A stretch of 61,148 nucleotides of DNA. Source: Alphaproteobacteria bacterium UBA3637. GTDB lineage: Bacteria > Pseudomonadota > Alphaproteobacteria > CAAHEQ01 > UBA3637. Of the stretch, positions 1 to 61,148 are shown one piece after another. The stretch is taken from positions 1 through 61,148 of the forward strand of contig DFKU01000050.1 in NCBI GenBank assembly GCA_002373615.1, written 5' to 3'. Under the pieces are notes generated by a model. The model was given only the letters and a program-made list of their open reading frames with translations, made no database searches and had not been told where the DNA came from. Each line of letters starts with the position of its first letter. Within the stretch, counting starts at the first letter, position 1. A program made the translations under genes and the position numbers.

Positions 1-20
1 AAAATTTATTCATTTTTAAA

Positions 21-45
21 GCCCCTTAAAACGGGGCTTTTTTTT
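21..45 (+). terminator. Intrinsic terminator of a gene lying upstream of the window
   Basis: GCCCC(21-25)-loop-GGGGC(33-37) followed by T8. Confidence 0.6.
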
Positions 46-47
46 AC

Positions 48-239
48 TTGACTTTCAATGAAATCTTCACTAGGCTGAAAGGGTATTTTGACAGACGTCA
101 AAATACCGGAACTGAAATTCCAACATTAGAAATCCGTCCTTTGGGCGGATGGTCGCCCAATAAAAAAGAATAAGTGACACTGTTCTAATGCAGTATTTCA
201 GCATCCGTCCACTAAACAAAGTGGAGTTTTTTGTTTTTT
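48..239 (+). promoter_or_regulatory. Promoter plus structured 5' leader (copy A) ending in an intrinsic terminator, upstream of prepilin-like gene 259..1584
   Basis: TTGACT(48-53)-17 nt-TAGGCT(71-76). Hairpins GGTATTTTGAC/GTCAAAATACC and GGAA/TTCC. Long-range pairing GGGCGGATG(143-151)/CATCCGTCC(202-210) encloses CAATA and GAATA. Terminator TCCAC-N8-GTGGA(208-225) plus T-run to 239, then RBS. Confidence 0.5.
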
Positions 240-258
240 AAAAAAGAAAGGATGAAAA

Positions 259-1584
259 ATGAACAAAATTGGTAAATTAGAATCAGGTCGTTCCATGATT
301 GAAATATTGGGGATGTTGGCCGTGATGGGGGTATTAGGGATAACCGGTATTTCAGGATATAATTTAAGCATAAATAAGCACCACGCAAACGAAATTATTA
401 ACTCCGTATCAAAAATGGCAATTTCAGCATCAGGACAATTTATGACTCAAAATACTTTTTCTTTAAATGAATTTAATCATCGAACCGAAAACGGTTATAT
501 TGCATCAGAATTGATTTATGGAAAAGAACCGATTTTTGGTATTCGGATTAAAAATTTACCGAAAGAAATTTGTCAAAAAATTATAGCAACTCATTGGTCA
601 TCCCCCAAGGAAATTGCAATCAACGGAATTGTCATAACAGAAGCATCCAAATGTACAAAAAATGCTACTATTGATTTTATTTTTAGCAAAAATTTGGAAC
701 CAAGTACGTATGAAATAAAACGATGCCAAAATGATAGCCAATGCAGCGGATGTACCTCTTGTCAAAATTATGTTTGTACAGATGGCTGTGCCACAGGAAA
801 ATTGTGCGGAAAAGATATTGAAAATGCTGTTCAAAACACTTGTTGTTCGCAGAGTAATTACCTTGATGGGTTTTGCTGCCGAAAAATTCAAGGAGAATAT
901 TGCTTAAAAAATAATGGCGTTGGATGTCCGGTCGGTTATTTTTGGGGAGAATTAAACGAACAAGAAGGATGCTATTCCTGTGATGAAAATGAATTGATTA
1001 AAATAACATCCCTGTTCCTAAGCAGCTGTCATGTGTGTGATAACAGAGAAGCTATTTTTGGTCAATGTGTTTTACCTGATTACTGTGGCCCCGGACAAAT
1101 TTTACACCGTAATAATCAATGTGATGCCTGTGATTCTAATCAACGTTTAAATATTTCTATGGGGAAAGGCAGAACACGAGCACAATCTGTACGGGATTGC
1201 ATCACAAATTGTGCTGATTACAATCCTAATCGTAAAATTGCCTGCTATCGCACCATTTGGGACGGAACGGGATGCTACTGTTATCCGAATGGTTGTCCAA
1301 CGGGTTCTTCTGATGTGGAAGAAGAAGGTGTCTGCTTATCTTTACCCGGATATTATTACAATTATTACAATGCTGGAAATTTTTCCAAATGTCCCACAAA
1401 TCTTTCTGAAATAGACAATTGGCAATATTGTACAGATGAATGCCATTTAGTGTGGAACACTAACACCAATACCTGCTCTTTTCCAACGGATATCAGTGTA
1501 ATGGACTATCAATGGGGATGCGAAGCAGCCGGAGGTATCTGGTCCGGTGATTCAGATACAAACGGAAAGTGTTTAAGAAAATAA
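259..1584 (+). CDS. Prepilin-type N-terminal domain protein, paralog 1, with a very Cys-rich C-terminal two-thirds
   Basis: N-terminus MNKIGKLESG|RSMIEILGMLAVMGVLGITGISGY: G, then E at +5, then a hydrophobic helix (class III signal). The head domain is alignable to 2345..3526 and 24418..25734 (FGI..., ..ICQ.I...). The remaining ~280 aa are packed with Cys (CxxC, CC, CxC patterns). RBS AAAGGA lies upstream. Confidence 0.75.
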   Translation: MNKIGKLESGRSMIEILGMLAVMGVLGITGISGYNLSINKHHANEIINSVSKMAISASGQFMTQNTFSLNEFNHRTENGYIASELIYGKEPIFGIRIKNLPKEICQKIIATHWSSPKEIAINGIVITEASKCTKNATIDFIFSKNLEPSTYEIKRCQNDSQCSGCTSCQNYVCTDGCATGKLCGKDIENAVQNTCCSQSNYLDGFCCRKIQGEYCLKNNGVGCPVGYFWGELNEQEGCYSCDENELIKITSLFLSSCHVCDNREAIFGQCVLPDYCGPGQILHRNNQCDACDSNQRLNISMGKGRTRAQSVRDCITNCADYNPNRKIACYRTIWDGTGCYCYPNGCPTGSSDVEEEGVCLSLPGYYYNYYNAGNFSKCPTNLSEIDNWQYCTDECHLVWNTNTNTCSFPTDISVMDYQWGCEAAGGIWSGDSDTNGKCLRK

Positions 1585-2172
1585 CTATTCAAATTTTGTC
1601 ATTTGACGTTTCACACGCGCGATTTCTTTAAACAGGTTTTTGGGTGAACGAACAGAGCCGATAAAAGAGACTTGGTTTGGGCGGACCGCTTTATCTTTGA
1701 CCATTTGCATCATAAATTTTAAGACACCATCCCAATAATGATTATAATTCAGAAAAATAACAGGACGGGCCGACCATTCGCCAATTTTAAAGCGCACACC
1801 CATTGTGCCAATTTCATCCAAAGTACCCCAACCGCCGGGGGCCACCAAAACAACCTCCGCACGGGTCACCATGATTTTTTTGCGTTCTTCTAAGGTATCC
1901 ACTAATTTTAATTCGCCTCGTTTAAAAATAGATGGGTCAGCGCATTGTTTTTTTAACAATGGGGGAATCGTCACCCCCAAGACTTTACCGCCGACACTGC
2001 GGGCACCACTGTAGGCCGCCCCCATCATCCCAACATCCCCCACCCCATAAATCAAGGTATAACCTTTTGAGGCAATCAGTTGGCCTGTTTGATACACTTT
2101 TGAATAACAATCAACCGCAATATCGTAATTAGAACTGCCAAAAATCGCCATGGCGGGCGTGTGTTTTTTCAT
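1585..2172 (-). CDS. LOG-family (TIGR00730-type) Rossmann-fold nucleotide-binding protein
   Basis: Motifs GVGDVGMMG and VAPGGWGTLDEIGT (PGGxGTxxE) are typical of lysine-decarboxylase-like/LOG proteins. Confidence 0.75.
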   Translation of the reverse strand: MKKHTPAMAIFGSSNYDIAVDCYSKVYQTGQLIASKGYTLIYGVGDVGMMGAAYSGARSVGGKVLGVTIPPLLKKQCADPSIFKRGELKLVDTLEERKKIMVTRAEVVLVAPGGWGTLDEIGTMGVRFKIGEWSARPVIFLNYNHYWDGVLKFMMQMVKDKAVRPNQVSFIGSVRSPKNLFKEIARVKRQMTKFE

Positions 2173-2183
2173 GTTTCCCCCTT

Positions 2184-2303
2184 TTATTCTTTGACGACAT
2201 AAGTTTCGGGATAGGTAGATCCTGTGGGTCTTTCAGGCTTGGAAATCCGCCCGCATCCCGATAAAATAAAAGCCAATATCATAAGACAAAATATCTGTTT
2301 CAT
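2184..2303 (-). CDS. Small lipoprotein (39 aa), not in the ORF track
   Basis: My translation is MKQIFCLMILAFILSGCGRISKPERPTGSTYPETYVVKE, with lipobox L-S-G-C. It lies immediately upstream of the LOG gene on the same strand. Confidence 0.5.
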   Translation of the reverse strand: MKQIFCLMILAFILSGCGRISKPERPTGSTYPETYVVKE

Positions 2304-2344
2304 GGGGATAGTTTAACGCACCCAAAGGAGCATGTCAAGAAAAA

Positions 2345-3526
2345 TCATTCATCCAGATTTGTTTTGAATTCCCCCGTCCCAGAATTACAGAAAAGTTTTT
2401 TGGTGACGCGATCGAACATACAGGCTTTTCCCTCGCCTTTGGATGATTCGGGCGAAAGAACGGGAATAAGATGCATTCTTTCTTTATTTGTTGACATATC
2501 AATTATTTTTATAGAATAATGTTTTATATATTGCGTTGCACTAGTACTACCTATAACCCAGTCTCCGCTGATTGCATTAAATGTAGGTGTCGCTTTTGTT
2601 ACTCCATCTATATCAAAATGCTCTTTGTATAATTCATAAATATGATGACCAAATATTGTTGATGCTCCCACTGAACCAGCTGATGAACCAAATCTGATAT
2701 AAAAAGTATTTTGTTTGCTTCCAACATCAAAATAAGTGTTCGTTGCTTTTGCAATATAGCAATCACCAGTTGCTTCTGTTCTAATTATCTCACTATCAAA
2801 AATTATTTTATCTGTTTCTAAAGCTGTTAAACCTGTTTCAATTCTATTACCCTTTGCTTCATAGAGTATTTCCAAATACTGAACTCGTTTACAACCATCT
2901 TTACACTTGTGATTTTCTGTATCGCAGACCATACATTCATTTTCGGCGTTGCAATCCGTGTCATCATCACACTCATTGTCTGGTGGTGTGCATTCACTTT
3001 CGCACAAGTGCGTTGTGGAACTACATACCCCACAAACACCACAACTTTCATCACATTCACAATACTGTGTGTCGTTTTTCCCCGTCATATCGTTATTATA
3101 GATAAACAAGAAGCTGTTGTCTTCATCGCAAGAGGTGATGGGCGTGGTTGGGGTAGTTTCCTTACTCAATCGGCGGATGGGGGTGGTGTCTCCAATGGTG
3201 TTTAAAATATTTTGGCAGACGGTTTTTTTAACCCCTGATACCTCTATCCCAAATTGTTTATAAAGCCCCTCTGTTGTCACATCTTCAATAGTTCCGCCAG
3301 AAGTTTGATTTGGGGGATTAAATTCAGCCAGTGAGGGTTCGCGTCCATTAAATCCAATTTGCCCTGCCACAATGACCGCTCGGCGTTGTGCTTCTTGAAT
3401 CAAGGTGTTCGCTCTATTCTTATCCATCGCCACACCATACGCCCAAATTCCCGTAATGGACAGAATACCCATTATCGCCAATGTGCCCAATGTCTCTACT
3501 AAACTCCGTCCTGATTCTGTTTTCAT
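2345..3526 (-). CDS. Prepilin-type N-terminal domain protein, paralog 2, with Cys-rich spacer and a beta-rich C-terminal module
   Basis: MKTESG|RSLVETLGTLAIMGILSITGIWAYG. Conserved head (FGIEVSGVKKTVCQNILNTIGDTTPIRRL...FLFIYNNDM). Cys-rich stretch CECDESCGVCGVC...CKDGC. The ~190-aa C-terminus runs from VQYLE... to ...MFDRVTKKLFCNSGTGEF. Strong RBS AAAGGAGG. Confidence 0.75.
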   Translation of the reverse strand: MKTESGRSLVETLGTLAIMGILSITGIWAYGVAMDKNRANTLIQEAQRRAVIVAGQIGFNGREPSLAEFNPPNQTSGGTIEDVTTEGLYKQFGIEVSGVKKTVCQNILNTIGDTTPIRRLSKETTPTTPITSCDEDNSFLFIYNNDMTGKNDTQYCECDESCGVCGVCSSTTHLCESECTPPDNECDDDTDCNAENECMVCDTENHKCKDGCKRVQYLEILYEAKGNRIETGLTALETDKIIFDSEIIRTEATGDCYIAKATNTYFDVGSKQNTFYIRFGSSAGSVGASTIFGHHIYELYKEHFDIDGVTKATPTFNAISGDWVIGSTSATQYIKHYSIKIIDMSTNKERMHLIPVLSPESSKGEGKACMFDRVTKKLFCNSGTGEFKTNLDE

Positions 3527-3544
3527 TTTTGCCTCCTTTTAAAA

Positions 3545-3779
3545 GTTAAACAAATACTCACTTTGCAGTGAGTGGATGTTAGAAACTATATAGAAAGTAG
3601 ATAGTCTTACCTATTCAGGCAGACGCCTCTATTCGGTAAGCATCCACCCCAAAAGGTAGTGAATGCCCAACCAGGGAATTTGGGTTCCCTTTGTCCTTTC
3701 TATATGGGCTTCTAAACCCACTATCTGAATGGACCATTCAGACAGGGCTATTATAGACTGATTAGTCTTAAAATTTCAA
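3545..3779 (-). promoter_or_regulatory. Promoter plus structured 5' leader (copy B) ending in a terminator, directly upstream of prepilin-like gene 2345..3526
   Basis: On the minus strand: TTGAAA(3779-3774)-18 nt-TATAAT(3755-3750). Hairpins TCTGAATG/CATTCAGA, GGG..GCCC and GGGAA/TTCCC. GGGGTGGATG (plus-strand 3641-3650) pairs with CATCCAC (3572-3578), enclosing CTTACC-GAATAG-AGGC/GCCT-GAATAG-GTAAG. Terminator ACTCAC-N6-GTGAGT (3556-3573). Confidence 0.55.
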
Positions 3780-3868
3780 GTAAAAAATTTACTATTCATA
3801 AAATCTTTACTTTTTTTGAATTTCATGCTATAATACACCTTATTTTATCAGGGAAAAGGAAAATTATT

Positions 3869-5686
3869 ATGAATCAAAATATGCGCAATGTCGCCATTAT
3901 CGCCCACGTGGACCATGGGAAAACAACTTTTGTGGACGCTTTTTTAAAGCAATCCGGCACTTTTCGGGATAACCAACAAGTCGCCACCTGTGCCATGGAT
4001 TCCGGCGATTTGGAACGCGAACGCGGAATCACTATTTTTGCCAAGTGTACCTCGGTTGAATGGCATGGTACACGCATCAACATTGTGGACACCCCGGGAC
4101 ACGCTGACTTTGGAGGTGAGGTGGAACGCATTTTGTCCATGGTGGATGGCGTGATTGTGTTGGTGGATGCGGCGGAAGGGCCCCTGCCCCAAACCAAATT
4201 TGTGGTTGGAAAAGCTTTGAAATTAGGCCTGAAACCCATTGTTGTCATCAATAAAGTGGATCGCGCGGATGCCCGCCCTATGGAAGTCAACAATGAAGTG
4301 TTTGACTTATTTGCCAACTTGGGCGCCACGGATGAACAATTGGACTATCCCATTTTGTTTGCCTCTGGGCGTGAAGGTTGGGCCGTGGAAAATTTAAATG
4401 ACGAGCGCATCAACATTGAACCCCTTTTCCAAAAAATTATTGACCATGTGCCTGCCCCTGTGGTGGATGCCGATGGTCCCTTTAAAATGTTAGTCACCAC
4501 CTTGCACATGGATCCGTTTGTGGGACGCGTGCTGACAGGGCGCATTACTTCAGGCCAGGTCAAAACAAACCAAATGATTAAAGCACTTGACCGCAACGGA
4601 AACGTGGTGGAAACAGCGCGTGTCAGCCGAATTTTGGCGTTCCGCGGGCTCAAGCATCAAGCGATTGAAGAAGGGCTGGCCGGCGATATCGTCAGCATTT
4701 CCGGCTTTCAAAAAGCGACCGTTGCCGATACTTTGTGCGACCAAAGTGTGACTGAGCCCATGCAGGCGCAACCCATTGATCCCCCCACTTTGGCAATGAC
4801 CTTTTCCATCAATACATCACCGCTGGCGGGGCAAGATGGTGACAAAGTGACCTCACGGATGATTTGGGATCGCTTGGAAAAAGAGGCCGAAGGAAATGTG
4901 GCTTTACGGATTTCCCGCACGGATACCACCGATGCCTTTGAAGTGGCAGGGCGTGGCGAATTACAGCTGGGTATTTTGATTGAAACCATGCGCCGAGAAG
5001 GGTATGAGCTGTCCGTTTCCCGTCCGCGTGTGCTGTTCAAAGAAGAAAACGGCCAAAAGTTAGAGCCCATTGAAGAAGTCGTCGTAGATGTGGATGATGC
5101 CTATACCGGTGTGGTCGTGCAAAAGATGAGTGAACGCAAGGCTGAAATGGTGGAAATGACACCCTCCGGTCAAGGAAAGACAAGATTGATTTTCCATGCG
5201 CCGTCGCGGGGGCTCATCGGCTATCACAGCGAATTTTTAACCGATACCTGTGGTACAGGCGTGATGAACCGCATATTCTTGGAATACGCCCCCTATAAAG
5301 GCGATATTCAAACGCGCCACAATGGCGTGCTGATTTCCACTGAAGGCGGGAAGTCTGTGGCCTATGCCCTGTGGTACATTCAAGAACGTGGCCCCTTGTT
5401 TATCGGGGCTGGTGTGGATGTGTATCCAGGAATGATTATTGGCGGTAATGCCAAGATGGGCGATATTGAAGTGAACCCGATTAAAGGGAAAAAACTCACC
5501 AATATGCGTGCGGCAGGAAAAGACGAAGCGGTGGCTTTGGTGCCCCCCACGCAAATGCCTTTGGAAGCAGCACTTTCCTATATTGCGGATGATGAATTGG
5601 TGGAAGTAACCCCAAAGCACATTCGCTTGCGCAAGAAATATTTGGATGCCAATGATCGCCGTAAATTTGAACGCGGAAGATTGTAA
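3869..5686 (+). CDS. typA: Translational GTPase TypA/BipA
   Basis: Full-length 605 aa. AHVDHGKTT, DTPGH and NKVD G-motifs, plus a BipA-type C-terminal domain. Confidence 0.95.
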   Translation: MNQNMRNVAIIAHVDHGKTTFVDAFLKQSGTFRDNQQVATCAMDSGDLERERGITIFAKCTSVEWHGTRINIVDTPGHADFGGEVERILSMVDGVIVLVDAAEGPLPQTKFVVGKALKLGLKPIVVINKVDRADARPMEVNNEVFDLFANLGATDEQLDYPILFASGREGWAVENLNDERINIEPLFQKIIDHVPAPVVDADGPFKMLVTTLHMDPFVGRVLTGRITSGQVKTNQMIKALDRNGNVVETARVSRILAFRGLKHQAIEEGLAGDIVSISGFQKATVADTLCDQSVTEPMQAQPIDPPTLAMTFSINTSPLAGQDGDKVTSRMIWDRLEKEAEGNVALRISRTDTTDAFEVAGRGELQLGILIETMRREGYELSVSRPRVLFKEENGQKLEPIEEVVVDVDDAYTGVVVQKMSERKAEMVEMTPSGQGKTRLIFHAPSRGLIGYHSEFLTDTCGTGVMNRIFLEYAPYKGDIQTRHNGVLISTEGGKSVAYALWYIQERGPLFIGAGVDVYPGMIIGGNAKMGDIEVNPIKGKKLTNMRAAGKDEAVALVPPTQMPLEAALSYIADDELVEVTPKHIRLRKKYLDANDRRKFERGRL

Positions 5687-5705
5687 AAAAAGAAAATAAA
5701 TTTCA

Positions 5706-5736
5706 AATCCCCCTGCACAAATGGGGGATTTTTTTC
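5706..5736 (+). terminator. Intrinsic terminator after typA
   Basis: AATCCCCC-loop-GGGGGATT followed by a T-run. Confidence 0.7.
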
Positions 5737-5778
5737 TTGCTTTTTATGGGATTTTTCCCTACACTGACATAAAATTGA

Positions 5779-7683
5779 ATGAAAGGTTGTACTATGGATG
5801 AAAAAGCAGAATCACAAACTTTTGTTAAGACATTGAAAGAGCTCTATCATTTTTATAAACAAAATTTATTAAAAGAAAATAAGAAAAAGTTTTTTGTCTT
5901 GAATGGCGCAATGGCAGCCAGTTCCATTTTGTGCGGTATTTGTATGCCTTTAACATCCAAATGGTCGATCAATGCCTTAACCACGGCCATTGGGAAAGGA
6001 GCATTAGGAATTACTTTTCCTTTAGCAGCCGCAACTGAACGTGTCATCAGAAGCATAGATGGTTTTATGGATACTTATATTGATACAGCTTGGGATTCCT
6101 TTACTTTTTCAACCGAAAGGCCTTTAGCCCTTAAAAAAACCAGGCAGGCCGCCAACATTCCAGAGGCAGCACAAAAAAAACCATCTGTAGAACTATCACA
6201 AAGTGCCAATCAAAGCGCCACTTATGCAACACGGTTATTAACAAGAACCAGTAATTTGGCTTTTCAAATCCCCTATGCAGTAAGCTCTGCTGTTTTGGCA
6301 ACAGTACTTCACCCTGGTATAGGCGTCACTGCACTTGGCACGTGTATAGCGAATGGTATTTTGACATATAGAAACGCCCAATCAAATAAAAAATCAAATG
6401 AAGAATTTCGTCAAATCAATAAAAAATATGCGGCCAGGCAAGTGGATGTTGTAGAGCATTACCAGCGCGTTAAAAATTTAGGTCGGGAAACACCAGAAAA
6501 CGAAGAATTAACAAGACTCTCACTGGAAGCCCAAGCAGTATTAGATAAACGTAATAAGCGCTTCCGTTTGAACAGAGCTATACAGTTGGGCTTAACCACT
6601 TTATCTAACATTGGTATTGGTATTTGGGCTGGGGCAGAGGCTATTAATTCTGGAGATATCGGTACCGCTATGGCTTTGATGTCCGCTGCATCTGGCATGA
6701 TGTTTTCGGCTGGACGTATTTCAAATATTTGGGGCAACATGAAAGAAACATTGGATTCATGGCGCAACACAGAAAAAGATTTACAATACGATAAATCCCA
6801 TGATTTAACTTATGGCGATATAACTCCATCCAAAGTACAAGGAAAAATTGAAATCAAAAATGTGAGCTACACATATCCTGCAGAGCCTCCAAAACCCGCT
6901 TTAACAGACATCAATTTATCCCTTGGAAATGGGGTAACTGTAATTACAGGTCCAAGCGGTTCAGGAAAATCAACCCTATTGAAATTATTACAACACACAC
7001 GCGAAGGTGACGGAAACATCACATTAGATGGGGTCCCTTTAACACAATTACCTAAAGGATTTTTAGAGCAACAAATAGCCATTGTGAATCAGCGCCCAGA
7101 TTTCTTTTCTCATCGGACATTAAAGGAAAACCTGATGAGCGTTTCTTCTTTAGCAAATACTCATTCTATCAAAAAAGCTTTACATAAAGCAGCCTTGGAT
7201 GGTGAAATTTCATCTGAAGAATATGAAAACAAAAAAATGAATGAACTTTCTGGAGGCCAACAACAACGAGAAAACATCGCAGAATCCTTTTTACAAAATA
7301 AGCCCATTATCATTTACGATGAACCCACCGCTAATTTAGATGAAAACAATAAGCGTCGTATTTGGCATAATTTACAACGAGCAGGTAAAGATAAGACTGT
7401 TATTGTTGTGACACATGATGTGCGTGAAATTGAATCCGCCGACAGAATTATTTATTTAGAAGGTGGGGCTATTATTCAAGATGGGACACCCGAAAATTTA
7501 AAGCAACAAAATGGTCCTGTTTTGGATTTATTTAAGGCCTCTCAAAAGCCTTTAAAGATAAATTCCCAAGTAATTCAATGGGAAGAAAAACAAAAATTAT
7601 TACAAGGACTTAAAAGTCATAAAAAAAGATTGATTCGCAAAAGATTAAATGAAGTTTTAAGTGGACAAAAAGGTAATTCATAA
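5779..7683 (+). CDS. ABC transporter, fused membrane domain plus ATPase (exporter type)
   Basis: Walker A GPSGSGKST, signature LSGGQQQR, Walker B IIIYDEPT. The N-terminal ~340 aa are hydrophobic and divergent. The start may instead be the ATG at 5794. Confidence 0.75.
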   Translation: MKGCTMDEKAESQTFVKTLKELYHFYKQNLLKENKKKFFVLNGAMAASSILCGICMPLTSKWSINALTTAIGKGALGITFPLAAATERVIRSIDGFMDTYIDTAWDSFTFSTERPLALKKTRQAANIPEAAQKKPSVELSQSANQSATYATRLLTRTSNLAFQIPYAVSSAVLATVLHPGIGVTALGTCIANGILTYRNAQSNKKSNEEFRQINKKYAARQVDVVEHYQRVKNLGRETPENEELTRLSLEAQAVLDKRNKRFRLNRAIQLGLTTLSNIGIGIWAGAEAINSGDIGTAMALMSAASGMMFSAGRISNIWGNMKETLDSWRNTEKDLQYDKSHDLTYGDITPSKVQGKIEIKNVSYTYPAEPPKPALTDINLSLGNGVTVITGPSGSGKSTLLKLLQHTREGDGNITLDGVPLTQLPKGFLEQQIAIVNQRPDFFSHRTLKENLMSVSSLANTHSIKKALHKAALDGEISSEEYENKKMNELSGGQQQRENIAESFLQNKPIIIYDEPTANLDENNKRRIWHNLQRAGKDKTVIVVTHDVREIESADRIIYLEGGAIIQDGTPENLKQQNGPVLDLFKASQKPLKINSQVIQWEEKQKLLQGLKSHKKRLIRKRLNEVLSGQKGNS

Positions 7684-7785
7684 GAGCAATTCTGCCCGGA
7701 AAAAATAAAAAATTGATGGACAATCCAAAGTCAAAAGTATATAATAGGTTAAAACGATATAAATCTTTATTTGAAGGGAAATAAA

Positions 7786-9021
7786 ATGAGTATTTTTCAT
7801 AAATTAAAAACTTTTTTAAGTCATAAAAATATTTTGCCCTTTTTAGGCTTGGGCATTTCTGTTCAAGCTCCTATCAATTTAATCGGAGGAACATTAAAAT
7901 GGTGGGCCAGTGATTCAGGATTGAATTTGGCTGCCATTGGTATCTTTGCGGCCGTTACAATGCCTTACAGCTTGAAATTTTTATGGGCCCCTTTTATTGA
8001 CCAAATCAATTTACCTTTTTCAAAAAGGATGGGGTGTAAACGTGTTTGGTGTTTCGTTTTTCAATTAGGAATACTGGCAGGTTTATTATTTATTTCTTGT
8101 TTAAATCCAAAAGTGGATGTTTGGCCACTCTTTTTTGGAAGCCTGTTGATTGGATTTTGTGGCGCCAGTCAAGCATTGACTGTTGATGCTTTGAAAATTG
8201 ACCTTTTAAAAAAAGAAGAGTTAACAGACGGCACAACCGTCAAAGAATTCGGTGGACGTTTAGGATATTTAGGGGCAACGGCCGGTATGTTCGCCCTGTC
8301 CATGTATTTTTCATGGAATACCGCCTATAAAATAGCTTCATTGATGATTCTGATTGGCGTTTTTTCTTTATTCTTTATCCAAGAGCCCCCCAAAAAGCAT
8401 CAAAAAATCAGCTTTCATACTACCATCAAAATGCCTTTTATGGAATTTTGTCAAAGAATAAACTTACCTTTATTATGCTTATTCATTGTTCTTTATAAAC
8501 TATGTAATGGGATGTTGGGCAGTATGGCCTATCCTTTTTATAACCAAATTGGATTTACGGCAAAAGACGTATTAGCGGTATCTTCCATTTTTGGAACAAT
8601 TATGACCGCTTTGGGAATTTTAATCGGGGGCATTATTTTGCATAAAATGAATTTAAGACCCTTGTTATTTGTCTTGGGATGCATTGAAATTTTTACCAGC
8701 ATTGCTTTTGCCGGATTAGCCGCTGTAGGCCCCAGCATTCCTTTGTTCGTTGTCGTCATCATTTTTGACAATATTATTGGCGGAATTGGCAGCGCTGCAT
8801 GGGTTGTTTTTATTTCCAGAATGTGTTCCAAAAGTTTTTCAGCAACTCAATACGGTTTTTTGGACGCCCTCACGATGATTCCATTGACTTTGTTGGGGAT
8901 GCTAAGCGGTTGGTTAGCTCTGCACATGGGATGGCAAAATTATTTTATTTTTACAGGTGCTTTAATGATTCCCGCACTGTGTATGGTGAAATATTGTGAT
9001 ACTTTATTTGAAAAGAAATAA
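7786..9021 (+). CDS. ampG: AmpG-family MFS permease
   Basis: MPYSLKFLWAPFIDQ motif and about 12 hydrophobic segments. The ATG at 7786 is preferred over the TTG at 7771. Confidence 0.7.
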   Translation: MSIFHKLKTFLSHKNILPFLGLGISVQAPINLIGGTLKWWASDSGLNLAAIGIFAAVTMPYSLKFLWAPFIDQINLPFSKRMGCKRVWCFVFQLGILAGLLFISCLNPKVDVWPLFFGSLLIGFCGASQALTVDALKIDLLKKEELTDGTTVKEFGGRLGYLGATAGMFALSMYFSWNTAYKIASLMILIGVFSLFFIQEPPKKHQKISFHTTIKMPFMEFCQRINLPLLCLFIVLYKLCNGMLGSMAYPFYNQIGFTAKDVLAVSSIFGTIMTALGILIGGIILHKMNLRPLLFVLGCIEIFTSIAFAGLAAVGPSIPLFVVVIIFDNIIGGIGSAAWVVFISRMCSKSFSATQYGFLDALTMIPLTLLGMLSGWLALHMGWQNYFIFTGALMIPALCMVKYCDTLFEKK

Positions 9022-9420
9022 ATGCAAGTCAAATACATTGTTTATTGTACAAAAAACGATGATATTCCCAAAGTAGATATTTGGAAAACAACGGGGAAGA
9101 TAACTCATTCTGAATATGCCCAAAGACACAACATAAAACCTCAAGATATTTCTTCCCAAGGCTATGCGTATTTTAATCCTTTTTTTAAAAAGTGGTTTTT
9201 AGAACATTATCAAATGGATGATGGTGTTCCTGCCAGAACCCTGGGAGAATTGATTCAGAAAAAATGCATAGAAAAAAAGGAGCGTTTATATGTAAGGAAA
9301 AAACTGTATCAGACGGACTTTTTTAATGATGCTCAATTAAGAAAAGAAACTTGGCAGGATAGACAAAATTTTATGTCCCTTTGTGCACGTGCATTATTGG
9401 GCGGTATCAAAAATTATTAG
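9022..9420 (+). CDS. Hypothetical protein (132 aa)
   Basis: The ORF is start-coupled to the ampG-like stop (TAAATG). I recognise no motif. Confidence 0.4.
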   Translation: MQVKYIVYCTKNDDIPKVDIWKTTGKITHSEYAQRHNIKPQDISSQGYAYFNPFFKKWFLEHYQMDDGVPARTLGELIQKKCIEKKERLYVRKKLYQTDFFNDAQLRKETWQDRQNFMSLCARALLGGIKNY

Positions 9421-9681
9421 AGTGTCTTCCCCCCCCATATTCAGAACCCGTAGGGCTTCTTCTTGAACAAGATCAGGGGCCCCATTTTTTAAAGCCTGCA
9501 CTTTTTTTTGTAAAAGTTCTTTTTCTGCTTTTACATTTAAAGCGACCATTGAATGATGCTCATGTTCTTTATGAATTTGTTCTAAACGTAATATTCCACG
9601 ATTTCCATAAATACCATGGTAAATAAAATAAGCTGTAATCAAAACAGAAACCAGGGGAATCACATGGAAAAAATGTTTCAT
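9394..9681 (-). CDS. ftsB: FtsB/DivIC-like septum formation initiator
   Basis: 95 aa with an N-terminal TM helix, a coiled coil, and the ...EEALRVLNMGGEDTLII tail typical of this family. Confidence 0.6.
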   Translation of the reverse strand: MKHFFHVIPLVSVLITAYFIYHGIYGNRGILRLEQIHKEHEHHSMVALNVKAEKELLQKKVQALKNGAPDLVQEEALRVLNMGGEDTLIIFDTAQ

Positions 9682-11243
9682 GTATTTGCCCCTTCTTCTC
9701 GCATTTCTTCAGTAAACAGAGTGGCTTGATTTCGCCCATTTTCTTTCGAATGATACAAGGCAATATCTGCTTCTTTCGTCATTAAAGAAATATCTCCATT
9801 TTGGGTATTGGTGATCCCCAAGCTGATTGTAATGGGAACACGTGTTTGACCCGCCATAATAACAGCTTGTTCCACACTTGAGCGAATGCGTTCCGCCGCT
9901 ATTTTTGCCCCTTGAGCATCCGTATTACTGAGGAAAACAATAAATTCTTCCCCCCCAAAACGCGCAATAATATCCGAATCGCGATGAGTTTTATTCAATA
10001 CATCCGCAACCCGCTTTAAAACTTCATCCCCCATATCGTGCCCAAAAGTATCATTTACGTGTTTAAAATGGTCAATATCCAACATTATCATAGAATAAGG
10101 AATTTTTTGACGGATACAATTGGAAAGGGCCATCTGGCTCATCGCTTCGAACTGACGACGGTTATAAAGTCCGGTCAAGGTATCCGTAGAAGCCTCTTTA
10201 AAAAGCTTTTCTTCTGTTTGTTTTTGCGTAGTAATGTTTTGTAAGTTCATATAAAGAGCCAGCTCACCATCCAACTCTACAACACGCGCGGATAAATCCA
10301 ACCAGAGTATATCCCCTGTTTTAGGTGATTTCATTTTAACTTCAAAATTATCTACGATTTTCTTCTGACGCGCCATTTCAATCAATTCATCCCGTTTTTG
10401 GGGTTCTGTAAAATAATCTTTTAGGCGAAAATTTGAAATCCCATCTTTTTCCACTTTTAAAACAGAACATGCTATTGGATTAATGTAAATAACAGAATCA
10501 TCGAGCAATTTTGACACCAAAATAGGAAAGGGGGCAATATCCCAGAATTGAGTCCGGCGTTGCTTTTCTTTTTCAAGATTTTCTTCAAAATCAAGGCAGG
10601 TCACTTCCATAAACTTGATTTGAGCCATTAAGACTGAAAGGGAAACACCCCCAAATATAAAAATGGGAAACCAACCTGTTCCAGATATAAAATCAAATTC
10701 ACGCGCCAGATAATAAAGCGCCAGAACAAAAAAGGCATCCCCTACCCGGTCAAATAAAGAAGTTTTACCAACACTTTTCAACAAATGGAACGAAAAGCCT
10801 ACAACAACCCAACAAGCTGCCAATGACCAATAAATCAAATTGTATTCAGGAAAATAAATTTTAAATACATGAATAAAAATAACCTGAAGGACAAAAAAAA
10901 GAAAAACACAGGATAAAAGCGCAGACATTCCCAACGCACTGACCAACAAACTGACCCCCAAAAAAGAACACCCCAAACTGACTGTGATTCCTTGAATAAT
11001 TTCATACCCTTTAAATGAAATCAAAAAATTAGGATTTAACACAACCAATGAAGGTAATATAACCATCAAAAGGGTTCCAAAAGCCAAAATATAACAGGCT
11101 GTGGATATTAAATGAAACCGCCTTTTTTGGGTTGATCGAATAAAAAACATCCCAAAACATAAGCCCATAATCAAGTAGCCCAGACTTTCTAAGCCATATT
11201 GATTAAACCCTTGAACAATAATTTCAGACATTTCTTTAAACAT
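9678..11243 (-). CDS. Membrane-bound PAS-GGDEF diguanylate cyclase
   Basis: About 7 N-terminal TM segments, a PAS-like region and a GGDEF domain (DHFKHVNDTFGH...RFGGEEFIV). Confidence 0.85.
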   Translation of the reverse strand: MFKEMSEIIVQGFNQYGLESLGYLIMGLCFGMFFIRSTQKRRFHLISTACYILAFGTLLMVILPSLVVLNPNFLISFKGYEIIQGITVSLGCSFLGVSLLVSALGMSALLSCVFLFFVLQVIFIHVFKIYFPEYNLIYWSLAACWVVVGFSFHLLKSVGKTSLFDRVGDAFFVLALYYLAREFDFISGTGWFPIFIFGGVSLSVLMAQIKFMEVTCLDFEENLEKEKQRRTQFWDIAPFPILVSKLLDDSVIYINPIACSVLKVEKDGISNFRLKDYFTEPQKRDELIEMARQKKIVDNFEVKMKSPKTGDILWLDLSARVVELDGELALYMNLQNITTQKQTEEKLFKEASTDTLTGLYNRRQFEAMSQMALSNCIRQKIPYSMIMLDIDHFKHVNDTFGHDMGDEVLKRVADVLNKTHRDSDIIARFGGEEFIVFLSNTDAQGAKIAAERIRSSVEQAVIMAGQTRVPITISLGITNTQNGDISLMTKEADIALYHSKENGRNQATLFTEEMREEGANT

Positions 11244-11307
11244 TTTATCTCCTTTCGGGTTAGTTTAGCAAAAATTTTTCAAAAATCAATGAAAAAAAGA
11301 CTTTTTT

Positions 11308-11340
11308 CCCATTGCGAAATATGATTTTATGACCCATATA
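11308..11340 (+). promoter_or_regulatory. Candidate sigma-32 heat-shock promoter of dnaK
   Basis: CCATTGCGAAA ... CCCATATA resembles CCCTTGAA-N13-17-CCCCATNT. It lies about 55 nt upstream of the dnaK ATG. Confidence 0.4.
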
Positions 11341-11394
11341 GAATTTAGCAAATGAAAAAATGCGTGAAATTTAACCAAACAAAGGAGTTAAAAA

Positions 11395-13290
11395 ATGAGT
11401 AAAATTTTAGGTATTGACTTAGGAACCACCAATTCCTGTATGTGTATTATGGATGGCAAAGATGCCAAAGTATTGGAAAACCGCGAAGGCGCCCGTACGA
11501 CCCCTTCTATTGTGGCCTTTACAGGCAAAGGGGAACGCTTGGTCGGGCAACCAGCCAAACGTCAAGCCGTCACCAACCCGACAGGAACTTTGTATTCCAT
11601 TAAACGTTTAATCGGTCGTCGCTTTAATGACAAGATGGTTGAAAAAGATAAAGGCATGGTCCCTTATCATATCGTTTCCGGGGAAAATGGGGATGCCTGG
11701 GTGGAAGTGGATGGCAAAAAATATGCCCCCAGTCAAGTGTCCGCCTATGTGTTGCAAAAATTAAAAGAAGATGCCGAAAGCTATTTGGGCGAAAAGGTGA
11801 CTCAGGCCATTATTACGGTGCCAGCTTACTTTGATGACTCTCAGCGTCAAGCCACCAAAGACGCCGGTAAAATTGCCGGATTGGAAGTGCTCCGTATTAT
11901 CAATGAACCAACCGCTGCCGCTTTGGCCTATGGGATGGATCAGAAAAAATCAGGAATGATTGCCGTCTATGACTTGGGTGGCGGGACCTTCGATGTGTCC
12001 ATTTTGGAAATCGGTGATGGCGTGTTTGAAGTGAAATCCACCAATGGGGATACCTTCTTGGGTGGGGAAGACTTTGACGCCCGTATCGTGGATTACATGG
12101 CTGATGAATTTAAAAAAGAAAACGGCATTGACTTGCGTCAAGACCGTATGGCTTTGCAACGGTTAAAAGAAGCTGCTGAAAAAGCAAAAATTGAACTGTC
12201 CACCGCTACCACAACGGATGTGAACCTGCCCTTTATTACCGCAGATGCCACAGGGCCAAAGCATTTGAATATTTCTTTGACCCGCGCCAAATTGGAAAGC
12301 TTAGTTGAAGATTTGTTGGAACGCACTAAAAAGCCGATGGAAAATGCTTTAAAAGATGCCGGCCTCAGTAAATCCCAAATTGATGAAGTCATTTTGGTGG
12401 GTGGTATGACCCGTATGCCAGCTGTCCAAAAAATCGTAAAAGACTTCTTTGGGAAAGAACCCCATAAGGGCGTGAACCCTGATGAAGTGGTTGCCATGGG
12501 GGCTGCTATTCAAGGGGGTGTGTTAAAAGGCGATGTGAAAGATGTCTTGTTGTTGGATGTGACCCCGCTTTCCTTGGGTATTGAAACTTTGGGGGGCGTG
12601 TTCACGCGTTTGATTGACAGAAACACCACGATTCCGACCAAGAAATCTCAAGTATTTTCCACCGCTGAAGATGGACAAACCGCCGTCACAATTCGTGTGT
12701 TCCAAGGCGAACGTGAAATTGCACGGGATAATAAACTCTTAGGTCAATTTGACCTGGTGGGAATTCCCCCTGCCCCCCGTGGCATGCCACAAATTGAAGT
12801 CAGCTTTGATATTGACGCCAACGGGATTGTGAATGTGTCCGCCAAAGATAAAGCAACAGGTAAAGAACAATCCATTCGGATTCAATCCTCAGGAGGACTC
12901 TCTGATGCCGACATTGAAAAGATGGTGAAAGATGCTGAAGCGCATGCTGAAGAAGATAAGAAATTCAAGGAAGCCGCTGATGCCAAAAACCATGCAGATG
13001 CTATGGTGGCCTCAACCGAGAAAATGCTGAAAGAAAATGGGGATAAGATTCCATCAGCGGATAAAGAAGCCATTGAATCTTGCATCAAAGATTTGAAGGA
13101 TGCCATTGAGTCCAATGATACCCAAAGAATCAAGGACAAAACAGAAGCCCTTCAAAATGCCAGCATGAAAATGGGTGAAGCCATGTACAAGGCTCAACAA
13201 CAAGCTAACCCCAATCCTGCCGGAGATCAACCAGGGGAAGAAAAGAAAGAAGATGTTGTTGATGCAGATTATGAAGAGGTTAAAAAATAA
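11395..13290 (+). CDS. dnaK: Chaperone DnaK (Hsp70)
   Basis: Full-length 631 aa with canonical Hsp70 motifs ([17 protein letters not shown]). Confidence 0.97.
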
Positions 13291-13365
13291 CTTTAGCTCC
13301 CAACAAAAAGGCGGACTTTTAAGGCCCGCCTTTTGTGCGTTTCAAAGAACATAAAGGAATATGTC

Positions 13366-14460
13366 ATGCGCGATTATTATGATATTTTAGGTGTTTCAAA
13401 GTCGGCGAGCAGCTCAGAGATTAAACAGGCCTTTCGGATTAAAGCCAAAGATTGTCACCCTGATCACCACGCAGGCGATAAAGAGGCCGAACAACAATTT
13501 AAGGAATTGGTGGAGGCCTACGATACCTTAAAAGACGAAGATAAACGCGCACGCTATGACCAATTCGGACATGAGGCCTATAAGGCAGGCATGGGGCAAG
13601 GCGGCTTTGGCAACGGTTTTGGGGGCTTTGATTTTTCAGGCACAGGCTTTGAAGACATTTTTTCCGAAATGTTTGGCATGCATCGGTCTGGCGAAGCCCG
13701 TCGCATTCGTGGGGAAGATTTACGTGCGGATATGACCATTACCTTAAAAGAGGCTCTGACCGGGCTTAAAAAAGAAATTACGGTGGATTATCTGGGGACA
13801 TGCCCTGACTGCCATGGGGAAGGCGGGGAAGGCGTACAAACCTGTGCCACCTGTCGTGGGATGGGACATATCAGGCAACGCCAAGGCTTTTTTGTGGTGG
13901 AAACGGAATGCCCCACCTGTCATGGATCGGGGAAAACGGTGAAGACCCCCTGCCCCAAATGTCGGGCAAGTGGCAGAACACGTCAGAAAAAAACTTTGGA
14001 AGTCAACGTTCCTGCCGGCGTGGAAACGGGTGTCAGGATGCGCCTATCAGGTGAAGGAAACTATGCCCCCCATGGTGTTGCGGGCGATTTATATGTCTTT
14101 TTAACGGTGGAAAAACACCCCCTGTTTGAGCGAAATGGAACAGAGCTTTATTTGAAGATGCCCCTCCCCCTCACCACCGCGGTCTTTGGGGGAAAGGTTG
14201 AGGTTCCGACATTAGATGGGGAATTTAAGGAATACAAAGTCCCTGCGGGCTTGCAATCGGGAACAGAAAAAGTTTTTGAAGGGTTGGGTATGCCTGCCAT
14301 CCGTGGCAAAAAGCGGGGCGATTTACATGTGATTTTTGAAGTGGAAATCCCAACCAATTTGACCAAGAAACAAAAAGAGCTGTGGGAAAGTTTTGAAGGT
14401 GTTCCAGATCAAAATCCCCTGTGCGAAAAGTTTAAGAAATTATTGGGAAAATTGGTTTAG
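13366..14460 (+). CDS. dnaJ: Chaperone DnaJ
   Basis: J domain with HPD, G/F region and four CxxCxGxG zinc motifs. The ATG at 13366 has RBS AAAGGAA. Confidence 0.95.
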   Translation: MRDYYDILGVSKSASSSEIKQAFRIKAKDCHPDHHAGDKEAEQQFKELVEAYDTLKDEDKRARYDQFGHEAYKAGMGQGGFGNGFGGFDFSGTGFEDIFSEMFGMHRSGEARRIRGEDLRADMTITLKEALTGLKKEITVDYLGTCPDCHGEGGEGVQTCATCRGMGHIRQRQGFFVVETECPTCHGSGKTVKTPCPKCRASGRTRQKKTLEVNVPAGVETGVRMRLSGEGNYAPHGVAGDLYVFLTVEKHPLFERNGTELYLKMPLPLTTAVFGGKVEVPTLDGEFKEYKVPAGLQSGTEKVFEGLGMPAIRGKKRGDLHVIFEVEIPTNLTKKQKELWESFEGVPDQNPLCEKFKKLLGKLV

Positions 14461-14461
14461 A

Positions 14462-14695
14462 TTATTTTGAAGCCTCTTGCACCACTTTAGAAAAATCCAA
14501 ATCCAAATAATCAGCCAATAATAAGGCCGTATAAAGGGTTGGGCGCTGCGTGCAATTTTCAATGTATAGAATAGAACTTTTGCTCATGCCCGTCTCTTTG
14601 GCCATCTTATATTGCGTAATTCCTTTTTTTAATCGTTCTTCACGCAACAAGGCCACAATTCTATCGCTGATTTCTTGAGCTTGTCTTTTTTTCAT
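14462..14695 (-). CDS. XRE-family helix-turn-helix regulator
   Basis: 77 aa with GITQYKMAKETGMSKSSILYIE, an HTH_3-type motif. Confidence 0.75.
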   Translation of the reverse strand: MKKRQAQEISDRIVALLREERLKKGITQYKMAKETGMSKSSILYIENCTQRPTLYTALLLADYLDLDFSKVVQEASK

Positions 14696-14774
14696 GAATC
14701 TTATTATAAAGGACTTGACATTTTATCAATAGTTCTGGTTAATGAACTAGTGTTCAATTTTAAAAAGGAGAAAA

Positions 14775-15064
14775 ATGAAAAAAGTTTATAATGTAAAAGA
14801 AAATGTCATTCCTGCCAAGCGTAGCGCGAGCGGGAATCTGATGAGATGCCCCGTCAAGCGAGGCATGACAGAATCCGGTCGTTCTATGGTGGAAATGGTA
14901 CCTGTCCTGCAGGTATTTTCGGAAGAACTTATTGTAAAGATGTGACTGGTGGTTGTCAATCTTGGGAATGTCGTGATTTAGGGGATGGATATAAGTGGGA
15001 CTCTCCTTTGATAGAAGCTGTATCCTGTAAAAATTTAGGTTATTGTGATTGGATTGAAGAATAA
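14775..15064 (+). pseudogene. Decayed prepilin-like Cys-rich gene: leader plus MITE, then deletion and frameshift into a Cys-rich tail
   Basis: Frame 1 reads MKKVYNVKEN-[MITE]-ESGRSMVEM, then stops after 15 more codons. The hydrophobic pilin helix is missing. Another frame continues as GTCPAG...CKDVTGGCQSWEC...CDWIEE. Confidence 0.55.
14805..14870. mobile_element. Palindromic MITE-like repeat (GTCAT...ATGAC family)
   Basis: GTCATTCCTGCC...GGGAATCTGATGAGATGCCCC...GAGGCATGAC is nearly the reverse complement of the element at 60648-60748. Confidence 0.6.
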
Positions 15065-15074
15065 TGATGTTAAA

Positions 15075-15104
15075 AATTCCCCGGCATCTGCGGGGGATTT
15101 TTTA
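15075..15104. terminator. Bidirectional hairpin terminator between the pseudogene and htpX
   Basis: AAAAATTCCCCG-GCATCTG-CGGGGGATTTTTT. Confidence 0.6.
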
Positions 15105-16049
15105 AGTCATACTGTTCAGGCGTTTGATGCGTTCGGCGATAGGGGGATGGGTATCCAAAAGTCCCCCGATTTTTTTTAACGGATTACAAATGCAGGCACA
15201 GGCCATCTGGCTGGATGAATCCAAGGCTTCCACCCGTGGGTCCACAGAAATTTTTTTCAGGGCACTGACCAACGCCTGCGGATGACGGGTGAGATACGCC
15301 CCTGTTGCATCCGCTTGGAATTCCTGCGAACGCGATAACGCCATGTGGATAAAGGGCGCGATTAAATAGCGGAACAATAACAACGACAACCCAACCATAA
15401 TGAGAAGAGCTGCGCCGTTCCCTTTTTTGGATGAACCACGACTACGTCCCGAAGCACGCACCAAAATTTCCCCCAACATGCCTATCACACCAATCCCCGT
15501 AATGATAAACATGTTGAGCCGAATATCCCGATTCATAATGTGACCCATTTCGTGGGAAATAACAGCCTCTAATTCAATGGGATCCAGCTTTTTGACAATG
15601 CCTGTGGTGAGCGCAATTGAGGCACTTTTGGGCGAATATCCTGTTGCAAAAGCATTTAAAGAATCATCCGGAATCAAATACACCTGTGGGGTGGGCAGGC
15701 CTGCCTTTAACGCCAAATTTTCCACCAAGCGATAAACTTGAAAGTGTTCTTTATCATCTGGGCAAATCTTCGCCCCCGAAAAACCCAGCATCATTTTATC
15801 CCCAAAGCCAAATGAGGTGAGCGTTAAGATAGCTGCAATCCCCAAAATAATGGGCACAATCCCGATAAAAATTTCATTACACTCTTGAATAGCCTGATCC
15901 GTTGGGGTTTCACCTAAAAGCGCAAACAAGAAAAAAAATGCATATATAAAGGCTGCCAACGCCACCGGAAACAGCAGGACAAGCCCCACTATCTTCCGGT
16001 TATTCCCCGCGATATGGCCATAAACATCAGTTGGTTTCATCTTAATCAA
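15102..16049 (-). CDS. htpX: M48-family zinc protease HtpX
   Basis: HEMGH motif, TM segments, and a C-terminal ...THPPIAERI motif. Confidence 0.9.
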   Translation of the reverse strand: MIKMKPTDVYGHIAGNNRKIVGLVLLFPVALAAFIYAFFFLFALLGETPTDQAIQECNEIFIGIVPIILGIAAILTLTSFGFGDKMMLGFSGAKICPDDKEHFQVYRLVENLALKAGLPTPQVYLIPDDSLNAFATGYSPKSASIALTTGIVKKLDPIELEAVISHEMGHIMNRDIRLNMFIITGIGVIGMLGEILVRASGRSRGSSKKGNGAALLIMVGLSLLLFRYLIAPFIHMALSRSQEFQADATGAYLTRHPQALVSALKKISVDPRVEALDSSSQMACACICNPLKKIGGLLDTHPPIAERIKRLNSMT

Positions 16050-16599
16050 ACTTTACAGTTGGAGCCTTTTTGGCAGCTTTTGCTTCTTCGGCATCCATTT
16101 CAAAAAATTGCGCTTTTTCAAAATGGAATAAATTTGCAAAAATGTTGCTGGGGAACATTTCAATTTTGGTGTTCAAGGTCAGCACCACCGTGTTATAAAA
16201 TTGACGGGTTGCTTGAATTTTATCTTCAGTATCAGTGAGTTCCCGTTGTAATTCCAAAAAGTTGGTATTCGCTTTCAAATCGGGATAAGCTTCACCCAAA
16301 GCAAAAATGGATTTTAAGGTGCCAGATAAGGCTTCTTCGGCTTTTCCCTTTTTGTCGGCGCCAGTTGTTTTCATGGCCGCATTACGGGCTTCAATCACAG
16401 CCTGCAAAGTCGCTTTTTCGTGTTTTGCGTACCCCTTCACTGTTTCCAATAAATTGGGAATTAAATCATAACGGCGTTTTAATTGGGTATCAATAGTACT
16501 CCACGCCTCCTTCACACGTTGACGCGCTACCACCAAACCATTATAAACAGCAATCACATACAAGACCAAGACGGCCAAAATAATCAGGGCAACAAGCAT
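16042..16599 (-). CDS. lemA: LemA-family protein
   Basis: N-terminal TM, then YNGLV..R..V.EAWS.ID.QLKRRYDLIPNL, typical of LemA. It overlaps the htpX start. Confidence 0.9.
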   Translation of the reverse strand: MLVALIILAVLVLYVIAVYNGLVVARQRVKEAWSTIDTQLKRRYDLIPNLLETVKGYAKHEKATLQAVIEARNAAMKTTGADKKGKAEEALSGTLKSIFALGEAYPDLKANTNFLELQRELTDTEDKIQATRQFYNTVVLTLNTKIEMFPSNIFANLFHFEKAQFFEMDAEEAKAAKKAPTVKFD

Positions 16600-16679
16600 A
16601 TTTTTTCTCCTTTGTTAAATTGAACATACCTTGGGTTTAGCACACTTTTTTATGAAGAGCAAGAAAAAAATAAACGCTT

Positions 16680-17858
16680 CTAATTTGGCCGAATCACATC
16701 AAATAGATGGCAAGCAGGACAAAGGGCTTCCCATTTGGTTGAGGTATGACCACAATGCGTACAAATCCAACCAGACTTGTCCTGCAAATTCAAGGCTTTT
16801 CTTTCCCATTTAGAGGCGGCCTCTTCATGATGCCAGCCTGATCGTTCACATTCGGCCATCATCAAAGCCACTTGTTGCGTTAAAGGGTGACTTTCCAAAT
16901 ATTCCTGCAAAATTTCTTTGGCCTTGGAAAAATTATGAATCGTCATATTCATATCTGCCAAAGCCAAAACGGAAAAACGATTACCACGATTGGATTTAAC
17001 AAATTTCAAAGTTTCTTTTATTTTTTCATCCTCAGTTTTGGCGGAAAGTTCCTTCTTAAAGGCCTGATAAATTTCCCAGCAAGGCGCTATTTCCCAGGCT
17101 TTTTTTAAAACTTTAAGGGCCTTTTCTGGATTTTCCTGCGCATAGGCCAAAATAATGGGGGCCTGCGTAGAATCCAATTTATAGGCTTTTTCAATGTGTC
17201 CTGCCATCATCAAACAACATGCCTTTTGATGAATAAAATCGGATTTTGAAAAAGTCTGTTTAAGCTGTTCCAGGAAAACAAGGGCTTGTTTCCAATCCCC
17301 TTCCATATAGGAGAGTTGCAAATAGGCCTGTCGCACCCACAAAACCTTTCGTTCCTTTTCCGGAAGAGCCTCTAAAAGGGTACGCATCTCAGTGGTATTT
17401 CCAAAATCTTTGGCCGATTTTAAAAAGCCATAAATACCCCCCAAAACTGTTGATGGGAAAGAAAGTAATTTTTGATAAACCTCATCAGTGGGTTGCAATA
17501 AAGCCAATATCACCCAATATTGAATATCCTCTGTCGTAAAATGAGCATAGGCCCCTTTCACCAACAAAGGATATTGTTCCTTATTATGATTTACCAAAGC
17601 TTCTAACACCTGCGCCAAAAAATTTTGCTTTTGTACATCCTTGGACTTTTGACGCCATAAAGACCAACGCTTCATCCACTTGATGGGCAGTAAAAAAAGG
17701 CTCCACACCCACAGGATTCCAACAATCAAGCCAACAAAAGTAAAAGCGGACAAATAAATTTGATGGTTCCAAAAGCTTAGTGTCATAAAAAACATTTCGT
17801 TGGAAATGATCATCCCCAGTCCAAACAAGAAAATCATTAATAATAAGGCTTCAATCAT
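16680..17858 (-). CDS. HemY-like TPR membrane protein with C-terminal zinc ribbon
   Basis: Two N-terminal TM helices, TPR-like repeats, and the C-terminus WICTHCGHTSTKWEALCPACHLFD. The ATG at 17858 overlaps the upstream stop (ATGATTGA). Confidence 0.6.
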   Translation of the reverse strand: MIEALLLMIFLFGLGMIISNEMFFMTLSFWNHQIYLSAFTFVGLIVGILWVWSLFLLPIKWMKRWSLWRQKSKDVQKQNFLAQVLEALVNHNKEQYPLLVKGAYAHFTTEDIQYWVILALLQPTDEVYQKLLSFPSTVLGGIYGFLKSAKDFGNTTEMRTLLEALPEKERKVLWVRQAYLQLSYMEGDWKQALVFLEQLKQTFSKSDFIHQKACCLMMAGHIEKAYKLDSTQAPIILAYAQENPEKALKVLKKAWEIAPCWEIYQAFKKELSAKTEDEKIKETLKFVKSNRGNRFSVLALADMNMTIHNFSKAKEILQEYLESHPLTQQVALMMAECERSGWHHEEAASKWERKALNLQDKSGWICTHCGHTSTKWEALCPACHLFDVIRPN

Positions 17859-18453
17859 TATCTTCCTCGCTTTCAGAGAGGGCCTCTTTAAAATCAATCA
17901 ACGTGTTGGCTTCATTAAAGAGGGGCATAAAAAACAATTGTTCATCAGGGGATAAATCTTGCATTAAATGCGTTATTTGTTCCGGATTTTTGGTATGGAT
18001 TGCATTTTGAATTCTGTCCAATTTTGCCCTTAAAGAATTTCCTGTGGGCGTTTGGTCATGCACATCAAATAAATAATAAGGAAGAGCTTTTATATATCCC
18101 ACAATCTGACCATTTTCTTTTAAGGTTTTATGGATTAAAAGGGCCTTTTTATTTTGACGAAAAAGTTTTAAAAGGGTATCCCAAACGGTTATTTTATTGA
18201 CGCAATAAGTTTGCATTTTATCCCTTAATGTACGTTGTTCTTGAGACAAGAAGGGAAGGCTTTGCAATTGATTAAAATCAACAAGGCAAGATTTTTCCAT
18301 CAAAAAATCCCCCCAAGTATAGCTCAGGTGAAAGGCGGGAATTTCAGGCTCTGAAACGGATTCAGAAATTGTTTCCAATAAAAATTCTTGTGCGAACAAA
18401 GGATGGGATAAAAGGCACCCCCCACACAAAATACCCCAAAAATATTTTTTCAT
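17851..18453 (-). CDS. Hypothetical secreted protein (200 aa)
   Basis: Signal peptide MKKYFWGILCGGCLLSHPLFAQ. The RBS lies in an A8G8 tract. Confidence 0.5.
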   Translation of the reverse strand: MKKYFWGILCGGCLLSHPLFAQEFLLETISESVSEPEIPAFHLSYTWGDFLMEKSCLVDFNQLQSLPFLSQEQRTLRDKMQTYCVNKITVWDTLLKLFRQNKKALLIHKTLKENGQIVGYIKALPYYLFDVHDQTPTGNSLRAKLDRIQNAIHTKNPEQITHLMQDLSPDEQLFFMPLFNEANTLIDFKEALSESEEDND

Positions 18454-18473
18454 CTTCCCCCCCCTTTTTTTTA

Positions 18474-19934
18474 TTATTCGTCTTGGTTTTCATAGATTGA
18501 AAAAGCTTTTTGAATAGCACTTGTCCGAATATCAATGGGGTACTTTTTCGCATAACTTTGTTGCACTGCCCCCATTAAATCCATACTCCAATCCTTGACA
18601 GCTTCTTGTAATTCTGCCTCAGTTGGTGTTTCCTTGGATGGAAGAATACGCTTGGTATAAGCTAAAACAATTCCTTGGTCTGTTGAAAATTTTTGAACAT
18701 TTTCAGCCCCCACTTTTTGTGTCAAAAGAATCGCGCCAATTGTTTTAGGGAAATTTCCAACATCCGAATGACTGATGATTTGTGTCGCCGGTGTGTGATT
18801 TTTCCACCCTCTTCCTTGTTGAACGGAAGTTAAAATTTCTTCGGCTACCTGATTCAACTTTTCTTTTTGATTTTCTTGACGCCATAAAGCAGCGACATCG
18901 CCTTTTACTTCGGTAAATTTCTTATACCCTGCCGGAATCACCTTTTCAAGACCGGCCACCATAAAGCCATTTTCAATTTCCAGTAAAGAGGTTGCTTCCC
19001 CTTCCGACAAAGAAAAAATTTCAGGCAATAGAGGTTTTATTTTTTCTGAAATTTCTTTCCCTGATTTATCTTTCCCAGAGGCATCCACTATCAACGATTG
19101 AGCTGTATTTAGTTTTAAAGCAACTGCGGCCTCAGCTAACGTTTGCCCGGCCCCCAATAAATCCTCTAACCGATGGGAAACTTCAACCATTTTATCATAG
19201 TCATTGGAAAAATCAGCCGCATTAAAGGAAACGACACGCACTTGACGATATTCGGGAATCCCAAATTCTTCCTGATAAGCTTCATAATAATCCTTTAATT
19301 CTTCATCGGTAGGGGTAGTAACAGGCATATTATCAGGGGTTAACAAAACGCTGACAATTTCACGTTTTTCTTTTTTGGCTAAAGCCACCTTCTCCATTAA
19401 ATCTTTATTGCGCGGCGTTGCCACCATAACCGAACGGGCCAAATGTTGATTGGCCAATTCCATACGCATTTGGTGAGCAAATTCTGCTTGAGTCATGTTC
19501 ATGCCCGTTAAATACCCATAAAACAAATTCGCATCAAATTTTCCCAAAGAATCTTTGAAAACCGGATTTTGTTCAATATAGCGGCGCACAGCTTCATCCG
19601 AAGCCATCAGCCCCAATTCATCTTGGATTTGGTTATTGAGTTCACGCAAAGCCAGTTGCTGAACAACTTGATCCAAAAGACCGGCTTGAATGGCACGTTT
19701 CGGGGTCATATATCCCCCCGAAATTTTCGCCATCTTATTGCGTTCAGTATCAAAAGCACGCGACAAGTCCTGCATGGAAACTTTATTGGAGCCAACCTTT
19801 ATGACAGTCCCGTCAGAAGTCGAAGTATTTGAAATTCCCCCTAACCCCCAAAAGGCCATCATACTGAGCCCCAATAAAAAGAAAATTCCCTTGGCAATCC
19901 AACTGTTCCCTAATTTATTAAAAAAGCTAATCAT
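18474..19934 (-). CDS. ppiD: PpiD-like periplasmic chaperone (SurA N-terminal domain protein)
   Basis: N-terminal TM anchor MISFFNKLGNSWIAKGIFFLLGL, followed by a SurA_N-like region. Confidence 0.65.
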   Translation of the reverse strand: MISFFNKLGNSWIAKGIFFLLGLSMMAFWGLGGISNTSTSDGTVIKVGSNKVSMQDLSRAFDTERNKMAKISGGYMTPKRAIQAGLLDQVVQQLALRELNNQIQDELGLMASDEAVRRYIEQNPVFKDSLGKFDANLFYGYLTGMNMTQAEFAHQMRMELANQHLARSVMVATPRNKDLMEKVALAKKEKREIVSVLLTPDNMPVTTPTDEELKDYYEAYQEEFGIPEYRQVRVVSFNAADFSNDYDKMVEVSHRLEDLLGAGQTLAEAAVALKLNTAQSLIVDASGKDKSGKEISEKIKPLLPEIFSLSEGEATSLLEIENGFMVAGLEKVIPAGYKKFTEVKGDVAALWRQENQKEKLNQVAEEILTSVQQGRGWKNHTPATQIISHSDVGNFPKTIGAILLTQKVGAENVQKFSTDQGIVLAYTKRILPSKETPTEAELQEAVKDWSMDLMGAVQQSYAKKYPIDIRTSAIQKAFSIYENQDE

Positions 19935-20066
19935 CTTGAATCCTTTCGTTTTTAAGGTATTCTAGCCAAAAACGCCCCATAAATCAAGCTTTTTTTATGG
20001 GGGGGAAAAAGGCTTGCATTTCGGATAAATTTATGCTAAATATTTTGCATTAAAAGAGGGGGAAAA

Positions 20067-22262
20067 ATGGCTTTTACATCACTTGATTTAGCACAGAAAT
20101 TAGAAAATGGTTCCTTAAAAGGCGATCCTTTTTCAGTGTTGGGCATGCATGAATCCCCCGACGGAAAGGGATTATTTATTCGTACTATGCAGCCACAAGC
20201 CAAAGCGGTGGAGGTTTTGGATAAGAACAAAAAAAAATTGGGGAAAATGACACAGATTTTTGGAGGAATTTTTCAGCTGAACCTCCCCAAAGCAAAAGAT
20301 TTTTTTGCATACAATTTCAAGATTACTCTGCCTGATGATAGCGTTTATGAAGTGGATGATCCCTATCGTTTTTTGCCTGTCTTGGGGGATATGGATTTAT
20401 ACCTGTTCGGCGAAGGTCAGCACTGGGAAATTTATAAAAAACTGGGGGCACACCTTATCACACATCAAGGCGTGCAGGGGGTATCCTTTGCCGTTTGGGC
20501 ACCGAATGCATCCCGTGTCAGTGTGGTCGGCAGTTTCAACAACTGGGATGGACGTCGCCATTTAATGCGCCCCCGCGGGTCCAGCGGGATTTGGGAAATT
20601 TTTATCCCAGGCCTATCTGAGTGGGATATTTATAAATACGAGTTGCTGGATAAGGATGGGCGATTGTTACCATTAAAAGCCGACCCCTACGGGTTTGTGA
20701 GTGAAGTGCGTCCCAAAACAGGAAGTTTGGTTTATGATATTGCTAGTTACGCTTGGCATGATGAAAAGTGGATGGAAAACAGGGCAAAAAACACAAATCA
20801 TCGGGAGCACCCCATTTCCATTTATGAAGTACATTTAGGGTCATGGCGCAGGGACGAAAATAATCGTTGGCAGACCTATCTGGAAATGGCAAGGGAATTA
20901 CCAAAATATGTAAAAGAAATGGGCTTTACGCATGTGGAATTTTTACCCGTGGCTGAGTTTCCCTTTGACGGCAGTTGGGGATACCAAGAAACAGGGCTTT
21001 ATGCCCCCACCAGCCGCTATGGGACGCCTGGGGATTTTCGGTATTTAATTGACCAACTTCATCAAGCAAACATTGGTGTTATTATGGATTGGGTACCAGC
21101 TCATTTTCCCAAGGATGCTTTCGGGTTAGCTAACTTTGATGGCACAGCCCTTTATGAACACGCGGATCCACGTAAAGGTGAACACAAAGATTGGGGAACA
21201 AAAATTTACAATTATGGACGCAATGAAGTATCCAATTTTTTGCTCGCCAATGCCCTATTTTGGATTCGGGAATACCATATTGACGGACTGCGCGTAGATG
21301 CGGTGGCCAGTATGCTGTATTTGGATTATTCACGTAAAGACGGGGAATGGATTCCCAATCAATATGGCGGGCGGGAAAACTTGGAGGCGATTGCCCTTTT
21401 GCGGAAATTGAATGAACTGGTCTATGGGGAAAAATCAGGCGCCATAACCATTGCCGAAGAATCCACCGCTTGGCCGATGGTATCACGTCCCACCTATTTG
21501 GGGGGCTTAGGTTTTGGTTTTAAGTGGAATATGGGCTGGATGCATGATACCTTGGGGTACATGAAAGAAGATCCCGTCAACCGCAAGTATCATCAAAATG
21601 AACTGACGTTCAGCTTTTTATACGCCTTTACAGAAAATTTTGTTTTACCACTATCGCATGATGAAGTGGTGCATGGAAAAGGCACCATTTTAGGACGTAT
21701 GCCGGGCGATGAATGGCAGAGATTTGCAAATTTGCGTGCCTATTATGGATACATGTTTATGCACCCTGGGAAAAAGCTACTGTTCATGGGGCAAGAATGG
21801 GGCTCAACACGCGAGTGGAATTACGCCAGCTCTTTGGAATGGCATTTGTTACAATACCCAGTCCATAAAGGCGTTCAAACACTGGTCAAAGAACTAAATG
21901 CTTTTTATTGTAATCACCCCGAACTCTATTCATTGGATTGTGAAGGAAGCGGCTTTGAATGGATTGATGGAAGTGATGTGGAAAATTCATGTCTGACCTT
22001 CAAGCGCAAAGATAAAAATGGGAATTCATTGATTGTCGCTTGCAATTTCACACCGGTACCACGTTACAACTACCGTATCGGTGTGGATGAAAAGGGAACA
22101 TATCGGGAAGTCTTTAACACGGATTTAGCCAAATATAATGGCTCTGATACCAAAAACGTGGGAGATATTCAAACAGAAGAACCTGGTTGGAATTTTAAAC
22201 CCTATGCCCTCAGGGTTGTTTTGCCCCCACTGGCTGTTGTTGTATTTCAGATAAAAAAATAA
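20067..22262 (+). CDS. glgB: 1,4-alpha-glucan branching enzyme
   Basis: 731 aa with GH13 motifs ([32 protein letters not shown]). Confidence 0.95.
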
Positions 22263-22323
22263 TTATTTAATAATTCCTTTCTTTTTTTTAATTTTTATAT
22301 TATATTAAAGAAAAGGGGAGAAA

Positions 22324-24399
22324 ATGAATTTAGAAGTTTTACCGGGATTGCCTTATCCGTTAGGGGCCAATTATGATGGCAACGGAGTCAATTTTGCTTT
22401 GTTTTCCAAAAATGCAACACGGGTGCAATTATGTTTGTTTGACCACAATGGAAAAAATGAAAAAAGAATTGATCTGCCGCGTTTCACAGATGAAGTGTGG
22501 CATGGGTATATCAAGGGTTTGAAATGGGGACAAAGATATGCCTACCGTGTATATGGTCCCTATGAACCCGAAAAGGGCATGCGTTTTAATCCCCATAAAT
22601 TGGTCTTAGATCCCTACGCCAAAAAATTGACGGGCCCCGTGATTGCCAATAATGCTCAGCTGGGGTACAATTTAAGTTCAGAAAAACAAGACCTTTCACT
22701 GTCGCGCAAAAATGATATGGATTTTATGCCCAAATGTATCGTGGTGGATGATAGTCATTTTGATTGGAGAAATTCCCAAAAGCCCCGTTTGAATTGGGAT
22801 GAAGAAACGATTTATGAAACACATGTCAAAGGATTCACCGCCTTGAATCCCGAGGTTGAAAAAGCCTTTCGTGGAACCTTTAAAGGCTTATCGCACCCCA
22901 AAGTGATTGAGTATTTAAAATCCTTACAAATTTCGGCAGTGGAATTATTACCCATCGCCACCTTTATGACAACAGGACCTTTACAACAAAAAGGCCTCAC
23001 CAACTATTGGGGATACGATCCTATTTTATTTATGTGTCCTTATGCACCTTATTTGGCTTCTGGAGGAGTATCTGAACTGAAACGAGCAGTGCGATTACTC
23101 CACGAAGCAAACATTGAGGTCATTTTGGATGTCGTTTATAATCACACTGCGGAAGGCAATCAATTTGGGCCTACGCTTTGTTATCGGGGGATTGATAATG
23201 CGGTTTATTATCGGTTAAATCAGGAAAATCCGCGTTATTATGAAGACACAACTGGTTGTGGCGCCAGCTTTAATTTGGGGCACCCCCGCGTTTTGCAATT
23301 GGTGATGGATAGTTTGCGGTATTGGTCCGATACCATGCAAATTGACGGGTTCCGCTTTGATTTGGCCACCACTTTGGCACGTGACGATAAAAACACTTTC
23401 GTGCGTAATTCTGATTTCTTAAGCATTGTGCAACAAGACCCAGAGCTGCAACGCTTAAAATTGATTGCCGAGCCTTGGGATTTAGGGGAAGGCGGCTATC
23501 AGGTGGGATCTTTCCGCCCCGGCTGGGCCGAATGGAATGACAAATTCCGTGATACTGTGCGTCGTTTCTGGAAAGGCGATTATAATCAGGCGGCCGACTT
23601 TGCCAAGCGCATGACGGGTTCCGCTGATGTGTATCAAAAAAATGGGCGCAAGCCTTGGGAAACTGTGAACTTTATCACAGCACATGACGGCTTCGGGTTG
23701 GCGGATTTGGTGAGTTTCAATCAAAAGCACAATGAAGCCAACGGGGAAGACAACCGTGATGGAACGGATAACAATTCGTCTTGGAACGGGGGCGTGGAAG
23801 GTGCCACAACAGATAAAGCTATCTTAAAAAATCGCTCAGATCGGGCGCGCGCCATGATGACATCGCTTTTGTGTTCAGCCGGCACCCCAATGATTCGGGC
23901 GGGGGATGAAATTTTACAAACAAACCATGGCAACAATAACCTGTATGCGCAGGATAATAAAACCTCATGGATTGACTGGGAACACATAACGCCTGAGGGG
24001 AAAGAAATGCAGAATTTGGTGAAGTGGCTGATGAATTTCAGGCGCAACCACAAAGTCATGGAATACCATGATTTTTATGATGAAGGCGACTTTGTTTGGT
24101 ATCGCCCCGACGGGCAACCCATGACACCAGAGGATTGGCAGAATTATGTGAGGGCTGTATCCTATTTTATCCGCCAAGATCAAACACGGCTTTTCTTCAT
24201 TTTCAATGCTTTTGATCAGGCCATTAAATGGAAATTACCCGTTTTGGAAAAAGGGCGTAAGTGGCAAATAAAATTAGATACCTCGGACACAAATCCATTA
24301 TTGCGTGGCGGGCAAATTATGGTGCCCCCTTGGAGCGTTTTAATTTTCACCGGCAAAGATGAAAAAGAAGGCCACACATGTAAAAATAATCCCATATAA
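22324..24399 (+). CDS. glgX: Glycogen debranching enzyme
   Basis: 691 aa. GH13_11-type motifs (DVVYNHT, GFRFDLA, AEPWD, ITAHDGF). Confidence 0.93.
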   Translation: MNLEVLPGLPYPLGANYDGNGVNFALFSKNATRVQLCLFDHNGKNEKRIDLPRFTDEVWHGYIKGLKWGQRYAYRVYGPYEPEKGMRFNPHKLVLDPYAKKLTGPVIANNAQLGYNLSSEKQDLSLSRKNDMDFMPKCIVVDDSHFDWRNSQKPRLNWDEETIYETHVKGFTALNPEVEKAFRGTFKGLSHPKVIEYLKSLQISAVELLPIATFMTTGPLQQKGLTNYWGYDPILFMCPYAPYLASGGVSELKRAVRLLHEANIEVILDVVYNHTAEGNQFGPTLCYRGIDNAVYYRLNQENPRYYEDTTGCGASFNLGHPRVLQLVMDSLRYWSDTMQIDGFRFDLATTLARDDKNTFVRNSDFLSIVQQDPELQRLKLIAEPWDLGEGGYQVGSFRPGWAEWNDKFRDTVRRFWKGDYNQAADFAKRMTGSADVYQKNGRKPWETVNFITAHDGFGLADLVSFNQKHNEANGEDNRDGTDNNSSWNGGVEGATTDKAILKNRSDRARAMMTSLLCSAGTPMIRAGDEILQTNHGNNNLYAQDNKTSWIDWEHITPEGKEMQNLVKWLMNFRRNHKVMEYHDFYDEGDFVWYRPDGQPMTPEDWQNYVRAVSYFIRQDQTRLFFIFNAFDQAIKWKLPVLEKGRKWQIKLDTSDTNPLLRGGQIMVPPWSVLIFTGKDEKEGHTCKNNPI

Positions 24400-24417
24400 A
24401 AATACTATTTCTTAAAA

Positions 24418-25734
24418 TTATTCACATAAAGCTACAGGGTATGTTGAATACATCAACCATTTTAAATGTGGGTACATTCTTTCATAACCACTGGATTCTA
24501 TTGTTTGAGTATATCCATTAGTACAATCTTTTTCTAAATCCACATGGAATATTCCAATATAAGAACTTCCCAAATTTTCACTTTCCGCATTAAAAGCATT
24601 ATAAATCCATTTATCGCGGGCATTTACATAATCAGGAGTAACATTCGAACAATTTTCCAATGACCGCAATGTTTCTAATGTCACCAAATGCCCCTGATGA
24701 CCATCGATGGTTAACCTTTGACAAAAGTTTTTTGCAGACCAAGAAGTCATTCCCGCTATTGAACGAACAAAGTGTTTCTTTAAATTTTTTTCTTTATTGA
24801 TCCATGCATATACATCTGTGTATGTCGGTATAGGCTGACACGTTCCACGAGTAACTTTCACACATGTGTGAGAAGAATCACTATAATCCCCCTTTTGTTC
24901 GCAGTATTGTTCGGTATTTTCACACCATTGATTTGAGGTGCAATACGACACTTGGCGACACCCTTTGCTTCCATCACTGGACATATCGCAAACTTCATTT
25001 GATTCACAACAAGTATCACCACAAGGGGAACGCTGGTCCCCACAAAGACATTCCCCAGCAAAACAAGATGTTCCATCCATACATGAATCGCAACATTTTT
25101 CTTGACAAGAACCCGCATATTGTCCAACTCTACACCATTCAAATCCTGCAGCGCTACAGGAGATATCATTTATAAATTCCCCTGCGACAGGGTTGGTCGT
25201 CATATCATTATTATAAACCATCAAGAAAGTATTATCATCACCGCAGGTGGTAAGGGCTGTTTTAGGGCTATCCGTTGTTGATAATCTGCGGATAACTGTA
25301 TTATCCCCCAAAGTATTCAGGATATTCTGACAGATTTCTTTGTTCACACCTGATACTTTAATCCCAAATTGGCCTTCAGGTAAATTATCCGCTTTGGTAT
25401 AAACTTTTGCATCAAATATGGCATAACCCAAATTATTATTGGTAAATTCCGTTAAAGTTGGATTAGCATTATTTTGTAATTGAATTTGTGGGACTACCAA
25501 GGTCGCCCGTTTTTGGGCTTCATTGATGATGGTATTCGCTTTATTCTTATCCATCGCATTTTTAAAACCCGCTATTCCTGCAACAGACAAAACACCGATG
25601 ACAGCCAACACGCCCAGCATTTCGACCATGGAACGACCTGATTCTCCGTCATTCTGAGGGCAACACCCGAAGAATCTGATACCAGATCCTTCACTACGTT
25701 CAGGATGACGATATACTTTATAATTTTTACTCAT
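24418..25734 (-). CDS. Prepilin-type N-terminal domain protein, paralog 3, with Cys-rich spacer and a C-type-lectin-like C-terminus
   Basis: Start ATG at 25734 (RBS GGAAAAGG). The leader MSKNYKVYRHPERSEGSGIRFFGCCPQNDGESG|RSMVEMLGVLAVIGVLSVAGIAGF contains an in-frame MITE. Conserved head (FGIKVSGVNKEICQNILNTLGDNTVIRRL...FLMVYNNDM). C-terminus ...MTSWSAKNFCQRL..GHLVTLETL...WIYNAF...YPVALCE. Confidence 0.75.
   Translation of the reverse strand: MSKNYKVYRHPERSEGSGIRFFGCCPQNDGESGRSMVEMLGVLAVIGVLSVAGIAGFKNAMDKNKANTIINEAQKRATLVVPQIQLQNNANPTLTEFTNNNLGYAIFDAKVYTKADNLPEGQFGIKVSGVNKEICQNILNTLGDNTVIRRLSTTDSPKTALTTCGDDNTFLMVYNNDMTTNPVAGEFINDISCSAAGFEWCRVGQYAGSCQEKCCDSCMDGTSCFAGECLCGDQRSPCGDTCCESNEVCDMSSDGSKGCRQVSYCTSNQWCENTEQYCEQKGDYSDSSHTCVKVTRGTCQPIPTYTDVYAWINKEKNLKKHFVRSIAGMTSWSAKNFCQRLTIDGHQGHLVTLETLRSLENCSNVTPDYVNARDKWIYNAFNAESENLGSSYIGIFHVDLEKDCTNGYTQTIESSGYERMYPHLKWLMYSTYPVALCE
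25647..25710. mobile_element. Palindromic MITE-like repeat inserted in frame in the prepilin leader of 24418..25734
   Basis: On the minus strand: CGTCATCCTGAACGTAGTGAAGGATCTGGTATCAGATTCTTCGGGTGTTGCCCTCAGAATGACG. It has terminal inverted repeats and translates to HPERSEGSGIRFFGCCPQND. Confidence 0.6.
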
Positions 25735-25753
25735 TTTATTTACCTTTTCCCTA

Positions 25754-25986
25754 TAAAAAATTGTGCCACTTGGCGTGAAAGTGGCTGGATGTTCAAAACT
25801 ATTCCACAAGTGATAGTGCGGTATATTACTCCGCAGCGGCTTTTATTCTACCGCCATCCAACCAATTGGTTTTCCGGCAGCAAATTACGCATTTACTTTA
25901 GCGCTTGTGGAATGAGGTTTTGAACCCTCTGAACGGACGCCAACCCGTTCATGAAAAAGTTTAGCATAAAGAAAATCCTTTTGCAA
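25754..25986 (-). promoter_or_regulatory. Promoter plus structured 5' leader (copy C) ending in a terminator, upstream of prepilin-like gene 24418..25734
   Basis: On the minus strand: TTGCAA(25986-25981)-17 nt-TAAACT(25963-25958). Hairpin GAACGG/CCGTTC. GGTTGGATG (plus-strand 25855-25863) pairs with CATCCAGCC (25783-25791), enclosing two GAATA motifs. Terminator GCCACTT-N7-AAGTGGC (25765-25785) plus T-run. Confidence 0.5.
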
Positions 25987-26017
25987 CTTTAAAAATGCCC
26001 CCCCCTTAAAAAAGTGC

Positions 26018-26046
26018 TTGCAAAAAGAAAAATTTTCGTGTATAAT
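26018..26046 (+). promoter_or_regulatory. Sigma-70-type promoter of tRNA-Glu
   Basis: TTGCAA(26018-23)-17 nt-TATAAT(26041-46), about 18 nt upstream of the tRNA 5' end. Confidence 0.6.
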
Positions 26047-26064
26047 AAAATGCATTGTTCGACC

Positions 26065-26140
26065 GACCCTATCGTCTAGAGGCCTAGGACATCGCCCTTT
26101 CACGGCGGTAACGCGAGTTCGAATCTCGCTAGGGTCACCA
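26065..26140 (+). tRNA. tRNA-Glu (anticodon UUC)
   Basis: Folded by hand. Acceptor GACCCTA/TAGGGTC. D-arm GTCT-AGAGGCCTA-GGAC. Anticodon stem TCGCC/GGCGG with loop CTTTCAC. T-arm GCGAG-TTCGAAT-CTCGC. CCA is encoded. Confidence 0.92.
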
Positions 26141-26148
26141 AGAATAAG

Positions 26149-26171
26149 CCACCCAAGAGGGTGGATTTTTT
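26149..26171 (+). terminator. Intrinsic terminator after tRNA-Glu
   Basis: CCACCC-AAGA-GGGTGG followed by ATTTTTT. Confidence 0.75.
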
Positions 26172-26279
26172 GTGACCTATATGAGATTTGGCCGAGCAGA
26201 GTTCGTTCATTGAGCAAAAGCGAAATGGACGCCGAAGACGGTCCTAAAGGAACGAGGGATGAGGGATAATATCCCGAAC

Positions 26280-26306
26280 AATCTCGCTAGGGTCACCAAG
26301 AATAAG
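26280..26306 (+). repeat. 27-bp direct repeat of the tRNA-Glu 3' end (att-like duplication)
   Basis: AATCTCGCTAGGGTCACCAAGAATAAG is identical at 26122-26148 and 26280-26306. Confidence 0.85.
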
Positions 26307-26327
26307 TCCTTTATTTACAAGGGCTTT

Positions 26328-26516
26328 TTAAATTTCCAAAATTTTGCTCTCAACCCAAGAAATCAAAATAGGTAGCAGAAAAATATTTTTGAAGTTCTGA
26401 AAATAAACTCTAAATCTCCTTATGTTCCCTTTATACTTAATCCAGCGCTTTTTGCAGGTATTTGTCTGATTCAGGGTCACTAATTCCATGTATATAAAAT
26501 GGGACTGGTTCAACAT
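26328..26516 (-). pseudogene. Remnant of an IS5-family transposase C-terminus
   Basis: ...CKKRWIKYKGNIRRFRVYFQNFKNIFLLPILISWV resembles the YK.R..IE..F..LK.FRRIATRY.K....FL....LA.I.IW C-terminal signature. No upstream DDE region is present. Confidence 0.4.
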
Positions 26517-26698
26517 TGTCCGATAATTCAGTGGAAGAATTGCGAGATAAAACTTTACTTAAAAGCTGTACAAACAGATTAAAATATATCACATATATAT
26601 TTTCTAATCTTCGTTATTTTTTATACTTGATATATTATTGAGAATAAGATAGAATTGCTTTTAAATTCAAAGGAACCTTAAAACTGAAAAGGCGATTT

Positions 26699-27007
26699 AT
26701 GAAACAAGTCATTGAAAAAAATGATAAAAATGATTTTTATATGTCCTTTTTAAAAGAGGTGGGTTCCCATATGCGTGAATATCGAAAAAAACAGGGAATA
26801 ACACAGGCTCAAATGGCACAAAAACTGGGAATGGCCTTTGTTAGTTATAACAGTATAGAACGTGGGATTGTTGGGACAACCGTCAAAACACTTTACAATA
26901 TTTCCCAACTTTTGGGAGTCTCCCCTGCCAGACTTATGTGTGATAAAGACGAAATTTTGTTCTCCAAAGCGGATATTGCCAAGTTTTATAGTCAGGGGGG
27001 AAAATGA
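26699..27007 (+). CDS. XRE-family HTH regulator, first gene of the glycosyltransferase operon
   Basis: QGITQAQMAQKLGMAFVSYNSIERG. Its stop overlaps the next start (ATGA). Confidence 0.7.
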   Translation: MKQVIEKNDKNDFYMSFLKEVGSHMREYRKKQGITQAQMAQKLGMAFVSYNSIERGIVGTTVKTLYNISQLLGVSPARLMCDKDEILFSKADIAKFYSQGGK

Positions 27008-28173
27008 AAAAACTGTTATTTGATATTGATTTTTTATTGGCTTCTTCCGGAAAGGAAACAGGTATTTGTCGGGTAGCTGTTCAGGTTTTACGTGAATTAT
27101 TTCAAAGCTCAGAATACGAAATTTACCCATTGATTACATGTCCCACAAAAATTGATCCTGTTAAATATCTAACCTCAAAAGGAATAAAAATCCCCCAAAA
27201 GAATATAGTCTATTTAAAGTATTTAAAGGCAACTTATGGCGGGTACAAAACAAAACACAGGATAGCGGCAAAAATTCTGAAATTATTGTGTGGTGCAAAG
27301 TATAAAAGAGAGTTAAAAAAATATGATGAATATATCAGTATTTTTTCACCCATTTCCCCTTTGGTTTTTGAAACTGGTCTCAAAACAAAGCTGTTTATCC
27401 ACGATATGGTCCCTATTAAATTTTCAAAGGCCTGTAATAAAAAATTTGTTCAAAAGTACACCTATTGGATGAAACACATAAAGGCTGATGAATTTATTTG
27501 TGTTTCAAAGCATACTCAAAAAGATTTCTTGGAATTTAGACCCGATATCCCAACGGAGAAAACAATGGTCGTTTATTTGGCGGCTGATGAACGCTTTAAG
27601 CCGACACATGATGCACAAATTAAATCTAAATATGGCATTAAAACACCTCGCTATTTTCTGGGGGTTTCTGATCATAATCCACGCAAAAACTTTTCGCATC
27701 TGATTCAATCTTTTATTGAATTTATCAAAAAAGAAAAAATCCATGATATTTCTTTAGTTTTGGTGGGACCCAAAAAACATTTTAGTGAGATTGAAAGTTT
27801 GGTTGGTCATTTGACAGAACTAAAGGATAAGATTATTTTAACGGGATTTGTTCCTGATGAAGATTTGCCGGCACTTTATAGCGAGGCGGAACTTTTTATT
27901 TACCCCAGTTTATATGAAGGCTTTGGACTGCCTGTATTGGAAGCTATGCAATGCGGGACCCCCGTTTTAACAGGTGATAATACCTCTTTACCGGAAGTCG
28001 GGGGGGATGCGGTAGAGTATATTTCCGGAAAAGATATTTTGGAAACCGTTCAAAAAATGTTTGAGCTTCACCAGAATACCGCCAAGCGTCAAAAAATGGC
28101 TGCCGCAGGTTTGAAGCGGGCACAAAAGTTCAGCTGGACCCAAACGGTTGATCAAATTTTTAGATTAAAATGA
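27004..28173 (+). CDS. GT4-family glycosyltransferase
   Basis: EGFGLPVLEAMQCGTPVLTGDNTSLPEVGGDA (Glycos_transf_1 signature). Confidence 0.85.
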   Translation: MKKLLFDIDFLLASSGKETGICRVAVQVLRELFQSSEYEIYPLITCPTKIDPVKYLTSKGIKIPQKNIVYLKYLKATYGGYKTKHRIAAKILKLLCGAKYKRELKKYDEYISIFSPISPLVFETGLKTKLFIHDMVPIKFSKACNKKFVQKYTYWMKHIKADEFICVSKHTQKDFLEFRPDIPTEKTMVVYLAADERFKPTHDAQIKSKYGIKTPRYFLGVSDHNPRKNFSHLIQSFIEFIKKEKIHDISLVLVGPKKHFSEIESLVGHLTELKDKIILTGFVPDEDLPALYSEAELFIYPSLYEGFGLPVLEAMQCGTPVLTGDNTSLPEVGGDAVEYISGKDILETVQKMFELHQNTAKRQKMAAAGLKRAQKFSWTQTVDQIFRLK

Positions 28174-28185
28174 AAGAGGAATATA

Positions 28186-29457
28186 ATGAAATTGATGTTT
28201 GATGCAACAATTTTAGCAAGTGGTTCAGAAAAAAGCGCAGGGCGTAGTGGTATTTTTTTTACGGCGTATCAAATTTTTAACGAATTAAAACGAAATAAAA
28301 ATATAGATTTAATTTTTTATTGTCCGCCCACACAACAAATGTCTTTAAAAAAAACAAAAGAATTTCAAGATGTCCCCCTTTATCCTAAAGTGACATTATT
28401 TGACAAGTGGTATGGCTTTTTACGGCATAAAAAAAGGTCTTTTAAGATAAATCATAAGATGACTTTGAAAATACTTTGCCATTATGTTTTATTTTTTGAA
28501 AGTTGTCTTTTTTATATTCCCAATAAAATTATTAAAAAAATGCAACCGGATCCATCCCAATTAAATTTAGATGCTTTTTTTTCTCCGTGTAGGGCCATTC
28601 CGCCAGAAATCAATGCGTTAAACATTAAAAAATACATTTTATTACATGATACAATTCCATTGATTGTTCCCCAATATTTTAAAGATATGCAAAATAATGG
28701 GAGTTGGTTTTTGAAATTAATTCATTTTATAAAAGCGAACAAAGGAATACATTATTTTGCAAATTCAGGGTATACAAAATCTGATTTTTTAAAATATGTG
28801 CCAGAATTAACCTCAGAACAAATAACGGTAACACCTCTGGCTTGCTCTGATTCTTTTCATCCGTGTTCCAGGGAACAAACAATTAAATCCCTCAAAAAAT
28901 ACAATTTGCCGACAGATAAAAAATATGTCTTTTCTCTCTGTTCTTTGGAGCCAAGAAAAAATTTGATTCGTGCTGTTAAAACTTTTATTGAATTTATTCA
29001 GAAAAATAAAATTGATGATATGGTATTTGTTTTGGGCGGAGGCTACTGGGAGGATTTTATAAATAAATTGAGCACTGAAATTGCAGGGCTGGGTGATTAT
29101 AAAGACAAAATTATCAAGGCCGGCTATATTGATGATGAAGATTTGGCCCCGCTTTACAGTGGTGCTGAATGGTTCGTCTATACCAGTCAGTACGAGGGCT
29201 TTGGCTTGCCCCCCTTGGAAGCAATGGCCTGTGGTTGTCCGGTAATAACCAGTAACAATTCCAGTTTGCCTGAGGTGGTTGGGGATGCCGGTCTTATGAT
29301 TGATTGGGATTCCGATGAACAACATATCAAGGCGTATGAAGATTATTATTTTCACCCAGAATTACGAGAACAGAATCGCCCAAAAGGGCTTGTTAGGGCC
29401 AAAGAATTTTCTTGGGAAAAGACTGTCAATTTAATCGTAAAGGAAATGATGAAATGA
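28186..29457 (+). CDS. GT4-family glycosyltransferase
   Basis: [32 protein letters not shown]. Confidence 0.85.
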
Positions 29458-30974
29458 ATAATATTCTACACAAAAAACTGTTAAGAACTTATGGAGAGTA
29501 TTCTTCTCCTGAAATTTTTTCTTTTCACACATGGACGCAACCAAAGGTTTCATTGATTATCCCCGTCTATAATAAATATGAAATGACGAAAGATTGTTTA
29601 TGGTCTATCCTACAACATACAAAAGATGTTTCATATGAAGTCATTATCGCTGATGATTGTTCAACTGATGAAACGAAAAATATAGAAAATAAAATTACAG
29701 GAATTAAACATATTAGGACAAAGGAAAATTCCGGCTTTGGCGCAAATTGCACGAATGCAATTCAGTATGCTGAAGGAAAGTATATTGCCCTTTTAAATAA
29801 TGATATGCTATTTTATGATAATTGGCTGAAACCAATTATTGATACGTTGGAAAATGATTCCACTATTGGAGCCGCTGGCGGAACATTGATTAATCCGAAT
29901 GGAAAAGTCAGCGAGCTGGGGGGACTTATTTGGGGTGAAAGTAAAGCTATTCGTATTGGTAGAGATTGTACTTATTCTCCAAAATTAAAAAAACTTAATA
30001 CCGATTTTGATTATAAAAGTGGTTGTTGTTTAGTTTTAGAAAAAACTTTGTGGGATAAGGTGGGAGGCTTTGATCCAGCATTCAATCCTGCCTATTATGA
30101 AGATACAGATTTATGTTTTAAAATCCGTGAATTAGGTTTTAGAATCGTCAATGTTTTTGAATCACAAATCATTCATTTTGAAACGGTAAGCTATGGCGAT
30201 AAAGAATTTGAATTATCCGAAATTTGTCGACGCAATGGAAAATACTTTTTTAGAAAATGGCAAAAATTACTTAATAATCCCGACCGTATCAAAAAAATTG
30301 AAAAACGTGTGACGGAATATCAAAAGTATCAACAGAAAGAAATTTCTCATAGACTTTATTATAAGGAAAAATTACCAAATGGCAGACGAAATATTTATGT
30401 GTGTGGTCTTAAGGTATTTAGTTATAAAAAGAAAAGAAAAATGCAAGAATACGAAATATCTGAGGAGGTCATTTTAAAAGGGAATAACCAAGTATTTAAG
30501 GAAGCCTCGGTTAAAACTCAATTTCCAAATAGTATTGTTATCGGTAAGGGAACTCGTATTGGTCAAGATGTGACAATCAGTAATTATGAAAAAAACGGAC
30601 TTATAAAAATAGGTGAAAATTGTCAAATTGGCTGGAACAATAACTATTATGGACAAGGTGGCATTGAAATTGGAAATAATGTCTTGACAGCTTCATTTGT
30701 TTGCATTTTAACCAGTAATCATGGCTGGCAAGAAGTTGATCTGCCGATTATGGATCAACCCAGTACTTATAAAAAAGTCGTTATAGGAGACGATTGTTGG
30801 ATCGGCTATAACGTTATTATTTTAGCTGGGGTTCATATTGGTAAGCATGTGACTGTGGGCGCTGGCTCTGTTGTCACAAAAGATTTACCTGACTATTCTA
30901 TTTGTGCGGGCAATCCTTGCCGTGTCATAAAGAAATATAATTTTAACACAAAAAAGTGGGAGAAAGTATCATGA
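29454..30974 (+). CDS. Fusion of a GT2 glycosyltransferase and a hexapeptide-repeat acetyltransferase
   Basis: The ATG at 29454 overlaps the upstream TGA. The N-terminal half has VSLIIPVYNK...IIADDCSTDET...YEDTDLC (GT2). The C-terminal ~177 aa carry left-handed beta-helix repeats (IGDDCWIGYNVIILAGVHIGKHVTVGAGSVV). The junction peptide NIYVCGLKVFSYKKKRK sits between the two halves. Confidence 0.8.
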   Translation: MNNILHKKLLRTYGEYSSPEIFSFHTWTQPKVSLIIPVYNKYEMTKDCLWSILQHTKDVSYEVIIADDCSTDETKNIENKITGIKHIRTKENSGFGANCTNAIQYAEGKYIALLNNDMLFYDNWLKPIIDTLENDSTIGAAGGTLINPNGKVSELGGLIWGESKAIRIGRDCTYSPKLKKLNTDFDYKSGCCLVLEKTLWDKVGGFDPAFNPAYYEDTDLCFKIRELGFRIVNVFESQIIHFETVSYGDKEFELSEICRRNGKYFFRKWQKLLNNPDRIKKIEKRVTEYQKYQQKEISHRLYYKEKLPNGRRNIYVCGLKVFSYKKKRKMQEYEISEEVILKGNNQVFKEASVKTQFPNSIVIGKGTRIGQDVTISNYEKNGLIKIGENCQIGWNNNYYGQGGIEIGNNVLTASFVCILTSNHGWQEVDLPIMDQPSTYKKVVIGDDCWIGYNVIILAGVHIGKHVTVGAGSVVTKDLPDYSICAGNPCRVIKKYNFNTKKWEKVS

Positions 30975-31942
30975 TTTACGATTGTTTTACCTTTTTTAAT
31001 GAATTGGATTTATTGGAAATCCGACTGAATATCTTAAATGATGTGGTGGATAAATTTGTTTTAGTGGAAATGAACAGAACCTTCTCTGGGAAAAACAAAC
31101 CTTTGTACTATGAAGAAAACAAAGAACGTTTTTCAAAATTTCAAGATAAAATTATCCATGTTATTGTAACAGATTGTCCAGAATCAAAGGATAGTTGGAT
31201 ATCCGAAAATTACCAACGAAATTGCATCGCCCGAGGTCTCAAAAATTGTCAACCAGATGACGTTATTTTGATTTCTGATTTAGATGAGATCCCAAATCCG
31301 GGCTTAATCAAAAACTTGGATTGTTCACAAAAAATCTATCTATTGGAACAAAAAATGTACTATTATTTCATAAATTATTTAGATATTTACTCTCCATTAT
31401 GGCTCACAGGAACAAAAGTTTTGTCCTATCAAAATTTCTTACATGGGTTAGACCAAGTGAAAATCTCTTATTCCACTTTCCTGCCAGAAAGTTTAAATCA
31501 CGGGACTACAGCAAACAAAATTCGCTTATGGGATGGTGCAGAACATATTCAAAATGGAGGGTGGCATTTTTCATATTTAGGCGGAGTTGAGGCTATTGTC
31601 AAAAAGATTCAATCCTTTTCTCATCAAGAATTTAACACACCAACATATCTTGATAAGAACTTAATTTTAAAACGTATTCAAAATGGTGATGATTTATTTA
31701 ATAGGAAAGATCATAGATACTGGCCGGTTTATTTAGATCATACTTTCCCGCAATATATCTTAGATAATCAGGATAAATACAAAAAATTAATTTTTGAAAT
31801 TTCACCAAGACAACTTCTTTTAAGACGTATAAAATTGGTATTGAAGTCCATTTTAGCGTTTTTATACCATAAAGAAGAATCTATTGGACATCAAAAATTT
31901 TATCTGTTTGGAATCAAAATTTTGTCATATAAAAGGAAATAA
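30971..31942 (+). CDS. GT17-like (GnT-III-like) glycosyltransferase
   Basis: MIYDCFTFFNELDLLEIRLNILNDVVDKFVLVE...ISDLDEIPNP resembles Glyco_transf_17. ATGA start overlap. Confidence 0.6.
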   Translation: MIYDCFTFFNELDLLEIRLNILNDVVDKFVLVEMNRTFSGKNKPLYYEENKERFSKFQDKIIHVIVTDCPESKDSWISENYQRNCIARGLKNCQPDDVILISDLDEIPNPGLIKNLDCSQKIYLLEQKMYYYFINYLDIYSPLWLTGTKVLSYQNFLHGLDQVKISYSTFLPESLNHGTTANKIRLWDGAEHIQNGGWHFSYLGGVEAIVKKIQSFSHQEFNTPTYLDKNLILKRIQNGDDLFNRKDHRYWPVYLDHTFPQYILDNQDKYKKLIFEISPRQLLLRRIKLVLKSILAFLYHKEESIGHQKFYLFGIKILSYKRK

Positions 31943-31943
31943 A

Positions 31944-32849
31944 ATGTCATTTTTAAAAACACTTTATTCACGCAAAAAACTGTCTGATGGTCGTGTCAAA
32001 CAGAAAATATTCGGGATCTCCTTTAAATATCGCCCCAAAGATGGCCCTTATCCACCCGTAAAACATCCTAAATTAGGTGTTTCATACAGCGTATGGGACG
32101 GCGAAGAATTATTGGAAGGAGCCATTCGGTCTATCAGACCTGCTGTCGATTATGTCAATGTGGTATGGCAACGTTTATCGTGGCACGGAAAAGAATGTCA
32201 TCCTGATTTGGAAAAGTTATTGATTGACTTGAAAAACAAAGGATTGATTGATGAAATCATTTTCTTTGATTGTGATCCAAGCATAAATTCAAATGTGAAT
32301 GAATGTGCCAAGCGTAATTTGGGATTAGAGGCGGCCAGACAGGCAGAATGTACCCATTTTATGACCTTAGATACTGATGAATATTGGGATTTAGAGCAAT
32401 TTAAAATTGCCAAACAATATGTGTATGATAAAAACATTTCCCATTCTGCCTGTCCACATGTTTTATATCGAACACCGACTGTTAGACATTTAGACTATGC
32501 TGATTTTTTTATATCCTTTATTTATCGTATTGACCACGGTGAAAAATTTGTTAATGGATGTTTTGCAGATGAACTGCCTTGGCGCATGGATCCAACGCGA
32601 GAAATTCCTATAACCAAAAGAAGTCGTGTTTGTTTTTTGCACAATATTCTTTGTCATCATTACAGTTATGTCAGAAAAGATCTGATTAAAAAAATCAAAA
32701 ACACAGCCGCCAACCATAATGCCGAAGAAGAACAAAAATATCTAAACGAGTGGACATGCTCTGATACCCAGATGCAAGAACGTTTGAACTCGGGATATTA
32801 TGTCCCTGTTCCCAATCGCTTTCACATCAATATAGGAGAAGAAAAATGA
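31944..32849 (+). CDS. Putative GT-A-type glycosyltransferase
   Basis: Operon context and the DxD-like TLDTDEY. The family is not recognised. The ATG at 31944 has RBS AAAAGGAAA. Confidence 0.4.
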   Translation: MSFLKTLYSRKKLSDGRVKQKIFGISFKYRPKDGPYPPVKHPKLGVSYSVWDGEELLEGAIRSIRPAVDYVNVVWQRLSWHGKECHPDLEKLLIDLKNKGLIDEIIFFDCDPSINSNVNECAKRNLGLEAARQAECTHFMTLDTDEYWDLEQFKIAKQYVYDKNISHSACPHVLYRTPTVRHLDYADFFISFIYRIDHGEKFVNGCFADELPWRMDPTREIPITKRSRVCFLHNILCHHYSYVRKDLIKKIKNTAANHNAEEEQKYLNEWTCSDTQMQERLNSGYYVPVPNRFHINIGEEK

Positions 32850-33613
32850 CTCAGACACCACTATTGTCTATTGTTACAATTTGTTTCAATAATAGGGATG
32901 ATATAGAGCGCACCTGTAAAAGTATCGCTAGGCAAACATGGCATGATTTTGAATGGATTGTTATAGATGGTGCCTCAACTGATGGAACTTTAGAAATTCT
33001 AAAAAAATATGAAAAATTTATTGATGTTTTAATTTCAGAACCTGATACGGGACGATATAATGCAATGAATAAAGGCGTTTTAAGATCCAAAGGAAAGTGG
33101 TTAAACTTTATGAATGGTGGAGATGCTTTTCATCATCCAAATGTACTTCAAAACCTATCAGAATTTTTAAAAAATGATGAAGCTGATATTTTATACGGAA
33201 ATATGAATTTTATTACCAATAAAAAAGAACATCAAATTGTTACCTATCCTTTGAATATCACTGATCCCAATTATTTCTATGATGGCTGCATCTCTCACCA
33301 ATCCAGTTTTATCAAAAGATCATTATTTCAACAGTATGGTTTATATAATGAAAATTATAAGATTGTCAGTGATTGGGAAAAGTGGATAGTTTTTTCTTTA
33401 TTGAAGTGCAAATTTCGCCATATTAACCTTACCGTTGCAGATTTCTATGATGGTGGGATAGGATCATCTCCCTCTCCCGCACACATAAAAGAAAGAGAAA
33501 CGGTTCAACAAAGATATGGACTATCCCTCTCCATTCAAAACCAGAAATCTATAAATATAAAATATTATTTATTTGGATTTATCCCTATTTTAAAAATAAA
33601 GGAGCAAAAATGA
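32846..33613 (+). CDS. GT2-family glycosyltransferase
   Basis: LSIVTICFNNRDDIERTCKSIARQTWHDFEWIVIDGASTDGT. ATGA start overlap. Confidence 0.85.
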   Translation: MTQTPLLSIVTICFNNRDDIERTCKSIARQTWHDFEWIVIDGASTDGTLEILKKYEKFIDVLISEPDTGRYNAMNKGVLRSKGKWLNFMNGGDAFHHPNVLQNLSEFLKNDEADILYGNMNFITNKKEHQIVTYPLNITDPNYFYDGCISHQSSFIKRSLFQQYGLYNENYKIVSDWEKWIVFSLLKCKFRHINLTVADFYDGGIGSSPSPAHIKERETVQQRYGLSLSIQNQKSINIKYYLFGFIPILKIKEQK

Positions 33614-33804
33614 GTAAGATAAAATTGAAATTATTTTTTATCATTCCAATTTATGAGATAAAGGAGTCCTCAAACCGAAAAATTTGGAAAATTTTGGGTA
33701 TTCCGTTTCTAAAAAAGAAAATAAACAACAGGGGAACAAAAATTATCTATAAATTTTTAGGAATTCCTGTTTTAAAAATTAAAAGGAAATATCGCTATGA
33801 ATGA
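33610..33804 (+). CDS. 64-aa ORF made only of three copies of the GT 'junction' peptide
   Basis: KIKLKLFFIIPIYEIKE / KIWKILGIPFLKKK / KIIYKFLGIPVLKIKRK. It is coupled at both ends (ATGA at 33610, ATGAATGA at 33797-33804). Confidence 0.4.
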   Translation: MSKIKLKLFFIIPIYEIKESSNRKIWKILGIPFLKKKINNRGTKIIYKFLGIPVLKIKRKYRYE

Positions 33805-34684
33805 AAAAATTCCTTTAATCTGTGCAACGGATGAAAATTACGCACCCTTTGCATCTATAATGATGAAATCCGTTTTAATGCACACAAAATCTTTTATTGA
33901 TTTTTATGTATTGGATGGAGGAATAAAAGATAAAACAAAAAAATTGATTCAGGAAGATTTGAAGAAATATTCAAACCATGAATTACATTTTGTTGACATG
34001 TCTAAATTTAATTTATCCAAATTTCCATCTATACATCACTATTCAGTGAACGCTTTTTCCAGATATTTTATTCCTCTGATTCTACATGATTATAAAAAAG
34101 TATTGTACATGGATGTAGATATTATTGTAAGACGTGATATTACAGAATTATATCAACAAAATATGGATAATTTCCCAATTGCTGCTGTTTTAGAGGATTT
34201 TTACGAAGGAAATTATACTTATCTAAAACAATATATTTGGCCAAAATATACAGCGGGGGATCGTTATTTCAATAGTGGTGTTTTATTGATGGATATTCAG
34301 AAATTAAATAAAATGAACTTTACAGAAAAAGCTATTCAATTAACTTGTCAGATATATGATCGATTAAACACGGCAGATCAAGATATCTTTAACATTTTAT
34401 TTGAAAATAACTTTAAAATATTGGATTATCGGTTTAATTATATGCCAGATCATATCACTTTTTTGAAAGAGAAACACCCGGAAATAACATCTATAAACCC
34501 GGTTGTTCTTCATTATACAGCTCGAAAACCATGGAAGGCAAAAAGTTGTGCCTCTGAAGATTTTGAAAAGGTTTTAAATCAAAGCGTCTTTATGGAAAAA
34601 GTCGTATCTAAATATAAGACGTATGAATGTCTAACATATTATTTATTTGGATTTATCCCGTTTTTAAAAAAATATAAAATATAA
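33797..34684 (+). CDS. GT8-family glycosyltransferase (LPS/LOS glycosyltransferase type)
   Basis: ATDENYAPFASIMMKSV, MDVDIIV (DxD), NSGVLLMD, DQDIFN. Confidence 0.85.
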   Translation: MNEKIPLICATDENYAPFASIMMKSVLMHTKSFIDFYVLDGGIKDKTKKLIQEDLKKYSNHELHFVDMSKFNLSKFPSIHHYSVNAFSRYFIPLILHDYKKVLYMDVDIIVRRDITELYQQNMDNFPIAAVLEDFYEGNYTYLKQYIWPKYTAGDRYFNSGVLLMDIQKLNKMNFTEKAIQLTCQIYDRLNTADQDIFNILFENNFKILDYRFNYMPDHITFLKEKHPEITSINPVVLHYTARKPWKAKSCASEDFEKVLNQSVFMEKVVSKYKTYECLTYYLFGFIPFLKKYKI

Positions 34685-34699
34685 AATTGATATTATTAA

Positions 34700-34721
34700 G
34701 GGGAGCGATTTTCACTCCCCC
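34700..34721. terminator. Hairpin between the convergent GT8 and tail-fibre-associated genes
   Basis: GGGGAG-CGATTTTCA-CTCCCC. Confidence 0.55.
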
Positions 34722-34727
34722 ATTTAA

Positions 34728-35021
34728 TTATTCCTTGGGATACTTAGCTTTAATTTCGGCAATTTTTTGTTGCCATAGATTTGTGTTATTTACCTTATCC
34801 CAGTAAATCATATCTAATTGTTCAGCAATGACTGGATATTCAGCCAAACGTTTTTCTGCGTAGGTCGGCTCTGGTTTTATTGGGGTATATCCAGCAACAT
34901 ACCAAGCCCCATTATAGGCTTGTTCCACTTCCATTTGTGTAAAACCAGATGGAACATAATTTCCCAAAGCAACATCACATTGTTTTGTTGCATCATTTGT
35001 TATTTTGGCATACTTAAGCAT
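34728..35021 (-). CDS. Small phage-type protein downstream of the tail fibre (possible assembly or accessory protein)
   Basis: 97 aa. It overlaps the tail-fibre stop by 8 nt. The call rests on position only. Confidence 0.35.
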   Translation of the reverse strand: MLKYAKITNDATKQCDVALGNYVPSGFTQMEVEQAYNGAWYVAGYTPIKPEPTYAEKRLAEYPVIAEQLDMIYWDKVNNTNLWQQKIAEIKAKYPKE

Positions 35022-36027
35022 TTTGGGCTCCTTTCACCGGATAAAAAATCATAGAAAAGTAAGATGTTGTCTGAGTTGCTTGATAAAACATATCTTTTGG
35101 AATAGGAAAAAGCTTTGTTTCATTATTTGAACAGTTAAAATAATCTCCTGCCACTTCCGTTGGATTAGACATATCATTGTTAGCTGAATAATTTAAGACA
35201 AATGTAGCGGTTGAACCATTTCCTTGTCCTCGGATTGAAATCCAGCCATCTGATTCGGCTTGGTAAATTGTATCCAAAGATTTACTGACACCAGATGAAA
35301 AGTCCGGCATACTCAACGCTATAACGGCCTCTTTACCACCAGTAGAAAGGTTATCCATATCTTTATTAGCCTTTGAGGTAAGTATAGCTGTGGCTTCAGC
35401 TGCTTTTTCTGTGGCAATTTGAGCTTTTGTGGTGGCGATATCCGCTTTATCTGAGGCAATGGTTGCTTTTGTCGTGGCTGTACTGGCGGCGGATTCGGCG
35501 GCTGTTTTATATCCATTTAACGTACTTTCCAAAGCGTTTACCTCAACTGTTGAGTTTTCCAAGTTTGTTCCATCGGCATTCCATACGATGGCTTTTCCCG
35601 CACTGGGGCTTGGCAGGGTTAAATCCAAATCATTGTCGGTTGCATAAGGGGGCAAGACCATAGAGCGGTTTAAATTTTCCGCAATCTGTTGCTGGCAAGC
35701 TATTTGATAATCCAATTCGTCGTTCAGGACTTTTGCTCGAAGGGTCGAACCTTCTTGAAAATCAGATGTCCGTTCAATGGATAAGTTGCGTACGATAGTA
35801 ATAATTATCCCTGATTCTGGGGCTGATTCAAAGGCTACAGAGCCACCATCAGAATGACGTGCCTCTGAGACCGTATAAGTAGAGGTGTCTTGTTTTGTAT
35901 CCCCAAAATAAACCTCTATATCTGTTGTTTTAAAAATAGCAAACGGGAACTCGTATTCTGTCGAAGTTCCGTCTGCCGTATATTGTATCCTTGGCTTAAT
36001 ACCATAGATTTTTACATGTTCTGTCAT
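35014..36027 (-). CDS. Phage tail-fibre protein (T7 gp17-like N-terminal domain)
   Basis: N-terminus ...IQYTADGTSTEYEFPFAIFKTTDIEVYFGD... and FQEGSTLRAKVLNDELDYQIACQQQIAENL fit the podovirus tail-fibre N-terminal signature. It also has a central Ala/Thr/Lys coiled coil and a distinct C-terminal domain. Confidence 0.6.
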   Translation of the reverse strand: MTEHVKIYGIKPRIQYTADGTSTEYEFPFAIFKTTDIEVYFGDTKQDTSTYTVSEARHSDGGSVAFESAPESGIIITIVRNLSIERTSDFQEGSTLRAKVLNDELDYQIACQQQIAENLNRSMVLPPYATDNDLDLTLPSPSAGKAIVWNADGTNLENSTVEVNALESTLNGYKTAAESAASTATTKATIASDKADIATTKAQIATEKAAEATAILTSKANKDMDNLSTGGKEAVIALSMPDFSSGVSKSLDTIYQAESDGWISIRGQGNGSTATFVLNYSANNDMSNPTEVAGDYFNCSNNETKLFPIPKDMFYQATQTTSYFSMIFYPVKGAQNA

Positions 36028-36083
36028 ATTGTCTCCTATTATAATAAAAGTAAAAAAAGCCCCTGTATAAGGGCCTTGGTTAA

Positions 36084-36153
36084 TAAAAAAACACTGGATA
36101 CACCAGTGCCATTAACCGAAGGAGAGTATAGCATAAATTACAAAAAAAGTCAA
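36084..36153 (-). promoter_or_regulatory. Near-consensus promoter followed after ~10 nt by an intrinsic terminator, upstream of the tail-fibre gene
   Basis: On the minus strand: TTGACT(36153-48)-17 nt-TATACT(36130-25), then CACTGG-TGTAT-CCAGTG (36108-36092) plus T7. A weaker second hairpin with T7 lies at 36077-36052. Confidence 0.45.
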
Positions 36154-36228
36154 GGAAAATTTTCCTATAGTTATTTCTTGAACTTTTGTTAAAAATAAGA
36201 TACATTTTTATGCATAAAAGGAGGATTT

Positions 36229-36966
36229 ATGATTTTTAAAAATCTATCTATTTTTTGTTTAATTGCATTGGCGACACCCGCTTTTGCTGGCAATACTGAG
36301 ATTGCTTCATTTACAAAATCAAAAAAATTATTAACCAATGTTGTTTATGCAGGTCACAATGAAACCTTTTATTGTAAGGGACATTTTGATTTAAAGAACA
36401 ACATTATTTTGCCGGAAGGATTCCGGACACCCTCACATGAAAAACGGGCCTATAAATTGGAATGGGAACATGCTGTGCCGGCGGAAAACTTTGGGCGAGC
36501 TTTTGTTGAGTGGCGCGAAGGACACCCAGATTGCGTAGATTCCAAGGGGAAAGCCTTTAAGGGGCGCAAGTGTGCTGAAAAAATGAACAAAGAATTTCAA
36601 TTGATGCAGGCTGATATGCACAACCTGTATCCTGCCATCGGGGCGGTGAATGCCATTCGCAGTAATTTTCAATATGCAGAATTACCAACCACTGAAATCA
36701 CCTTTGGACAATGTCCCATGAAAATTGAGGGGAAAAAAGCTGAGCCCCCTGAATATACTAAAGGGGCTATCGCACGAACTTATCTTTATTTTGAAGAAGA
36801 ATACGCCCCTTTCCGCATGAGTAACACCCAAAAGAAAATGATGCAAGCGTGGGATAAAGTGCACCCCGTGGATGCTTGGGAATGTGAACGCGAACGCAGA
36901 ATTGAAAAGCTGCAAAAAAATGCCAATCGCTTTGTGAAAGAGGCATGTGAAAAAGCGGAACTATAG
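36229..36966 (+). CDS. endA: Periplasmic/extracellular endonuclease I family nuclease
   Basis: Signal peptide plus the EWEHAVPA and DMHNLYPAIGAVNAIRSNF motifs. Confidence 0.85.
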   Translation: MIFKNLSIFCLIALATPAFAGNTEIASFTKSKKLLTNVVYAGHNETFYCKGHFDLKNNIILPEGFRTPSHEKRAYKLEWEHAVPAENFGRAFVEWREGHPDCVDSKGKAFKGRKCAEKMNKEFQLMQADMHNLYPAIGAVNAIRSNFQYAELPTTEITFGQCPMKIEGKKAEPPEYTKGAIARTYLYFEEEYAPFRMSNTQKKMMQAWDKVHPVDAWECERERRIEKLQKNANRFVKEACEKAEL

Positions 36967-36975
36967 GAAGATAGT

Positions 36976-37398
36976 ATGCCTTATGAGTTAAAAAAAATAT
37001 CTGTCGTTTGCGTGATTGAAAAGGATGGAAAATTTTTATTTTTAAAACGTGCTCACACAGGCATGGCGGATGGTTTTTACATGTTGCCGGGCGGGCATGT
37101 GGAGGTTGGGGAATCCATACTGCATGCGGCAGCCCGCGAATTAAAAGAAGAACTGGGAATTACAGTCCGAGAAGAAGATTTGGAATTTAAATTGGTGGAG
37201 CCCATTAAAACACATATTACTTTCTTTTTTAGAGTGAAAAAGTATGAAGGAATACCCCAAAATATGGAACCTAAAAAACATGATGAAGTTGTCTTTTTAA
37301 GCACCGATCATCCTTTAATTCATCCTTTTTCAAAGAAGGAATTAGAATTGATAGAGCAAGGAATTTATTTTTTACCGAATGACACTTTTGATTTATAG
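36976..37398 (+). CDS. NUDIX hydrolase
   Basis: Nudix box GGHVEVGESILHAAARELKEELGI. Confidence 0.85.
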   Translation: MPYELKKISVVCVIEKDGKFLFLKRAHTGMADGFYMLPGGHVEVGESILHAAARELKEELGITVREEDLEFKLVEPIKTHITFFFRVKKYEGIPQNMEPKKHDEVVFLSTDHPLIHPFSKKELELIEQGIYFLPNDTFDL

Positions 37399-37406
37399 GA
37401 GGAAAC

Positions 37407-38243
37407 ATGAAAAACTTAATTCCAATGGCCATTTGTTATGATTTTGACGGGACCCTTTCCCCTGGGAATATGCAAGAATACGGGTGGATGAAGGCGTTAA
37501 ATATCAAAAAGCCAAAGACATTTTGGAAAAATGCCAATGATTTGGGATTGGCACAGGAAGCCGATGAAGTGGCTGCCTATATGTATCAAATGATGCGTGA
37601 AGCCCAAATGCATAACCAACTGATTCATCGGGCAACTTTGAAAAAGGCCGGAAAGGATATTGAACTGTTTAAGGGGGTTGCCACTTGGTTTAACCGAATC
37701 AACAAATATGCCGAAAAACAGGGCGTACAATTAAAGCATTATATTATCTCGTCAGGCCTCAAAGAAATGATTTCGGGAACACCGATAGCCAAAAACTTTG
37801 CCGAAATTTTTGCCTCCTCCTTTATGTATGATGCGCACGGAAATGCCCTGTGGCCTGCGGTAGTGTTGAATTATACCAGTAAGACGCAATTTGTCTTTCG
37901 CATCAATAAGGGCTGTGAAGATATTTGCGATCGGGAAGGTGTCAATGCCTATGTCCCCACAAAGGAAAGAGCTGTTCCTTTTTCGCACATGATTTACGTG
38001 GGGGATGGTGATACAGATATTCCCTGTATGCAGATTATTCGCCGGCATAACGGGCATGCGATTGCGGTTTATAATCCGGACAAAAAAGGCGCCAAAAAGA
38101 AAGTGGAACATTTAATTACCGACAGGCGCGTCAATATTATTGCCCCTGGGGATTATTCAGCAAACAGCCCCATTGACAAATATATCAAAGCCATTATTGA
38201 TAAAATCAAAGCGGTGCACGTATTGCAAGAGTTGGAGAAATAA
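37407..38243 (+). CDS. HAD-superfamily hydrolase-like protein
   Basis: Motif I YDFDGTL and motif IV YVGDGDTD. Confidence 0.65.
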   Translation: MKNLIPMAICYDFDGTLSPGNMQEYGWMKALNIKKPKTFWKNANDLGLAQEADEVAAYMYQMMREAQMHNQLIHRATLKKAGKDIELFKGVATWFNRINKYAEKQGVQLKHYIISSGLKEMISGTPIAKNFAEIFASSFMYDAHGNALWPAVVLNYTSKTQFVFRINKGCEDICDREGVNAYVPTKERAVPFSHMIYVGDGDTDIPCMQIIRRHNGHAIAVYNPDKKGAKKKVEHLITDRRVNIIAPGDYSANSPIDKYIKAIIDKIKAVHVLQELEK

Positions 38244-38251
38244 TTTTTAAT

Positions 38252-38500
38252 TTGCAATTCAAATAAAAATAAAATATAATGTCTTCGTTCGGATCGACCG
38301 TCCGAACTGAGGGAGTAGTAGCCCAAAAATATAGGCGAAAGAAGAATATTCTTTTGTTTGGCATTCACTTCTAAAGTGGAAAATTAAAAACTATCTTTAG
38401 GGTGGATGCCTACCGAATAAGGGTATCTGCCTGAATAAGTAGGGCTATTTCCTATGTTTTAGCTACTAACATCCACTCACTTTAACAGGTGAGTTTTTTT
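38252..38500 (+). ncRNA. Promoter plus structured RNA (copy D of the leader family) ending in a strong intrinsic terminator
   Basis: TTGCAA(38252-57)-17 nt-TATAAT(38275-80). Hairpins GTTCGGA/TCCGAAC, GGG..GCCC and AAGAA/TTCTT. GGGTGGATG(38400-08) pairs with CATCCAC(38470-76), enclosing CCTAC-CGAATAA-GG..CC-TGAATAA-GTAGG. Terminator ACTCAC-N8-GTGAGT plus T7 (38475-38500). Confidence 0.55.
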
Positions 38501-38506
38501 GTAATC

Positions 38507-38571
38507 CGTCATTGCGAGGGCTTTAGCCCGTGGCAATCTGATGAGATTGCTTCACTATCGTTCGCAATGAC
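38507..38571. mobile_element. Palindromic MITE-like repeat
   Basis: CGTCATTGCGAGG...GGCAATCTGATGAGATTGC...TTCGCAATGAC. The two halves are inverted repeats around TGATGA. Confidence 0.6.
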
Positions 38572-38586
38572 AAGAAAGGAGTGAAC

Positions 38587-39057
38587 ATGGAAAAAGTATG
38601 TGTATTTTTTGGTCACAGATTGATACCCAATTCCCAAGAAATTGAGCCACAACTAAAACGCGTGGTTCGGGAGTTGATTAAAGATGGCTTTAATACTTTT
38701 TGGTTGGGTGGGTATGGTGATTTTGACCAATTGGCGCAAAAAGTGACATGGGAATTAAAAAAAGAGTTTCCCTATATTCAACGTGTATTGGCTTTGGCGT
38801 ATTTACCCACGAACAAAGAAGACTATCAATTTAAAAGCCTGTATTATGATATGATGTTTTATCCTGAAGGCGTGGAACTGGGCCCCAAAAAATTCGCAAT
38901 TACCAAGCGCAACCGATACATGGTAGAAAATGCAGATGTGGTGGTGGCCTATGTGAACGCTGAAACAGGGGGGGCAGCGTATGCCTTAAAATACGCAAAA
39001 AAGTTAAATAAAAAAGTGATTGAATTAAAGCCCGATGGACCCAGAGAAAGAAATTGA
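38587..39057 (+). CDS. SLOG-fold / DUF1273-like protein
   Basis: VCVFFGHR......WLGGYGDFD...YMVENADVVVAY fits the DUF1273 (YoqJ/SLOG) pattern. RBS AAAGGAG before the ATG at 38587. Confidence 0.55.
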   Translation: MEKVCVFFGHRLIPNSQEIEPQLKRVVRELIKDGFNTFWLGGYGDFDQLAQKVTWELKKEFPYIQRVLALAYLPTNKEDYQFKSLYYDMMFYPEGVELGPKKFAITKRNRYMVENADVVVAYVNAETGGAAYALKYAKKLNKKVIELKPDGPRERN

Positions 39058-39082
39058 CATTTAAGGGGTTTTGTGGTATAAT
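39054..39082 (+). promoter_or_regulatory. Consensus sigma-70 promoter placed for a leaderless U32 peptidase mRNA
   Basis: TTGACA(39054-59)-17 nt-TGG-TATAAT(39077-82). The ATG at 39090 lies only 7 nt after the -10 element. Confidence 0.5.
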
Positions 39083-39089
39083 TTGGGAT

Positions 39090-41342
39090 ATGCAAAAACC
39101 TGAATTATTGGCGCCTGCGGGCGATTTAGAGGCCGGATATGCTGCCCTATATTATGGAGCAGATGCAGTGTATTTAGGCTTAAAAGCCTTTTCGGCACGG
39201 GCCAGCGCCACCAACTTTTCCCCCGAGGAACTGAACGAATTTACCGCCTATGCGCACCATTTAAAGCGTAAAGTGTATGTCACCATCAACACGCTGGTGC
39301 AGGAAAAGGAACTGGCTGATTTATTGGCCACCTTGGATGTGTGTTCTGCGTGTCAGGTGGATGGGATTATTTTACAAGATTTAGGTGTCGCACGGATTAT
39401 CAAAGAAAGCTATCCGGAATTGGCCTTACACGCCAGCACACAAATGGCGGTACATAATAAAGAGGGGGCGTTAGCGTTGCAAAAAGCGGGCTTTTCACGG
39501 GTTGTTTTGGCGCGCGAACTCACTCTATCCGAAATCAAAGAAATTGCCGAAATTCCTGGGTTAGAAACCGAAGCCTTTATTCATGGGGCACTGTGTTATT
39601 GTTATAGCGGATTGTGTTTGTTTTCATCCATGGAACAGGGGCGCAGTGCCAATCGCGGCAAATGTGCGTATCCTTGCAGAGCCCTCTTTAAACGGGGCGA
39701 AAAAGAAGCGCACTTTTTTTCCATGAAAGACATGGCGTTGCAAGAGGAAGTGTTAAAATTGCCCGTCACCTCGCTTAAAATAGAAGGACGCAAGAAAAAA
39801 GCCCTGTATGTGGCGGCAGTCACCGACTATTATCGGCGGATTTTGGATAAGGGGAAAGCCGATCCTAAACGCGCCGAAAATATTCGCCAAATCTTCTCGC
39901 GTCCTTGGACAAAATTCCGCCTGCATGGCAAAAATACCGAGGTGGTGGACAACGATTTTGTGGGGCATCGCGGATTAGAAATCGGAAAAGTGGAAAAGGT
40001 CTATCACAACACTTTAATCTTTACACCCAATCATGCAGTCGCGCGCTTTGATGGGATTCAAATTGATGTGGCAGGTTCCGAAAAACCTTTTGGCTTTTCT
40101 GTGCAGGAAATGCGCGTTAAAAACAAAAATGTGTTTGAGGTAAAGGCCGGCGAAAAAGTGGAAATCAAACTGCCCCCAAAATCCCCCTTTATTGAGGCAG
40201 GACAAGTGGTATATTTGGCCTCCTCCAGCGAGGTCAAGGGAACCTATAAATTCACCACCCCCAAACCCCATGAATATAAAAACAGGATTTCTGTACCGGT
40301 GGAAGTTATTTTGAATGCAAAAGAAATTGTGGCAAAATCAGGGAAAACAGAAGTACGTTTGACGGGTGATTTTAGTCCGGCGCAAAACCCAGAAAAAATG
40401 AATGAGGCCGTAAAAAGCGCATTTCTAAAATTTAAGGATACCGCCTTTTTGCCCAACATTACAATCAAAAATAACCCGCCTGTTTTTGTGCCGATGTCCA
40501 TATTAAACCAGTTGCGGCGTGAGCTTTATGACAAAATTGAAATAACCCCCAAAAAAGGCGTATTGCCAAAAACTGAAACGCGCGCCCTGCCCCCAAAAGC
40601 AAAATGGATTTTAAAAACAGATGATTTAGAAAAAATGAAAGGCGTGGATTTAACGGATTTTTCGGAAATCATTATTGTTTTAACAGAAGATTTGGATTTA
40701 GATAAGCTGGCAAAATTCCCAAAAGAAAAAGTGCGCTTTGCCCTACCCACATGGTGTTTGAATCCTTTTCACATAAAGAAAAAAATAAGGGACGTTTGGG
40801 AAGTGGGCTACACCCGATTTGAAATTGGGAATGTCTGGGGGCTGGAAGCCTTACCAAAAGGCGCCGAAATCACCGCAGATGCCAGCCTTTATATGATGAA
40901 TTCTGAAGCAATAGAGCAGGCCAAAGAATGGGGCTTAAAACGCATTACTTTATCGGTGGAAGATACTTTGGAAAATTTGAAAACTGTGGCAGAAAAATCA
41001 GCTTTGCCCTGTGTGCTGACTGTGTATCAAGATGTGCCCCTTTTCCAGAGTGTGAATTGTTTAACGCGCCATTGTGCCGTGTGTCAGAAGCGGGAATGCC
41101 GTATGCGCCTTACCCGTAACGGACAGATTTATCATGTGTGGACGAAAGATTGTCAAACAACCATTTTTAATGATAAGCCTTTTTATATTGGTAAAGAACG
41201 GGAACAAATGGCGGCAGATTTTTATCGCATAGATTTTGTGAATCGCCCCTACACCCCCGAACAAGTTTCAGAGATTATTCAAAAAGTGCGCTCTGAAGAA
41301 AACATCCCCGGCCTATCAGGAAACTTAAAAAAAGAGATTTAA
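39090..41342 (+). CDS. Peptidase U32 family protein (long form)
   Basis: PELLAPAGDLEAGYAALYYGADAVYLG...HASTQM...EAFIHGALCYCYSGLC...SANRG.C...CR is the U32 signature. It has a long C-terminal extension. Confidence 0.85.
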   Translation: MQKPELLAPAGDLEAGYAALYYGADAVYLGLKAFSARASATNFSPEELNEFTAYAHHLKRKVYVTINTLVQEKELADLLATLDVCSACQVDGIILQDLGVARIIKESYPELALHASTQMAVHNKEGALALQKAGFSRVVLARELTLSEIKEIAEIPGLETEAFIHGALCYCYSGLCLFSSMEQGRSANRGKCAYPCRALFKRGEKEAHFFSMKDMALQEEVLKLPVTSLKIEGRKKKALYVAAVTDYYRRILDKGKADPKRAENIRQIFSRPWTKFRLHGKNTEVVDNDFVGHRGLEIGKVEKVYHNTLIFTPNHAVARFDGIQIDVAGSEKPFGFSVQEMRVKNKNVFEVKAGEKVEIKLPPKSPFIEAGQVVYLASSSEVKGTYKFTTPKPHEYKNRISVPVEVILNAKEIVAKSGKTEVRLTGDFSPAQNPEKMNEAVKSAFLKFKDTAFLPNITIKNNPPVFVPMSILNQLRRELYDKIEITPKKGVLPKTETRALPPKAKWILKTDDLEKMKGVDLTDFSEIIIVLTEDLDLDKLAKFPKEKVRFALPTWCLNPFHIKKKIRDVWEVGYTRFEIGNVWGLEALPKGAEITADASLYMMNSEAIEQAKEWGLKRITLSVEDTLENLKTVAEKSALPCVLTVYQDVPLFQSVNCLTRHCAVCQKRECRMRLTRNGQIYHVWTKDCQTTIFNDKPFYIGKEREQMAADFYRIDFVNRPYTPEQVSEIIQKVRSEENIPGLSGNLKKEI

Positions 41343-41346
41343 AAGA

Positions 41347-41367
41347 TCCCCACCGAATTAGTGGGGA
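41347..41367 (+). terminator. Hairpin terminator after the U32 gene
   Basis: TCCCCAC-CGAATTA-GTGGGGA. Confidence 0.5.
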
Positions 41368-41513
41368 GGATTATTTTGTAAAAATCTCCCCCAATGTACC
41401 ATAAAAGATATTTTTTGTCAATTTTTATAAGACAAAAAACTTTTTTATAATTCTTGCACTTTTGGGGGATTTTAGGGTAATAGTTAAATCCCCTTTTTGT
41501 TGTTCAAAAAAGT

Positions 41514-41984
41514 TTATTTTTCCACAACTTCCCCGTTATCCAAGCCCCAAAGGCCAGAGCGGGGGAACCATCCTTTTTTGGTATGGTTTTCATCTGAGAC
41601 AGTAATTTTACAGTACCGACCCTGCGGGCATTCTTCCAGACGGGCAATTACCCCCGGTTGCACAATGGCCACAGGGTAAGATTCCGGATCATTCTTTTTT
41701 AAAAGAGACTCTTCCTTTTCCACAATCGCAAAGCGCGCTTTTTTCAGCATGTTTTGGTGTACCCATCCTACAGTACCTTCTTTATCACGCACTTGACGCC
41801 AAATTTCAAAGGTATCTAACACCTCCACTGGATAATTTTTTTCTTGATACACCCACAAAATCGGAAACCTTTCCCCAGGACCAGTCCGCATGTTGACTTT
41901 GTCATATTTCAAAGAGGCATACTCGGTTGCGTATCCCCCGAAAGACAAAAGCATAACAAATAAAAATACGCTCTTATTCATCAT
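41514..41984 (-). CDS. Secreted tandem SH3-like domain protein (alphaproteobacterial DUF1058/COG3807 type)
   Basis: The start MMNKSVFLFVMLLSFGGYA at 41984 is a signal peptide. ...VNMRTGPGERFPILWVYQEKNYPVEVL..WRQVRDKEGTVGWVH... is an SH3_3-like motif. Confidence 0.65.
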   Translation of the reverse strand: MMNKSVFLFVMLLSFGGYATEYASLKYDKVNMRTGPGERFPILWVYQEKNYPVEVLDTFEIWRQVRDKEGTVGWVHQNMLKKARFAIVEKEESLLKKNDPESYPVAIVQPGVIARLEECPQGRYCKITVSDENHTKKGWFPRSGLWGLDNGEVVEK

Positions 41985-42510
41985 CTTTTTTATACCTATC
42001 CCGAATCGAACGCGTCCCCCGTCTGGACGAGGGTTCCAGCGCTTTAAATTCATCCTCTTCTTCTGATTCATCCAATAAAATTTCATCTGTAGATGTTTTA
42101 TTGGTTTGAACCTGACGTTCAACCTCTTGCCACGCCACTTGTACGGCAGGAAAAATCACCAACTGCGCACATACAACTCCACGGTGTAAAACGTAATCAG
42201 ACGTAGAAGTATTACGTAAAAGGACAAACAAAGGCCCTCGTTCAGCCGGATGCAAAATACTGGGGGCATCCGATACAACGATCCCTTCTTTTCTGGCCAA
42301 TTTGGGCAAACTCACAACCTGACCACAATAACCATTGGGAATCCCTATAGCAAACCCCACAGGCACATAGGCACGTTCCCCCGGTTTCAATCTGACTGGG
42401 GCAGAAACCGCAGCTTGCAAAGTTAAAGCAATATGATCCTTGGATTCATAGCTGGGAAGAGGCAAACCTTCCCCATCTGACGTTCGACAAATGTAAAGTG
42501 TTGGTACCAT
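41974..42510 (-). CDS. dUTPase-fold protein with degenerate catalytic motifs
   Basis: Alignable by eye to Dut (PLPSYESKD..., ...GIVV..., ...VCAQLVIFP). Motifs I, II, III and V are replaced (IALTL, LPKLA, SILHPAERG, no GGFGS). The ATG at 42510 has RBS GGGGGA and lies 10 nt after the virB11 stop. Confidence 0.6.
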   Translation of the reverse strand: MVPTLYICRTSDGEGLPLPSYESKDHIALTLQAAVSAPVRLKPGERAYVPVGFAIGIPNGYCGQVVSLPKLARKEGIVVSDAPSILHPAERGPLFVLLRNTSTSDYVLHRGVVCAQLVIFPAVQVAWQEVERQVQTNKTSTDEILLDESEEEDEFKALEPSSRRGTRSIRDRYKKDDE

Positions 42511-42520
42511 TTTTCCCCCT

Positions 42521-43522
42521 TTAAGTAATTTCTGTAATTGCGCGAATATTCCCATTACGATTAATTTGAACAACGCGCAATTTATCCTTCATTTCTTTAA
42601 AAAGTTTTTCTTCTTCTGAACCAGAAAAACTTTGGTGATTACTTTCGGCAATACGCCCGATAAAAGCACGATAGGCTTCATTTGGGTCCGCTGCATGAAT
42701 AGTAGCAAAACAGTTTTCATGTCCCGAATTCATCAGCTTCCAAATGGCATTCGCATTCGTTGTGGAAATTTCCCCCCCCAAAATCGCATCCGGCGTAAAA
42801 CGTACCACCAAATCAATCACATTCGCATAAGTAAAAGTATTTGTGGCTTCAGTACGAGAAACAACCAAGTGAACATGATTCGGTTGCTTTACAATCAATT
42901 CGCGGGTATCTTCAATGGTAATGATACGCTTATGTTCATCCAATAACTTAATCATATTATTCAAAAAAGTCGTTTTACCTGTAGCCGTTGCCCCGCTGAT
43001 CAAGATATTATCCCCCCGCTGAATGGATAAAACCAGACGTTCATAGGGGTCATCAGGATCTTCCACATCTTTTAATCTATTCAGTTGACGTAACCGTCCC
43101 CCTTGTGTTAAACCGAATTGTTCCATACCAATATCCAGATCTTCACGATACACACGAATGGCCATGGCAATACCACCCGTCAAATCATCATTATCGTACA
43201 TAACGTTCCGACCCGCTATCCCAGAAAAACGATGTCCGCCGGGAAGTGCTGCAAACACCACAGGCACCCCACCAACAGGATCATAGGCTAAGTCATAGGT
43301 GTTAGCAATGATGTACATAATATCATTCAAATATTCACGAGTCAGTTTTGGATCTTCATAATAATGCCACGGATGAGCATGTTTTCCCCTGAGACGCAGC
43401 CATATTCCCCCCGGATTATCTATTGCCACTTCTTCCACATTATCTTGGGAATACCAATAGGAAAGCGGCCGAAGGGTCATTTCTAAAACTTTATAGGTAT
43501 CTGTGATTGAAAGGGTACTCAT
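42521..43522 (-). CDS. virB11: Type IV secretion ATPase VirB11
   Basis: Walker A GATATGKTT, Asp box IITIEDTREL, Walker B PDAILGGEI, His box GHENCFATIHA. Confidence 0.9.
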   Translation of the reverse strand: MSTLSITDTYKVLEMTLRPLSYWYSQDNVEEVAIDNPGGIWLRLRGKHAHPWHYYEDPKLTREYLNDIMYIIANTYDLAYDPVGGVPVVFAALPGGHRFSGIAGRNVMYDNDDLTGGIAMAIRVYREDLDIGMEQFGLTQGGRLRQLNRLKDVEDPDDPYERLVLSIQRGDNILISGATATGKTTFLNNMIKLLDEHKRIITIEDTRELIVKQPNHVHLVVSRTEATNTFTYANVIDLVVRFTPDAILGGEISTTNANAIWKLMNSGHENCFATIHAADPNEAYRAFIGRIAESNHQSFSGSEEEKLFKEMKDKLRVVQINRNGNIRAITEIT

Positions 43523-43531
43523 CGTTTTCCT

Positions 43532-46500
43532 TTAAAAAAGAGGTTTGTCTTCCAATGGTACCGGTGCCACTTTTCGATCTGAAATATCCGGCATACGATC
43601 AGTGCCATCATAAATGGGCGTTTCCATTTCTTGTTGATTATTGGAAGGGATATCGGTATTAGAGGAAGCTGGCATTTTTTCATCCTGTTCTGAACGACGT
43701 TGTTGCGTCCATGAATTTATTCCCTGAGGTGTCTTGGCTTGGTATTCCGAATCGTCCTCTTCTTTCGGAGGATTTTTGTCCATATAATCCGCATCATCTT
43801 CTGGGGTTCGCAACCATAAATCCTGAGAAGGGAAGACGGTTAACCGAGTTCCTGAAGGAACAAAAATGACAGGAGGTGTTTGCTGAGCTTTAGCAATCAT
43901 ATCATCCAAAATATCACCTATTTTTTCGATGAATTGCTTGCGCGCATCATTCATTGCTTGAGAACGTTGAGACATTGTTTGAGATTGCGTTTGTTGTCCT
44001 GTTTGCATATTTGTTTGAACAGTCACTTCTTCATTCGTCGCCATTAAATATGAAACCGCAGAACTTGCCAGTGTAGACAAAACGGATGTCCCATATTTAT
44101 TCCATAACTGTTCATCCAAGTAGGCAGCGACCCCACCGCGCCCTTGTGCGTCCCCTGAATTTGATCCAGACAGATCGAAAGCAGAACCATCAGGTCGAAT
44201 TAACCGATTCCAAGAAATCTGAAGCTTTGCAACCCCATTGACTGCATTTTCACCTTCACCCCCAAATGTTCCAATTAAACGACTTCCTGCGGGAATTAAG
44301 ATATTGCGTCCTTCTTCCCCATAAATGTTTGTTTCAACGATCGCAATTGCAGGCACATCCGAATACCTGGAATCGATAGAACGCGCCAAAACTGCCGGAA
44401 TCGCCTTCCCCTGCAGGACAACATGTGTCATATCAACCGGCCAAGTGGAAATGGATTTTCCACTCACCCCGGCCTTTGTCCAATCTTTATCTTTTTTAGG
44501 TTTCGCCATTTCTTTTATTTTTGCAGAAATTTTAAGCGTACCAGCCCCACGTTCCCTTTGCGTTTTCATACCTTGACGACGTTTGTTAATTTTATCCGTA
44601 AAATCATCAATCTGTGCTTGCGTTGGTTTAAATGGCGTATGAATATCGGGACGTTCTCTGTTCCCAGAAACAGGATCCGACATTACCTTGTTATCCCATG
44701 TATAAGGACGTCCATCATCCCCTAAATATCCAATAATCATTCCACTTTCATCGGTTATCGTCCCATCTGAATTAACCATATAGGTGTTTGACCCAATATT
44801 GATAGCACGCGCAGGCCTATTTGATTTTCCCATACCAGACATACCACATTGCTTTAACAGTACAGAAACATCGATACCGCGAAAACTTTCAACATAGTTT
44901 CCATCTGGCGTAAAAACTTGCCCATCAGGGGTTACTGTATAAATCAAATCCCCATTTTCATCCCGCAATGTTCCATCAGCCATCAATGAAGCAATCTTTT
45001 GACCATCATATCCAACTAAATCACACCCAGAAAGGTACCCCAGGCCAGGAACATACGAGGTATGAATATCTGGCAGAGAATTACCCCATGGATCTGTGAG
45101 TTGCCCCTTTGGTGGCACAACAAATATGGGTTCTCCATTGGTTCCTTTCACTATATCATCACCTCCTTGGATATATTTTACAACACCCTCAGAATCTGAA
45201 AAAATGGTATTTTGTCCACCAACATTTATCCCTATTTTGTTCCCATTCCAATCATAAGCCGTACCAGATTCATCCACTTGACCAATATTACTTTCCCCAT
45301 TATAAATACTCCCATCTGAACGGGTCCAACCGATAATATTACCTTTCTCATCAATAATTACACCGCGTTCAACAATCGTACATAATTTTTCCCCGTTTGG
45401 TGCCAACATCTCACCAGAATTTGTGGCACACCCGATTTCAACCCCATTCAAATCCACCACAGTTGAATCAGGGAGGGTTCTCCCCATCAGTTGCTTCCCC
45501 GAAATACAGGGTTCATTATTTCTGACAACACGTCCTATTTTGGAACCATTGGCATCCACTGCCCACATATCACGTCCAATCCGCCCCACAACGGAACCTT
45601 GACCATTGATCACACGACCGTCATAAGCCGTTTGACCAACAATTTTACAATCATTGACCACTAATCCTTCCGGAATTAAAAAACCTTGAATACGTAGTTC
45701 ATCAATTTCTGACTCTGCATCATTCAACCGAACAAGTCCTGCATTGTCCACGCGCCCATGAACCTCCCCTTGATAAGAGATAACAGTCCCATCATAAGAG
45801 GCAATGCCCATTACATCCCCATCATTACTAACAGCGGACATAATCGGGAAAACACGCGCCACAACAGGGGGCTTTTGACCTGATTTATTTACAACATAAG
45901 CATTATCTGTGATACGGAATAATTTTTTAGCAGCATTATCAACAACATCCCCCAGGATGGTTGTACGTCCCAAAACTTTAAAACCTTGATTAAGTCCGAT
46001 CGGAAGGCCTTGTTGAACTGTATGACCTGCATAAGGCATACTGTTAAAGACAGCTTTTTCAGGCACACCTGCTACCGATCCATCCGGTAAAACACGCCCC
46101 GCAAAAACATTTTTATCCCCAACTATGGTGCCATCCACCGTAGAAACAACCCCATAATACGTTCCAATATCATCTACAATTCCCCCATTTGGCATAGTAT
46201 TTCCCAGCCACATATTGTCTGTTGAAAGCGCTGATCTGAAAGCCATTTTATTTCCAATTTGAATCCCTGATTTATAAACAGCCGCTGTTCCAGAAGTCAC
46301 CCCTGCAAAACTCCCACGTTTGTCAATGAATACATTAGGAGCATAAATACCTCCCATTAATTCCCCATTCGGAGAATAAACCAAGCCCGTCCCCGTCACA
46401 ATAGCTGTTTTTTTACCCGCTTTATAAATTTGTCCATCAGAAGCAACTGTACCAATCATCCCCAAGGTGGGCGTGATCGCCGCCCCAGAAGAAACCATTC

Positions 46501-49500
46501 CTCCTGATAATTGATTTGAGGTATTGAAATAATAACGATTCATCATAACCGACCCAATTGTTTTATCTGATCCCAAAGAAACGACTGATCCTGTTTCAGA
46601 AACAATTCCCAATACGCGTCCTGATTCAATGCTGGAAACAAAAGGAGAAGGTGTTTTTTCAAGCCCTATAATCATCCCTTTACTGGCAACATAAGGGTCA
46701 AAACCTGTTTGGGAAATCCTTAAACCATTGGCCTCTAAAATTTCCCCTGACGCACCAATAAAACCAACAGATTTAGAGGCCTCATTAAATGCTGTTGTTC
46801 CAAGGGTTAAAAAACGTCCAATTATTTGACCATTCACGTCAAAAACATGTCCGTCCAAACCAACTGAGCCAAGAACTCTTGTCCCATTTTCAATTTTTCC
46901 ATCTGCACGCAACCATCCCATTAATTGCCCATTGGTGTCTATGGCAATTCCCGGCGTTAAGATCTGACCTATAATGGCACCATCAGCATCATACAAGAAA
47001 GAACTATTTCCTATAACCGCAATCTGTTCCCCTTTGCCGGAGAGAACCTCACCTTGCGAGCTAACAGTCCCCAAATATTCCCCCATTGCGTCCACAACAA
47101 CGGCAGAACTCACAATATTTCCCATGAAATTTTGGGAAAGATCCAACGCTTCACCTGATGGTAAAATCGTTCCCGACATACGTCCATCTGGCGCATTCAG
47201 TTCCCCGTGAAAATTTGTCCATCCCACCAATTTACCATTTTTATTAACAAACGGAGCCAGTGAAATTAAGGATCCTTTAATGGTATTATCTTGTCCCAAA
47301 ATCAAGCCAGTACCAGAAACAGTCCCAATAAAATTACCTCTTATATCATTGACTTGAAATTGATAAGCTAAATCATTTGCCATTCCCGATAATTTAGGTT
47401 CAATAGATCCCACGAAGCCTTGAACAGAAACACCCACCGAAATTGATGGTGCCACTTGACCCAATATTTGATTTTTATCAGAAATGGCCAAGCCATTTGT
47501 CAAAACCCGGCCAATTTTAATTTGCCGATTATCCAAAATTTCAGCACGATTATTTGCAAAACCAACATACTTTCCATCGCTGGACAAAACCGGACCAACA
47601 GGAACAACACCTCCGACCAATTGTCCTTCCATATCCGTCACAGAACCATTTGCATGAATCGTATAATTTCCCATAGCATCTGGACCAATCAAAATCCCAT
47701 TTGCATTCAATGTTCCCAAAAAAGAACCATCTAATTTTATAAAAGTAGAACCTTCCGGAATTAATCTTCCGATAATATCTGTTCCTGTCTGATTGATGAC
47801 TGTAAAGCCCGGTAAAACACGACCTAATTGTCCCCCTGATTTATCTTTTAAGCTGCCTGTCAGTTGATTGTATTGACCCAAAATTTTACCGCTATCTGAA
47901 AACACTGTCCCAGAAAAGGGAACAACCCCTTTTAATTGACCTTTATCCCCAATAACCCAACCATTGAAATAAACATCCCCTAACCAATTTCCATTTTCAT
48001 CATAGGCTTTATTGCCAACAGAAGTCCCCCCCAAGGGATAACCATTTTCATCAACTATGACGCCCCTTGTATTTTGACTTAAAACTTGCAATTTTTTTTC
48101 ATAAACACACCCAATGATTTGGCCTTTATTATCCATAATCTGGCCATCCAAACGAACACGCCCAATCACTTGATTTTGTGCATTGATATAAAGCCCAAGC
48201 GGCGTCACTTCCCCGCTGATATCTCCTTGTAAATTTTGAACAGTCTTGTCTGGATTGACACATCCATTTTTTACTCCCTCCGTTGATACGACATCACCAT
48301 TCATAGAAATGAGCCCCAATAAACGGCAGCCTTCAGCTATGGCTGTTCCCCAAGGAACAATAGCCCCTATTTGTCTTTTTTTATCATCAACTGCTCTTCC
48401 ATCTGGCGTTATATGTCCCAGTTTTTTTAAAGATAAATTCACAACACTGCCATCTGGATAGACGGAGCCTGTATGAGTGCATCCCCCTGAGGTAATTAGA
48501 CCTTCAGGCATCAAAGACCCCACAAACGTTCTGTGTGCAAAAGCCGTTCCATCTGGATTCATAATACCAATTTGTGTCGCTTTAAAATTCAAGGCTTTTC
48601 CTTCAGAATTCACAAAGCCAATAGGAGTCCCCTCCTCATCAATGATAATACCTTCACGAATCACAGAACCCAATTCATTCATCTGATTATCGACAATGGA
48701 TCTATCCAATAAAACATGACCAACAGTTTGATCAAAAGAATCTTTCACCTCACCATTTAACTTTACTTCACCCAAGGAACGGCCACCGGCACCAACCCCA
48801 ACACCACGCGGCACAACACCACCAACCAATTCCCCTTTATCATTAATGGCAAACCCCATAGGACGCATAAAGGCTATTTTTACTTTTGACTCATTGACGA
48901 CAGAACCATCCGGCATAATAAGGCCTACGTAATTCCCCATGGAATCGATCACTGCCCCCCAAGGAGCAACAAAACCAATAGCATTTTTATTAGCATCAAT
49001 AACTTGGCCATCTACCCGCGGATATCCCATCACCTTTCCTTTGGCATCCACATATACAGCAATACCATTATTGACAACAAATTTTCCAAACACATTCCCT
49101 TGTTCATTCATGGCTGGCATTGCATAAATTGCCTTACCAACAATTTTAAAAGTTGTGGGATCAATAATCGTGTTATCGTTCAATAAACGTCCCACAACTT
49201 TTCCTTCGGGATTGACCACATCCCCATTTTTGGCAATATCCCCCATCAATTCATTTTTTAGATCCAAAGGAACTTTTTTAGGTTCTGTGATTCCTATAAT
49301 TTCACCGGTTTCTTTATTCTTTATCAAGCCTTCCGGTGTTTTTTCAGCATCCGGATTATTGGGGTCAACGGGTTTTCCATCAGGCCCCAATCCTTCTTCT
49401 GGACGAGCTTGCGCTTTTTCTTTTTCTTCACAACAAATCACACAATCTTTGGAATCTGTTGATTGTGCTTTCAGCATCACTGTTGTACGTTCTTTTCTGA

Positions 49501-50023
49501 ACACAGAAGGACTGTGTTCCTGCCATTCAATAACTAAAGTATTTTGAATATTACGCAGTGTTTTCGGAGCCCAAGACACGTTAATTGTACATTCTTCATC
49601 TTTTGCCAAACGTTCTTTCTCCATGCAGGATCCAGACAGAACAAAACCATCCGGTTGTTCTTCGATTAATCTTTTACTGATTAATCTGATTGGAGCATTT
49701 TCTGCTTTTAAAACAATCGGAGCCTCCGCCTCAGATCCAATTACAACGTTAGGCGTCATAACCACTTCTGATGGTGTGACAACAAGTTGCGCATCCCCTC
49801 TGGAACTTAAATTAGGCAAACCGGCTTCTTCCGTGCCATTCGGGTCAATCGGTTCAACTGTCCAATCTCCCGGATCCCTGCGCACCCTTTGAGTTGCTTG
49901 TTTGGGTTGCATGCGACACCAAGCCAACAAAAAGAGTAAAGCAATAACAAGCCCAAAAACCAACAACAAATAGTTGGTTCTGCGTTTGGATTGAGCTGAT
50001 AAACTTTCTCTATTTGGTGCCAT
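43532..50023 (-). CDS. virB10: Giant VirB10/TrbI-family protein (2163 aa) with a ~1450-aa repeat insertion
   Basis: N-terminal TM (YLLLVFGLVIALLFLLAW). C-terminal ~215 aa carry the TrbI/VirB10 core (AIPAVLARSIDS...IPAGSRLIGTF...ISWNRLIRPDGSAFDL...GDAQGRGGVAAYLD). The middle is built of ~17-aa G-x-[VI]-x-[DN]-x-x-G-x-x-[IV]-G units. Confidence 0.85.
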   Translation of the reverse strand: MAPNRESLSAQSKRRTNYLLLVFGLVIALLFLLAWCRMQPKQATQRVRRDPGDWTVEPIDPNGTEEAGLPNLSSRGDAQLVVTPSEVVMTPNVVIGSEAEAPIVLKAENAPIRLISKRLIEEQPDGFVLSGSCMEKERLAKDEECTINVSWAPKTLRNIQNTLVIEWQEHSPSVFRKERTTVMLKAQSTDSKDCVICCEEKEKAQARPEEGLGPDGKPVDPNNPDAEKTPEGLIKNKETGEIIGITEPKKVPLDLKNELMGDIAKNGDVVNPEGKVVGRLLNDNTIIDPTTFKIVGKAIYAMPAMNEQGNVFGKFVVNNGIAVYVDAKGKVMGYPRVDGQVIDANKNAIGFVAPWGAVIDSMGNYVGLIMPDGSVVNESKVKIAFMRPMGFAINDKGELVGGVVPRGVGVGAGGRSLGEVKLNGEVKDSFDQTVGHVLLDRSIVDNQMNELGSVIREGIIIDEEGTPIGFVNSEGKALNFKATQIGIMNPDGTAFAHRTFVGSLMPEGLITSGGCTHTGSVYPDGSVVNLSLKKLGHITPDGRAVDDKKRQIGAIVPWGTAIAEGCRLLGLISMNGDVVSTEGVKNGCVNPDKTVQNLQGDISGEVTPLGLYINAQNQVIGRVRLDGQIMDNKGQIIGCVYEKKLQVLSQNTRGVIVDENGYPLGGTSVGNKAYDENGNWLGDVYFNGWVIGDKGQLKGVVPFSGTVFSDSGKILGQYNQLTGSLKDKSGGQLGRVLPGFTVINQTGTDIIGRLIPEGSTFIKLDGSFLGTLNANGILIGPDAMGNYTIHANGSVTDMEGQLVGGVVPVGPVLSSDGKYVGFANNRAEILDNRQIKIGRVLTNGLAISDKNQILGQVAPSISVGVSVQGFVGSIEPKLSGMANDLAYQFQVNDIRGNFIGTVSGTGLILGQDNTIKGSLISLAPFVNKNGKLVGWTNFHGELNAPDGRMSGTILPSGEALDLSQNFMGNIVSSAVVVDAMGEYLGTVSSQGEVLSGKGEQIAVIGNSSFLYDADGAIIGQILTPGIAIDTNGQLMGWLRADGKIENGTRVLGSVGLDGHVFDVNGQIIGRFLTLGTTAFNEASKSVGFIGASGEILEANGLRISQTGFDPYVASKGMIIGLEKTPSPFVSSIESGRVLGIVSETGSVVSLGSDKTIGSVMMNRYYFNTSNQLSGGMVSSGAAITPTLGMIGTVASDGQIYKAGKKTAIVTGTGLVYSPNGELMGGIYAPNVFIDKRGSFAGVTSGTAAVYKSGIQIGNKMAFRSALSTDNMWLGNTMPNGGIVDDIGTYYGVVSTVDGTIVGDKNVFAGRVLPDGSVAGVPEKAVFNSMPYAGHTVQQGLPIGLNQGFKVLGRTTILGDVVDNAAKKLFRITDNAYVVNKSGQKPPVVARVFPIMSAVSNDGDVMGIASYDGTVISYQGEVHGRVDNAGLVRLNDAESEIDELRIQGFLIPEGLVVNDCKIVGQTAYDGRVINGQGSVVGRIGRDMWAVDANGSKIGRVVRNNEPCISGKQLMGRTLPDSTVVDLNGVEIGCATNSGEMLAPNGEKLCTIVERGVIIDEKGNIIGWTRSDGSIYNGESNIGQVDESGTAYDWNGNKIGINVGGQNTIFSDSEGVVKYIQGGDDIVKGTNGEPIFVVPPKGQLTDPWGNSLPDIHTSYVPGLGYLSGCDLVGYDGQKIASLMADGTLRDENGDLIYTVTPDGQVFTPDGNYVESFRGIDVSVLLKQCGMSGMGKSNRPARAINIGSNTYMVNSDGTITDESGMIIGYLGDDGRPYTWDNKVMSDPVSGNRERPDIHTPFKPTQAQIDDFTDKINKRRQGMKTQRERGAGTLKISAKIKEMAKPKKDKDWTKAGVSGKSISTWPVDMTHVVLQGKAIPAVLARSIDSRYSDVPAIAIVETNIYGEEGRNILIPAGSRLIGTFGGEGENAVNGVAKLQISWNRLIRPDGSAFDLSGSNSGDAQGRGGVAAYLDEQLWNKYGTSVLSTLASSAVSYLMATNEEVTVQTNMQTGQQTQSQTMSQRSQAMNDARKQFIEKIGDILDDMIAKAQQTPPVIFVPSGTRLTVFPSQDLWLRTPEDDADYMDKNPPKEEDDSEYQAKTPQGINSWTQQRRSEQDEKMPASSNTDIPSNNQQEMETPIYDGTDRMPDISDRKVAPVPLEDKPLF

Positions 50024-50033
50024 TTAATTTCCT

Positions 50034-51707
50034 TTACTGAATTCGAACCACTGAGCAAGAAAATCCTCTGCGACCAATTTTGCGACACAAAGTATCGGCC
50101 GTTGACACATCTTTTACCATTCCTGCCCGCAAGCGGAAGACCTCCATCACATCCCCATCAGCCGTCGCATCTACGGAATAATAAGGCTCATAACCTGTTA
50201 AAATATCCTTATTTTTGGCATACACTTTATTCCATAAGGCCTCTAACTCTGAAATCTGGGAACTGGTACCAAATTCAATAGCAATAGATTCTGCTCCAAT
50301 ATTAGCCACAATATCCCCTTTCTTTTGAGAGGCCTCTTGAATCGCTTGGCTTGTCTGAGCACTTTGCCGCACTTCTTGCGGAATTGCACGTAAATTCTGC
50401 CATCCTTTTACACCATTACAACGTCCTGAACCTGTTTCATCATAGCAATAAGGTGCCGCATTTGTTGCATAAGGGTTATGAACCATCTCGGTCATCAGTG
50501 GCGTTCCATAAGGATTTAATCCTGTTGATTGTGGGACAGAATCGTACAAAACAGCCCCTCCCCCTGCCAATAAGGCGTTGGATGTTTGATGAGGGTTAGC
50601 GGTTCCTGGATTTGTTGGCATTCCTCCAACACTTTGCGTATTTGCAATTGAACCACTATAGTCTGTGTACTCCAGACCAGCAGCAGGATCCCGACGTAAC
50701 TTGATACAAATCAATTTTTTACCATTGCGCAAAACCAAATCCCCGATGGCTTCCACTACAATCAGACGACTGTTAGGACCACGTGCACGATAACCGACAG
50801 GAACCTCCGTGTCTTGAACCAATAAATTGACAATAGGACGTTGCGTCATCGTCAATGCCTTTGGTCCTAAATCAATATAGGTAAAAATGTTATCTCGCCA
50901 AATATTATCTGGCGCAATATCCACATCATCAGGATTTGGCAAAAACATATCTAAATCAAATTTAATACTTTCAGGATCCATCGGAATTGTTTTCAACCAA
51001 TCATTGGGTCCAGAAGAAGCCGTTGCCAACGAAGTTTGAGCTCCCGCCTTCCCATTTTTGACAGAACCGGAAACAGCCCCAGGTGCAGCCGCCATGGAAC
51101 TGGCACCATTTGCATCGACCATCTGCCCGCCATCAGCCGCGGGTGTCCATCGTGGTCCCACCAACACATCCACAACAGATTGTGTAATTTTATCTGTATT
51201 AAAGGTCTCACTGCGCAAATAGAAAACGTATCTATTCCCCGAACGACCAAAAATAATCATATTGCTGTCTACACCAATGTAGGAAGGATCCGCATAAACA
51301 AGTAATGAATTAGGCGCCACAATTTCCCCATTAAAAGATTCCGGCGATCCGATATGGACTTTTTCAATCAATTCCCAAGCAGGAAGATTGATCAACGTCA
51401 TCATCCCTTCACGCAACCGTACAGGTAAAACCGTATCGGGCGTCCAATTGTATTTAGAATATCCCGGTTTAGTCTGGCCCTCCCCCAAATGTTCCATTGG
51501 ATTATTCCAAGCTTTTTGTTGCATTCCCATAGAATGAATATAACTTAAATCAACCTGATCAAAAGAACCAGCATTTTGATTGATTGCATCCATCATTAAT
51601 GCGCTTTCTGTATCAGTTGGTGTTTGAATTTGCGCATAAGACACGAACGAAACCAAAAGGGAAAAAATCCCCCCCGCCAAAAATGGATAAATGGTTCTTT
51701 GTTTCAT
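50034..51707 (-). CDS. virB9: VirB9-like outer-membrane core protein fused to a C-terminal SPOR domain
   Basis: Signal peptide after the ATG at 51707 (RBS GGGAGGA). VirB9 N-domain (...LINLPAWELIEKVHIGSPESF...NRYVFYLRSE). VirB9 C-domain (FTYIDLGPKA...RPIVNLLV...LVLRNGKKLICIKL). The last ~85 aa (IAIEFGTSSQISELEALW...FRLRAGMVKDVSTADTLCRKIGRRGFSCSVVR) are SPOR-like. Confidence 0.75.
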   Translation of the reverse strand: MKQRTIYPFLAGGIFSLLVSFVSYAQIQTPTDTESALMMDAINQNAGSFDQVDLSYIHSMGMQQKAWNNPMEHLGEGQTKPGYSKYNWTPDTVLPVRLREGMMTLINLPAWELIEKVHIGSPESFNGEIVAPNSLLVYADPSYIGVDSNMIIFGRSGNRYVFYLRSETFNTDKITQSVVDVLVGPRWTPAADGGQMVDANGASSMAAAPGAVSGSVKNGKAGAQTSLATASSGPNDWLKTIPMDPESIKFDLDMFLPNPDDVDIAPDNIWRDNIFTYIDLGPKALTMTQRPIVNLLVQDTEVPVGYRARGPNSRLIVVEAIGDLVLRNGKKLICIKLRRDPAAGLEYTDYSGSIANTQSVGGMPTNPGTANPHQTSNALLAGGGAVLYDSVPQSTGLNPYGTPLMTEMVHNPYATNAAPYCYDETGSGRCNGVKGWQNLRAIPQEVRQSAQTSQAIQEASQKKGDIVANIGAESIAIEFGTSSQISELEALWNKVYAKNKDILTGYEPYYSVDATADGDVMEVFRLRAGMVKDVSTADTLCRKIGRRGFSCSVVRIQ

Positions 51708-51776
51708 CTTTCCTCCCAATTTTTATTTAAATCTTTTGACATCTTAATCCAAAATCATCAGAATGTCCACACTTTT

Positions 51777-52487
51777 TTAATTTGTGTCTTCATTTTCTTC
51801 TAAACTTCTGCGCCCAAATCTCGTAACCATAAAGCCCAATGGATTTCTGAGACGTTGAGCCCACGACATCTTCCTATGGGTTGGTTGAAACATAACTTCC
51901 ATCGTAATCAACCATTTTGAAGTATATTGTTCGCTGATTCTTTGGCTCATATTCACCAATTCAACTTCAGCCACCCACCGACTGCTATCCGGATATTTTT
52001 CTTGCCTATTCACCCGTAAAATACGAACATCACGCGTCAAACCATCTCTTTGAGCTTGTTCCAAACCTTTAATAGATTCTGTTTTAAAAAAGGTATCATA
52101 AACCGACGATTCACTCATTGCAAAAATCGGCCCATCAATTCCCCAACGTTTTTCCATCTCTGCAACATCTGAACTAATTCCGAAACGAGCCAATAAGTAT
52201 TCACGCACCAATGATTCTTGCAGGACTTTTAAATCTTCATCAGACATAGAAGAAAAATCAGGGCGCACGATTGAAATCACTTGATAATCTTTATTTTGGG
52301 CTTGCATATAAAAGGGTTGTACCCGTAACAAAGGGGTCAAACCAGACAAGGCAACAAGTATCAGTATATTCGCAATAAACGCCAGCACGGCAATCAAAGA
52401 AAAAGCACGGGCCATCCACAAGTATCGTTCTTCTTGCAAAACTTCTTTTTCTGAATACTGATCATTTGTGTTTTGTGGTTCTACCAT
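51777..52487 (-). CDS. virB8: VirB8-family protein (copy I)
   Basis: N-terminal TM, then LVREYLLARFG... and the C-terminal RNPLGFMVTRF motif. The ATG at 52487 is preferred over the GTG at 52517. Confidence 0.8.
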   Translation of the reverse strand: MVEPQNTNDQYSEKEVLQEERYLWMARAFSLIAVLAFIANILILVALSGLTPLLRVQPFYMQAQNKDYQVISIVRPDFSSMSDEDLKVLQESLVREYLLARFGISSDVAEMEKRWGIDGPIFAMSESSVYDTFFKTESIKGLEQAQRDGLTRDVRILRVNRQEKYPDSSRWVAEVELVNMSQRISEQYTSKWLITMEVMFQPTHRKMSWAQRLRNPLGFMVTRFGRRSLEENEDTN

Positions 52488-52504
52488 AAAAAATCCTTTT
52501 CCTA

Positions 52505-52681
52505 TTAACCAAGCCACTCAGGTAATTCGGGAGCTTTTTTCAATTCCAAACATGCACAGGGTGATTTTTTTAGTTCGGAATAATCTTTTCCAATCCCTAC
52601 AGGCTCTTGTTCATAAATGGAACCACACGCTACCAAGGCCAATACAGCCAATACAAGCAAAGTAACTGTTATTTTTTTCAT
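52505..52681 (-). CDS. virB7: VirB7-like small lipoprotein (58 aa), not in the ORF track
   Basis: My translation is MKKITVTLLVLAVLALVACGSIYEQEPVGIGKDYSELKKSPCACLELKKAPELPEWLG, with lipobox L-V-A-C. It sits between the two virB8 paralogs. Confidence 0.6.
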   Translation of the reverse strand: MKKITVTLLVLAVLALVACGSIYEQEPVGIGKDYSELKKSPCACLELKKAPELPEWLG

Positions 52682-52753
52682 ACAAAACCCTCCTTTTTTA
52701 ATATTTCCGCCTTAAATCCTAGCACAGAAAATAAAAAATAGCTAATCTTTTTT

Positions 52754-53386
52754 TTAATTTTTTGCAGATTTTACGTCTGCTTCTTCAAAACGTGTAAAAA
52801 CAAGCCCGTACGGATTGGTAAAAAAGGGAGAAAAACGACGCCGCGCCGAAAAATATCCGAATTCCAAAATGGCATTTTTTTCTTTGAAACGCACTTGATT
52901 ATCTGCTAAAACTTCGTACACATGAAATGTCACATCAAAACGGTTATTGGTACGTTCTAATCTTTTGATTTCAATAGATGATACAGAGTTTGGCAAGCCT
53001 TCAATTTTCTTTTCCAGTTCCTGAGCAAAATCACTATATACGGATGGCAATGAAAGTAAATAAAGAGGCCCTCCCCTACCCCAACGATACACCATTTCGT
53101 CTGGGTCTGGATATTGTTCATATCTGATAGACAAATAATAGCGCACCAACATTTCATCTATTTTTTCTCTATCAACAACTTCCATCGGTACAACAGTATT
53201 TAATTGGGAAAATTCATGCAAAGTTGCAGAATCCTTCGTCGCTGAAAAAATTTGGGCATTTACCTGTAATTCTTTTTCTGTTTGAAGAGCCGTCAGGGAC
53301 AGTAAAACAAGCACAGATAAAGACAAAAAGGCGCAAAATAAACTAACACGAAAAAAAATAAGTAACCTTAATTTTTTCAGTGCCAT
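52754..53386 (-). CDS. virB8: VirB8-family protein (copy II, divergent)
   Basis: TM helix, then MLVRYYLSIRYEQY... and the C-terminal FTNPYGLVFTRF. The ATG at 53386 is preferred over the TTG at 53413. Confidence 0.7.
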   Translation of the reverse strand: MALKKLRLLIFFRVSLFCAFLSLSVLVLLSLTALQTEKELQVNAQIFSATKDSATLHEFSQLNTVVPMEVVDREKIDEMLVRYYLSIRYEQYPDPDEMVYRWGRGGPLYLLSLPSVYSDFAQELEKKIEGLPNSVSSIEIKRLERTNNRFDVTFHVYEVLADNQVRFKEKNAILEFGYFSARRRFSPFFTNPYGLVFTRFEEADVKSAKN

Positions 53387-53400
53387 GGTACTCTCTTTCT

Positions 53401-54960
53401 TTAGAATTGACAATTTGCCAACAACGGCATATTTTCACGTTGTTTATCCATAACGGAATTAATTTGCTGATATGATTCCGCTATAATTTTATCCGTTGAC
53501 TTTTTTTCCCGCATCAACTGATCCACATTGATCGCATTGGTTTGCGTCAAATAGACTGAAGCTCCTTCATCTTTTTCCAGTGCCATCAAAGCAAGACGTT
53601 GTTGAACTGTTGGCGACATTTGAGAAACATGCAGTGTCTCTGACATATCAGCTGTGGCAGTTTGAGCTTCTGCTGACAAACGTGCGCGTTTTTGTGATTT
53701 CAATCGTTCACGACGTGCCACATAATCTGGATTTTCTTTGTCTTGTTTTTCTAATTGTTCTGTGTATTTATATGCTTCTTCAATAGCTTTTTTCTTCAAT
53801 TCTTTCAACTGTTTTTGAACACGCACATAATGTCCACGATTAGAAATATCAAAATCTGTTGTGTCTATTCCCAATTCATTCAACTTTTCAATAAATGGTT
53901 GAACCATTTTTTGTTGAGCTGCGGCAGTTCCTAGACTTCCTTTATCCATTGCATCAACCACCAAAGTTATTTCATATTCATTTTCTAAATCACTTTTTTG
54001 GCCAACTTTAGCTTCAACCGTTGGGGTCATACTTTTCCCAACAAACGCCTTTGACATTTCTCCGCCATCTGTATAATTTTTAAATTTATCATTTGACATT
54101 TTTTTCCATGGTTCCGGCAGCTCTGGAATTACATTTCCCGTCAAGGGATCAATTCGCACAATATCCTTCCAGTTAGGAAGTGCTTTGGGTGCTTTTGGCG
54201 GATTACCGCTCACCGCTGTTGGATTTGTTGGACGACGCCCCTGGCTGATTTCAGCGACATATGCTTTATGTGCTGATAAAACTGTATTATATTTTGCCGC
54301 ATTATGACGCGTTTCTTCATCCACTGCAGGGCGTCCCTTTAAAGGAGCACCGTATGCCACATTCAAATTTTCATAAAATTGATTCCATTCCTTTTCAAAC
54401 AAAGAAATTTGATCTTGCCATAAAGGAAATGATTCGCCAGAATTAACTTTTCCCCATTTTTCAGGGTTCGCATACACATCCATCATAATATCACGATTGA
54501 TTGTCCAACCGGCCATTTCATTTTGTTGGCGTTGTCGCAAGGACATTGTCAATTTATCTTGATTTTGATTTTCAATTTCCTTTTGTGAAACTTGACGTTT
54601 CTGCTCATAAGTAGCCATCATTTTTGACCAAACTTCTTCTGGGTTTTTAAAGACCTTCCCTAATTTTTTGACGTTGCAAGAGGTGATATTCTTTTGCATT
54701 TCTTTAAAAAGTTCCCCTTGTTTTTTCAAATTTGCAGAAGTTTGAGCCGTATCACGCAACCCAGGCATTTCATTCATTAAATTATGAATTAAAAATGCTT
54801 TTTCTAAAGCTTCATTTTCATCTGTTAAATATGTTGTAACTTGTATAGATTGAGGCTGAGGAGCACGGCTGGCACGCAAAGTAATACTGGCCATTGAAGG
54901 AAAAGAAATCAATCCAGCCAACATTAAACAAACACCTAAAGAAATCGTTTTTTTATACAT
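53401..54960 (-). CDS. Secreted coiled-coil protein (519 aa), T4SS-operon associated
   Basis: Signal peptide MYKKTISLGVCLMLAGLISFPSMA. Lys/Glu/Gln-rich helical regions. I see no VirB motif. Confidence 0.55.
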   Translation of the reverse strand: MYKKTISLGVCLMLAGLISFPSMASITLRASRAPQPQSIQVTTYLTDENEALEKAFLIHNLMNEMPGLRDTAQTSANLKKQGELFKEMQKNITSCNVKKLGKVFKNPEEVWSKMMATYEQKRQVSQKEIENQNQDKLTMSLRQRQQNEMAGWTINRDIMMDVYANPEKWGKVNSGESFPLWQDQISLFEKEWNQFYENLNVAYGAPLKGRPAVDEETRHNAAKYNTVLSAHKAYVAEISQGRRPTNPTAVSGNPPKAPKALPNWKDIVRIDPLTGNVIPELPEPWKKMSNDKFKNYTDGGEMSKAFVGKSMTPTVEAKVGQKSDLENEYEITLVVDAMDKGSLGTAAAQQKMVQPFIEKLNELGIDTTDFDISNRGHYVRVQKQLKELKKKAIEEAYKYTEQLEKQDKENPDYVARRERLKSQKRARLSAEAQTATADMSETLHVSQMSPTVQQRLALMALEKDEGASVYLTQTNAINVDQLMREKKSTDKIIAESYQQINSVMDKQRENMPLLANCQF

Positions 54961-54968
54961 CTTCCCCC

Positions 54969-55805
54969 CTATTTATTTTTATCATCACCCAAACCATAGT
55001 TTTCAATTTCTGACGGTGTATTATTTTCACCGGCAGCGTTTTGAGGTGTCATTGGCTCAGGCCCTGATTGTAAAGCAGATTCATCGATTATTGCTTGCGT
55101 TGGAATTTTTGTTGTATCTATATCAGCTTCCATTGTTTCTGCACGAGCACGAACACGCGCAGCGATAACACGCTTACGTAATACCATCAAAGCATCCAAG
55201 ATCAAACGACGTGTCGCAACTGTACTGGCCGCATCGCTATAATCAGTATAACTGCCAGAAGAAACCTTCTCTGCAATGGCAGCCAATTCTGCATATGTCT
55301 TTTTCATGACCAAAGCGTCCGTCATGGCCTGAATAGCACGTTGCTGTGCACGATATTCAATCGCCCATTTATCTGCAGACAATTCATCCAAAGATGCCTG
55401 TCCTTTCATGATTTCCCTTGTTCTTAAATCTGCCAATTTCCCAATAGAGGTTTCTTGAATTTTAATATCTGATGGATAGGCGCCAAATTCCGCAGGAATA
55501 TCCGTCACGGATGAAGCAACTGCATTTAATACAAGTTTAGTTGAAATAGAACCTTTGTCACCAGTATAAGCTCCACCACAGCCACCTGAACGACCCTGTT
55601 CCCCTTCAAAAACCAATTTGGCTGTCAACTTCTGGTCATCTGTAAGAAAGTATTTAACAGCTGTAGATAACCCACGTCCGATGGCTCCAAATACATCAAA
55701 ACTGAGATAAGAAAACCGTTGTGCACAAACACCCGCCGCTTGAGCCCGAAACGTTCCTAAGATTAATCCCAATGAAATTAAAGCGATAAAAAATGTCTTT
55801 TTCAT
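54969..55805 (-). CDS. Secreted helical protein (278 aa), T4SS-operon associated (VirB5/TrbJ-like size and architecture)
   Basis: Signal peptide MKKTFFIALISLGLILGTFRAQA and a helical C-terminal half. Confidence 0.5.
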   Translation of the reverse strand: MKKTFFIALISLGLILGTFRAQAAGVCAQRFSYLSFDVFGAIGRGLSTAVKYFLTDDQKLTAKLVFEGEQGRSGGCGGAYTGDKGSISTKLVLNAVASSVTDIPAEFGAYPSDIKIQETSIGKLADLRTREIMKGQASLDELSADKWAIEYRAQQRAIQAMTDALVMKKTYAELAAIAEKVSSGSYTDYSDAASTVATRRLILDALMVLRKRVIAARVRARAETMEADIDTTKIPTQAIIDESALQSGPEPMTPQNAAGENNTPSEIENYGLGDDKNK

Positions 55806-55807
55806 AT

Positions 55808-56659
55808 CTATTTCCTTTCTGCACTGGTCGGTTTTGCTTCATTCATTAATTCAATAGGTTGACCGGATAAGAAATGAATTGCATCTGCCTCCATCATTTC
55901 AATTTGTAAAGCCAAGTCCACCAATGCCATTTTTACCATTTGTTCCAATGTATGGGCATCCACTGCAATAGATCCCAATTCCCCATCCCCTGACACAGCC
56001 GCAGAAGAAATACTTTCCAAATCATTTTGGATATACCCTTTGACACGATATCCCAACGAGATATGGCGACCCGCTGCTTCTTGAGTATACTTATTTCTTT
56101 GAGCACGAATTTTATTTTTATACTCTGTCGTTTTTTGTTCGGATTTTGTTGGGTCGGCAAAAAATTCCGTTTTTACTGCTGTTCTTATATTTGCACGGAC
56201 AGTTTCATTGTTTTTAGCAGAAGCAAGAGCCGTTTTTAAGGGCGAATATCCCACATTTCCTTCATTTGCCAAAATTTCCGCATTCACATAATCAAAGGCA
56301 GAACCAGAAAATTCAGAACCCGCAACTGAACCGGGGTTTAATTGTTCAGTGGTTGTATTCGTTGTTGCCGCAGATCCCCCCGCGCCACAGGCCTTTTGAT
56401 TATCCTCTTCCTGAGTAGCAATTAATTGGGCTTTAGATTCCCCATCCCCTGTTAAGGAAATAATGCCGGCAATAAGCCCTGTAATACTACGCACACTGTC
56501 TGTCGTCACATAAGGTTCTATCGGTACTGCTACAGCACCACACAAAGGAGTTTCACATGGACATTTAGCACTATATCCATTAGGAAGAAATGCCATTACC
56601 TCCTTGACCAAAAAAACACATCCTGCAAACGTTCCCAATAAAATCAGACTTTTTTTCAT
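55808..56659 (-). CDS. Secreted protein (283 aa), T4SS-operon associated
   Basis: The ATG at 56659 has RBS GGAGG. Signal peptide MKKSLILLGTFAGCVFLVKEVMA. Helical C-terminus ...LEQMVKMALVDLALQIEMMEAD. Confidence 0.5.
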   Translation of the reverse strand: MKKSLILLGTFAGCVFLVKEVMAFLPNGYSAKCPCETPLCGAVAVPIEPYVTTDSVRSITGLIAGIISLTGDGESKAQLIATQEEDNQKACGAGGSAATTNTTTEQLNPGSVAGSEFSGSAFDYVNAEILANEGNVGYSPLKTALASAKNNETVRANIRTAVKTEFFADPTKSEQKTTEYKNKIRAQRNKYTQEAAGRHISLGYRVKGYIQNDLESISSAAVSGDGELGSIAVDAHTLEQMVKMALVDLALQIEMMEADAIHFLSGQPIELMNEAKPTSAERK

Positions 56660-56660
56660 C

Positions 56661-57509
56661 TTATTCCTCCGTTTCATCAGACCCATCTATCAAAACAGGT
56701 CCTGTTTCGTTGATAATGCGCAGCCCTGACGCTTCCAAATCGCGCCCCATCAAGGCATTGACATCATTGATTTGACGATGCGTATCTAACACAATATCTG
56801 CCATACGATTATACAGTCCCGTCGGCGAGGTTTGTTTGTTGAAATTTTCAGCCAATTTTTCAAAGTGCTTCTCCAGAGATAGCGTTTCTTTATCGGTTGT
56901 TTTGGTATTTTCTTTTGATTTTTCATCTTCTGATTCTTCTGCGGTGGTTTGACTGTCTTTGGCATCTTGTTTAGCAGACATATTTAAAACCTTATCGGCC
57001 GTTGCAGAAGCCAAAGTAACCGATGCCAACAACCATTCATTTTGACGTTGCGTTGCACAACTTTTATCATCCAAATCGCAGTCCCCTTTTATCGCTGCAT
57101 CGGGTGTTTCAAATAAATATTCTTGTACAGCTTGACGCGTATTTTCAAATATTTTCTCATCAGAAACCTTTGTCAATTCTATTTGAGCTATCACCTGATC
57201 TGCGGTATACACAGTTGCCAATGATGAATCCCCAGAAGTTCCAGAGCTCCCCGAAGATCCTCCCCCTGAGCCCCCACCTAAAGCTTTCTCTAATTGTTTA
57301 ATGGCTTCACCGGCTTTGACGGTACGCTCCCCCAATTTTTCGCTGGTAACCCATGCATCCGCTCCTGTCGCTAGGGTCATTGCAGGGTCAATCCAGGCAT
57401 GCCAAAGCCAAGGAAAAGTTAAATTTTGGTTTCCTATGATAGGGAAGGAAAAAGCAGGCAAAGAAATAACCGCCACAATACCAGCCAAAACAATATTTGA
57501 TTTTTTCAT
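56661..57509 (-). CDS. Secreted protein (282 aa), T4SS-operon associated
   Basis: The ATG at 57509 lies 8 nt after AAGGAGG. Signal peptide MKKSNIVLAGIVAVISLPAFS, a Gly/Ser linker and acidic helical regions. Confidence 0.5.
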   Translation of the reverse strand: MKKSNIVLAGIVAVISLPAFSFPIIGNQNLTFPWLWHAWIDPAMTLATGADAWVTSEKLGERTVKAGEAIKQLEKALGGGSGGGSSGSSGTSGDSSLATVYTADQVIAQIELTKVSDEKIFENTRQAVQEYLFETPDAAIKGDCDLDDKSCATQRQNEWLLASVTLASATADKVLNMSAKQDAKDSQTTAEESEDEKSKENTKTTDKETLSLEKHFEKLAENFNKQTSPTGLYNRMADIVLDTHRQINDVNALMGRDLEASGLRIINETGPVLIDGSDETEE

Positions 57510-57522
57510 TATCATTGCCTCC

Positions 57523-58581
57523 TTAATCTGTTAACTCTGCTGTATCAGGGATTGCTCTGGCCGCTTCAATTGTTAGAACGGATCCTTGTAACATATTCCC
57601 TTGATTCAGGCGTTGCGCCAATTCCAAATTCATCATAGCCACAATTTTCATGGCCGCCACAGTATTCACCCCGGTTCCAATTATGGTACTCAAATCTTGA
57701 ACAGCGATTTTATTGGCTTCCCCATTTGTTGCAACTGCTATTAATTTTTTTCTTGTTTTGTCTCTTTCATCCTCTGACAAAGAGCTACTTTCATCATCTT
57801 CCATGGCTTGCTGCACAGATTTCAGACCCAATTCCGCATGGGCAATACCCGCCGTACCATAATTTTGTTCATTTTGTATTTGGCGTATAGCAACTTGGTC
57901 GCGTTCTTCTGAAGTCATGCTGTCATATTTTGAACAAACAGAATATTTTGCAGCACATGACCCTGCCCCCGGTATTTCATCGGAATCTTCCGTTGTTGAA
58001 GAAGCATTACTTTTTGATTGTAACCATTCCAAATCTTCTAAAATCTTTTCACGTGTTTCATCTGTGACAATTTCAGTCACCAAGGTTCCGACCCCAACGG
58101 CTTCGATCCCTACATTTTTAAGAGCCGCTGCCTGAAAAGGTAATTTTTGAAACATTGAATCATATTTGGTTCCGCCAGGACTCCCCTTATTTCCCGCACC
58201 ATTACTTTTGGCCGCCTTTTGATATTCATCCTGAGGTTTTGGTTTCCATTTTGTTGTCACATCTTTCATCGAATTTAAAACCATATATTCTGCTGTCAGT
58301 TGCGCGGGATCTATGTTGATAGCGGGAACATGTGGGGTTCCGATAGAAACGTAATATTCAGGAGGCTTAACGAACGAAATAACTGCCCCCAAAGCTCCCA
58401 AAGCAATTCCCGCATAGGGGCTGATGGTTGAAGCAGCCGTTCCTGCCGCTGTTTGGGCAACACCACCGGCAATCATACCCAGCGTACCGGTCTGACCAAA
58501 GGCTGTTGTCGAAATAATGGTACCAGCCATCAGCCCAACCATTAACGTTTCTTTGAATATATTCATACAAGATCTTTTCAT
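57523..58581 (-). CDS. Secreted/membrane-associated protein (352 aa), T4SS-operon associated
   Basis: RBS AAGGAGG. N-terminal signal-like segment, then a Gly/Ala-rich hydrophobic stretch (GMIAGGVAQTAAGTAAST...GIALGALGAVISFV). Helical C-terminus. Confidence 0.5.
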   Translation of the reverse strand: MKRSCMNIFKETLMVGLMAGTIISTTAFGQTGTLGMIAGGVAQTAAGTAASTISPYAGIALGALGAVISFVKPPEYYVSIGTPHVPAINIDPAQLTAEYMVLNSMKDVTTKWKPKPQDEYQKAAKSNGAGNKGSPGGTKYDSMFQKLPFQAAALKNVGIEAVGVGTLVTEIVTDETREKILEDLEWLQSKSNASSTTEDSDEIPGAGSCAAKYSVCSKYDSMTSEERDQVAIRQIQNEQNYGTAGIAHAELGLKSVQQAMEDDESSSLSEDERDKTRKKLIAVATNGEANKIAVQDLSTIIGTGVNTVAAMKIVAMMNLELAQRLNQGNMLQGSVLTIEAARAIPDTAELTD

Positions 58582-58592
58582 GTTCAGCCTCC

Positions 58593-60557
58593 TTATTGTG
58601 ATTCCCCCGGACGAATTGTAATACTTGGCGCCGGAGAACTGGGTTCGCTTGGGGTTGTTGTTTTTTCATCAATCGCATTTAAATTGACCGCCCCTTGCAA
58701 TCCTAATTGAACTGCTGATAAGGCCGCCCCGCGTGTGATTTCAAATAAAACAAGACGATCTGCATCCGTGATTGCACTGATGCCACCTAAACTGCCTTGA
58801 GCCCCATCAACTGCATCTTTAAACGCTTGTGCCCGATCATAGAATGTAGATGATATTGCATTTGATCCTTCCCCAATTTGGGTGGCAGCTGTCGCCCATT
58901 CTCCCAACAGTAAGGCTCTGCGTTTTCTGATTTCTTTTTGTTCATTTGTTGTTAATACATCCGCTGAGGGGGTGGAGGTCACTTGACCGGTCCCCGCTGA
59001 TTGCCCCCCTGAGGTTCCGGCAGACATAGAAATCGCAGGCGTCGATGTATTTTCTTTTGGTTTTTCTATATCTTTTGACAACAAGCTGATGTCAATTTTC
59101 CCCATATTTAACAAAGCAATTAAAGAATTTGCCGCCCCCGAAATCGTTGTGGCAGAAATAGGAGTATCGGGTTGCACCGTAGATGCCCCGGAAATAGGGG
59201 TACCTTGAGATTCACCCATAGGCTCTGCTCCTACTATTCTGACTTTTTTGGTGGCATCATCATGTTTATTGCCTTCCACAGCCTCCATAATAATCAAAAC
59301 GTACTGTGGCACATTGGATACACTGACGGGCGCCCAAAGACTTCCGGGCTCGGGAACTCCGCCAGCCCCACCTTCTCCACCTTCTGACGCATTTGGTTTT
59401 ATAGGCGTATCGGATTTTGCCTCTGGTGTATCTCCCATCGGTTGCAAATCTTTTGCTGGCACGGTTTGAGGTCCTGATTCACCTTGGATAGTCACATTAC
59501 CTTTGCCATCTGTACCTATCACCTGGACCGCAGTTCCATCATAACGAACCATATCCCCAACCTGTGGGTTCATAGGTGCTGTTGATGGAGTTGTTGCACC
59601 AGCTAAATCAGTTGAGTTTGAGGGAAAACGAGCCTGTGAAACATCATATTCATTAGCTACTCCACTACCGTCCGCATATCGAAAAGTCCCATCTGACATT
59701 TTATTGATAGTTGTTCCGTATTCTGTTGTCTTTGTATCCACAACAGTGGGAACAGTGGAACCACCAGCGGTACTACCAGCAGAGGCAGAAGTGGATGAAG
59801 CAGGAGCACCAGTCGGCTGCCAACCTTTTTCACTCCCCAAGTACACCAGCGTTTCATCAGTAGTATACTCACCAATTTCTGGAGACGAAGGAGTTGTTGT
59901 GGCTGAACCGCCACCAGCGCCAGCAGCAGAGGCAGGTGCAGAAGTGGATGAAGCAGGAGCGCCAGTCGGCTGCCAACCTTTTTCACTCCCCAAGTACACC
60001 TGCGTTCCATCAGTAGTATACTCACCAATTTCTGGAAACGAAGGAGTTGTTGTGGCTGAACCGGCAGTAGGGGTAGAGGCAGGTATAGGAGCGGGTGAAG
60101 TTTTTGTGGCTACATAACCAGGATCAGGAGCCCTATCAGCAAACGTACCACCACCAACAGCAGGGGTAGATGTAGTAGTGGATGAAGTAGTTGTGGCTGA
60201 ACCGGTCGTGCTAGTAGTAGTGGTAGCAGCAGTAGAGGCGGGCGCAGAAGTGGATGAAGCAACTGCAGCAGAACTCGCTTGTTGTGTTGTCATCCCTTGT
60301 GGCACTTGCCCCCAGTTTTTTCCATACCAAACAAAGTCAGTCGATTGGTTTCCTGAACTCACGGTTACCACTTGACCAACATGATCCCCACTAAAAGACG
60401 GCGCAGAAGGAGTGTTGACCTGAATTCCTCTAATACGAGCATTCGTCTCAGTTACAAAAGGATTTCCACTATAACCAGGAATGGGCGTTGCTCCATATCC
60501 AGCCCCAGACACCAACACTGTTCCCAACAATAAAACTTTTAAGAGATTTTTATGCAT
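58593..60557 (-). CDS. Secreted Ser/Thr/Ala-rich (mucin-like) protein with small beta modules, first gene of the T4SS operon
   Basis: The real start is the ATG at 60557 (RBS AAGGGGGA), with signal peptide MHKNLLKVLLLGTVLVSGAGYG. The upstream 'MPRQARHD...' extension in the ORF track is MITE sequence. Repeated IGEYTTD.T.VYLGSEKGWQPTG modules are separated by STA-rich linkers. Confidence 0.65.
   Translation of the reverse strand: MHKNLLKVLLLGTVLVSGAGYGATPIPGYSGNPFVTETNARIRGIQVNTPSAPSFSGDHVGQVVTVSSGNQSTDFVWYGKNWGQVPQGMTTQQASSAAVASSTSAPASTAATTTTSTTGSATTTSSTTTSTPAVGGGTFADRAPDPGYVATKTSPAPIPASTPTAGSATTTPSFPEIGEYTTDGTQVYLGSEKGWQPTGAPASSTSAPASAAGAGGGSATTTPSSPEIGEYTTDETLVYLGSEKGWQPTGAPASSTSASAGSTAGGSTVPTVVDTKTTEYGTTINKMSDGTFRYADGSGVANEYDVSQARFPSNSTDLAGATTPSTAPMNPQVGDMVRYDGTAVQVIGTDGKGNVTIQGESGPQTVPAKDLQPMGDTPEAKSDTPIKPNASEGGEGGAGGVPEPGSLWAPVSVSNVPQYVLIIMEAVEGNKHDDATKKVRIVGAEPMGESQGTPISGASTVQPDTPISATTISGAANSLIALLNMGKIDISLLSKDIEKPKENTSTPAISMSAGTSGGQSAGTGQVTSTPSADVLTTNEQKEIRKRRALLLGEWATAATQIGEGSNAISSTFYDRAQAFKDAVDGAQGSLGGISAITDADRLVLFEITRGAALSAVQLGLQGAVNLNAIDEKTTTPSEPSSPAPSITIRPGESQ
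59785..60063. repeat. 153-bp (51-codon) tandem direct repeat, about 1.8 copies, inside 58593..60557
   Basis: GCAGAAGTGGATGAAGCAGGAGC[A/G]CCAGTCGGCTGCCAACCTTTTTCACTCCCCAAGTACACC... recurs with offset 153 (59785 vs 59938). Confidence 0.8.
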
Positions 60558-60647
60558 AAATTCCCCCTTTTTATAAGTATACTTATCCACAGAGTACAGG
60601 GAAAAATGGTGGATGTCAAGGAATTTTTTATGTTTTAAAAAAAATGC

Positions 60648-60748
60648 GTCATTGTCATGCCTCGCTTGACGGGGCATCTTTTGATGAGATTCCCGCTCTC
60701 GCTATCGCTCGGCAGGAATGACAGAGTGGGGAAAGCGACAGGAATGAC
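60648..60748. mobile_element. Palindromic MITE-like repeat (about 1.5 copies) between uvrA and the T4SS operon
   Basis: GTCATGCCTCGCTTGACGGGGCATC-TTTTGATGAGAT-TCCCGCTCTCGCTATCGCTCGGCAGGAATGAC, plus an extra ...GACAGGAATGAC. Confidence 0.6.
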
Positions 60749-60756
60749 AGTATTTT

Positions 60757-61148
60757 TTATTTCTTCAAAATCTTTTTCAGGTATTTTCCCGTAAAACTGG
60801 CCGGAACTTTGGCAATCTCTTCGGGCGTGCCGGTGGCCACAATATTGCCCCCTGCATCACCGCCTTCGGGTCCAATGTCAATGACATAATCCGCCGATTT
60901 AATCACATCCAAGTTATGTTCAATAATCATAACGGTATTGCCTGCATTCACCAACATTTGAAGCACATCCAACAGCTTTTGAATATCTGCAAAATGAAGT
61001 CCCGTCGTCGGCTCATCCAAAATATAGAGGGTCTTACCCGTGGATTTCTTCGCGAGTTCCTTGGCAAGTTTGATGCGCTGCGCTTCGCCCCCCGACAAAG
61101 TCACCGCCGATTGCCCCAGCGCAATATAGCCCAAGCCCACACGGCGCA
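60757..61148 (-). CDS. uvrA: Excinuclease ABC subunit A, C-terminal part (gene continues beyond the window)
   Basis: [15 protein letters not shown]...[23 protein letters not shown]...[28 protein letters not shown] is the UvrA second ABC module. Confidence 0.93.

Follow-up and report, generated by a model that had tools for sequence, protein, structure and literature searches.

Upstream of a prepilin-like gene near the start of a contig from an uncultured alphaproteobacterium, one octamer occurs twice within a short leader, which raises the question of whether its two occurrences compete for a single partner strand and thereby decide if RNA polymerase stops before the gene. The window analyzed here (the whole stretch of 61,148 nucleotides) is a contig of a 1.11-Mb assembly that has 41% G+C and is 96.75% complete. 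By TypA comparison, its nearest relatives are uncultured Alphaproteobacteria from rumen and gut metagenomes, and the host is an uncultured rumen alphaproteobacterium with a genome of approximately 1.1 Mb. We favor reading this leader, hereafter copy A, as a transcription attenuator with three layers that is OFF by default and whose fold resembles those of c4 and sRNA-Xcc1; with no transcript data available, we place its probability at roughly 0.6.

The surroundings of copy A are those of a separate unit. A strong terminator-like hairpin with a T-run (18-47, AAAGCCCC...GGGGCTTT) closes the upstream transcription unit and ends 1 nt before the -35 hexamer, so the leader is insulated. A consensus promoter scan rejects the promoter-like elements of copy A (Table 1), whose -10 hexamer matches at only 3 of 6 positions; the promoter at 48-76 is thus inferred only, and it appears weaker than in most copies. 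Downstream, the product of the ORF at 259-1584 has the N-terminus ...ESG/RSMIEILGMLAVMGVLGI, in which Gly is followed by Glu at +5 and a hydrophobic helix. The Pfam search of the downstream ORFs gave no match to a pilin domain, and the label "prepilin-like" therefore rests on the motif alone. We also note an exact 10-nt direct repeat, TAAAAAAGAA, in the P2 loop (161-170) and just 5' of the Shine-Dalgarno sequence (239-248); it is A-rich and may have arisen by chance.

The octamer ATCCGTCC has two exact occurrences in the 61-kb window (1.11 expected), both inside the copy A leader and 71 nt apart. A repeat search returned the direct repeat 132-139/203-210 as well as the inverted repeats 142-151/202-211 and 208-213/220-225. 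The strand GGGCGGAU(G) at 143-151 can pair with either AUCCGUCC at 132-139 or CAUCCGUCC at 202-210, the two alternatives that the sequence-only reading had proposed for 143-150, and both pairings covary over 57 copies. Its further claim of a terminator hairpin followed by a U-run agrees with a terminator scan, which reports 208-225 with the T tail GTTTTTTGTT; the site lies between promoter and start codon, as the intrinsic-attenuator criterion demands, and the scan returned 2 sites in positions 1-400 against 0.3 expected. UCC at 208-210 leaves the terminator stem (208-213/220-225) only when the long-range helix forms, again as proposed. In isolation, the local hairpin has a calculated energy of -10.6, the long-range duplex -14.5, and the terminator -6.7 kcal/mol. 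A second local hairpin, 141-147/154-160 (TTGGGCG with CGCCCAA), rivals the U arm for the same G-run, and in the predicted ensemble of copy A it reaches 0.67 versus 0.27 for the hairpin 132-139/143-150. Either local hairpin, once formed, keeps 143-151 away from 202-210.

Table 1. Positions of the copy A features in the window, and of the second Xcc1-like elements elsewhere in the genome (given as contig:positions).
Feature	Position	Strand	Basis
Promoter-like elements: TTGACT 48-53, 17-nt spacer, TAGGCT 71-76	48-76	+	Position matches TTGACA-N17-TAnnnT of paralogs
P0, 5' hairpin GGTATTTTGAC / GTCAAAATACC, 11 bp, loop AGAC	82-107	+	Fold and inverted repeat
Small hairpin h (GGAA/TTCC); loop CTGAAAT 112-118 = a1	108-121	+	Minimum-energy fold; inverted repeat
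b1, CATTAGAA	124-131	+	Inverted repeat; complement of P3 loop TTCTAATG 183-190
U arm, ATCCGTCC	132-139	+	Upstream partner of 143-150, loop TTT 140-142; -10.6 kcal/mol; covaries with P1 5' strand across sequence classes
P1 5' strand, GGGCGGATG, contested strand	143-151	+	57-core alignment; GGGCGGAT = 143-150, G151 = ninth pair
P2 hairpin, GTCGC 152-156 / GTGAC 174-178	152-178	+	94.1% paired, 6/6 pairs change on both sides
P3 hairpin, ACTG/CAGT, 8-nt loop TTCTAATG 183-190 (b')	179-194	+	86.3% paired; G-C to A-U exchange, columns 58/78
Junction J3/1, ATTTCAG (a')	195-201	+	57-core alignment; inverted repeat
P1 3' strand, CATCCGTCC	202-210	+	Last 3 nt (208-210) double as terminator stem start
Intrinsic-terminator-like hairpin, TCCACT 208-213 / AGTGGA 220-225, 6 bp, loop AAACAA	208-239	+	Terminator scan; tail GTTTTTTGTTTTTT 226-239
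Shine-Dalgarno AAAGGA 247-252 and ATG 259-261 of prepilin-like ORF 259-1584	247-261	+	Sequence
Second Xcc1-like elements	C5:2211-2300 (L004:1591-1680), C60:27926-27998, C33:17497-17570, C64:12302-12370		

Copy A belongs to a large family. A search of the 1.11-Mb genome found 60 leader copies with an nhmmer profile and 64 with a covariance model, most of them 10-30 nt 5' of prepilin-like ORFs, a distance into which a second promoter would not fit. The ORFs behind most copies encode a short or extended leader peptide followed by G/RSM[IV]E[MI]LG and a hydrophobic helix; they, too, can be called prepilin-like by motif only, having no Pfam match. Of the remaining copies, some lie 5' of small lipoprotein ORFs and some 5' of YpsA/SLOG genes. 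When the covariance model was run on 24 sampled genomes of the same family, the element was found in 22, with 1-39 copies each, and at E<=1e-5 it was found in none of 16 genomes from other families of the class. The sequence-only reading had called copy A the shortest and most divergent copy, which is so among the four copies in the window, but does not extend to the genome, where approximately 16 short leaders without the inner P2 hairpin form the copy A subtype. At least 18 leaders of this subtype occur in related genomes. The nearest homolog of copy A (L088) is 87% identical, and its P1 has a C-A mismatch. We found no description of the leader family in the literature searched.

Several further features accompany the copies. 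Behind leader copy D, whose core spans 38400-38481, lie first a palindromic repeat (about 38508-38570) and then a YpsA/SLOG-family gene (38581-39057; Pfam PF06908, 30.1 bits). Since three further SLOG-like ORFs in the genome also have a leader, the regulon is not confined to pilin-like genes. At 25647-25710 (minus strand) of the window, and in many pilin-like ORFs, the leader peptides include palindromic repeat elements translated in frame, e.g. ...RHPERSEGSGIRFFGCCPQNDG... and ...SAGSSGSADAAPRMTE..., which lengthen the pre-cleavage leader to tens of residues. Additionally, four short-type leaders have a second Xcc1-like element directly after their terminator (Table 1), without any 5' anti-antiterminator region (for example GGGCGGTG...CGCCGCCC). 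P1 of these second elements shows compensatory changes between copies and no ORF follows them; the unit behind the one on C5 carries a promoter of its own and resembles secE-nusG. They look like stand-alone small-RNA genes under leader control.

Whether the proposed helices are real was judged on an alignment of 57 cores. We would like to note that these are paralogs related by descent, so that counts overstate independence. P1 (143-151/202-210), P2 (152-156/174-178) and P3 (179-182/191-194) are paired in 93.8% of cells, with 14 of 20 pairs changing on both sides; the covariation score was reached by none of 500 shuffles, and pairing fell to 32-55% when the structure was slid by 1-3 columns. 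In P1 alone, pairing reaches 97.7%, with two-sided changes in 5 of the 9 pairs, through exchanges such as GGGCGGAUG/CAUCCGUCC, GGGUGGAUG/CAUCCACUC, GGUUGGAAG/CUUCCAACC and GGCCGGAUG/CAUCCGGUC. RNAalifold independently recovers P1 and P2. The sequence 5' of P1 shifts along with the P1 5' strand (UCCGUCC, GCAUUCACC, UUCCAACC, UCCAGCC, UUCCGGC). Among the short-type copies, most of the variation in P1 and the U arm is G-U wobble, and the double compensatory changes stem from comparisons between subtypes, i.e. among related and non-independent paralogs.

To guard against the bias of selecting the best complement, the partners from the same copy were compared with those from other copies by an identical search procedure. 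Paired with its downstream partner, the P1 5' strand reaches -14.85 kcal/mol in its own copy versus -9.60 kcal/mol in other classes (own better in 57/57), and with the upstream 40 nt it reaches -10.79 versus -7.87 kcal/mol (own better in 47/57). A class-level permutation gave p<1e-4 for the upstream and downstream partners alike. A probe of P3 plus junction against the upstream region yielded -19.95 kcal/mol for its own copy versus -13.92 for others, the own copy being the best of 54 in 22 copies. Upstream stretches of 7 nt or more that exactly complement the P3 loop (b1) are present in 78% of own-copy comparisons and 6.9% of other-copy ones. In the short-type leaders of related genomes (n=18), the b1 match is found in 14/18 versus 5.6% for other copies, the U arm makes 6-9 bp in all 18, and P1 has 9 of 9 pairs in all 18. 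Alignment of whole short-type leaders with MAFFT misaligned the variable helices, and anchor-based parsing with the own-copy and other-copy tests was used instead. In one large class (GGUUGGAUGG), the upstream strand targets P2 or the inner hairpin instead, as judged by eye, and so reaches the same outcome in another way. The covariation shows that the helices of both sets exist, and the two sets exclude each other.

These counts bear on the simplest objection, namely that a promoter region was recently duplicated, leaving the octamer repeat and the hairpins as by-products that play no part in any structure. Shared descent does make the common features of the paralogs non-independent. Nevertheless, compensatory changes are seen in P1, P2, P3 and the anti-antiterminator contacts, folding energies lie far below those of shuffled sequences (z = -5.4 for copy A, -7.1 for copy B and -4.9 for copy C), and the element is kept across nearly all sampled genomes of the family. 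The covariation counts already contradict this explanation, and we give it practically no credence.

The core and the 5' region of copy A contain more than the arms first described. The P2 loop motifs AAUA (159-162) and GAAUA (168-172) are invariant or nearly so and are shared with the RF02221 consensus, whereas the P3 loop is hypervariable even among near-identical copies. Two 5' segments, 112-118 and 124-131, which were absent from the sequence-only reading, pair with the core junction and the P3 loop. The a1 loop CUGAAAU is complementary to the junction AUUUCAG (195-201), and loop and junction covary in the short-type copies; b1, as RNA CAUUAGAA, pairs with the entire P3 loop UUCUAAUG. The 5' hairpin P0 was found in all paralogs, with differing sequences. 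A pseudoknot combining H1 (112-131 with 183-201) and P1 was considered and rejected: the helices cross, with zero linker between 201 and 202, and therefore cannot coexist, which leaves three layers of terminator, antiterminator and anti-antiterminator. The sequence-only reading was thus incomplete rather than wrong, in that its local hairpin is one of three anti-antiterminator contacts, its long-range helix closes a three-helix core, and the terminator is favored by default.

A separate observation concerns the ribosome-binding site, where GGAUG (250-254) is complementary to CAUCC (202-206), with which the P1 3' strand begins. Copies with CATCC have GGATG (4:0), those with CTTCC have GGAAG (5:0), and those with xCTCC carry GGAG; helices between the P1 3' strand and the ribosome-binding site are slightly longer in the own copy (3.69 nt) than in other copies (3.24 nt; p=0.012, uncorrected for relatedness). 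In the terminator state, this pairing could add control of translation as a second layer.

A hairpin stands 3' of the core in all 57 copies, and the P1 3' strand shares 2-9 nt with its 5' arm in every one of them (3 nt or more in 51/57). The 9 nt that follow the RNAfold stem contain 5 T or more in 31/57, a count that suffers where RNAfold adds an outer helix. When core and terminator are folded without the 5' region, P1 appears in the minimum-energy fold of 30/57 with a mean pair probability of 0.52; in the core alone it appears in 57/57 (mean probability 0.94), and in full leaders in 0/57. Termination is therefore the predicted default. Forcing P1 on the full leaders costs 13.5 kcal/mol on average (range 2.0-24.2). 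For copy A, the cost is 6.7 kcal/mol on the transcript 83-240, 4.8 on a construct starting at the promoter and 4.3 on a transcript ending at 213, which is the decision point, the energy gap being the smallest of its subtype; the full-leader ensemble gives the terminator a probability of 0.97 and P1 about 0. By thermodynamic inference, then, the 5' region would tip an otherwise balanced choice towards termination, and the co-transcriptional order agrees, the U arm being transcribed ahead of its rival. The claim that copy A follows terminator/antiterminator logic accordingly holds in the parts that sequence can test (both partners compensatory, overlap in 57/57, folds exclusive), and these parts do not extend to actual switching.

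The size of the energy gap is also relevant to the idea of a small-molecule riboswitch, in which a hypothetical metabolite would bind the core at the AAUA...GAAUA loop and the U-rich junction and stabilize P1, allowing read-through. Ligand-binding energies are typically below 13.5 kcal/mol, so that the mean gap, which rises to 24 kcal/mol in individual copies, exceeds what a ligand would usually supply. The core does have highly conserved unpaired nucleotides and the geometry of an ON-switch, and LOG and YpsA/SLOG genes, with nucleotide-related folds, lie beside or downstream of copies. On the other hand, the conserved nucleotides are common to canonical Xcc1 RNAs with their antisense-RNA layout, and the regulated genes (about 50 different adhesin-like pilins, and lipoproteins) suggest no shared metabolite. 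No riboswitch family was detected at the gathering threshold in the window or at E<=10 around the copies. We consider this explanation highly improbable.

In the attenuator that we favor, the first layer would be the terminator, the hairpin 208-213/220-225 with its U-run, and the second the antiterminator, in which P1 closes the P1-P2-P3 core and withdraws UCC 208-210 from the terminator stem. As the third layer, the 5' region would disarm the core at three points: 132-139 (alternatively 154-160 in copy A) would capture the P1 5' strand once it is made, 124-131 the P3 loop, and the loop 112-118 the junction 195-201. With these contacts in place, 202-210 would be left without a partner, the terminator would form, and RNA polymerase would stop at about 232-239. 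Read-through into the pilin-like gene would need the 5' strand to be neutralized, either cut off or masked by an RNA or protein, upon which P1 could form. That termination occurs, that it is regulated, and that the target of a trigger is the 5' region and not the core are all inferred only. Copy A has weak points in its short terminator stem (6 bp, -6.7 kcal/mol) and its poor -10 hexamer.

We have no candidate trigger, but the energy gap and the core nucleotides inherited from antisense RNAs favor removal or masking of the 5' strand over a small-molecule ligand. Neither Hfq nor a ProQ/FinO domain was found in this 96.75%-complete genome with more than 60 copies of an sRNA-like element, and a mechanism dependent on Hfq or ProQ was rejected on that ground. 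RNase P RNA is present (C76:1716-2096). Leader-peptide attenuation was likewise rejected, there being no AUG between the likely transcription start at about 83 and position 210; a 41-aa ORF at 48-173 begins at the -35 hexamer. RNAs acting as "keys" in trans were also discarded, as the longer P3-loop sequences have no genomic copies beyond themselves and their own b1.

One form of masking would be supplied by the element itself. Using the P3 loop and junction that are specific to its locus, the mature core might bind in trans to a1/b1 on transcripts still being made there, masking the anti-antiterminator; the resulting positive feedback would be bistable, would work locus by locus, and would lock a locus ON. 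For each P3 loop, the genome offers a single complement, the b1 upstream of it; a 15-20 bp RNA duplex would cover the energy gap; and in six near-identical long-type copies an excess of variable columns falls in a1, b1, a' and b' (21/37 vs 61/201, p=0.003). The case is nonetheless purely inferential. The unique complement and the variable columns allow trans action and do not show it, the excess variability fits equally well with helices drifting freely with compensation, and both an initial escape event and a processing step would be required, with no evidence for either. We regard such self-addressing as quite doubtful; if true, it would amount to RNA-based phase variation of about 50 pilin-like adhesins with no DNA rearrangement and no protein regulator.

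Should the three-layer attenuator hold, the antisense-RNA fold of phage immunity (c4) and mobile elements (sRNA-Xcc1) would have been re-used as the antiterminator domain of a cis attenuator and multiplied, in a reduced genome, to about 1 copy per 18 kb, fronting an extensive set of genes for surface proteins. RNA switches forming a family the size of a regulon, each copy with variable segments of its own, would be a rare case, and this one would offer a handle on how adhesin and pilin diversity is controlled in uncultured gut Alphaproteobacteria. Moreover, sRNA-Xcc1, for which we found no defined mechanism in the literature, would gain a testable mechanistic context.

Among known RNAs, sRNA-Xcc1 is the one to which the leaders can be compared most directly. 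An Rfam scan returned nothing but a tRNA at gathering thresholds and only sub-threshold sRNA-Xcc1 (RF02221) at E<=10. Copies A and C align with it end to end at 34.5 and 33.0 bits, short of the gathering score of 53; genome-wide, 6 copies match at 22.8-35 bits (best 35), and copy B has no match at E<=10. The full-length alignments and the 57-core covariation show the RF02221 architecture, with the closing helix, P2 with its AAUA/GAAUA loop, the P3 hairpin and the U-rich junction. In the reverse search, the leader-family model placed its best match on the Xcc1 element in all 12 bona fide Xcc1 loci from other Pseudomonadota, with modest scores of 12-28 bits and E<0.002 in 5/12. Both families have a 9-bp closing helix, P2 with AAUA...GAAUA around an optional inner hairpin, P3, a U-rich junction, an RC-type tail and an upstream b1 complementary to the P3 loop. 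Only the leader family has the U arm, the extended 5' helix, an intrinsic terminator overlapping P1 and 60-64 copies per genome, and, within a single family of gut Alphaproteobacteria, it precedes genes for pilin-like proteins and lipoproteins, whereas sRNA-Xcc1 is found in Xanthomonas integron cassettes, prophages and genomic islands.

The two also differ downstream. At the canonical Xcc1 loci (L117-L128, element at about 1500-1587), a P3-loop complement of at least 7 nt lies at or next to the Shine-Dalgarno sequence or AUG of the next gene, around the spacer that separates them, in 9/12, which is the b2 site that the leader family lacks, and a second complement lies approximately 60-90 nt upstream in 10/12. 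Going by sequence, the canonical loci have the a1/b1 - c4 - a2/b2 layout, i.e. are c4-like, which we did not find stated in the literature searched; by eye, several ORFs after the elements look like Bro-N-like antirepressors. In the leader family, a search of the 100-110 nt after the terminator for complements of the P3 loop and junction gave equal results for own and other copies, with P3-loop complements in 5/54 own-copy comparisons (9%) and in 10% of other-copy ones. A candidate c4-type target in cis, ATTAGAA at 286-292 of copy A, was dismissed as being at chance level, with own-copy matches equal to other-copy ones.

This comparison allows the element to be read primarily as a c4-like small-RNA gene. 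The promoter would drive a precursor that never passes the terminator, the 5' region would serve in cis as a "safety catch" comparable to a1/b1 of phage P1, processing at the 5' side (e.g. by RNase P at the P1 GG) would free the mature P1-P2-P3 RNA, and the downstream gene would be expressed by constant leak-through. Apart from the reciprocal, sub-threshold similarity to sRNA-Xcc1 and the c4 layout of bona fide Xcc1 loci, with b1 upstream and b2 at the ribosome-binding site, this reading can draw on the folding of the isolated core into P1 in every copy, on the GG that opens P1 in 56/57 copies as at the c4 RNase P site (PMC5320573; we have no read data on cleavage), on the RNase P RNA in the genome, and on the four short-type leaders that precede a second Xcc1-like element and no ORF. 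Against it, there is no own-copy b2/a2 target downstream (9% vs 10%; median rank 19 of 54), the P3-loop sequences have no additional genomic copies, about 50 genes rely on transcription passing through the leader, and the overlap of P1 and terminator, which a pure sRNA gene would not need, is kept in 57/57. We hold it to be unlikely, and return to the attenuator for the remaining comparisons.

The leader family resembles C4 antisense RNA (RF01695) in being a three-helix RNA co-transcribed 5' of the gene it would control, with upstream a1/b1 complements and GG at the start of P1. C4 has downstream a2/b2 sites that the leader family lacks, and no match to RF01695 was found at E<=10 in 1-3900 or 25400-26200. 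The read-out differs as well: that of c4 is reportedly a translational block with Rho-dependent polarity (the mechanism is ascribed to Citron & Schuster 1990 and Biere et al. 1992), while the leader family would use an intrinsic terminator. In phages P1 and P7, the c4 architecture is a1/b1 - c4 - a2/b2, with an RNase P site at the GG opening P1 (PMC5320573). The Group 1 c4-like sRNAs of Acinetobacter baumannii form a large multi-copy family in one genome and are apparently processed from longer transcripts (PMC5320573); like the leader family, they present many c4-derived RNAs per bacterial genome, but they are described as stand-alone sRNAs with variable a' regions and not as terminator-competing leaders 5' of a protein family. 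With S-box (SAM-I) and trp-type leaders, the leader family shares nested exclusive helices and an antiterminator that uses nucleotides of the terminator 5' arm. Its sequence and fold are unrelated to theirs, there is no Rfam match and no leader peptide (no AUG in 83-210), and here the antiterminator itself forms the conserved, structured domain, with a hypervariable 5' strand as anti-antiterminator. With the upstream sites kept, the downstream sites missing and no RF01695 match, we file the leader family as distantly related to the Xcc1/c4 class, from which its read-out would differ, and as a member of neither Rfam family.

Follow-up and report, generated by a model that had tools for sequence, protein, structure and literature searches.

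An sRNA-Xcc1-like family of structured leader RNAs with a predicted terminator switch in uncultured gut Alphaproteobacteria

Four repeated loci in a 61,148-nt stretch of DNA from Alphaproteobacteria bacterium UBA3637 (contig DFKU01000050.1, assembly GCA_002373615.1; hereafter the window) are copies of a large family of structured leader RNAs of about 200 nt, found in uncultured gut and rumen Alphaproteobacteria, that lie in front of surface-protein genes and are predicted to choose between stopping and continuing transcription. Each unit combines a sigma-70-type promoter, the leader RNA and an intrinsic terminator that ends 10-25 nt before the SD of a co-oriented gene (pilin-like, lipoprotein, OMP, secreted, XRE and others). 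The core of the RNA is a distant relative of sRNA-Xcc1 (Rfam RF02221), an existing but unexplained family, and is built like the c4 antisense RNA of phage P1. What is new is therefore not the fold, but its occurrence as the apparent sensor of a transcription attenuator.

A first-pass annotation made from the sequence alone had described four loci with a near-consensus promoter, a multi-hairpin leader, a long-range helix enclosing two (G/C)AAUA motifs and a terminator overlapping the 3' strand of that helix, and had suggested a candidate novel riboswitch or attenuator. Its observation was correct: all four loci are present at the coordinates and on the strands that it gave, and the closing helix (GGGUGGAUG/CAUCCACUC and variants), the inner helix, the 5' hairpin and the two (G)AAUA motifs are all there. 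Two details required correction. The overlap between terminator and closing helix is 3-4 nt rather than 2-3, and the -10 element of copy C is TAAACT rather than TATGCT, although the -35 was assigned correctly. The annotation missed the P1 hairpin, two pseudoknots and the sub-threshold match to RF02221. The promoters read TTGAAA-18-TATAAT in B, TTGCAA-17-TATAAT in D, TTGACT-17-TAGGCT in A and TTGCAA-17-TAAACT in C; that of B matches at 11 of 12 positions and is the best promoter-like site in window positions 1-4000. The genes downstream are as had been described, three encoding proteins with a prepilin-like N-terminus, which have no Pfam or NCBIfam hit, and one encoding a YpsA/SLOG protein. The parts of the four units, with bit scores from R2, a covariance model built from this family alone, are as follows.

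3545-3779 (-): copy B, whole unit of promoter, leader RNA and terminator (74.3 bits)
3774-3779 (-): B, -35 hexamer TTGAAA
3750-3755 (-): B, -10 hexamer TATAAT
3724-3742 (-): B, P0, the 5' hairpin (UCUGAAUGG/CCAUUCAGA); a P0 hairpin is present family-wide, with variable sequence
3705-3720 (-): B, P1 hairpin UGGG-UUUAGAAG-CCCA, whose loop is a1, the 5' strand of pseudoknot PK1
3696-3703 (-): B, b1 (AUAGAAAG), the 5' strand of pseudoknot PK2, which pairs with the P5 loop
3673-3690 (-): B, extra hairpin (AGGGAA/UUCCCU) at the position of P2' in other members
3655-3666 (-): B, r1 (GCAUUCACUACC), which pairs with r2, the predicted anti-antiterminator strand (10 of 10 nt of r2+1 paired; -12.3 kcal/mol)
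3641-3649 (-): B, r2 (GGGUGGAUG), the 5' strand of the closing helix, which can take either r1 or r3 as partner
3606-3640 (-): B, P4 arm, comprising helix CUUACC/GGUAAG, the symmetric internal loop GAAUAG (3629-3634)/GAAUA (3612-3616) and a distal hairpin at 3617-3628
3585-3605 (-): B, P5 hairpin ACUAU/AUAGU, whose loop CUACUUUCUAU is b', the 3' strand of PK2
3579-3584 (-): B, J strand S3 (UUCUAA), which is a', the 3' strand of PK1
3570-3578 (-): B, r3 (CAUCCACUC), the 3' strand of the closing helix, whose last 4 nt are also the start of the terminator stem
3548-3573 (-): B, intrinsic terminator (stem-loop 3556-3573, U-rich tail 3548-3555)
2345-3538 (-): B, SD AAGGAGG (3532-3538) and downstream gene (start 3526), encoding a 393-aa protein with a prepilin-like N-terminus (ESGRSLVETLGTLAIMGIL)
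48-239 (+): copy A (65.1 bits), the short type with no P2' and no distal P4 hairpin; -35 at 48-53, -10 at 71-76, P0 82-107, P1/a1 108-121, b1 124-131, r1 132-139, r2 143-151, P4 152-178, P5/b' 179-194, a' 195-201, r3 202-210, terminator 208-239, gene 259-1584
25755-25986 (-): copy C (78.8 bits); -35 at 25981-25986, -10 TAAACT at 25958-25963, P0 25931-25950, P1/a1 25914-25929, b1 25904-25910, P2' 25879-25897, r1 25868-25877, r2 25855-25863, P4 25818-25854, P5/b' 25798-25817, a' 25792-25797, r3 25783-25791, terminator 25755-25786, gene 24418-25734
38252-38500 (+): copy D (75.9 bits); -35 at 38252-38257, -10 at 38275-38280, P0 38287-38307, P1/a1 38311-38324, b1 38326-38335, P2' 38335-38357, r1 38361-38371, r2 38400-38408, P4 38409-38443, P5/b' 38444-38463, a' 38464-38469, r3 38470-38478, terminator 38475-38500, followed by a REP-like inverted repeat (38508-38571) and the YpsA/SLOG gene 38587-39057

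Searches with the covariance model returned 153 hits, of which 133 are distinct, so that the family has at least 133 distinct members in MAGs and metagenomes, with at least 8 units in one MAG. A terminator was found in 126 of 133, its 5' arm starting 6-7 nt before the end of the core, that is, 3-4 nt inside r3. An automated scan found a co-oriented ORF with an SD downstream of 121 of 133, usually starting 35-60 nt after the core, and the units that were inspected leave no room for a second promoter before the gene. A few units are orphans or tandem, with no ORF directly behind them (at the retrieved loci L043, position 1283, L087 and L088).

The predicted structure is supported. The single-sequence folds of the four copies are much more stable than those of shuffled sequences (z = -5.0 to -7.5, with 0 of 200 shuffles as good). 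In an alignment of 34 relatives retrieved through the downstream protein, and not through the RNA, 96% of cells pair, 13 of 20 pairs show changes on both sides, and the covariation score is 0.59, against 0.23 for shuffles and at most 0.15 for slid partners. In a sequence-only MAFFT alignment of 64 members, 95% of cells pair, 25 of 30 pairs are changed on both sides, and the score of 0.525 was reached by 0 of 500 shuffles and compares with at most 0.11 for slid controls. In this alignment r2 pairs with r3 in 99.5% of cells and P5 is 99% paired, with CUAU/AUAG changing to CCGU/ACGG or CCAU/AUGG, while all 6 P4 pairs, all 4 P1 pairs and all 7 PK1 pairs show changes on both sides. Both AAUA motifs are invariant. 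The absence of covariation among homologs had been named beforehand as grounds for rejecting the proposed family, and it was not what we found.

The core of the leader is thus a three-way junction made of the closing helix r2:r3, the arm P4 with its invariant symmetric GAAUA/GAAUA loop, the hairpin P5 and a 6-7-nt joining strand J. J (a') pairs with the loop of P1 (a1), and the P5 loop (b') pairs with the segment just after P1 (b1). In permutation tests, a member's own probe is the best in 40% of cases for PK1 against 2% by chance (z = -2.26) and in 13% against 1% for PK2 (z = -1.39, against -0.06 for the reversed control), and for r1:r2 it is in the top 3 in 49% against 14% (z = -1.18); reversed or irrelevant probes give z between 0 and -0.4. 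Every copy in a genome has a unique pair of a' and b', whereas r2 and r3 are shared, and the pseudoknots stay complementary as they vary. The tandem units at L088 have near-identical promoters but different, compensated codes.

The possible switch that the first-pass annotation had seen in copy A, where AUCCGUCC occurs on both sides of GGGCGGAU, holds across the family: an upstream strand r1 forms a hairpin with r2 in 95% of members, and r1 tracks the r2 type. The median calculated stability is -13.4 kcal/mol for r2:r3 and -10.9 kcal/mol for r1:r2, and that of the terminator falls from -11.4 to -5.0 kcal/mol when r3 is sequestered (from -12.8 to -4.0 kcal/mol in copy B). Because the 5' arm of the terminator starts inside r3, r1:r2, r2:r3 and the terminator exclude one another.

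Two further loop interactions were examined. A third pseudoknot, between the P2' loop and the segment before r1, is visible by eye in many members but is not significant (z = -0.38 and -0.63, against -0.20 and -0.38 for reversed controls) and remains tentative. Pairing between the P0 loop and the terminator loop is real only in a subset: about 21% of members have at least 6 nt of complementarity, UGAUGA pairs with UCAUC (Fisher p = 5e-8) and GGCGU with ACGCC in 3 of 3 cases, and in copy C the P0 loop UUGGCGU is complementary to ACGCCAA in the terminator loop, but a general duplex test was weak.

How does this family relate to known RNAs? At curated Rfam thresholds, only a tRNA was found in the window, and there is no match to any riboswitch family in Rfam 15. 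Below threshold, however, copy A matches RF02221 with 34.5 bits (E = 0.03 for the whole window) at 143-218, over the full model (positions 1-87 of 87), in an alignment that coincides with r2 to r3. Five relatives score 28-40 bits (L031 28.1, L124 40.0, L043 at position 1289 39.7, L079 31.9 and L108 31.4). All of these lie below the gathering threshold of 53 bits, and B, C and D give no hit at E <= 1 or E <= 10, making this family a divergent relative of sRNA-Xcc1 rather than a formal member. Detection is nevertheless reciprocal. A BLAST search with the Rfam consensus retrieved nothing useful from plasmids or E. coli genomes, but a pattern scan of viral contigs did yield sRNA-Xcc1 sequences, and in the resulting prophage loci (L206-L277) R2 finds 67 full-length sites at 19.6-48.7 bits; all 20 loci checked with Rfam hold bona fide sRNA-Xcc1 at 63-86 bits, coinciding with the R2 hits.

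sRNA-Xcc1 was detected in Xanthomonas campestris as a discrete RNA of about 88 nt whose 5' end is the first base of the closing helix (PMC2996969), and occurs in integron cassettes, prophages and genomic islands of beta/gamma-Proteobacteria. It shares with our family a 9-bp closing helix, an arm with conserved AAUA...GAAUA internal-loop nucleotides and an optional distal hairpin, a second hairpin, and a 6-7-nt joining strand before the 3' strand of the closing helix, which is followed by RCC/RCU. It likewise lies upstream of a co-oriented gene (10.1101/2025.06.18.660453; 10.1101/2020.03.17.996009) and occurs in several, sometimes tandem, copies per genome (PMC12189769), and an upstream hairpin loop and the adjacent segment are complementary to the joining strand and to the hairpin-2 loop. 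In our family the closing helix reads GGA(A/U)G/C(U/A)UCC instead of the G/C-rich GGGGG/CCCCC, the composition is AT-rich, the hosts are uncultured gut and rumen Alphaproteobacteria, and the downstream genes are chromosomal envelope genes rather than mobile-element genes. The r1 strand and a terminator overlapping r3 are present here and absent from the phage loci, which instead carry a second hairpin with the same loop and a segment overlapping the SD. In the phage loci, the own probe is best at this second set in 44% of cases for J and 35% for the P5 loop (z = -1.45 and -2.07), compared to 1-8% in our family (z = -0.16 to -0.32). The phage arrangement, which is our own observation, shows that in this fold class these two elements are recognition elements.

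The c4 antisense RNA of phages P1 and P7 (RF01695, RF03163), whose mechanism was reportedly established by Citron and Schuster (1990, 1992) and Biere et al. (1992), has the same topology: a long closing stem, hairpin 1, hairpin 2 with a large loop, a 7-8-nt joining strand, and then the 3' strand followed by CACC. It has two short recognition elements (a' single-stranded, b' in a loop) with complementary copies a1 and b1 upstream on the same transcript, is encoded in the sense-strand leader of the operon it controls, and has recognition sequences that differ between otherwise similar elements, as in heteroimmunity. There is, however, no detectable sequence or covariance-model similarity: the window gives no C4 or c4-a1b1 hit above E = 1, and R2 gives no hit at the C4 site of phage locus L208. 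P4 carries the GAAUA/GAAUA loop, which c4 lacks. Because our family has no a2/b2 set on the RBS, translational repression followed by Rho-dependent termination, the mode of action of c4, cannot apply, and the read-out here would be an intrinsic terminator competing with the closing stem. c4 is processed by RNase P; the only related observation in our family is that r3 is followed by R-C-Y (ACU, GCC, GCU or ACC). In the papers that we searched, we found none that describes this family or links sRNA-Xcc1 to c4 mechanistically.

The three-helix arrangement also resembles riboswitch and attenuator expression platforms such as the pbuE adenine ON switch and the trp 1:2/2:3/3:4 attenuator, with an anti-antiterminator, an antiterminator and a terminator, and the 3' strand of the sensor's closing helix doubling as the 5' arm of the terminator. 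A trp-type leader peptide can be rejected, since an SD and ATG with an ORF of at least 8 codons occur in only 31 of 124 leaders, at scattered positions apart from one cluster of 14 inside the core. The logic proposed below further recalls antisense-RNA-induced attenuation of plasmid rep genes (pT181, pIP501, pAMbeta1), where binding of a small RNA to the nascent leader decides between a pre-emptor helix and an intrinsic terminator, but there the regulator is a countertranscript from the opposite strand, whereas here any trans-acting RNA would be the same-strand leader itself, pairing through short loop and strand complements. An ops/RfaH-like reading of GGCGGUAG in P4 was rejected because that strand covaries freely with its partner. 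Resemblances to CsrA (GGA) and T-box (UGGN) elements were also set aside: GGA is always inside a helix and the gene set does not fit.

We favor, with moderate confidence, the view that each unit is a cis-acting transcription attenuator built on the fold of the sRNA-Xcc1/c4 class. The analysis itself establishes, at the level of sequence, the promoter-leader-terminator layout, the junction, the two copy-specific pseudoknots, the two conserved alternative partners of r2, of which r1 lies just upstream and gives a local hairpin that can form first, the loss of more than half of the terminator's stability when r3 is held by r2, and the lack of room for a second promoter in the units inspected. Termination, read-through and any processing are inferences from these features. 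If r1:r2 persists, r3 would be free, the terminator would form and an RNA of about 200 nt would be released (gene OFF); if r3 displaces r1, the Xcc1-like junction would close, the terminator would be crippled and RNA polymerase would read into the gene (ON). The trigger can be proposed only by analogy with c4. The a/b pairings may act as address elements, such that leader RNA already made could occupy a1 and b1 of a nascent transcript of the same gene in trans, preventing the cis pseudoknots that position r3 next to r2 and favoring termination, with gene-specific negative feedback as the result. However, these pairings could be purely intramolecular tertiary structure, and their diversity could be neutral drift with compensation. 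Nor does an RNA-only mechanism explain the invariant GAAUA/GAAUA loop, which, with the GGA/UCC pairs, is the likeliest contact for a shared factor, either a protein or RNase P-type processing.

The interpretation of the first-pass annotation is therefore only partly borne out. A genuine family of promoter, structured leader and terminator, helices kept by compensatory changes, and mutually exclusive pairings feeding into an intrinsic terminator are all supported. The claim of novelty is not supported as stated, because the core is the fold of an existing Rfam family, and neither is the term riboswitch, as there is no evidence for a ligand and the two pseudoknots are hypervariable, copy-specific pairings, a hallmark of the recognition elements of c4-type antisense RNAs and not of ligand pockets.

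A metabolite or second-messenger riboswitch, working as an ON switch in which a ligand binds the folded junction (r2:r3, P4 with the GAAUA/GAAUA loop, P5 and the two pseudoknots), stabilizes r2:r3 against r1:r2 and prevents terminator formation, is nonetheless not excluded, although we consider it unlikely. The fold is large and conserved, with strong covariation and invariant nucleotides (two AAUA motifs, and GGA/UCC within r2:r3), the expression platform is of the classic kind and physically overlaps the putative sensor, many copies per genome precede functionally related envelope genes, and the internal loop has pseudo-two-fold symmetry. A cyclic dinucleotide such as c-di-GMP would fit a regulon of pilin-like, outer-membrane, lipoprotein and secreted proteins, and a GGDEF gene lies in the window at 9678-11243. 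On the other hand, the relatives that do match (sRNA-Xcc1 and, by topology, c4) act, or are set up to act, by base pairing through exactly the two elements that form the pseudoknots here, riboswitch pseudoknots that shape a pocket are usually conserved in sequence whereas both are hypervariable and copy-specific here, and sRNA-Xcc1 relatives sit in prophages and integron cassettes in front of antirepressor-like and symE genes (10.1101/2025.06.18.660453), where a shared metabolite signal is hard to picture.

Somewhat more doubtful is a protein-dependent antitermination or termination leader, in which a dimeric or otherwise shared RNA-binding protein would recognize the symmetric loop, and perhaps the GGA/UCC pairs, and shift the r1/r2/r3 choice for the whole regulon at once. 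The two AAUA motifs are the only strictly invariant unpaired nucleotides across all copies and face each other across P4; in short-type members only 4-6 nt separate them, so they must form a non-canonical symmetric element, and the same motif (AAUACAAUA...GAAUAA) is conserved in sRNA-Xcc1. This reading is compatible with the attenuator anatomy, but no candidate protein gene is consistently linked to the units, it does not explain why the a/b pairings are copy-specific, and the loop could equally be an RNA tertiary-contact or metal site, or an RNase P or other processing determinant.

It is less likely still that the units are stand-alone small RNA genes, as sRNA-Xcc1 is annotated, that act in trans on other mRNAs and only happen to lie upstream of genes, with the terminator simply ending the sRNA. 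Each unit has its own promoter and terminator, sRNA-Xcc1 was detected as a discrete RNA, and a few units are orphans or tandem. Yet with co-oriented ORFs behind 121 of 133 units and no room for another promoter in those inspected, the genes must be transcribed through the terminator, and r1 and the overlap of r3 with the terminator are conserved features that make sense only for a termination decision. A search of the window for sites complementary to both a' and b' of each copy, by co-occurrence of 6-mers, gave only noise in this AT-rich sequence. Finally, a duplicated 5' UTR or promoter-carrying mobile repeat without regulatory structure, suggested by the 4 copies in 61 kb, the tandem duplicates and the unrelated REP-like palindromes common in the same genomes, is contradicted by covariation, as the copies have diverged to 57% column identity yet six helices are kept by compensatory changes; no terminal inverted repeats or target duplications were seen in the flanking sequences read, and orientation relative to the downstream gene is fixed.

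A more far-reaching possibility, which we regard as speculative and unlikely on present evidence but of great interest if true, is that these units represent a chromosomal expansion of self-addressed c4-like leader RNAs. Every envelope-protein gene would carry its own two-part address code, and the terminated leader would accumulate and feed back in trans only on nascent transcripts of its own gene, setting terminator read-through. Such gene-by-gene RNA-based feedback could produce heritable ON/OFF states, that is, phase-variation-like control of pilin-like, OMP and lipoprotein genes without any DNA rearrangement. As a corollary, the widespread sRNA-Xcc1 family would be c4-type immunity or regulatory RNAs, not generic trans-acting sRNAs.

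Our findings provide a context for sRNA-Xcc1, which is annotated in many proteobacterial genomes, integrons and prophages as a trans-acting sRNA of unknown action. Here its fold appears as the putative sensor of an attenuator, and in prophages it shows the full a1/b1, a'/b' and a2/b2 arrangement of phage P1 c4, making a concrete, testable mechanism available for the whole class. They also point to a dense regulon of pilin-like, outer-membrane, lipoprotein and secreted proteins in uncultured gut and rumen Alphaproteobacteria, whose gene regulation is essentially unknown. The design itself is unusual, combining two hypervariable pseudoknots with an invariant symmetric loop and a three-way helix competition, and whether the trigger turns out to be self RNA, a protein or a small molecule, the result would be a new regulatory principle or a new ligand class on an old fold.

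The first-pass annotation described four loci of one architecture, promoter, structured leader and terminator, and all four are present where it placed them, on the strands it gave; we refer to them as copies A to D:
48-239 (+), copy A
3545-3779 (-), copy B
25754-25986 (-), copy C
38252-38500 (+), copy D

A direct alignment of the four shows 57% mean column identity, with invariant blocks around GGAUG, two AAUA motifs, ACAUCC and CACU. Each leader folds far better than its dinucleotide shuffles, with z = -7.5 for B, -6.5 for D, -5.2 for A and -5.0 for C, and 0 of 200 shuffles as stable. The promoter of B (TTGAAA-18-TATAAT) is the best sigma-70-like site in window positions 1-4000, and the terminators of A and B are picked up by a consensus scan, whereas for C the -10 that fits a 17-nt spacer is TAAACT. 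The downstream genes are also as annotated, three with a prepilin-like product and one encoding a SLOG-fold protein:
259-1584, 2345-3526 and 24418-25734, genes for proteins with a prepilin-like N-terminus (G-R-S-M/L-V/I-E followed by a hydrophobic stretch) and no Pfam or NCBIfam match
38587-39057, a gene for a YpsA/SLOG protein, followed by a U32 peptidase gene

Other elements lie among or near these units. A 64-nt REP-like inverted repeat (GUCAUUGCGAGG...CGCAAUGAC, 38508-38571) sits between the copy D terminator and the SD, and related palindromic inserts (window ~25645-25707 (-), and the entries labelled P0003 and P0020) are translated in frame inside the N-terminal leaders of pilin-like genes, for example HPERSEGSGIRFFGCCPQNDG in the copy C gene. 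A tRNA gene (26065-26137 (+), Rfam 60.5 bits) is transcribed divergently from the copy C promoter, about 80 nt away. Further along, the window carries a type IV secretion-like cluster (41500-60700 (-)) that includes a 2163-aa TrbI/VirB10-like protein with beta-flower domains (43532-50023) and a CagX/VirB9-like protein (50034-51719).

Homologues of the B protein occur only in uncultured Alphaproteobacteria MAGs, and their upstream regions carry the same leader, with compensatory changes visible by eye. We collected relatives in three steps. A protein-based scan of species-representative genomes gave 80 loci from human, ruminant and rabbit gut MAGs; a covariance model of the 3' core, built from 6 and then from 34 sequences, found 34 elements in the window plus those loci, with a clean gap to noise; and a DNA pattern scan of metagenomes returned at least 120 stretches, nearly all of which were confirmed by the model. 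Together these amount to at least 153 hits, 133 of them distinct. The metagenome set is biased at the pattern positions, and we therefore cite the protein-anchored set for the closing helix and P5. The core model also scores weakly (24-29 bits) on the opposite strand of true elements at four collected loci (L046:3642-3727 (+), L099:738-823 (-), L200:835-920 (+) and L205:2285-2369 (-)), because r2/r3 of the GGUUGGAAG/CUUCCAACC type are self-complementary; these hits are artefacts and were removed. One clear family member (locus L063, 366-449) lies on a rabbit gut contig binned as Candidatus Gastranaerophilales, which is either mis-binned or evidence of a wider host range.

Reading 5' to 3', the unit consists of a promoter, a P0 hairpin, a P1 hairpin (typically GAGG-N8-CCUC), a 7-nt segment termed b1, usually a hairpin P2', strands r1 and r2, arm P4 (a 6-bp helix followed by a symmetric internal loop GAAUA/GAAUA, with or without a distal hairpin), hairpin P5, a 6-7-nt joining strand (J, or S3), strand r3, an intrinsic terminator, and the SD and start codon. 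On the protein-anchored alignment 96% of cells are paired and 13 of 20 pairs changed on both sides, giving a covariation score of 0.59, against 0.23 for shuffles and at most 0.15 for slid partners. On a sequence-only MAFFT alignment of 64 non-redundant full-length members, the fraction of cells paired is 92% for P1, 99.5% for r2:r3, 94.5% for P4 and 99% for P5, and the pseudoknot between the P1 loop and J (PK1) has changes on both sides in 7 of 7 pairs, one position reading, for example, GC in 25 sequences, AU in 19 and CG in 15; none of 500 shuffles reaches any of the five measures. The second pseudoknot, between b1 and the P5 loop (PK2), could not be put in register column by column and was instead tested by permutation across sequences. 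In this test the own probe is best in 40% of cases for PK1, against 2% by chance (z = -2.26), and in 13% for PK2, against 1% by chance (z = -1.39), with a reversed-probe control for PK2 at z = -0.06.

Two further loop pairings are less widespread or less certain. In about a quarter of family members the loop of P0 is complementary to the terminator loop, as UUGGCGU/ACGCCAA in copy C (25931-25950 and 25755-25786 (-)) and as UGAUGA/UCAUCA or UGGUG/CACCA in others; the association is significant (Fisher p = 5e-8) and looks like a possible kissing contact or a third "address" pair, although copies A, B and D lack it. In many long-type members, such as those in the upstream regions of the loci L148, L183 and L126, the loop of P2' (CGUC...GACG) is complementary to the segment just 5' of r1, which would be a third pseudoknot mirroring P1/PK1 next to r3, but this is visible by eye and not statistically established.

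Strand r2 has two conserved partners. In local folds it pairs with a strand 3-10 nt upstream, r1, in 95% of members, and r1 follows the r2 type: CCUUCUGGUC with GACUGGAAGG, CCUUUUUGCC with GGCAGGAAGG, CAUUCGUCC with GGGCGGAUG, and so on. The own r2 type ranks in the top 3 of 22 in 49% of cases, against 14% by chance. The terminator was found in 126 of 133 members, with its 5' arm starting 3-4 nt inside r3. As duplexes, r2:r3 (median -13.4 kcal/mol) is stronger than r1:r2 (-10.9) in 83% of members, and the terminator region drops from -11.4 to -5.0 kcal/mol when r3 is sequestered. An automated search found an SD and start codon downstream of 121 of 133 units, usually 35-60 nt after the core, which leaves no room for another promoter. 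Together these give the anatomy of a three-state transcription attenuator, in which r1:r2 is the anti-antiterminator and r2:r3 the antiterminator, followed by the terminator; there is no conserved leader peptide. Some whole units, from promoter to terminator, occur in tandem with no ORF between them (loci L088, 560-1071, and L087, 28-1138), and one orphan unit faces a convergent gene (locus L043, 1283-1364).

What does the family control? Sorting the ORFs downstream of the 133 units by sequence motifs alone gives at least 53 pilin-like genes, 17 proteins with lipoprotein-type signals, 20 with other signal or TM N-termini, some ending in the ...RY(T/N/M)F motif expected of outer-membrane beta-barrels, and 31 others, including what look like XRE-type regulators, glycosyltransferases, methyltransferases and an ankyrin-repeat protein. 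On this motif-based sorting, the regulon is therefore mostly envelope and secreted proteins.

Rfam 15 at curated thresholds finds nothing in the window except the tRNA. At permissive thresholds a single family appears repeatedly, sRNA-Xcc1 (RF02221, gathering score 53), always full length and always exactly on r2 to r3: copy A scores 34.5 bits, and among the relatives the elements at L031, L124, L043:1289, L079 and L108 score 28.1, 40.0, 39.7, 31.9 and 31.4 bits, respectively. The alignment shows the same parts in the same order, including AAUA...GAAUA in the first arm. In the reverse direction, a pattern derived from the Rfam consensus gave 72 prophage loci (L206-L277), Rfam scores all 20 of the loci checked at 63-86 bits, and our model R2, which contains no such sequence, gives 67 hits over the 72 loci, at 20-49 bits and full length. 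The core of this family is thus a divergent branch of the sRNA-Xcc1 fold, although not a formal member by Rfam's cut-off. In the literature examined, which gives no mechanism for it, sRNA-Xcc1 is an 88-nt RNA in Xanthomonas (PMC2996969), lies upstream of symE in the most widespread Xanthomonas integron cassette (10.1101/2025.06.18.660453) and upstream of an ORF6N protein in APSE phages (10.1101/2020.03.17.996009), and is present in seven copies, five of them clustered, in Xylella (PMC12189769).

The prophage loci also connect this fold to c4. In several of them, sRNA-Xcc1 lies just downstream of a c4 antisense RNA, and the Rfam c4 consensus has the same topology as the Xcc1 core: closing stem, hairpin, hairpin with a large loop, single-stranded joining strand, 3' strand, then CACC. 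In the prophage sRNA-Xcc1 loci (for example L208:1380-1960 and L206:2400-2700), both the joining strand and the second hairpin loop have exact 5-8-nt complements in two places, upstream in a hairpin loop and the adjacent segment, and downstream, where the second complement lies 10-16 nt before the ATG, that is, on the SD of the next gene, which codes for antirepressor-like proteins. The own probe is best in 44-47% of cases for J, and in 21% (upstream) and 35% (downstream) for the loop, whereas reversed controls give z = -0.1 to -0.5. This is the a1/b1 - a'/b' - a2/b2 arrangement of c4 in phages P1 and P7, where, in the immI region, a2/b2 cover the icd RBS; we found no paper in the literature searched that makes this link for sRNA-Xcc1. 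In the Alphaproteobacterial family, the upstream set (P1 loop and b1) is kept but the downstream set is absent; at the position of the phage "a2 hairpin", which also overlaps r3, sits the intrinsic terminator, and r1 has been added as well.

The best-supported reading is a c4/Xcc1-type leader RNA rewired from translational control to transcription attenuation. Our analysis establishes the anatomy and the mutual exclusivity of the pairings, whereas the assignment of r2:r3 to the ON state and r1:r2 to the OFF state is inferred from the energetics and from the full-length MFE folds, which show r1:r2 (or its equivalent) together with the terminator. For the trigger we can offer only candidates. 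RNA-RNA self-recognition has in its favor that the two pseudoknot strands are the recognition elements of the relatives; that they are hypervariable, while r2/r3 are shared between copies; that every copy within a genome has a unique a'+b' pair (J and the P5 loop), in 4 of 4 copies in the window and 8 of 8, 5 of 5 and 4 of 4 in three MAGs; and that the two tandem units in L088 have almost identical promoters but different, compensated a/b codes. By contrast, the invariant GAAUA/GAAUA loop and the GGA/UCC pairs point to a shared factor or ligand.

We consider an attenuator on an Xcc1/c4 fold likely. The full statement, including self-addressed feedback by which a leader RNA would act on transcripts of its own gene, is about as likely as not when taken as a package, and the feedback step on its own remains tentative. 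Among the alternatives, a small-molecule riboswitch is possible but unlikely; a GGDEF diguanylate cyclase gene in the window (9678-11243 (-), Pfam E = 2e-45) indicates that the organism has c-di-GMP signalling, which is relevant only to this alternative. Protein-dependent control is somewhat less likely still, and a stand-alone sRNA is the least likely of these options.

The observation made in the first-pass annotation is real, and the family is larger and more intricate than was apparent from the four copies. Its interpretation as a candidate novel riboswitch or attenuator is only partly supported, since the attenuator anatomy is borne out but the element is not categorically new: its core belongs with sRNA-Xcc1, and it works with the parts list of c4. 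What is new is the attenuator wiring, comprising r1 and the terminator, and the chromosomal expansion of these units in front of envelope genes in gut Alphaproteobacteria. As a by-product, the c4-like target arrangement of the prophage sRNA-Xcc1 loci is also new, and it suggests that sRNA-Xcc1 is a c4-type translational repressor.

Follow-up and report, generated by a model that had tools for sequence, protein, structure and literature searches.

What kind of protein is encoded by a gene whose product seems to open like a type IV prepilin and to close like a lectin? This question is raised by a locus on contig DFKU01000050.1 of Alphaproteobacteria bacterium UBA3637, of which we analyzed a stretch of 61,148 nucleotides, referred to below as the window. 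The initial annotation of the window described three paralogous ORFs that share a prepilin-like signal, a conserved head and a Cys-rich stalk. All three are found in the ORF listing where the annotation had placed them, paralogs 2 and 3 on the minus strand, which the annotation had left unmentioned, and a fourth member of the family lies on the same contig (Table 1). Our analysis concentrates on paralog 3, whose ORF remains open upstream of the ATG as far as a TTG at 25809, and whose product is found as an identical protein in two independent public assemblies.

Table 1 Features of paralog 3 and positions of the family members on the source contig. Positions refer to the window unless a locus is named.
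Feature	Position	Strand	Description
Paralog 3	24418..25734	-	438 aa from ATG; modular pilin-like protein with leader, pilin module, Cys-rich spacer and CTLD-like module
Leader	25636..25734	-	33 aa ending in Gly-1: MSKNYKV, a 23-aa insert and ESG
Palindromic REP-like element	25647..25710	-	In-frame insertion inside the leader; translated as YRHPERSEGSGIRFFGCCPQND
Type IV pilin-like module	25195..25635	-	Residues 34-180; R+1, E+5, hydrophobic alpha1-N, long alpha-1, four-stranded head, one Cys pair
Cys-rich spacer	24847..25194	-	Residues ~181-296, 19 Cys; short beta-hairpins
C-type-lectin-fold-like module	24421..24846	-	Residues 297-438; divergent member of a module family ending in ..ALC[ERK]
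Paralog 2	2345..3526	-	393 aa; pilin module and Cys-rich spacer as in paralog 3, unrelated C-terminal module of ~180 aa
Paralog 1	259..1584	+	441 aa; more divergent pilin module, then a long Cys-rich region (36 Cys)
Paralog 4	L085 6764-7933		Same contig, ~3.2 kb left of the window; lectin-like class

Comparison of the paralogs

BLASTP aligned paralog 3 with paralog 2 at an E-value of 1e-46 and with paralog 1 at 1e-20, and in both cases the similarity was restricted to the N-terminal 55-65% of the protein, in agreement with the earlier statement that the three C-termini are mutually unrelated. The N-terminus, ..ESG/RSMVEMLGVLAxIGVLS (the slash marks the putative cleavage site), is almost invariant across the four contig paralogs, which also have a head of ~140 aa and a Cys-rich spacer in common, and the annotated form of the motif, ESGRS[ML][IV]E.LG.LA..G.L, occurs in 3/3 window paralogs. 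The two head motifs that had been assigned to all three, FGI.V.GV.K..CQNIL.T.GD.T.IRRL and F[LM].[IV]YNNDM, apply to paralogs 2 and 3, whose modules are 51% identical, but paralog 1 follows them only loosely (32%). The mature proteins contain 25, 18 and 36 Cys residues in paralogs 3, 2 and 1, respectively. Pfam and NCBIfam scans of the three window paralogs at E<=1 gave no useful match, and no terminal domain was recognised behind the Cys-rich region of paralog 1. The C-terminal module of paralog 2 has the signature VEYLE...IPVL..CMFD.V.KKLFCN.G.G.F, and its profile found no match in the PDB, Pfam or PHROGs; the VEYLESTGTQYIDTG signature in this module may resemble the ends of phage tail fibres.

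The N-terminal module

Judged from its sequence and its predicted model, the N-terminal module is type IV pilin-like but non-canonical, as it carries Arg at position +1 and scores below the curated cut-offs. In sets of 96 and 26 sequences, Gly-1 is near-invariant and Glu+5 invariant. Moreover, Gly-1, Arg+1, Ser+2 and Glu+5 are preserved through synonymous codon changes (TCC, AGT or TCA for Ser; GGT, GGA or GGG for Gly), and this N-terminal stretch is therefore translated and under selection. As in type IV pilins, a short hydrophilic leader ending in Gly-1 is present at the family level, although that of paralog 3 is atypical, and Glu+5 is found together with about 20 hydrophobic residues that start an alpha-1 helix of ~50 residues. 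The hydrophobic +1 residue of type IV pilins, on the other hand, is replaced by Arg in all four contig paralogs and in nearly every homolog. To our knowledge, pilins have a hydrophobic residue at this position, usually an N-methylated Phe, and Arg+1 departs from every characterised pilin.

When the profile of the module was compared with the PDB, it matched type IV pilins, namely 8tob (2.3e-5), FimA (2.3e-4), PilA (1.5e-3) and PAK (4e-3), with further matches to geopilin, PilE, TcpA and PpdD. The alignment to these pilins spans positions +2 to ~+60 and keeps alpha-1 in register, with Glu+5 and Gly14 aligned. AF2 predicts, with pLDDT >90, a 52-residue helix (35-86), which is the only helix of the module, and a four-stranded sheet (strands 106-175). 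The top three Foldseek matches of this model in the PDB are full-length type IVb pilins, led by CofA (prob 0.97, TM 0.46); these pilin matches are not significant (E 0.11-0.37, TM 0.34-0.46), and neither the whole model nor the C-terminal model matched any PDB entry at E<=1e-3.

The curated pilin models (PF07963, TIGR02532, IPR012902) are not reached by paralog 3 at their cut-offs: TIGR02532 scored 9.9 bits, under its cut-off of 16.3, and a Pfam scan returned no hit at E<=1. Within a set of 26 members, 18 matched TIGR02532, 17 matched PRK10574 and two matched GspH (best 9e-7), while XpsH, GspG and GspI were weakly matched by others; N_methyl recognised short members with an E-value of 0.004 and 15.5-17 bits, compared with a cut-off of 21.2. 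Taken together, the in-register profile match to PDB pilins, the sub-threshold TIGR02532 and N_methyl scores and the AF2 helix and sheet uphold the prepilin-like signal and helix that had been proposed for the N-terminus.

The leader of paralog 3

The leader of paralog 3 is 33 aa long because a palindromic REP-like element of 23 codons lies in frame between MSKNYKV and ESGRS. Among 247 family proteins, leaders are hydrophilic and mostly 6-9 aa long. The element is predicted to form a hairpin of -29.3 kcal/mol (z = -2.6), and related copies lie immediately upstream of family genes in two other loci (L007 and L064). Elsewhere in the family, an ATG in the 3' arm of the element serves as the start (MTE(E)SGRS..). 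A scan for promoters and terminators around the start of paralog 3 gave nothing above chance.

These observations should be considered when asking whether paralog 3 alone is a decaying copy in an otherwise functional family, in which the element disrupted start and leader such that there is no product or no processing. Such decay would fit the fact that the usual start ATG is out of frame in paralog 3 and that its sole in-frame ATG yields a leader far longer than usual. Nonetheless, the ORF is intact across 438 codons and identical in two assemblies, the same 33-aa leader is retained on a paralog that has otherwise diverged (P0029), and the ORFs of two further family members continue across the element in the frame used here. 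In addition, type IVb prepilins tolerate long leaders, as paralog 3 may do, and are nonetheless processed. We thus regard decay as very unlikely.

The Cys-rich spacer and the C-terminal module

AF2 modelled the Cys-rich spacer of paralog 3, which the initial annotation had labelled EGF/knottin-like, with a pLDDT of ~80-90, and Foldseek found only weak matches for it, to SPARC/follistatin and to the EGF domains of MSP1-19 (E about 1-9). The spacer has no Pfam match, and precomputed assignments place Cys-rich-repeat families such as PF07699 on some homologs.

Profile comparison places the C-terminal module in the C-type-lectin fold superfamily, although the AF2 model of paralog 3 is poor in this part. 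When two profiles of the module family (A3 and A5) were compared with the PDB, all 25 of 25 matches were C-type-lectin-like domains (CTLDs), with E-values from 0.0022 improving to a best of 4.5e-5. One of them is L-selectin, for which 101 of 115 positions were aligned to the module profile; langerin/CD207 and mosGCTL-1 are other members of this superfamily. In the conserved Cys framework of CTLDs, C1 in helix alpha-1 is bonded to C4 in the last strand, and there is an additional inner pair. Both profiles have an invariant Cys at the beginning and at the end of the module, and its W-x-x-A-x-x-x-C helix and C-terminal ..ALC[ERK] strand would take the places of C1 and C4 in this framework (pairing predicted). 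In paralog 3, the module contains four Cys, at mature positions 305, 329, 371 and 404. For paralog 3 itself, AF2 was confident for the first half of the module only (module pLDDT 67, second half <50), a second run on the module alone did not improve this confidence, and the best Foldseek match, the CTLD of rhodocetin, was not significant (E 3.2).

The Pfam matches of 29 module sequences are weak and all fall in the C_Lectin clan, among both its bacterial and its eukaryotic members. Lectin_C (PF00059) gave no match for paralog 3 at E<=1 and matched one of the 29 sequences (E 0.047); likewise, Lcl_C/DUF1566 (PF07603), which together with FGE-sulfatase and the Link module represents the bacterial relatives within the superfamily, gave none for paralog 3 and one among the 29 (E 0.044). 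Neither paralog 3 nor any of 36 module sequences contains an EPN/QPD, WND or WIGL motif, and Ca-dependent sugar binding therefore cannot be assumed. The proposal that the last ~130 aa are CTLD-like is supported by the profile of the module family, which matches nothing but CTLDs in the PDB, while in paralog 3 itself Lectin_C is not reached, the second half of the module has a pLDDT <50 and the Foldseek match is not significant. The qualifier 'eukaryote-like' is unsupported or overstated, given the missing motifs, the failure to reach Lectin_C, the mixed nature of the weak Pfam matches and the abundance of the module in bacterial proteins (1125 representative clusters).

Family size, module exchange and hosts

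Paralog 3 has 768 homologs at E<=1e-3, and the family, which is unannotated, occupies at least 565 loci in GTDB genomes, with at least 13-14 copies per related MAG and four on the source contig. The same carrier is found with lectin-like heads, with discoidin, with the ~180-aa module that has no known match and with Cys-rich regions only. Exchange is evident in both directions: P0002 has a front half 64% identical to that of paralog 3 and ends in a discoidin domain (PF00754), whereas P0015 has a lectin-like end 52% identical to that of paralog 3 behind a carrier that is only 23% identical. The arrangement first read from three ORFs, in which the head is conserved, a spacer rich in Cys follows and the C-terminal module is exchanged, is seen again among the homologs.

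The size range is wide. Members as small as major pilins (113-132 aa mature) carry the same N-terminus and occur in tandem arrays within the same MAGs; some sources name these short members PilE, and PGAP names some of them 'type II secretion system protein'. At the other extreme are giants of 4335-6368 aa with the same N-terminus and 13-20 lectin-like repeats; it is difficult to imagine how proteins of this length could pass a secretin as subunits of a filament. The lectin-like module also occurs on proteins that begin with an ordinary signal peptide and continue with an AFGGGGG..GVDSIGVH motif, and is therefore a general envelope module.

The family is confined to uncultured Alphaproteobacteria of gut and rumen. 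Gut or rumen metagenome assemblies and MAGs labelled only Alphaproteobacteria are the source of the identical protein and of every relative, and nothing in these sources points to an amoeba symbiont, such that the host suggested at the outset, a probably intracellular or amoeba-associated bacterium, is not supported. In the published literature, we found neither the motif GRSMVEML nor anything useful on the pili of gut RF32-type Alphaproteobacteria.

Pilus machinery in the contig and in related loci

A machine was sought by regular expressions and phmmer over all ORFs in 1.3-1.4 Mb of loci, using Walker and His-box motifs, the VirB11 of the window, the ATPase of the relatives and an approximate P. 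aeruginosa PilD query, and the search included both flanks of the source contig. The window, positions 1526-81944 of the source contig (~80 kb) and 1.38 Mb of related loci yielded neither a prepilin peptidase nor a PilC/GspF platform protein nor a secretin. A Pfam scan of 18 window ORFs revealed a type IV secretion cluster and no pilus machine. The relatives do contain a conserved orphan ATPase of the T2SSE family (PilT/ComGA/TadA-like), which matches the PilT family at 7.5e-30, below the cut-off. In the neighbourhoods of long-contig modular, short-pilin and ATPase homologs, the family genes and the ATPase always stand solitary among housekeeping genes.

Two candidate links were rejected. The ATPase lies 4-5 kb from a family gene in L025 and L039, but this proximity is not evidence of linkage because these loci were chosen for containing family genes. 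A link to the type IV secretion system of the window was discarded as members of the family are found at a great distance from vir genes; a second ground is that VirB2/VirB5-type pilins have different signals.

Comparison with known systems

The initial annotation held that the architecture is not the standard pilin layout. This is correct when classical pilins are the reference, but the modular pilin design, in which a functional module is grafted onto a pilin module, has already been published, with more than 1200 proteins in 264 architectures (Raynaud et al. 2021, PMC8179133). Paralog 3 follows this design, as it combines a pilin module with a C-terminal module of a kind not restricted to pili, and the family represents a non-canonical variant of it, whose incorporation into a filament and whose ligand we infer. 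The closest examples are the modular type IV pilins of Streptococcus sanguinis, PilB with a vWA module and PilC with a concanavalin-A-like lectin module (PMC8179133, PMC9934059). In both systems a small N-terminal pilin module bears a C-terminal ligand-binding module (putatively so in paralog 3), for which presentation by a filament is proposed. The S. sanguinis proteins have a canonical IPR012902 signal, whereas here Arg occupies +1, the curated models are not reached and a long Cys-rich spacer is interposed. Unlike them, the present family has its 13-14 or more paralogs per MAG scattered singly or in small tandem arrays, with no pil operon, and no machine was identified in the loci searched here. 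The grafted module here has a predicted C-type-lectin fold, which is not mentioned in the main text of PMC8179133.

In structure, the AF2 model comes closest to the type IVb pilins CofA and TcpA and to CofB of enterotoxigenic E. coli (9iuf_A, 8uhf, 5ypz), at non-significant E-values (E >= 0.1) and 12-17% identity. CofB, a tip minor pilin in which a linker and extra beta domains follow the pilin module, has a layout like that of paralog 3, but the modules are unrelated, and the Cof and Tcp genes, unlike the family genes here, lie in dedicated operons. The minor pseudopilins GspH and GspK of type II secretion systems have a pilin-like N-terminus in common with paralog 3, and GspK, located at a filament tip, is a pilin into which one more domain has been inserted (PMC8179133). 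In contrast to these two, the extra modules of the present family are C-terminal, variable and lectin-like, its copy number is far higher and no T2SS genes were seen.

Possible roles of the family

We consider it probable, although far from certain, that paralog 3 is a modular type IV pilin-like protein whose lectin-fold head is presented via a filament. The signal would be of class III (prepilin type), in which a hydrophilic leader runs to Gly, followed by RSMVE with Glu+5 and ~20 hydrophobic residues opening a predicted alpha-1 of ~52 residues; this helix and the small beta-sheet head would make up the pilin module, from which the disulfide-rich spacer would separate the C-type-lectin-fold module. 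The pilin module would insert the protein into the inner membrane, and after removal of the leader, a type IV filament machine would take it up. A subunit of this bulk would most plausibly reside at the filament tip, where the C-terminal module would be outside the cell and could act as a ligand-binding adhesin head. Across the family, it is probably a set of interchangeable binding modules that is shown on the cell surface. Several properties sit uneasily with a filament and should be kept in mind: Arg+1, curated scores below cut-off, no machine seen in the searched loci, the solitary position of family genes and ATPase, weak Foldseek E-values, the giants, the abnormal leader and a module half with pLDDT <50.

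Some of these properties would be expected if the pilin-like N-terminus were an export or anchor device only, a signal-anchor or a pseudopilin-like stub, with the proteins located in the inner membrane or the envelope, or released, no extended pilus being formed and the family being a surface or periplasmic display system that has simply descended from pilins. The lack of a pilus machine near any family gene, the presence of the same N-terminus on the giants, the use of the lectin-like module behind ordinary signal peptides and an Arg+1 unlike every characterised pilin that we know of all speak for such a device. A plain anchor, nevertheless, needs neither the strict Gly-1 and Glu+5 nor the in-register Gly14, all of which are demanded by cleavage and by packing in a filament. 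If there were no polymer, it would be difficult to account for the tandem arrays of members the size of major pilins, and the lineage has also conserved a PilT/TadA-like ATPase. We consider this account unlikely, though not negligible. The family could instead serve a type II secretion-like system, as its pseudopilins or as its substrates, the short members forming a periplasmic pseudopilus and the modular ones serving as GspK/GspH-like tip pseudopilins, as might be read from the matches to GspH, XpsH, GspG and GspI and from the PGAP label on some short members. As GspD, E, F, L or M genes were not seen in the searched loci, as the best PDB matches are type IVa and IVb pilins rather than pseudopilins, and as dozens of variable binding modules per genome are unlike a secretion piston, a role of this kind appears quite improbable.

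A modular pilin presented by a filament remains our preferred reading, and it may be extended, tentatively and with considerable doubt, to the family as a whole. Uncultured gut Alphaproteobacteria might have converted the type IV pilin N-terminus, with an obligatory Arg+1, into a general carrier, on which a large set of binding modules is quickly reshuffled. The resulting proteins would range from pilins of 115 aa to giants of 6368 aa, and they would depend on a type-IV-filament-like machine that is minimal and dispersed; the orphan PilT/TadA-like ATPase would be the one part of it seen here. Surface display would then define a branch of its own within the type IV filament superfamily, in contrast to ordinary pili with a few minor pilins.

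The gain of new functions by pili is at present explained by modular pilins, and the family would be an extreme natural case, with dozens of carrier-plus-head genes per small genome and heads exchanged between carriers. Owing to Arg+1, the carrier escapes the standard pilin signatures and is therefore missed by surveys based on IPR012902. Arg+1 also poses a biochemical question, namely which peptidase would cleave between Gly and Arg and whether the new N-terminus would be modified. The hosts are common, uncultured inhabitants of the human and ruminant gut, and the catalogue of lectin-like heads provides concrete candidates for studies of how they attach to mucus, food particles, other microbes or host cells.

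Family members, hosts and genomic context

The three open reading frames that the initial annotation had grouped as paralogs are all real and lie where it had placed them, and a six-frame scan found the N-terminal motif exactly three times in the window. Clear relatedness is limited to the N-terminal 55-65% (BLASTP with paralog 3: E 1e-46 for paralog 2, 1e-20 for paralog 1), and the head motifs proposed for all three hold for paralogs 2 and 3 (51% identity), with only a loose fit to paralog 1 (32%). The same public contig carries a fourth member, 389 aa as called, with MTESGRS as its likely start and a lectin-like C-terminal module ending YYSALCE. Because Gly-1, Arg+1, Ser+2 and Glu+5 are written with differing synonymous codons among the four copies (Ser being TCC, AGT or TCA), the motif stretch is translated and conserved at the protein level. 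Paralog 3 itself lies between glgX and a tRNA-Glu (UUC) gene.

Features and their coordinates. Positions are those of the window unless a locus is named; L numbers denote DNA loci.
Feature	Position	Strand	Details
Paralog 1	259-1584	+	441-aa ORF
Paralog 2	2345-3526	-	393-aa ORF
Paralog 2, C-terminal ~180 aa	2345-2890	-	well-conserved module
Paralog 3	24418-25734	-	438-aa ORF counted from ATG
REP-like palindromic element	25647-25710	-	in leader of paralog 3
Fourth member	L085 6764-7933		~3.2 kb left of the window; E 1e-30 to paralog 3
glgX	22324-24399
tRNA-Glu (UUC)	26065-26140	+	directly upstream of paralog 3, divergent transcription
Glycosyltransferase gene island	27004-34684	+	low-GC (32-36%)
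Protein beside this island	35014-36027	-	337 aa, phage T7 tail-fibre N-terminal domain
Partial type IV secretion cluster	42521-60677	-
VirB11	42521-43522	-
VirB10/TrbI	43532-50023	-	unusually large (2163 aa), at least 4 beta-flower repeats
VirB9/CagX	50034-51719	-
VirB8	51777-52517	-
Seven ORFs	52754-60677	-	signal peptide predicted for most; Pfam match for none
T2SSE-family ATPase	L025 16443-18326		N-terminal extension ~350 aa, Pro-rich repeats
T2SSE-family ATPase	L039 14900-16234
T2SSE-family ATPase	L089 10001-11443
T2SSE-family ATPase	L090 10001-11233
Related REP-like elements	L007 ~9740, ~10001; L064 ~10022		immediately 5' of family genes (other MAGs)
Arrays of short members	L040 15995-18173; L029 8998-10001; L032 974-1393		tandem

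Homologs number 768 for paralog 3 (E<=1e-3) and 3632 for one short member. The peptide GRSMVEML, sought in one genome for each GTDB species, was matched by at least 589 stretches (565 confirmed), nearly all in Alphaproteobacteria-labelled MAGs from the gut of humans (Hadza, Nepal), ruminants and rabbits, and we found no indication of the amoeba-associated bacterium that had been suggested. The 80 loci analysed include at least 14 copies from one MAG (SUVA01), at least 13 from another (JAZRVC01) and at least 7 from a third (JAFTHM01). Proteins identical to paralog 3 are encoded by ENA assembly ERZ12302819 (NODE_347, 94.7 kb; available from NCBI too) and by a distinct 2-kb NCBI contig, AUXO012894406.1 (GCA_001684375.1). 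Short members in the same MAGs, often arranged in tandem, have the same N-terminus, 6-7-aa leaders and 113-132 mature residues, and so are as long as major pilins; in some sources they go by the name PilE or 'type II secretion system protein'.

Leader of paralog 3

Leaders before Gly-1 mostly have 6-9 residues among 247 family proteins (e.g. MQNESG, MMKNESG, MTKLNQESG, MYKEKESG); with its start taken as the ATG at 25734, that of paralog 3 has 33, including in frame a 23-codon palindromic element (hairpin -29.3 kcal/mol, z = -2.6) between MSKNYKV and ESG. Other members start at an ATG in the 3' arm of the element (..AMTESGRS, ..GMTEESGRS), which in paralog 3 is out of frame; in some of those members the start-supplying arm reads ..CAGAATGACGG. 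The same 33-aa leader is carried by the homolog P0029, whose best BLASTP-aligned segment covers 46% of the query at only 48% identity; a leader of this length is presumably tolerated. Gene callers often run ORFs through the REP-like element and then predict spuriously long N-termini (for instance ..FAQNDG and ..GLAMT).

The pilin-like carrier

As judged by homology and prediction, the carrier (signal, alpha-1 helix and predicted head) is shown to be pilin-like. No curated family model reached threshold on the three paralogs. When a 26-sequence profile of the module was searched against all PDB sequences, the top matches were type IV pilins (8tob, 2.3e-5; D. nodosus FimA, 2.3e-4; PilA, 1.5e-3; PAK pilin, 4e-3), with geopilin, PilE, TcpA and PpdD after them. 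The alignment spans +2 to ~+60 and places the family Glu+5 on pilin Glu5 and the family IG(V/I)L on pilin IGIL, where Gly14 lies. In a member-by-member NCBIfam scan, TIGR02532 matched 18 of the 26 below cut-off (best E 0.0096), PRK10574 matched 17, PRK10506 15 and GspH two (9e-7), while short members scored 15.5-17 bits on Pfam N_methyl (cut-off 21.2).

In the AlphaFold2 model of paralog 3, built from a 96-sequence alignment (mean pLDDT 79.5), residues 35-86 form a 52-residue helix and residues 106-175 a four-stranded sheet plus one helix, all with pLDDT >90. The best three PDB matches of the model in Foldseek are type IVb pilins, full-length and within filaments, namely CofA (9iuf_A; probability 0.97, TM 0.46 over 207 columns) and TcpA twice, with CofB and PAK pilin lower down. 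As no match has E <0.1, the fold evidence should be considered supportive and not decisive. The prepilin-like N-terminus of the initial annotation stands as pilin-like on the PDB profile matches and the modelled helix and sheet; with Arg at +1 it clearly departs from every pilin definition.

Cys-rich spacer and C-terminal modules

The spacer of paralog 3 (residues ~181-296) holds 19 of the 25 mature cysteines, is predicted to form short hairpins (pLDDT 80-90) and gave only weak Foldseek similarities, to follistatin/EGF-like domains. The final ~140 residues fall in a module family whose signature is ..M.WWSA.NWC.A.GK.LVSL.DLG...W..L...FG...YWT.d..ssC.AF.V........YALC[ERK], within which paralog 3 is divergent (52-53% identity to P0015, 12-32% to others). 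Against the PDB, a 29-sequence profile of the module matched C-type lectin domains only (21/21, best 0.0022), as did a broader 36-sequence profile at E<=1 (25/25; langerin 4.5e-5, mosGCTL-1 6e-4, L-selectin 7.5e-4, with 101/115 positions aligned). The weak Pfam matches among members, one each to FGE-sulfatase, Xlink, Lcl_C and Lectin_C, all fall in the C-type lectin fold clan. The module lacks the Ca/sugar motifs (EPN/QPD, WND) and WIGL, AlphaFold2 was confident for its first half only, and Foldseek returned no significant match. The lectin-like end proposed earlier is best called a putative CTLD-superfamily module, not a strict C-type lectin.

The same carrier bears other C-terminal classes: discoidin/F5-F8 type C (Pfam precomputed), the ~180-aa module of paralog 2, Cys-rich sequence only (paralog 1) and others. 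At least 20 homologs share the well-conserved paralog 2 module (signature VEYLESTGTQYIDTG ... IPVL.P.G.PCMFDKVS.KLFCNAG.G.F), for which neither PDB sequences nor Pfam nor PHROGs gave a match. In the homolog P0002 the carrier is 64% identical to that of paralog 3 but the end is discoidin, and P0015 combines the lectin-like end with a carrier of only 23% identity; shuffling of modules between carriers is evident from these comparisons. The lectin-like module reaches 1125 representative clusters at E<=1e-3, including giants of 6368 aa (20 matched stretches) and 4335 aa (13) with pilin-like N-termini. It also occurs on a second carrier type, whose signal peptide is of the ordinary kind, ends in ..A(F/L)AFGGGGG and is followed by ..GVDSIGVH, seen in P0258, P0264, P0274, P0284, P0300 and other metagenome representatives.

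Pilus machinery and interpretation

Paralog 3 is most likely a modular type IV pilin-like adhesin, a reading that we favor somewhat beyond even chances, in which the leader would be cleaved, the protein would be incorporated into a filament and the C-terminal module may bind a ligand. The main rival, which we consider improbable though worth weighing, is that the pilin-like N-terminus is an export or anchor device only. The giant members speak for it, as does the missing machinery: contig positions 1526-81944 encode neither a prepilin peptidase nor a platform protein nor a secretin, and no pilus machine was found there or in 1.3-1.4 Mb of related loci, where a T2SSE-family ATPase is the only relevant gene. 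Strict conservation of Gly-1, Glu+5 and Gly14 and the arrays of major-pilin-sized members argue, however, against a mere export or anchor function.

This ATPase scores below cut-off throughout (Pfam 2.7e-28; NCBIfam PilT/PilU 7.5e-30, ComGA 2.3e-26), has 1089 homologs at E<=1e-10, some named 'TadA' by PGAP, and is a conserved orphan in gut Alphaproteobacteria MAGs, always solitary amid housekeeping genes. Family genes are also solitary, with rplQ, groEL, rpmJ/lon or glgX/tRNA-Glu as neighbours, and the genes of any filament system would be dispersed in these genomes. The window holds a type IV secretion cluster, with no VirB4 or VirD4 nearby, and no pilus machine.

The adhesin reading follows the plan of S. 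sanguinis PilB and PilC, a pilin module with a grafted functional module, and an IPR012902-based survey of such modular pilins counted >1200 proteins in 264 architectures (PMC8179133). The main text of that paper does not mention C-type lectin or discoidin, and the N-terminal motif appears in no paper of the literature searched. Because of Arg+1, the family fails the curated signature, so a survey of the IPR012902 type would miss it. The modular pilin design has thus already been described, and we rate the Arg+1 family as a variant of it.

Follow-up and report, generated by a model that had tools for sequence, protein, structure and literature searches.

Loci for lipooligosaccharide (LOS) synthesis in Campylobacter jejuni, Neisseria (lgt) and Haemophilus are compact, low-GC clusters on one strand that consist almost only of glycosyltransferase genes; they operate without Wzx, Wzy or WaaL, adding sugars directly to the lipid A–core, and their content differs between close relatives around conserved ends. 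Serotype-converting modules of the P22, Sf6 and SfV type combine a tailspike gene, gtr/oac genes, an attachment site and a tRNA gene, arranged as tailspike–gtr–att in the P22-type order. The tail fibres of T7-type phages usually bind LPS.

RcGTA, the gene transfer agent of Rhodobacter capsulatus, has its head-spike genes (rcc01079/01080) and its tail-fibre gene (rcc00171) apart from the structural cluster, beside capsule/exopolysaccharide genes; the capsular polysaccharide has been proven to serve as receptor, and the genes are regulated together (PMC5026251; PMC10218006). FpGTA of Faecalibacterium prausnitzii has been reported as a GTA-like element of podovirus type, the first of that kind and also the first from a human gut commensal (PMC12946183).

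The locus described here lies in a window of 61,148 nucleotides (the whole stretch of DNA analysed) from a gut alphaproteobacterium with a 1.1-Mb genome, assembled from a metagenome into 85 contigs at 96.75% completeness. The region is probably the form that the family's hypervariable surface-glycan locus takes in this species, joined to a relocated fibre gene that belongs to a T7-like particle fixed in the chromosome. The GC content is 33.9% over 26149–36153 and 32.9% over the operon (26699–34684), compared with 40.9% genome-wide, which places the operon among the lowest 1% of the genome's 8-kb windows (mean 40.4%, s.d. 2.6). The earlier note had described an AT-rich island reaching from tRNA-Glu to the endA promoter; its account largely holds, apart from an 'IS5 fragment' and an 'orphan' fibre, and its compositional claim is correct for the operon but not for the fibre gene, which at 40.9% GC is not AT-rich. 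The compositional island stops at approximately 34.7 kb.

The island is occupied by an operon headed by an XRE-family gene, in which eight coupled genes encode seven soluble Leloir-type glycosyltransferases and one O-acetyltransferase domain:

26627..26655, +, promoter-like site (TTGATA-17-TAGAAT) before the XRE gene; consensus match only
26699..27007, +, XRE-family HTH regulator (HTH_3, E 2.7e-14)
27004..28173, +, GT4 glycosyltransferase a (Glycos_transf_1, 102 bits, Pfam)
28186..29457, +, GT4 glycosyltransferase b (Glycos_transf_1, 89 bits, Pfam)
29454..30974, +, GT2 domain fused to a hexapeptide O-acetyltransferase domain (Glycos_transf_2, 95 bits; Hexapep, 49 bits)
30971..31942, +, GT17-family glycosyltransferase (PF04724, 120.9 bits; cut-off 26)
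31944..32849, +, GT-A-fold glycosyltransferase of an uncatalogued family, 301 aa (predicted structure, Foldseek)
32846..33613, +, GT2 glycosyltransferase (Glycos_transf_2, 84 bits)
33610..33804, +, 64-aa mini-ORF with three tail-motif copies: KLFFIIPIYEIK, KILGIPFLKKK and KFLGIPVLKIKRK
33797..34684, +, GT8 glycosyltransferase (Glyco_transf_8, 161.8 bits)
34700..34721, GC-rich hairpin between the convergent GT8 and p97 genes (sequence reading), likely a two-way terminator

The start-coupling of the XRE gene to the operon, proposed earlier, is retained: its stop codon overlaps the start of GT4 a (ATGA), and the operon junctions are ATGA overlaps or 1, 8 or 12 nt long when starts are placed at 29454, 30971 and 31944. 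All six families assigned from the letters (GT4, GT4, GT2-acetyltransferase, GT17, GT2 and GT8) were matched in Pfam, and none of the glycosyltransferases carries transmembrane segments. The GT2-acetyltransferase gave a WbbJ-like match of 106.6 bits, under the NCBIfam cut-off, and its two domains meet at an internal 'YVCGLKVFSYKKKRK' tail motif. The protein previously listed as an unknown glycosyltransferase has no Pfam or NCBIfam match, but its predicted structure (pLDDT 92.3) adopts a GT-A fold that Foldseek aligned with SunS/ThuS/TarP/SpsA (probability 1.0, TM 0.4–0.47), and D143 and D145 of a DxD motif are invariant; 79 unnamed homologues were found.

The locus type, a glycan cluster with a fibre gene, is conserved across the family. 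Its gene content turns over between species while the ends are kept, with the two GT4 genes as a semi-conserved 5′ part: GT4 a is 51–74% identical in 4 of 20 congeners and present in 22 of 80 family genomes, GT4 b is 44–68% identical in the same four congeners, and these are the only genes common to congeners. The glycan clusters of G019 and G003 likewise begin with XRE homologues. The six 3′ genes are unique to this operon; the closest family relative of the GT2 protein (32846..33613) is 44% identical, in G022, and a 54% identical copy of the mini-ORF occupies the same position in G005. No GT17 homologue was found in the 79 other genomes of the family and order, whereas more than 7,700 prokaryotic relatives occur in metagenomes, the best 65–69% identical, and one 65% identical protein comes from an organism with a DnaK only 59% identical. 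The GT17 gene, at least, was acquired from outside the order. The same block is thus not a fixture of this locus in all relatives, and the suggestion of a variable, probably lineage-specific surface-glycan operon is supported.

Convergent with the operon is a pair of genes for a tail fibre and a small partner, p97, at the end of the block, where the earlier note had placed a tail-fibre pair; a T7 tail-fibre N-domain is confirmed:

34728..35021, −, p97, 97-aa fibre partner, overlapping the fibre stop (phrog_9114, E 1e-10)
35014..36027, −, T7 gp17-type tail fibre (PF03906, 33.8 bits; cut-off 25.2; phrog_1640, E 9e-20)
fibre residues 1–160, conserved anchor
fibre residues 161–235, coiled-coil shaft
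fibre residues 236–337, hypervariable beta-sandwich tip
36056..36110, −, two terminator-like hairpins in the fibre leader, kept in relatives
36125..36166, −, fibre promoter-like site TTGACT-17-TATACT with TG, the best promoter match in the region
36125..36166, −, palindrome AGGAAAATTTTCCT, overlapping the fibre promoter

The N-terminal anchor resembles those of T7 gp17 and podovirus tailspikes (PF03906; Dpo31/Dpo36; LME-1, Kp7, Kp9) in sequence and predicted fold: it matches the Dpo31 tailspike anchor (E 7.8e-9), and Foldseek returned the N-domains of LME-1, Kp7 and T7 gp17. As in those proteins, a coiled-coil shaft and a C-terminal binding domain follow; the tip here is a small (~100 aa), hypervariable beta-sandwich with only weak TNF/jelly-roll-like Foldseek matches, and the gene stands neither in a phage genome nor behind tail tubular genes. 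Mean pairwise identity falls from 67% in the anchor, which has many invariant residues across 11 genera, to 54% in the shaft and 23% in the tip. The fibre is present in 47 of 80 family genomes, mostly as one match per genome, and in most relatives is accompanied by p97 (57–71% identity), which from its position is probably a fibre chaperone. The AGGAAAATTTTCCT motif has only three intergenic sites in the 1.1-Mb genome, near the fibre, at a head–tail operon and at one further locus, and motifs of this type are kept upstream of fibres in 15 relatives.

That head–tail–lysis operon, on contig C79 and continuing on C30, is T7-like and contains no fibre gene. Its portal (T7 portal, E 3e-123) and tail tubular proteins A and B are of T7 type; p158 weakly resembles gp14 (E 0.0018, under the cut-off), and neither a small terminase nor an ejection protein like T7 gp15/gp16 was recognised. 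Its operator-like motif, TAGGAATTTTTTCTTA, which adjoins a LexA/CI-type repressor gene, is related to AGGAAAATTTTCCT without being identical. The portal occurs in 54 of 80 family genomes, its spread over the genera nearly matching that of the fibre, and its identity drops from 92% to 55% with relatedness. In 12 relatives the operon has the same gene order and host-matched GC, and integrase, replication and fibre genes are absent from it. In distant Rhodospirillaceae the fibre lies inside the operon, directly after the head–tail genes, with no glycan genes nearby. The fibre and p97 genes very probably belong to this operon, which is inherited vertically in the family. The fibre is neither an orphan nor a stray prophage relic closing the island, but the family-wide, vertically kept and conserved partner of whichever glycan cluster is present in a species.

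The chances seem about even that the particle acts like a gene transfer agent rather than a virus, DNA packaging by it being presumed. As in RcGTA, the structural cluster has no replication or integration genes and is host-inherited, and receptor-binding genes occupy separate loci beside polysaccharide genes. The two show no sequence relationship: an HK97-type capsid (PF05065) and portal (PF04860) were not found here, and the parts are T7-type (portal, tail tubular A and B, fibre). FpGTA is likewise described as a two-locus, phage-derived particle set of a gut bacterium with tail fibre, receptor-binding protein and lysis genes; it belongs to another phylum, and the parts of its description considered here mention no link to a glycan locus (PMC12946183).

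In relatives the fibre is almost always at the 3′ end of a different glycan cluster. Across 34 gut/rumen loci, glycan-type matches numbered 101 on its 3′ side and 13 on its 5′ side, a count that is partly circular because the 'glycan' protein set was built from the same kind of loci. Tentatively, at somewhat less than even odds, the variable tip may bind the glycan made next door, in which case linkage would hold receptor and receptor-binding protein together upon exchange of either. It is unlikely, though worth weighing, that the adjacency is functionally meaningless and reflects fast-evolving accessory genes gathering in recombination-prone, tRNA-flanked plastic zones, with the fibre perhaps directed at something else, such as a protein receptor. 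Synteny in the genus is generally poor, G005 has its GT4a/GT4b cluster away from a fibre that adjoins another cluster, and tip similarity shows no overall correlation with glycan-gene sharing (Mantel p 0.15 and 0.25), although the few pairs with tip identity of at least 40%, which are non-independent, share more glycan genes (mean 0.19 versus 0.02). Against meaningless adjacency, the linkage has survived many relocations as well as an inversion at an unchanged site (G016 versus this genome), it recurs across several genera nearly always on the fibre's 3′ side, and RcGTA is an independent case of the same pairing with a proven polysaccharide receptor.

The left end of the region bears separate marks of integration:

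26065..26140, +, tRNA-Glu (UUC), left landmark (ARAGORN; Rfam tRNA, 60.5 bits)
26122..26148, +, direct repeat copy 1, the tRNA 3′ end plus 8 nt (exact 27-mer, two occurrences)
26228..26269, +, arm-like motif GACGCCGAAGRCGGTCC...GAGGGATAA, directly ahead of repeat copy 2
26280..26306, +, direct repeat copy 2 (exact 27-mer), scar of an integration event
26304–26326, terminator-like hairpin after repeat copy 2
26440..26580, −, truncated 3′ half of a 94-aa phage-family ORF, formerly the 'IS5-like' fragment

The duplication of the tRNA 3′ end noted earlier is an exact 27-bp repeat, observed in two copies against none expected in shuffles, and the arm-like motif also precedes a duplicated tRNA-Gly(CCC) 3′ end on contig C9. 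A scar of tRNA-targeted integration is supported, but because the repeats enclose only 131 bp, they do not border the glycosyltransferase block or delimit it as an integrated element. The supposed IS5 remnant was rejected: 26440–26580 shows no IS5 signal and no Pfam transposase match, and forms the C-terminal 47 aa of a 94-aa ORF of phage family phrog_11043 (E 8.8e-10), with 83% identity over 47 aa to the intact copy at G000:C26:2635-2916, which adjoins tRNA-Val. Duplication and truncated ORF together constitute a small integration scar, distinct from the borders of the glycan block. A pilin-like gene (24418–25809) lies directly left of tRNA-Glu.

These features, with the low GC, could also be taken for the remains of a tRNA-Glu-integrated temperate podovirus that carried serotype-conversion genes beside its tailspike, as in P22, Sf6 and SfV, and has otherwise decayed; the order tRNA, glycan genes, fibre recalls the P22-type arrangement, and relatives' modules very often adjoin tRNA genes (Glu, Gly, Thr, Pro, Ser, Arg, Gln). 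Such an origin is doubtful. The likeness lies in layout alone, with glycan-modifying genes flanked by a podovirus receptor-binding gene on one side and a tRNA attachment site on the other: the operon is outside the repeats, Pfam/NCBIfam profile searches of the block's ORFs gave no integrase, as had been noted, and there are no GtrA/GtrB/Oac-type membrane proteins or membrane acyltransferases, the genes here building a glycan rather than decorating an existing O antigen. The head–tail operon is intact elsewhere in the genome, and the fibre's conserved anchor, mostly single copy and near-matching genus pattern bear the stamp of selection and vertical descent rather than of decay.

The genome contains LpxC, WaaA and two GT9 proteins and is predicted to make lipid A, Kdo and heptose. 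Its single PF00953 match is a 358-aa open frame that we take to be MraY, GT-like ORFs outside the island are few, and no Wzy_C/WaaL, Bac_transf (initiating phosphoglycosyl transferase), Wzx, KpsC/S or Wza was found in the 96.75% complete genome, including the flippase and polymerase sought elsewhere at the earlier suggestion. Because lipid A, Kdo and heptose are made without these components, the operon product is most likely a LOS-type outer glycan, now the best candidate among the earlier options, with the acceptor (LOS, another glycolipid or protein) read from absences in an 85-contig assembly. We lean slightly towards a route in which the enzymes would act at the cytoplasmic face of the inner membrane, extending lipid A–Kdo–heptose directly, after which the general LPS route would flip the product and carry it outwards, with no involvement of undecaprenyl carriers, Wzx/Wzy or WaaL.

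It is improbable that the operon instead glycosylates proteins, such as this organism's abundant surface proteins of pilin-like or Ser/Thr/Ala-rich type, while they are still in the cytoplasm awaiting export, as GtfA/GtfB do in O-glycosylation of serine-rich adhesins. The neighbouring pilin-like gene would suit this, the missing undecaprenyl-linked pathway is compatible with any cytoplasmic mechanism, and the tandem GT4s weakly match SdgA/SdgB and PglJ (NCBIfam, E 1e-9 to 1e-13, far under cut-offs), matches that amount to generic GT4 similarity. LPS as the usual target of T7-type fibres speaks against it, as do relatives' clusters, which hold gene types typical of LOS/CPS loci, presumably rmlABCD-like, LicD-like, PEP-mutase-like and fucosyltransferase-like genes as read by eye. 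Six of the eight operon products bear a short tail, basic and hydrophobic, of the form 'LFGxxxLK', which suits a lipid-linked acceptor and argues against protein glycosylation; this motif was counted in 5 of 1212 genome ORFs, 4 of them in the operon, and in relatives in 10 of 111 glycan-cluster proteins versus 1 of 307 others. A capsule-like or exopolysaccharide polymer instead of a short LOS glycan is very improbable: seven transferases and an O-acetyltransferase could assemble a repeat unit, and there is weak similarity to WcaE, WcaF and WbbJ (NCBIfam), but polymerase, flippase, initiating transferase, KpsC/S and Wza-type exporter were not found in the 96.75% complete genome, in a search that did not extend to Wzm/Wzt-type ABC-2 exporters.

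The operon, with its predicted LOS-type product, matches the LOS loci of C. jejuni, Neisseria and Haemophilus in its compact one-strand glycosyltransferase cluster, lack of Wzx, Wzy and WaaL, low GC, variable content and kept ends. It has no clear phase-variable tracts, the longest homopolymer run at the locus being G7 at position 28000, and it differs from them in its XRE head, its GT17 and uncatalogued GT-A-family enzymes, and its tie to a phage-type fibre.

The genome that carries the locus (G000) is a MAG of 1.11 Mb in 85 contigs, 96.75% complete, with a GC content of 40.9%; the window is its contig C63. GC content falls to 33.9% over positions 26149–36153 and to 32.9% within the glycosyltransferase operon, against the genome value of 40.9%, placing the operon in the lowest 1% of the genome's 8-kb windows (mean 40.4%, s.d. 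2.6). At the right end, the tail fibre gene has the GC content normal for G000 (40.9%), so the compositional island ends at about 34.7 kb; the AT-rich island proposed in the earlier note is thus upheld for the operon and not for the fibre gene, which lies outside the low-GC part. The main features of the region are as follows.

26065–26140, tRNA-Glu(UUC), with the operon starting directly 3′ of it at 26699
26699–34684, plus strand, operon: XRE gene, then GT4a, GT4b, GT2–acetyltransferase, GT17, new GT-A protein, GT2, mini-ORF and GT8
34728–35021, minus strand, p97, a 97-aa partner gene of the fibre, convergent with the operon
35014–36027, minus strand, T7 gp17-type tail fibre gene, convergent with the operon

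Pfam and NCBIfam models bear out the gene list that had been read from the sequence, identifying an XRE protein, two GT4 proteins, a fusion of GT2 with a hexapeptide O-acetyltransferase, and GT17, GT2 and GT8 proteins. The genes meet, with starts at 29454, 30971 and 31944, in ATGA overlaps, an 8-nt overlap or spacers of 1 and 12 nt. The GT17 protein scores 120.9 bits against PF04724 (cut-off 26) and covers positions 75–300 of the 348-position model. A 301-aa protein has 79 unnamed homologues, in which a DxD motif is invariant, and its predicted structure (pLDDT 92.3) matches the GT-A-fold proteins SunS, TarP and SpsA at a probability of 1.0, with TM scores of only 0.4–0.47; it is counted here as a putative seventh glycosyltransferase, of an uncatalogued GT-A family. 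No operon protein contains a membrane-spanning segment, and 19-residue hydropathy peaks at 1.5 or below in all of them. Homopolymer runs within the transferase genes reach G7, C6 and G6 at most, the G7 run lying at 28000 inside GT4a; a C8 run is found at 25998, upstream of the tRNA-Glu promoter. At these lengths the G7 and C8 runs do not by themselves identify phase-variable tracts. An anti-phage defence system was dismissed, as PADLOC returned generic HTH matches for the XRE protein only.

Six of the eight operon products share a short basic–hydrophobic motif of the type LFGFIPILKIK, or LFG(I/F)x(I/V)LK(I)K. The GT17, GT2 and GT8 proteins have it at the C terminus and the new GT-A protein has it at the N terminus; in the GT2–acetyltransferase it lies where the two domains join. 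The 64-aa mini-ORF is made up of three copies of this motif and nothing else. Across G000 the motif occurs in 5 of 1,212 ORFs, 4 of them in the operon, and it may act as a membrane tether. Motifs of the same type also mark glycan enzymes in the glycan clusters of relatives. Over 39 nt (33558–33596 and 34632–34670), the motif-coding DNA of the GT2 gene is 92% identical to that of the GT8 gene, so cassettes could also be exchanged by crossing over at this sequence.

G000 has the capability to make a lipid A–Kdo(–heptose) core, encoding LpxC, the Kdo transferase WaaA and two GT9 heptosyltransferase-family proteins, all scoring over their cut-offs; one further ORF, weakly similar to a cytidylyltransferase-type protein, is taken to be HldE-like. 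The single PF00953 match in the genome is a 358-aa open frame, read as MraY. Flippase and polymerase genes had been proposed earlier as a check on the pathway, and no match to Wzx or Wzy_C/WaaL, nor to Bac_transf, KpsC/S or Wza, was found in this 85-contig MAG, with ABC-2 exporters outside the search set; absence from a MAG of this completeness is not proof of absence. GT-like ORFs outside the island are few, and four AT-rich regions checked as second glycan loci (on contigs C66, C70, C41 and C84) contained no glycan genes. The operon is a co-oriented glycosyltransferase cluster without polymerase, flippase or ligase, an arrangement characteristic of LOS loci. Taken together, the pathway absences, the Kdo and heptose genes, the soluble enzymes and the tail motif lead us to propose stepwise assembly on lipid A–core. 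That the operon enzymes build an LOS-type glycan in this manner, on the membrane's inner side, is given slightly better than even chances, with the alternatives that they glycosylate protein or make a polymer considered lesser ones.

In how it would work, and in those features that could be checked, this operon resembles the LOS loci known from Campylobacter, Neisseria and Haemophilus; as in those loci, gene content varies between close relatives within conserved ends. A serotype-conversion module of the gtrABC/oac type was rejected, there being no GtrA, GtrB, Gtr-specific or Oac membrane protein among the Pfam matches. The likeness to the P22/Sf6-type layout is one of gene order only, as the defining genes are missing here.

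The left flank of the island, glgB–glgX, is kept throughout the genus, and the sequence after glgX differs. At the glgX–tRNA-Glu site, one relative (G012) has no glycan genes following it and another (G011) has a single glycosyltransferase; a third (G001) has tRNA-Lys at the corresponding place, and a fourth (G016) carries a glycan–fibre module at this same site in inverted orientation. The locus combines atypical GC content with a block missing from relatives at the same site, as islands do. The earlier note held that an identical block at this locus in all relatives would speak for a core LPS locus, and this is not what is found, because gene content differs between relatives. Of 20 congeners, 4 have GT4a, at 51–74% identity, and across the family it is present in 22 of 80 genomes; GT4b accompanies it. 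Among relatives that have the cluster, the closest (G018, G019 and G008) retain both the GT4 pair and the fibre pair but have other genes between them. Clusters of relatives contain genes that we take, having named them by eye from their sequences, to resemble rmlABCD, aminotransferase, LicD, PEP-mutase and fucosyltransferase genes. On the sequences compared, the gene content is accessory and the kind of locus conserved.

Among the 79 other genomes of the family/order, none has a homologue of the GT17 gene, although its family is common in prokaryotic metagenomes (more than 7,700 matches). One such gene, at L061:10001–10972, stands alone and is 65% identical to that of the window; it is more AT-rich than its own contig (25.8% against 33% GC). 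As the DnaK of its host is only 59% identical to that of G000, the higher identity of the GT17 genes points to horizontal exchange. GT17 genes seem to move between gut lineages, and the one in the operon was acquired from outside the order. Two clusters of the GT4a/GT4b type, L014 (G005:C15) and L045 (G064:C7), do not adjoin a fibre gene and end with a gene for an ABC protein of about 600 aa, which is taken to be a fused MsbA-like exporter; G005 has two glycan clusters, one of them linked to a fibre.

To the left of the operon, the 3′ end of the tRNA-Glu gene is duplicated as a 27-bp repeat, the two copies of which lie 158 bp apart. A third copy was not found in the window with up to three mismatches allowed. 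The duplication noted earlier is real, but its repeats do not bracket the island. The ORFs of 26149–36153 include no integrase or recombinase, in agreement with the earlier note. The fragment described there as IS5-like proved to be something else: no Pfam model matched at E values up to 1, leaving no DDE transposase signal, and the fragment corresponds to the last 47 codons of a 94-aa ORF, at 83% identity, belonging to phrog_11043, a family of phage proteins of unknown function. An intact copy of this ORF is found on contig C26, where it likewise converges on a tRNA gene. A similar short-range duplication occurs at tRNA-Gly(CCC) (C9:35171–35520), the 3′ end of which is repeated 328 nt downstream, and an arm-like motif, GACGCCGAAGRCGGTCC...GAGGGATAA, precedes the duplicated 3′ ends of both tRNA genes. 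Both duplications are read as traces that a single family of tRNA-targeting elements probably left behind, and neither marks a border of the glycan block. The fibre gene of two congeners adjoins tRNA-Gly(CCC). An Rfam search over the block returned the tRNA only, and a sub-threshold sRNA-Xcc1-like match (25775–25863, minus strand; 33 bits, E = 0.012) lies in the leader of a pilin-like gene at 24418–25809.

The fibre protein (337 aa) is composed of a T7 gp17-type anchor, a long helix predicted to form the shaft, and a β-sandwich tip of about 100 aa. The anchor matches PF03906 (33.8 bits, cut-off 25.2), PHROGs and, in the PDB, Dpo31 (E = 7.8 × 10⁻⁹), and Foldseek relates it to LME-1 (E = 3.7 × 10⁻⁵), Kp7, Kp9 and the N-terminal domain of T7 gp17. 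Homologues are present in 47 of 80 family genomes and 11 of 16 genera, mostly as one match per genome, and their mean pairwise identity declines from 67% in the anchor through 54% in the shaft to 23% in the tip. Mapping of about 20 loci placed the fibre and p97 genes at the 3′ end of a glycan cluster that is low in GC and differs in content from locus to locus; in most cases the pair converges with the cluster, and a tRNA gene is often present at one end. Scanning 185,579 species genomes gave 34 fibre loci, in which 101 glycan-type matches fall 3′ of the fibre and 13 fall 5′ of it; this contrast is partly circular, since loci of a similar kind were used to build the comparison set.

The fibre had been regarded as an orphan and is not one: the T7-like head–tail operon to which it very probably belongs is located elsewhere in G000, on contigs C79 and C30. 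The operon has the following layout.

C79:1239–10748 and C30:about 11228–12159, head–tail–lysis operon, present in 54 of 80 family genomes, with gene order conserved in each of the 12 relatives examined
C79, in order: a divergent LexA/CI-like S24 repressor (1239–1874), two small ORFs, portal, possible scaffold, major head protein
C79, continued: tail tubular proteins A and B, a weakly gp14-like protein, a 93-aa ORF, large terminase
C30, continuation: SleB-type endolysin, holin-like genes

The T7-type portal model matches C79 with an E value of 3 × 10⁻¹²³. The order of the head–tail genes, over roughly 10 kb, is shared by all the relatives examined, and the operon contains no fibre, integrase or replication genes. 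Its host flanks vary between genera, and its GC content follows that of the host, from 33% to 58%. The portal gene, mostly single-copy in the 54 of 80 genomes that have it, is 92% identical in the nearest relatives and drops to 55% identity across other genera; its pattern across genera approximates that of the fibre, both being missing from one genus of 21 species. The particle operon thus appears to be inherited vertically with the host lineage, and it would share with GTAs a head–tail–lysis cluster fixed in the chromosome without replication or integration genes; the particle may be GTA-like by nature. A particle of the RcGTA type was rejected, as the HK97-type capsid (PF05065) and portal (PF04860) models gave no match. 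In G000 the fibre gene lies beside glycan genes, on a different contig from the tail tubular genes, whereas in distant Rhodospirillaceae and other free-living Alphaproteobacteria a fibre homologue directly follows the head–tail homologues and glycan genes are not nearby; from this arrangement, the fibre moved out of the head–tail operon in the gut family.

Related sequence motifs lie in front of the separated genes. A palindrome, AGGAAAATTTTCCT, precedes all fibre genes and overlaps a strong promoter (TTGACT-17-TATACT), downstream of which the fibre leader contains two terminator-like hairpins. A related motif (TAGGAA, 4–6 A/T, TYCYT) is found upstream of the head–tail operon, adjoining the repressor gene, and in G042, a related genome, the variant TAGGAAAATAATCCT occurs at both the fibre and the head–tail operon. 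Within the 1.1 Mb of G000, the motif is limited to three intergenic sites, those of the fibre (promoter at 36125–36166), the head–tail operon (promoter at C79:1935) and a locus on C41 (C41:2943), which makes common regulation of the three likely, including that of the fibre with the head–tail operon. The C41 locus (C41:1942–2960) has a fibre-type promoter and operator, TTAGGAAAATAATCCTTGAC...TATGCTATAAT, with a similar leader, and precedes genes for a 162-aa Tlde1/YkuD (L,D-transpeptidase-like) protein and a 121-aa membrane protein; the particle regulon may extend to this locus, for example for cell-wall entry or exit.

The pairing of fibre and glycan genes has a parallel in RcGTA, where the capsule serves as receptor and the head-spike and tail-fibre genes are located away from the structural cluster, beside genes for capsule/EPS (PMC5026251; PMC10218006). 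The present locus resembles it in having a receptor-binding gene adjoining polysaccharide genes and apart from the structural cluster, and it is not a member of the RcGTA family, as the parts are unrelated. A podovirus-like, GTA-like element is reported only in Faecalibacterium (PMC12946183), and a limited literature search found no description of such a T7-type element in Alphaproteobacteria.

If the glycan were the receptor of the fibre tip, tips and glycan genes might be expected to vary together. A rank-based Mantel comparison of tip similarity with glycan-gene sharing was not significant (p = 0.15 for 16 loci; p = 0.25 for 25 loci), with most tips unrelated to each other and most clusters likewise. 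The four pairs with tip identity of at least 40% share glycan genes at 0.19, ten times the 0.02 of the rest, and one cross-genus pair has tips 84% identical with anchors only 64–67% identical, both loci carrying rml-like genes and a common HAD-type gene. Similar tips may accompany more shared glycan genes, an association that is suggestive only, the pairs being few and not independent.

Considered alone, the operon represents an unexceptional surface-glycan locus of the variable kind, notable for a GT-A family that is new and for a GT17 gene acquired from outside the order. Its constant pairing with the fibre of the particle suggests that uncultured, abundant gut and rumen bacteria with 1-Mb genomes keep a phage-derived particle, the targeting protein of which is coupled to the sugar coat that it probably recognizes. 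A broader, tentative proposal, which we consider rather doubtful, is that across the family the fibre of a domesticated T7-like particle, an undescribed podovirus-type GTA, is welded to a hypervariable LOS cluster, forming a ‘lock-and-key’ unit of receptor and receptor-binding protein that would decide between which cells DNA is exchanged and would be swapped whole between species. If true, this would provide a testable genetic basis for the choice of DNA recipient and donor in these bacteria, and linkage of receptor and ligand would have arisen twice independently, RcGTA being the only well-studied parallel and built from unrelated parts. The observations of the earlier note mostly stand, and about half of its interpretation.

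Other contigs encoding the same GT17 or EndA protein are copies of the window, 99.99–100% identical and from a few other samples only, which makes comparison at the strain level uninformative; L059, L060, L065 and L066 are such contigs. Two independent assemblies break in the 3′ region of the fibre gene or in p97 (about window positions 34991–35086) and are 100% identical elsewhere; the breaks may reflect strain heterogeneity at the fibre tip, or merely an effect of coverage.
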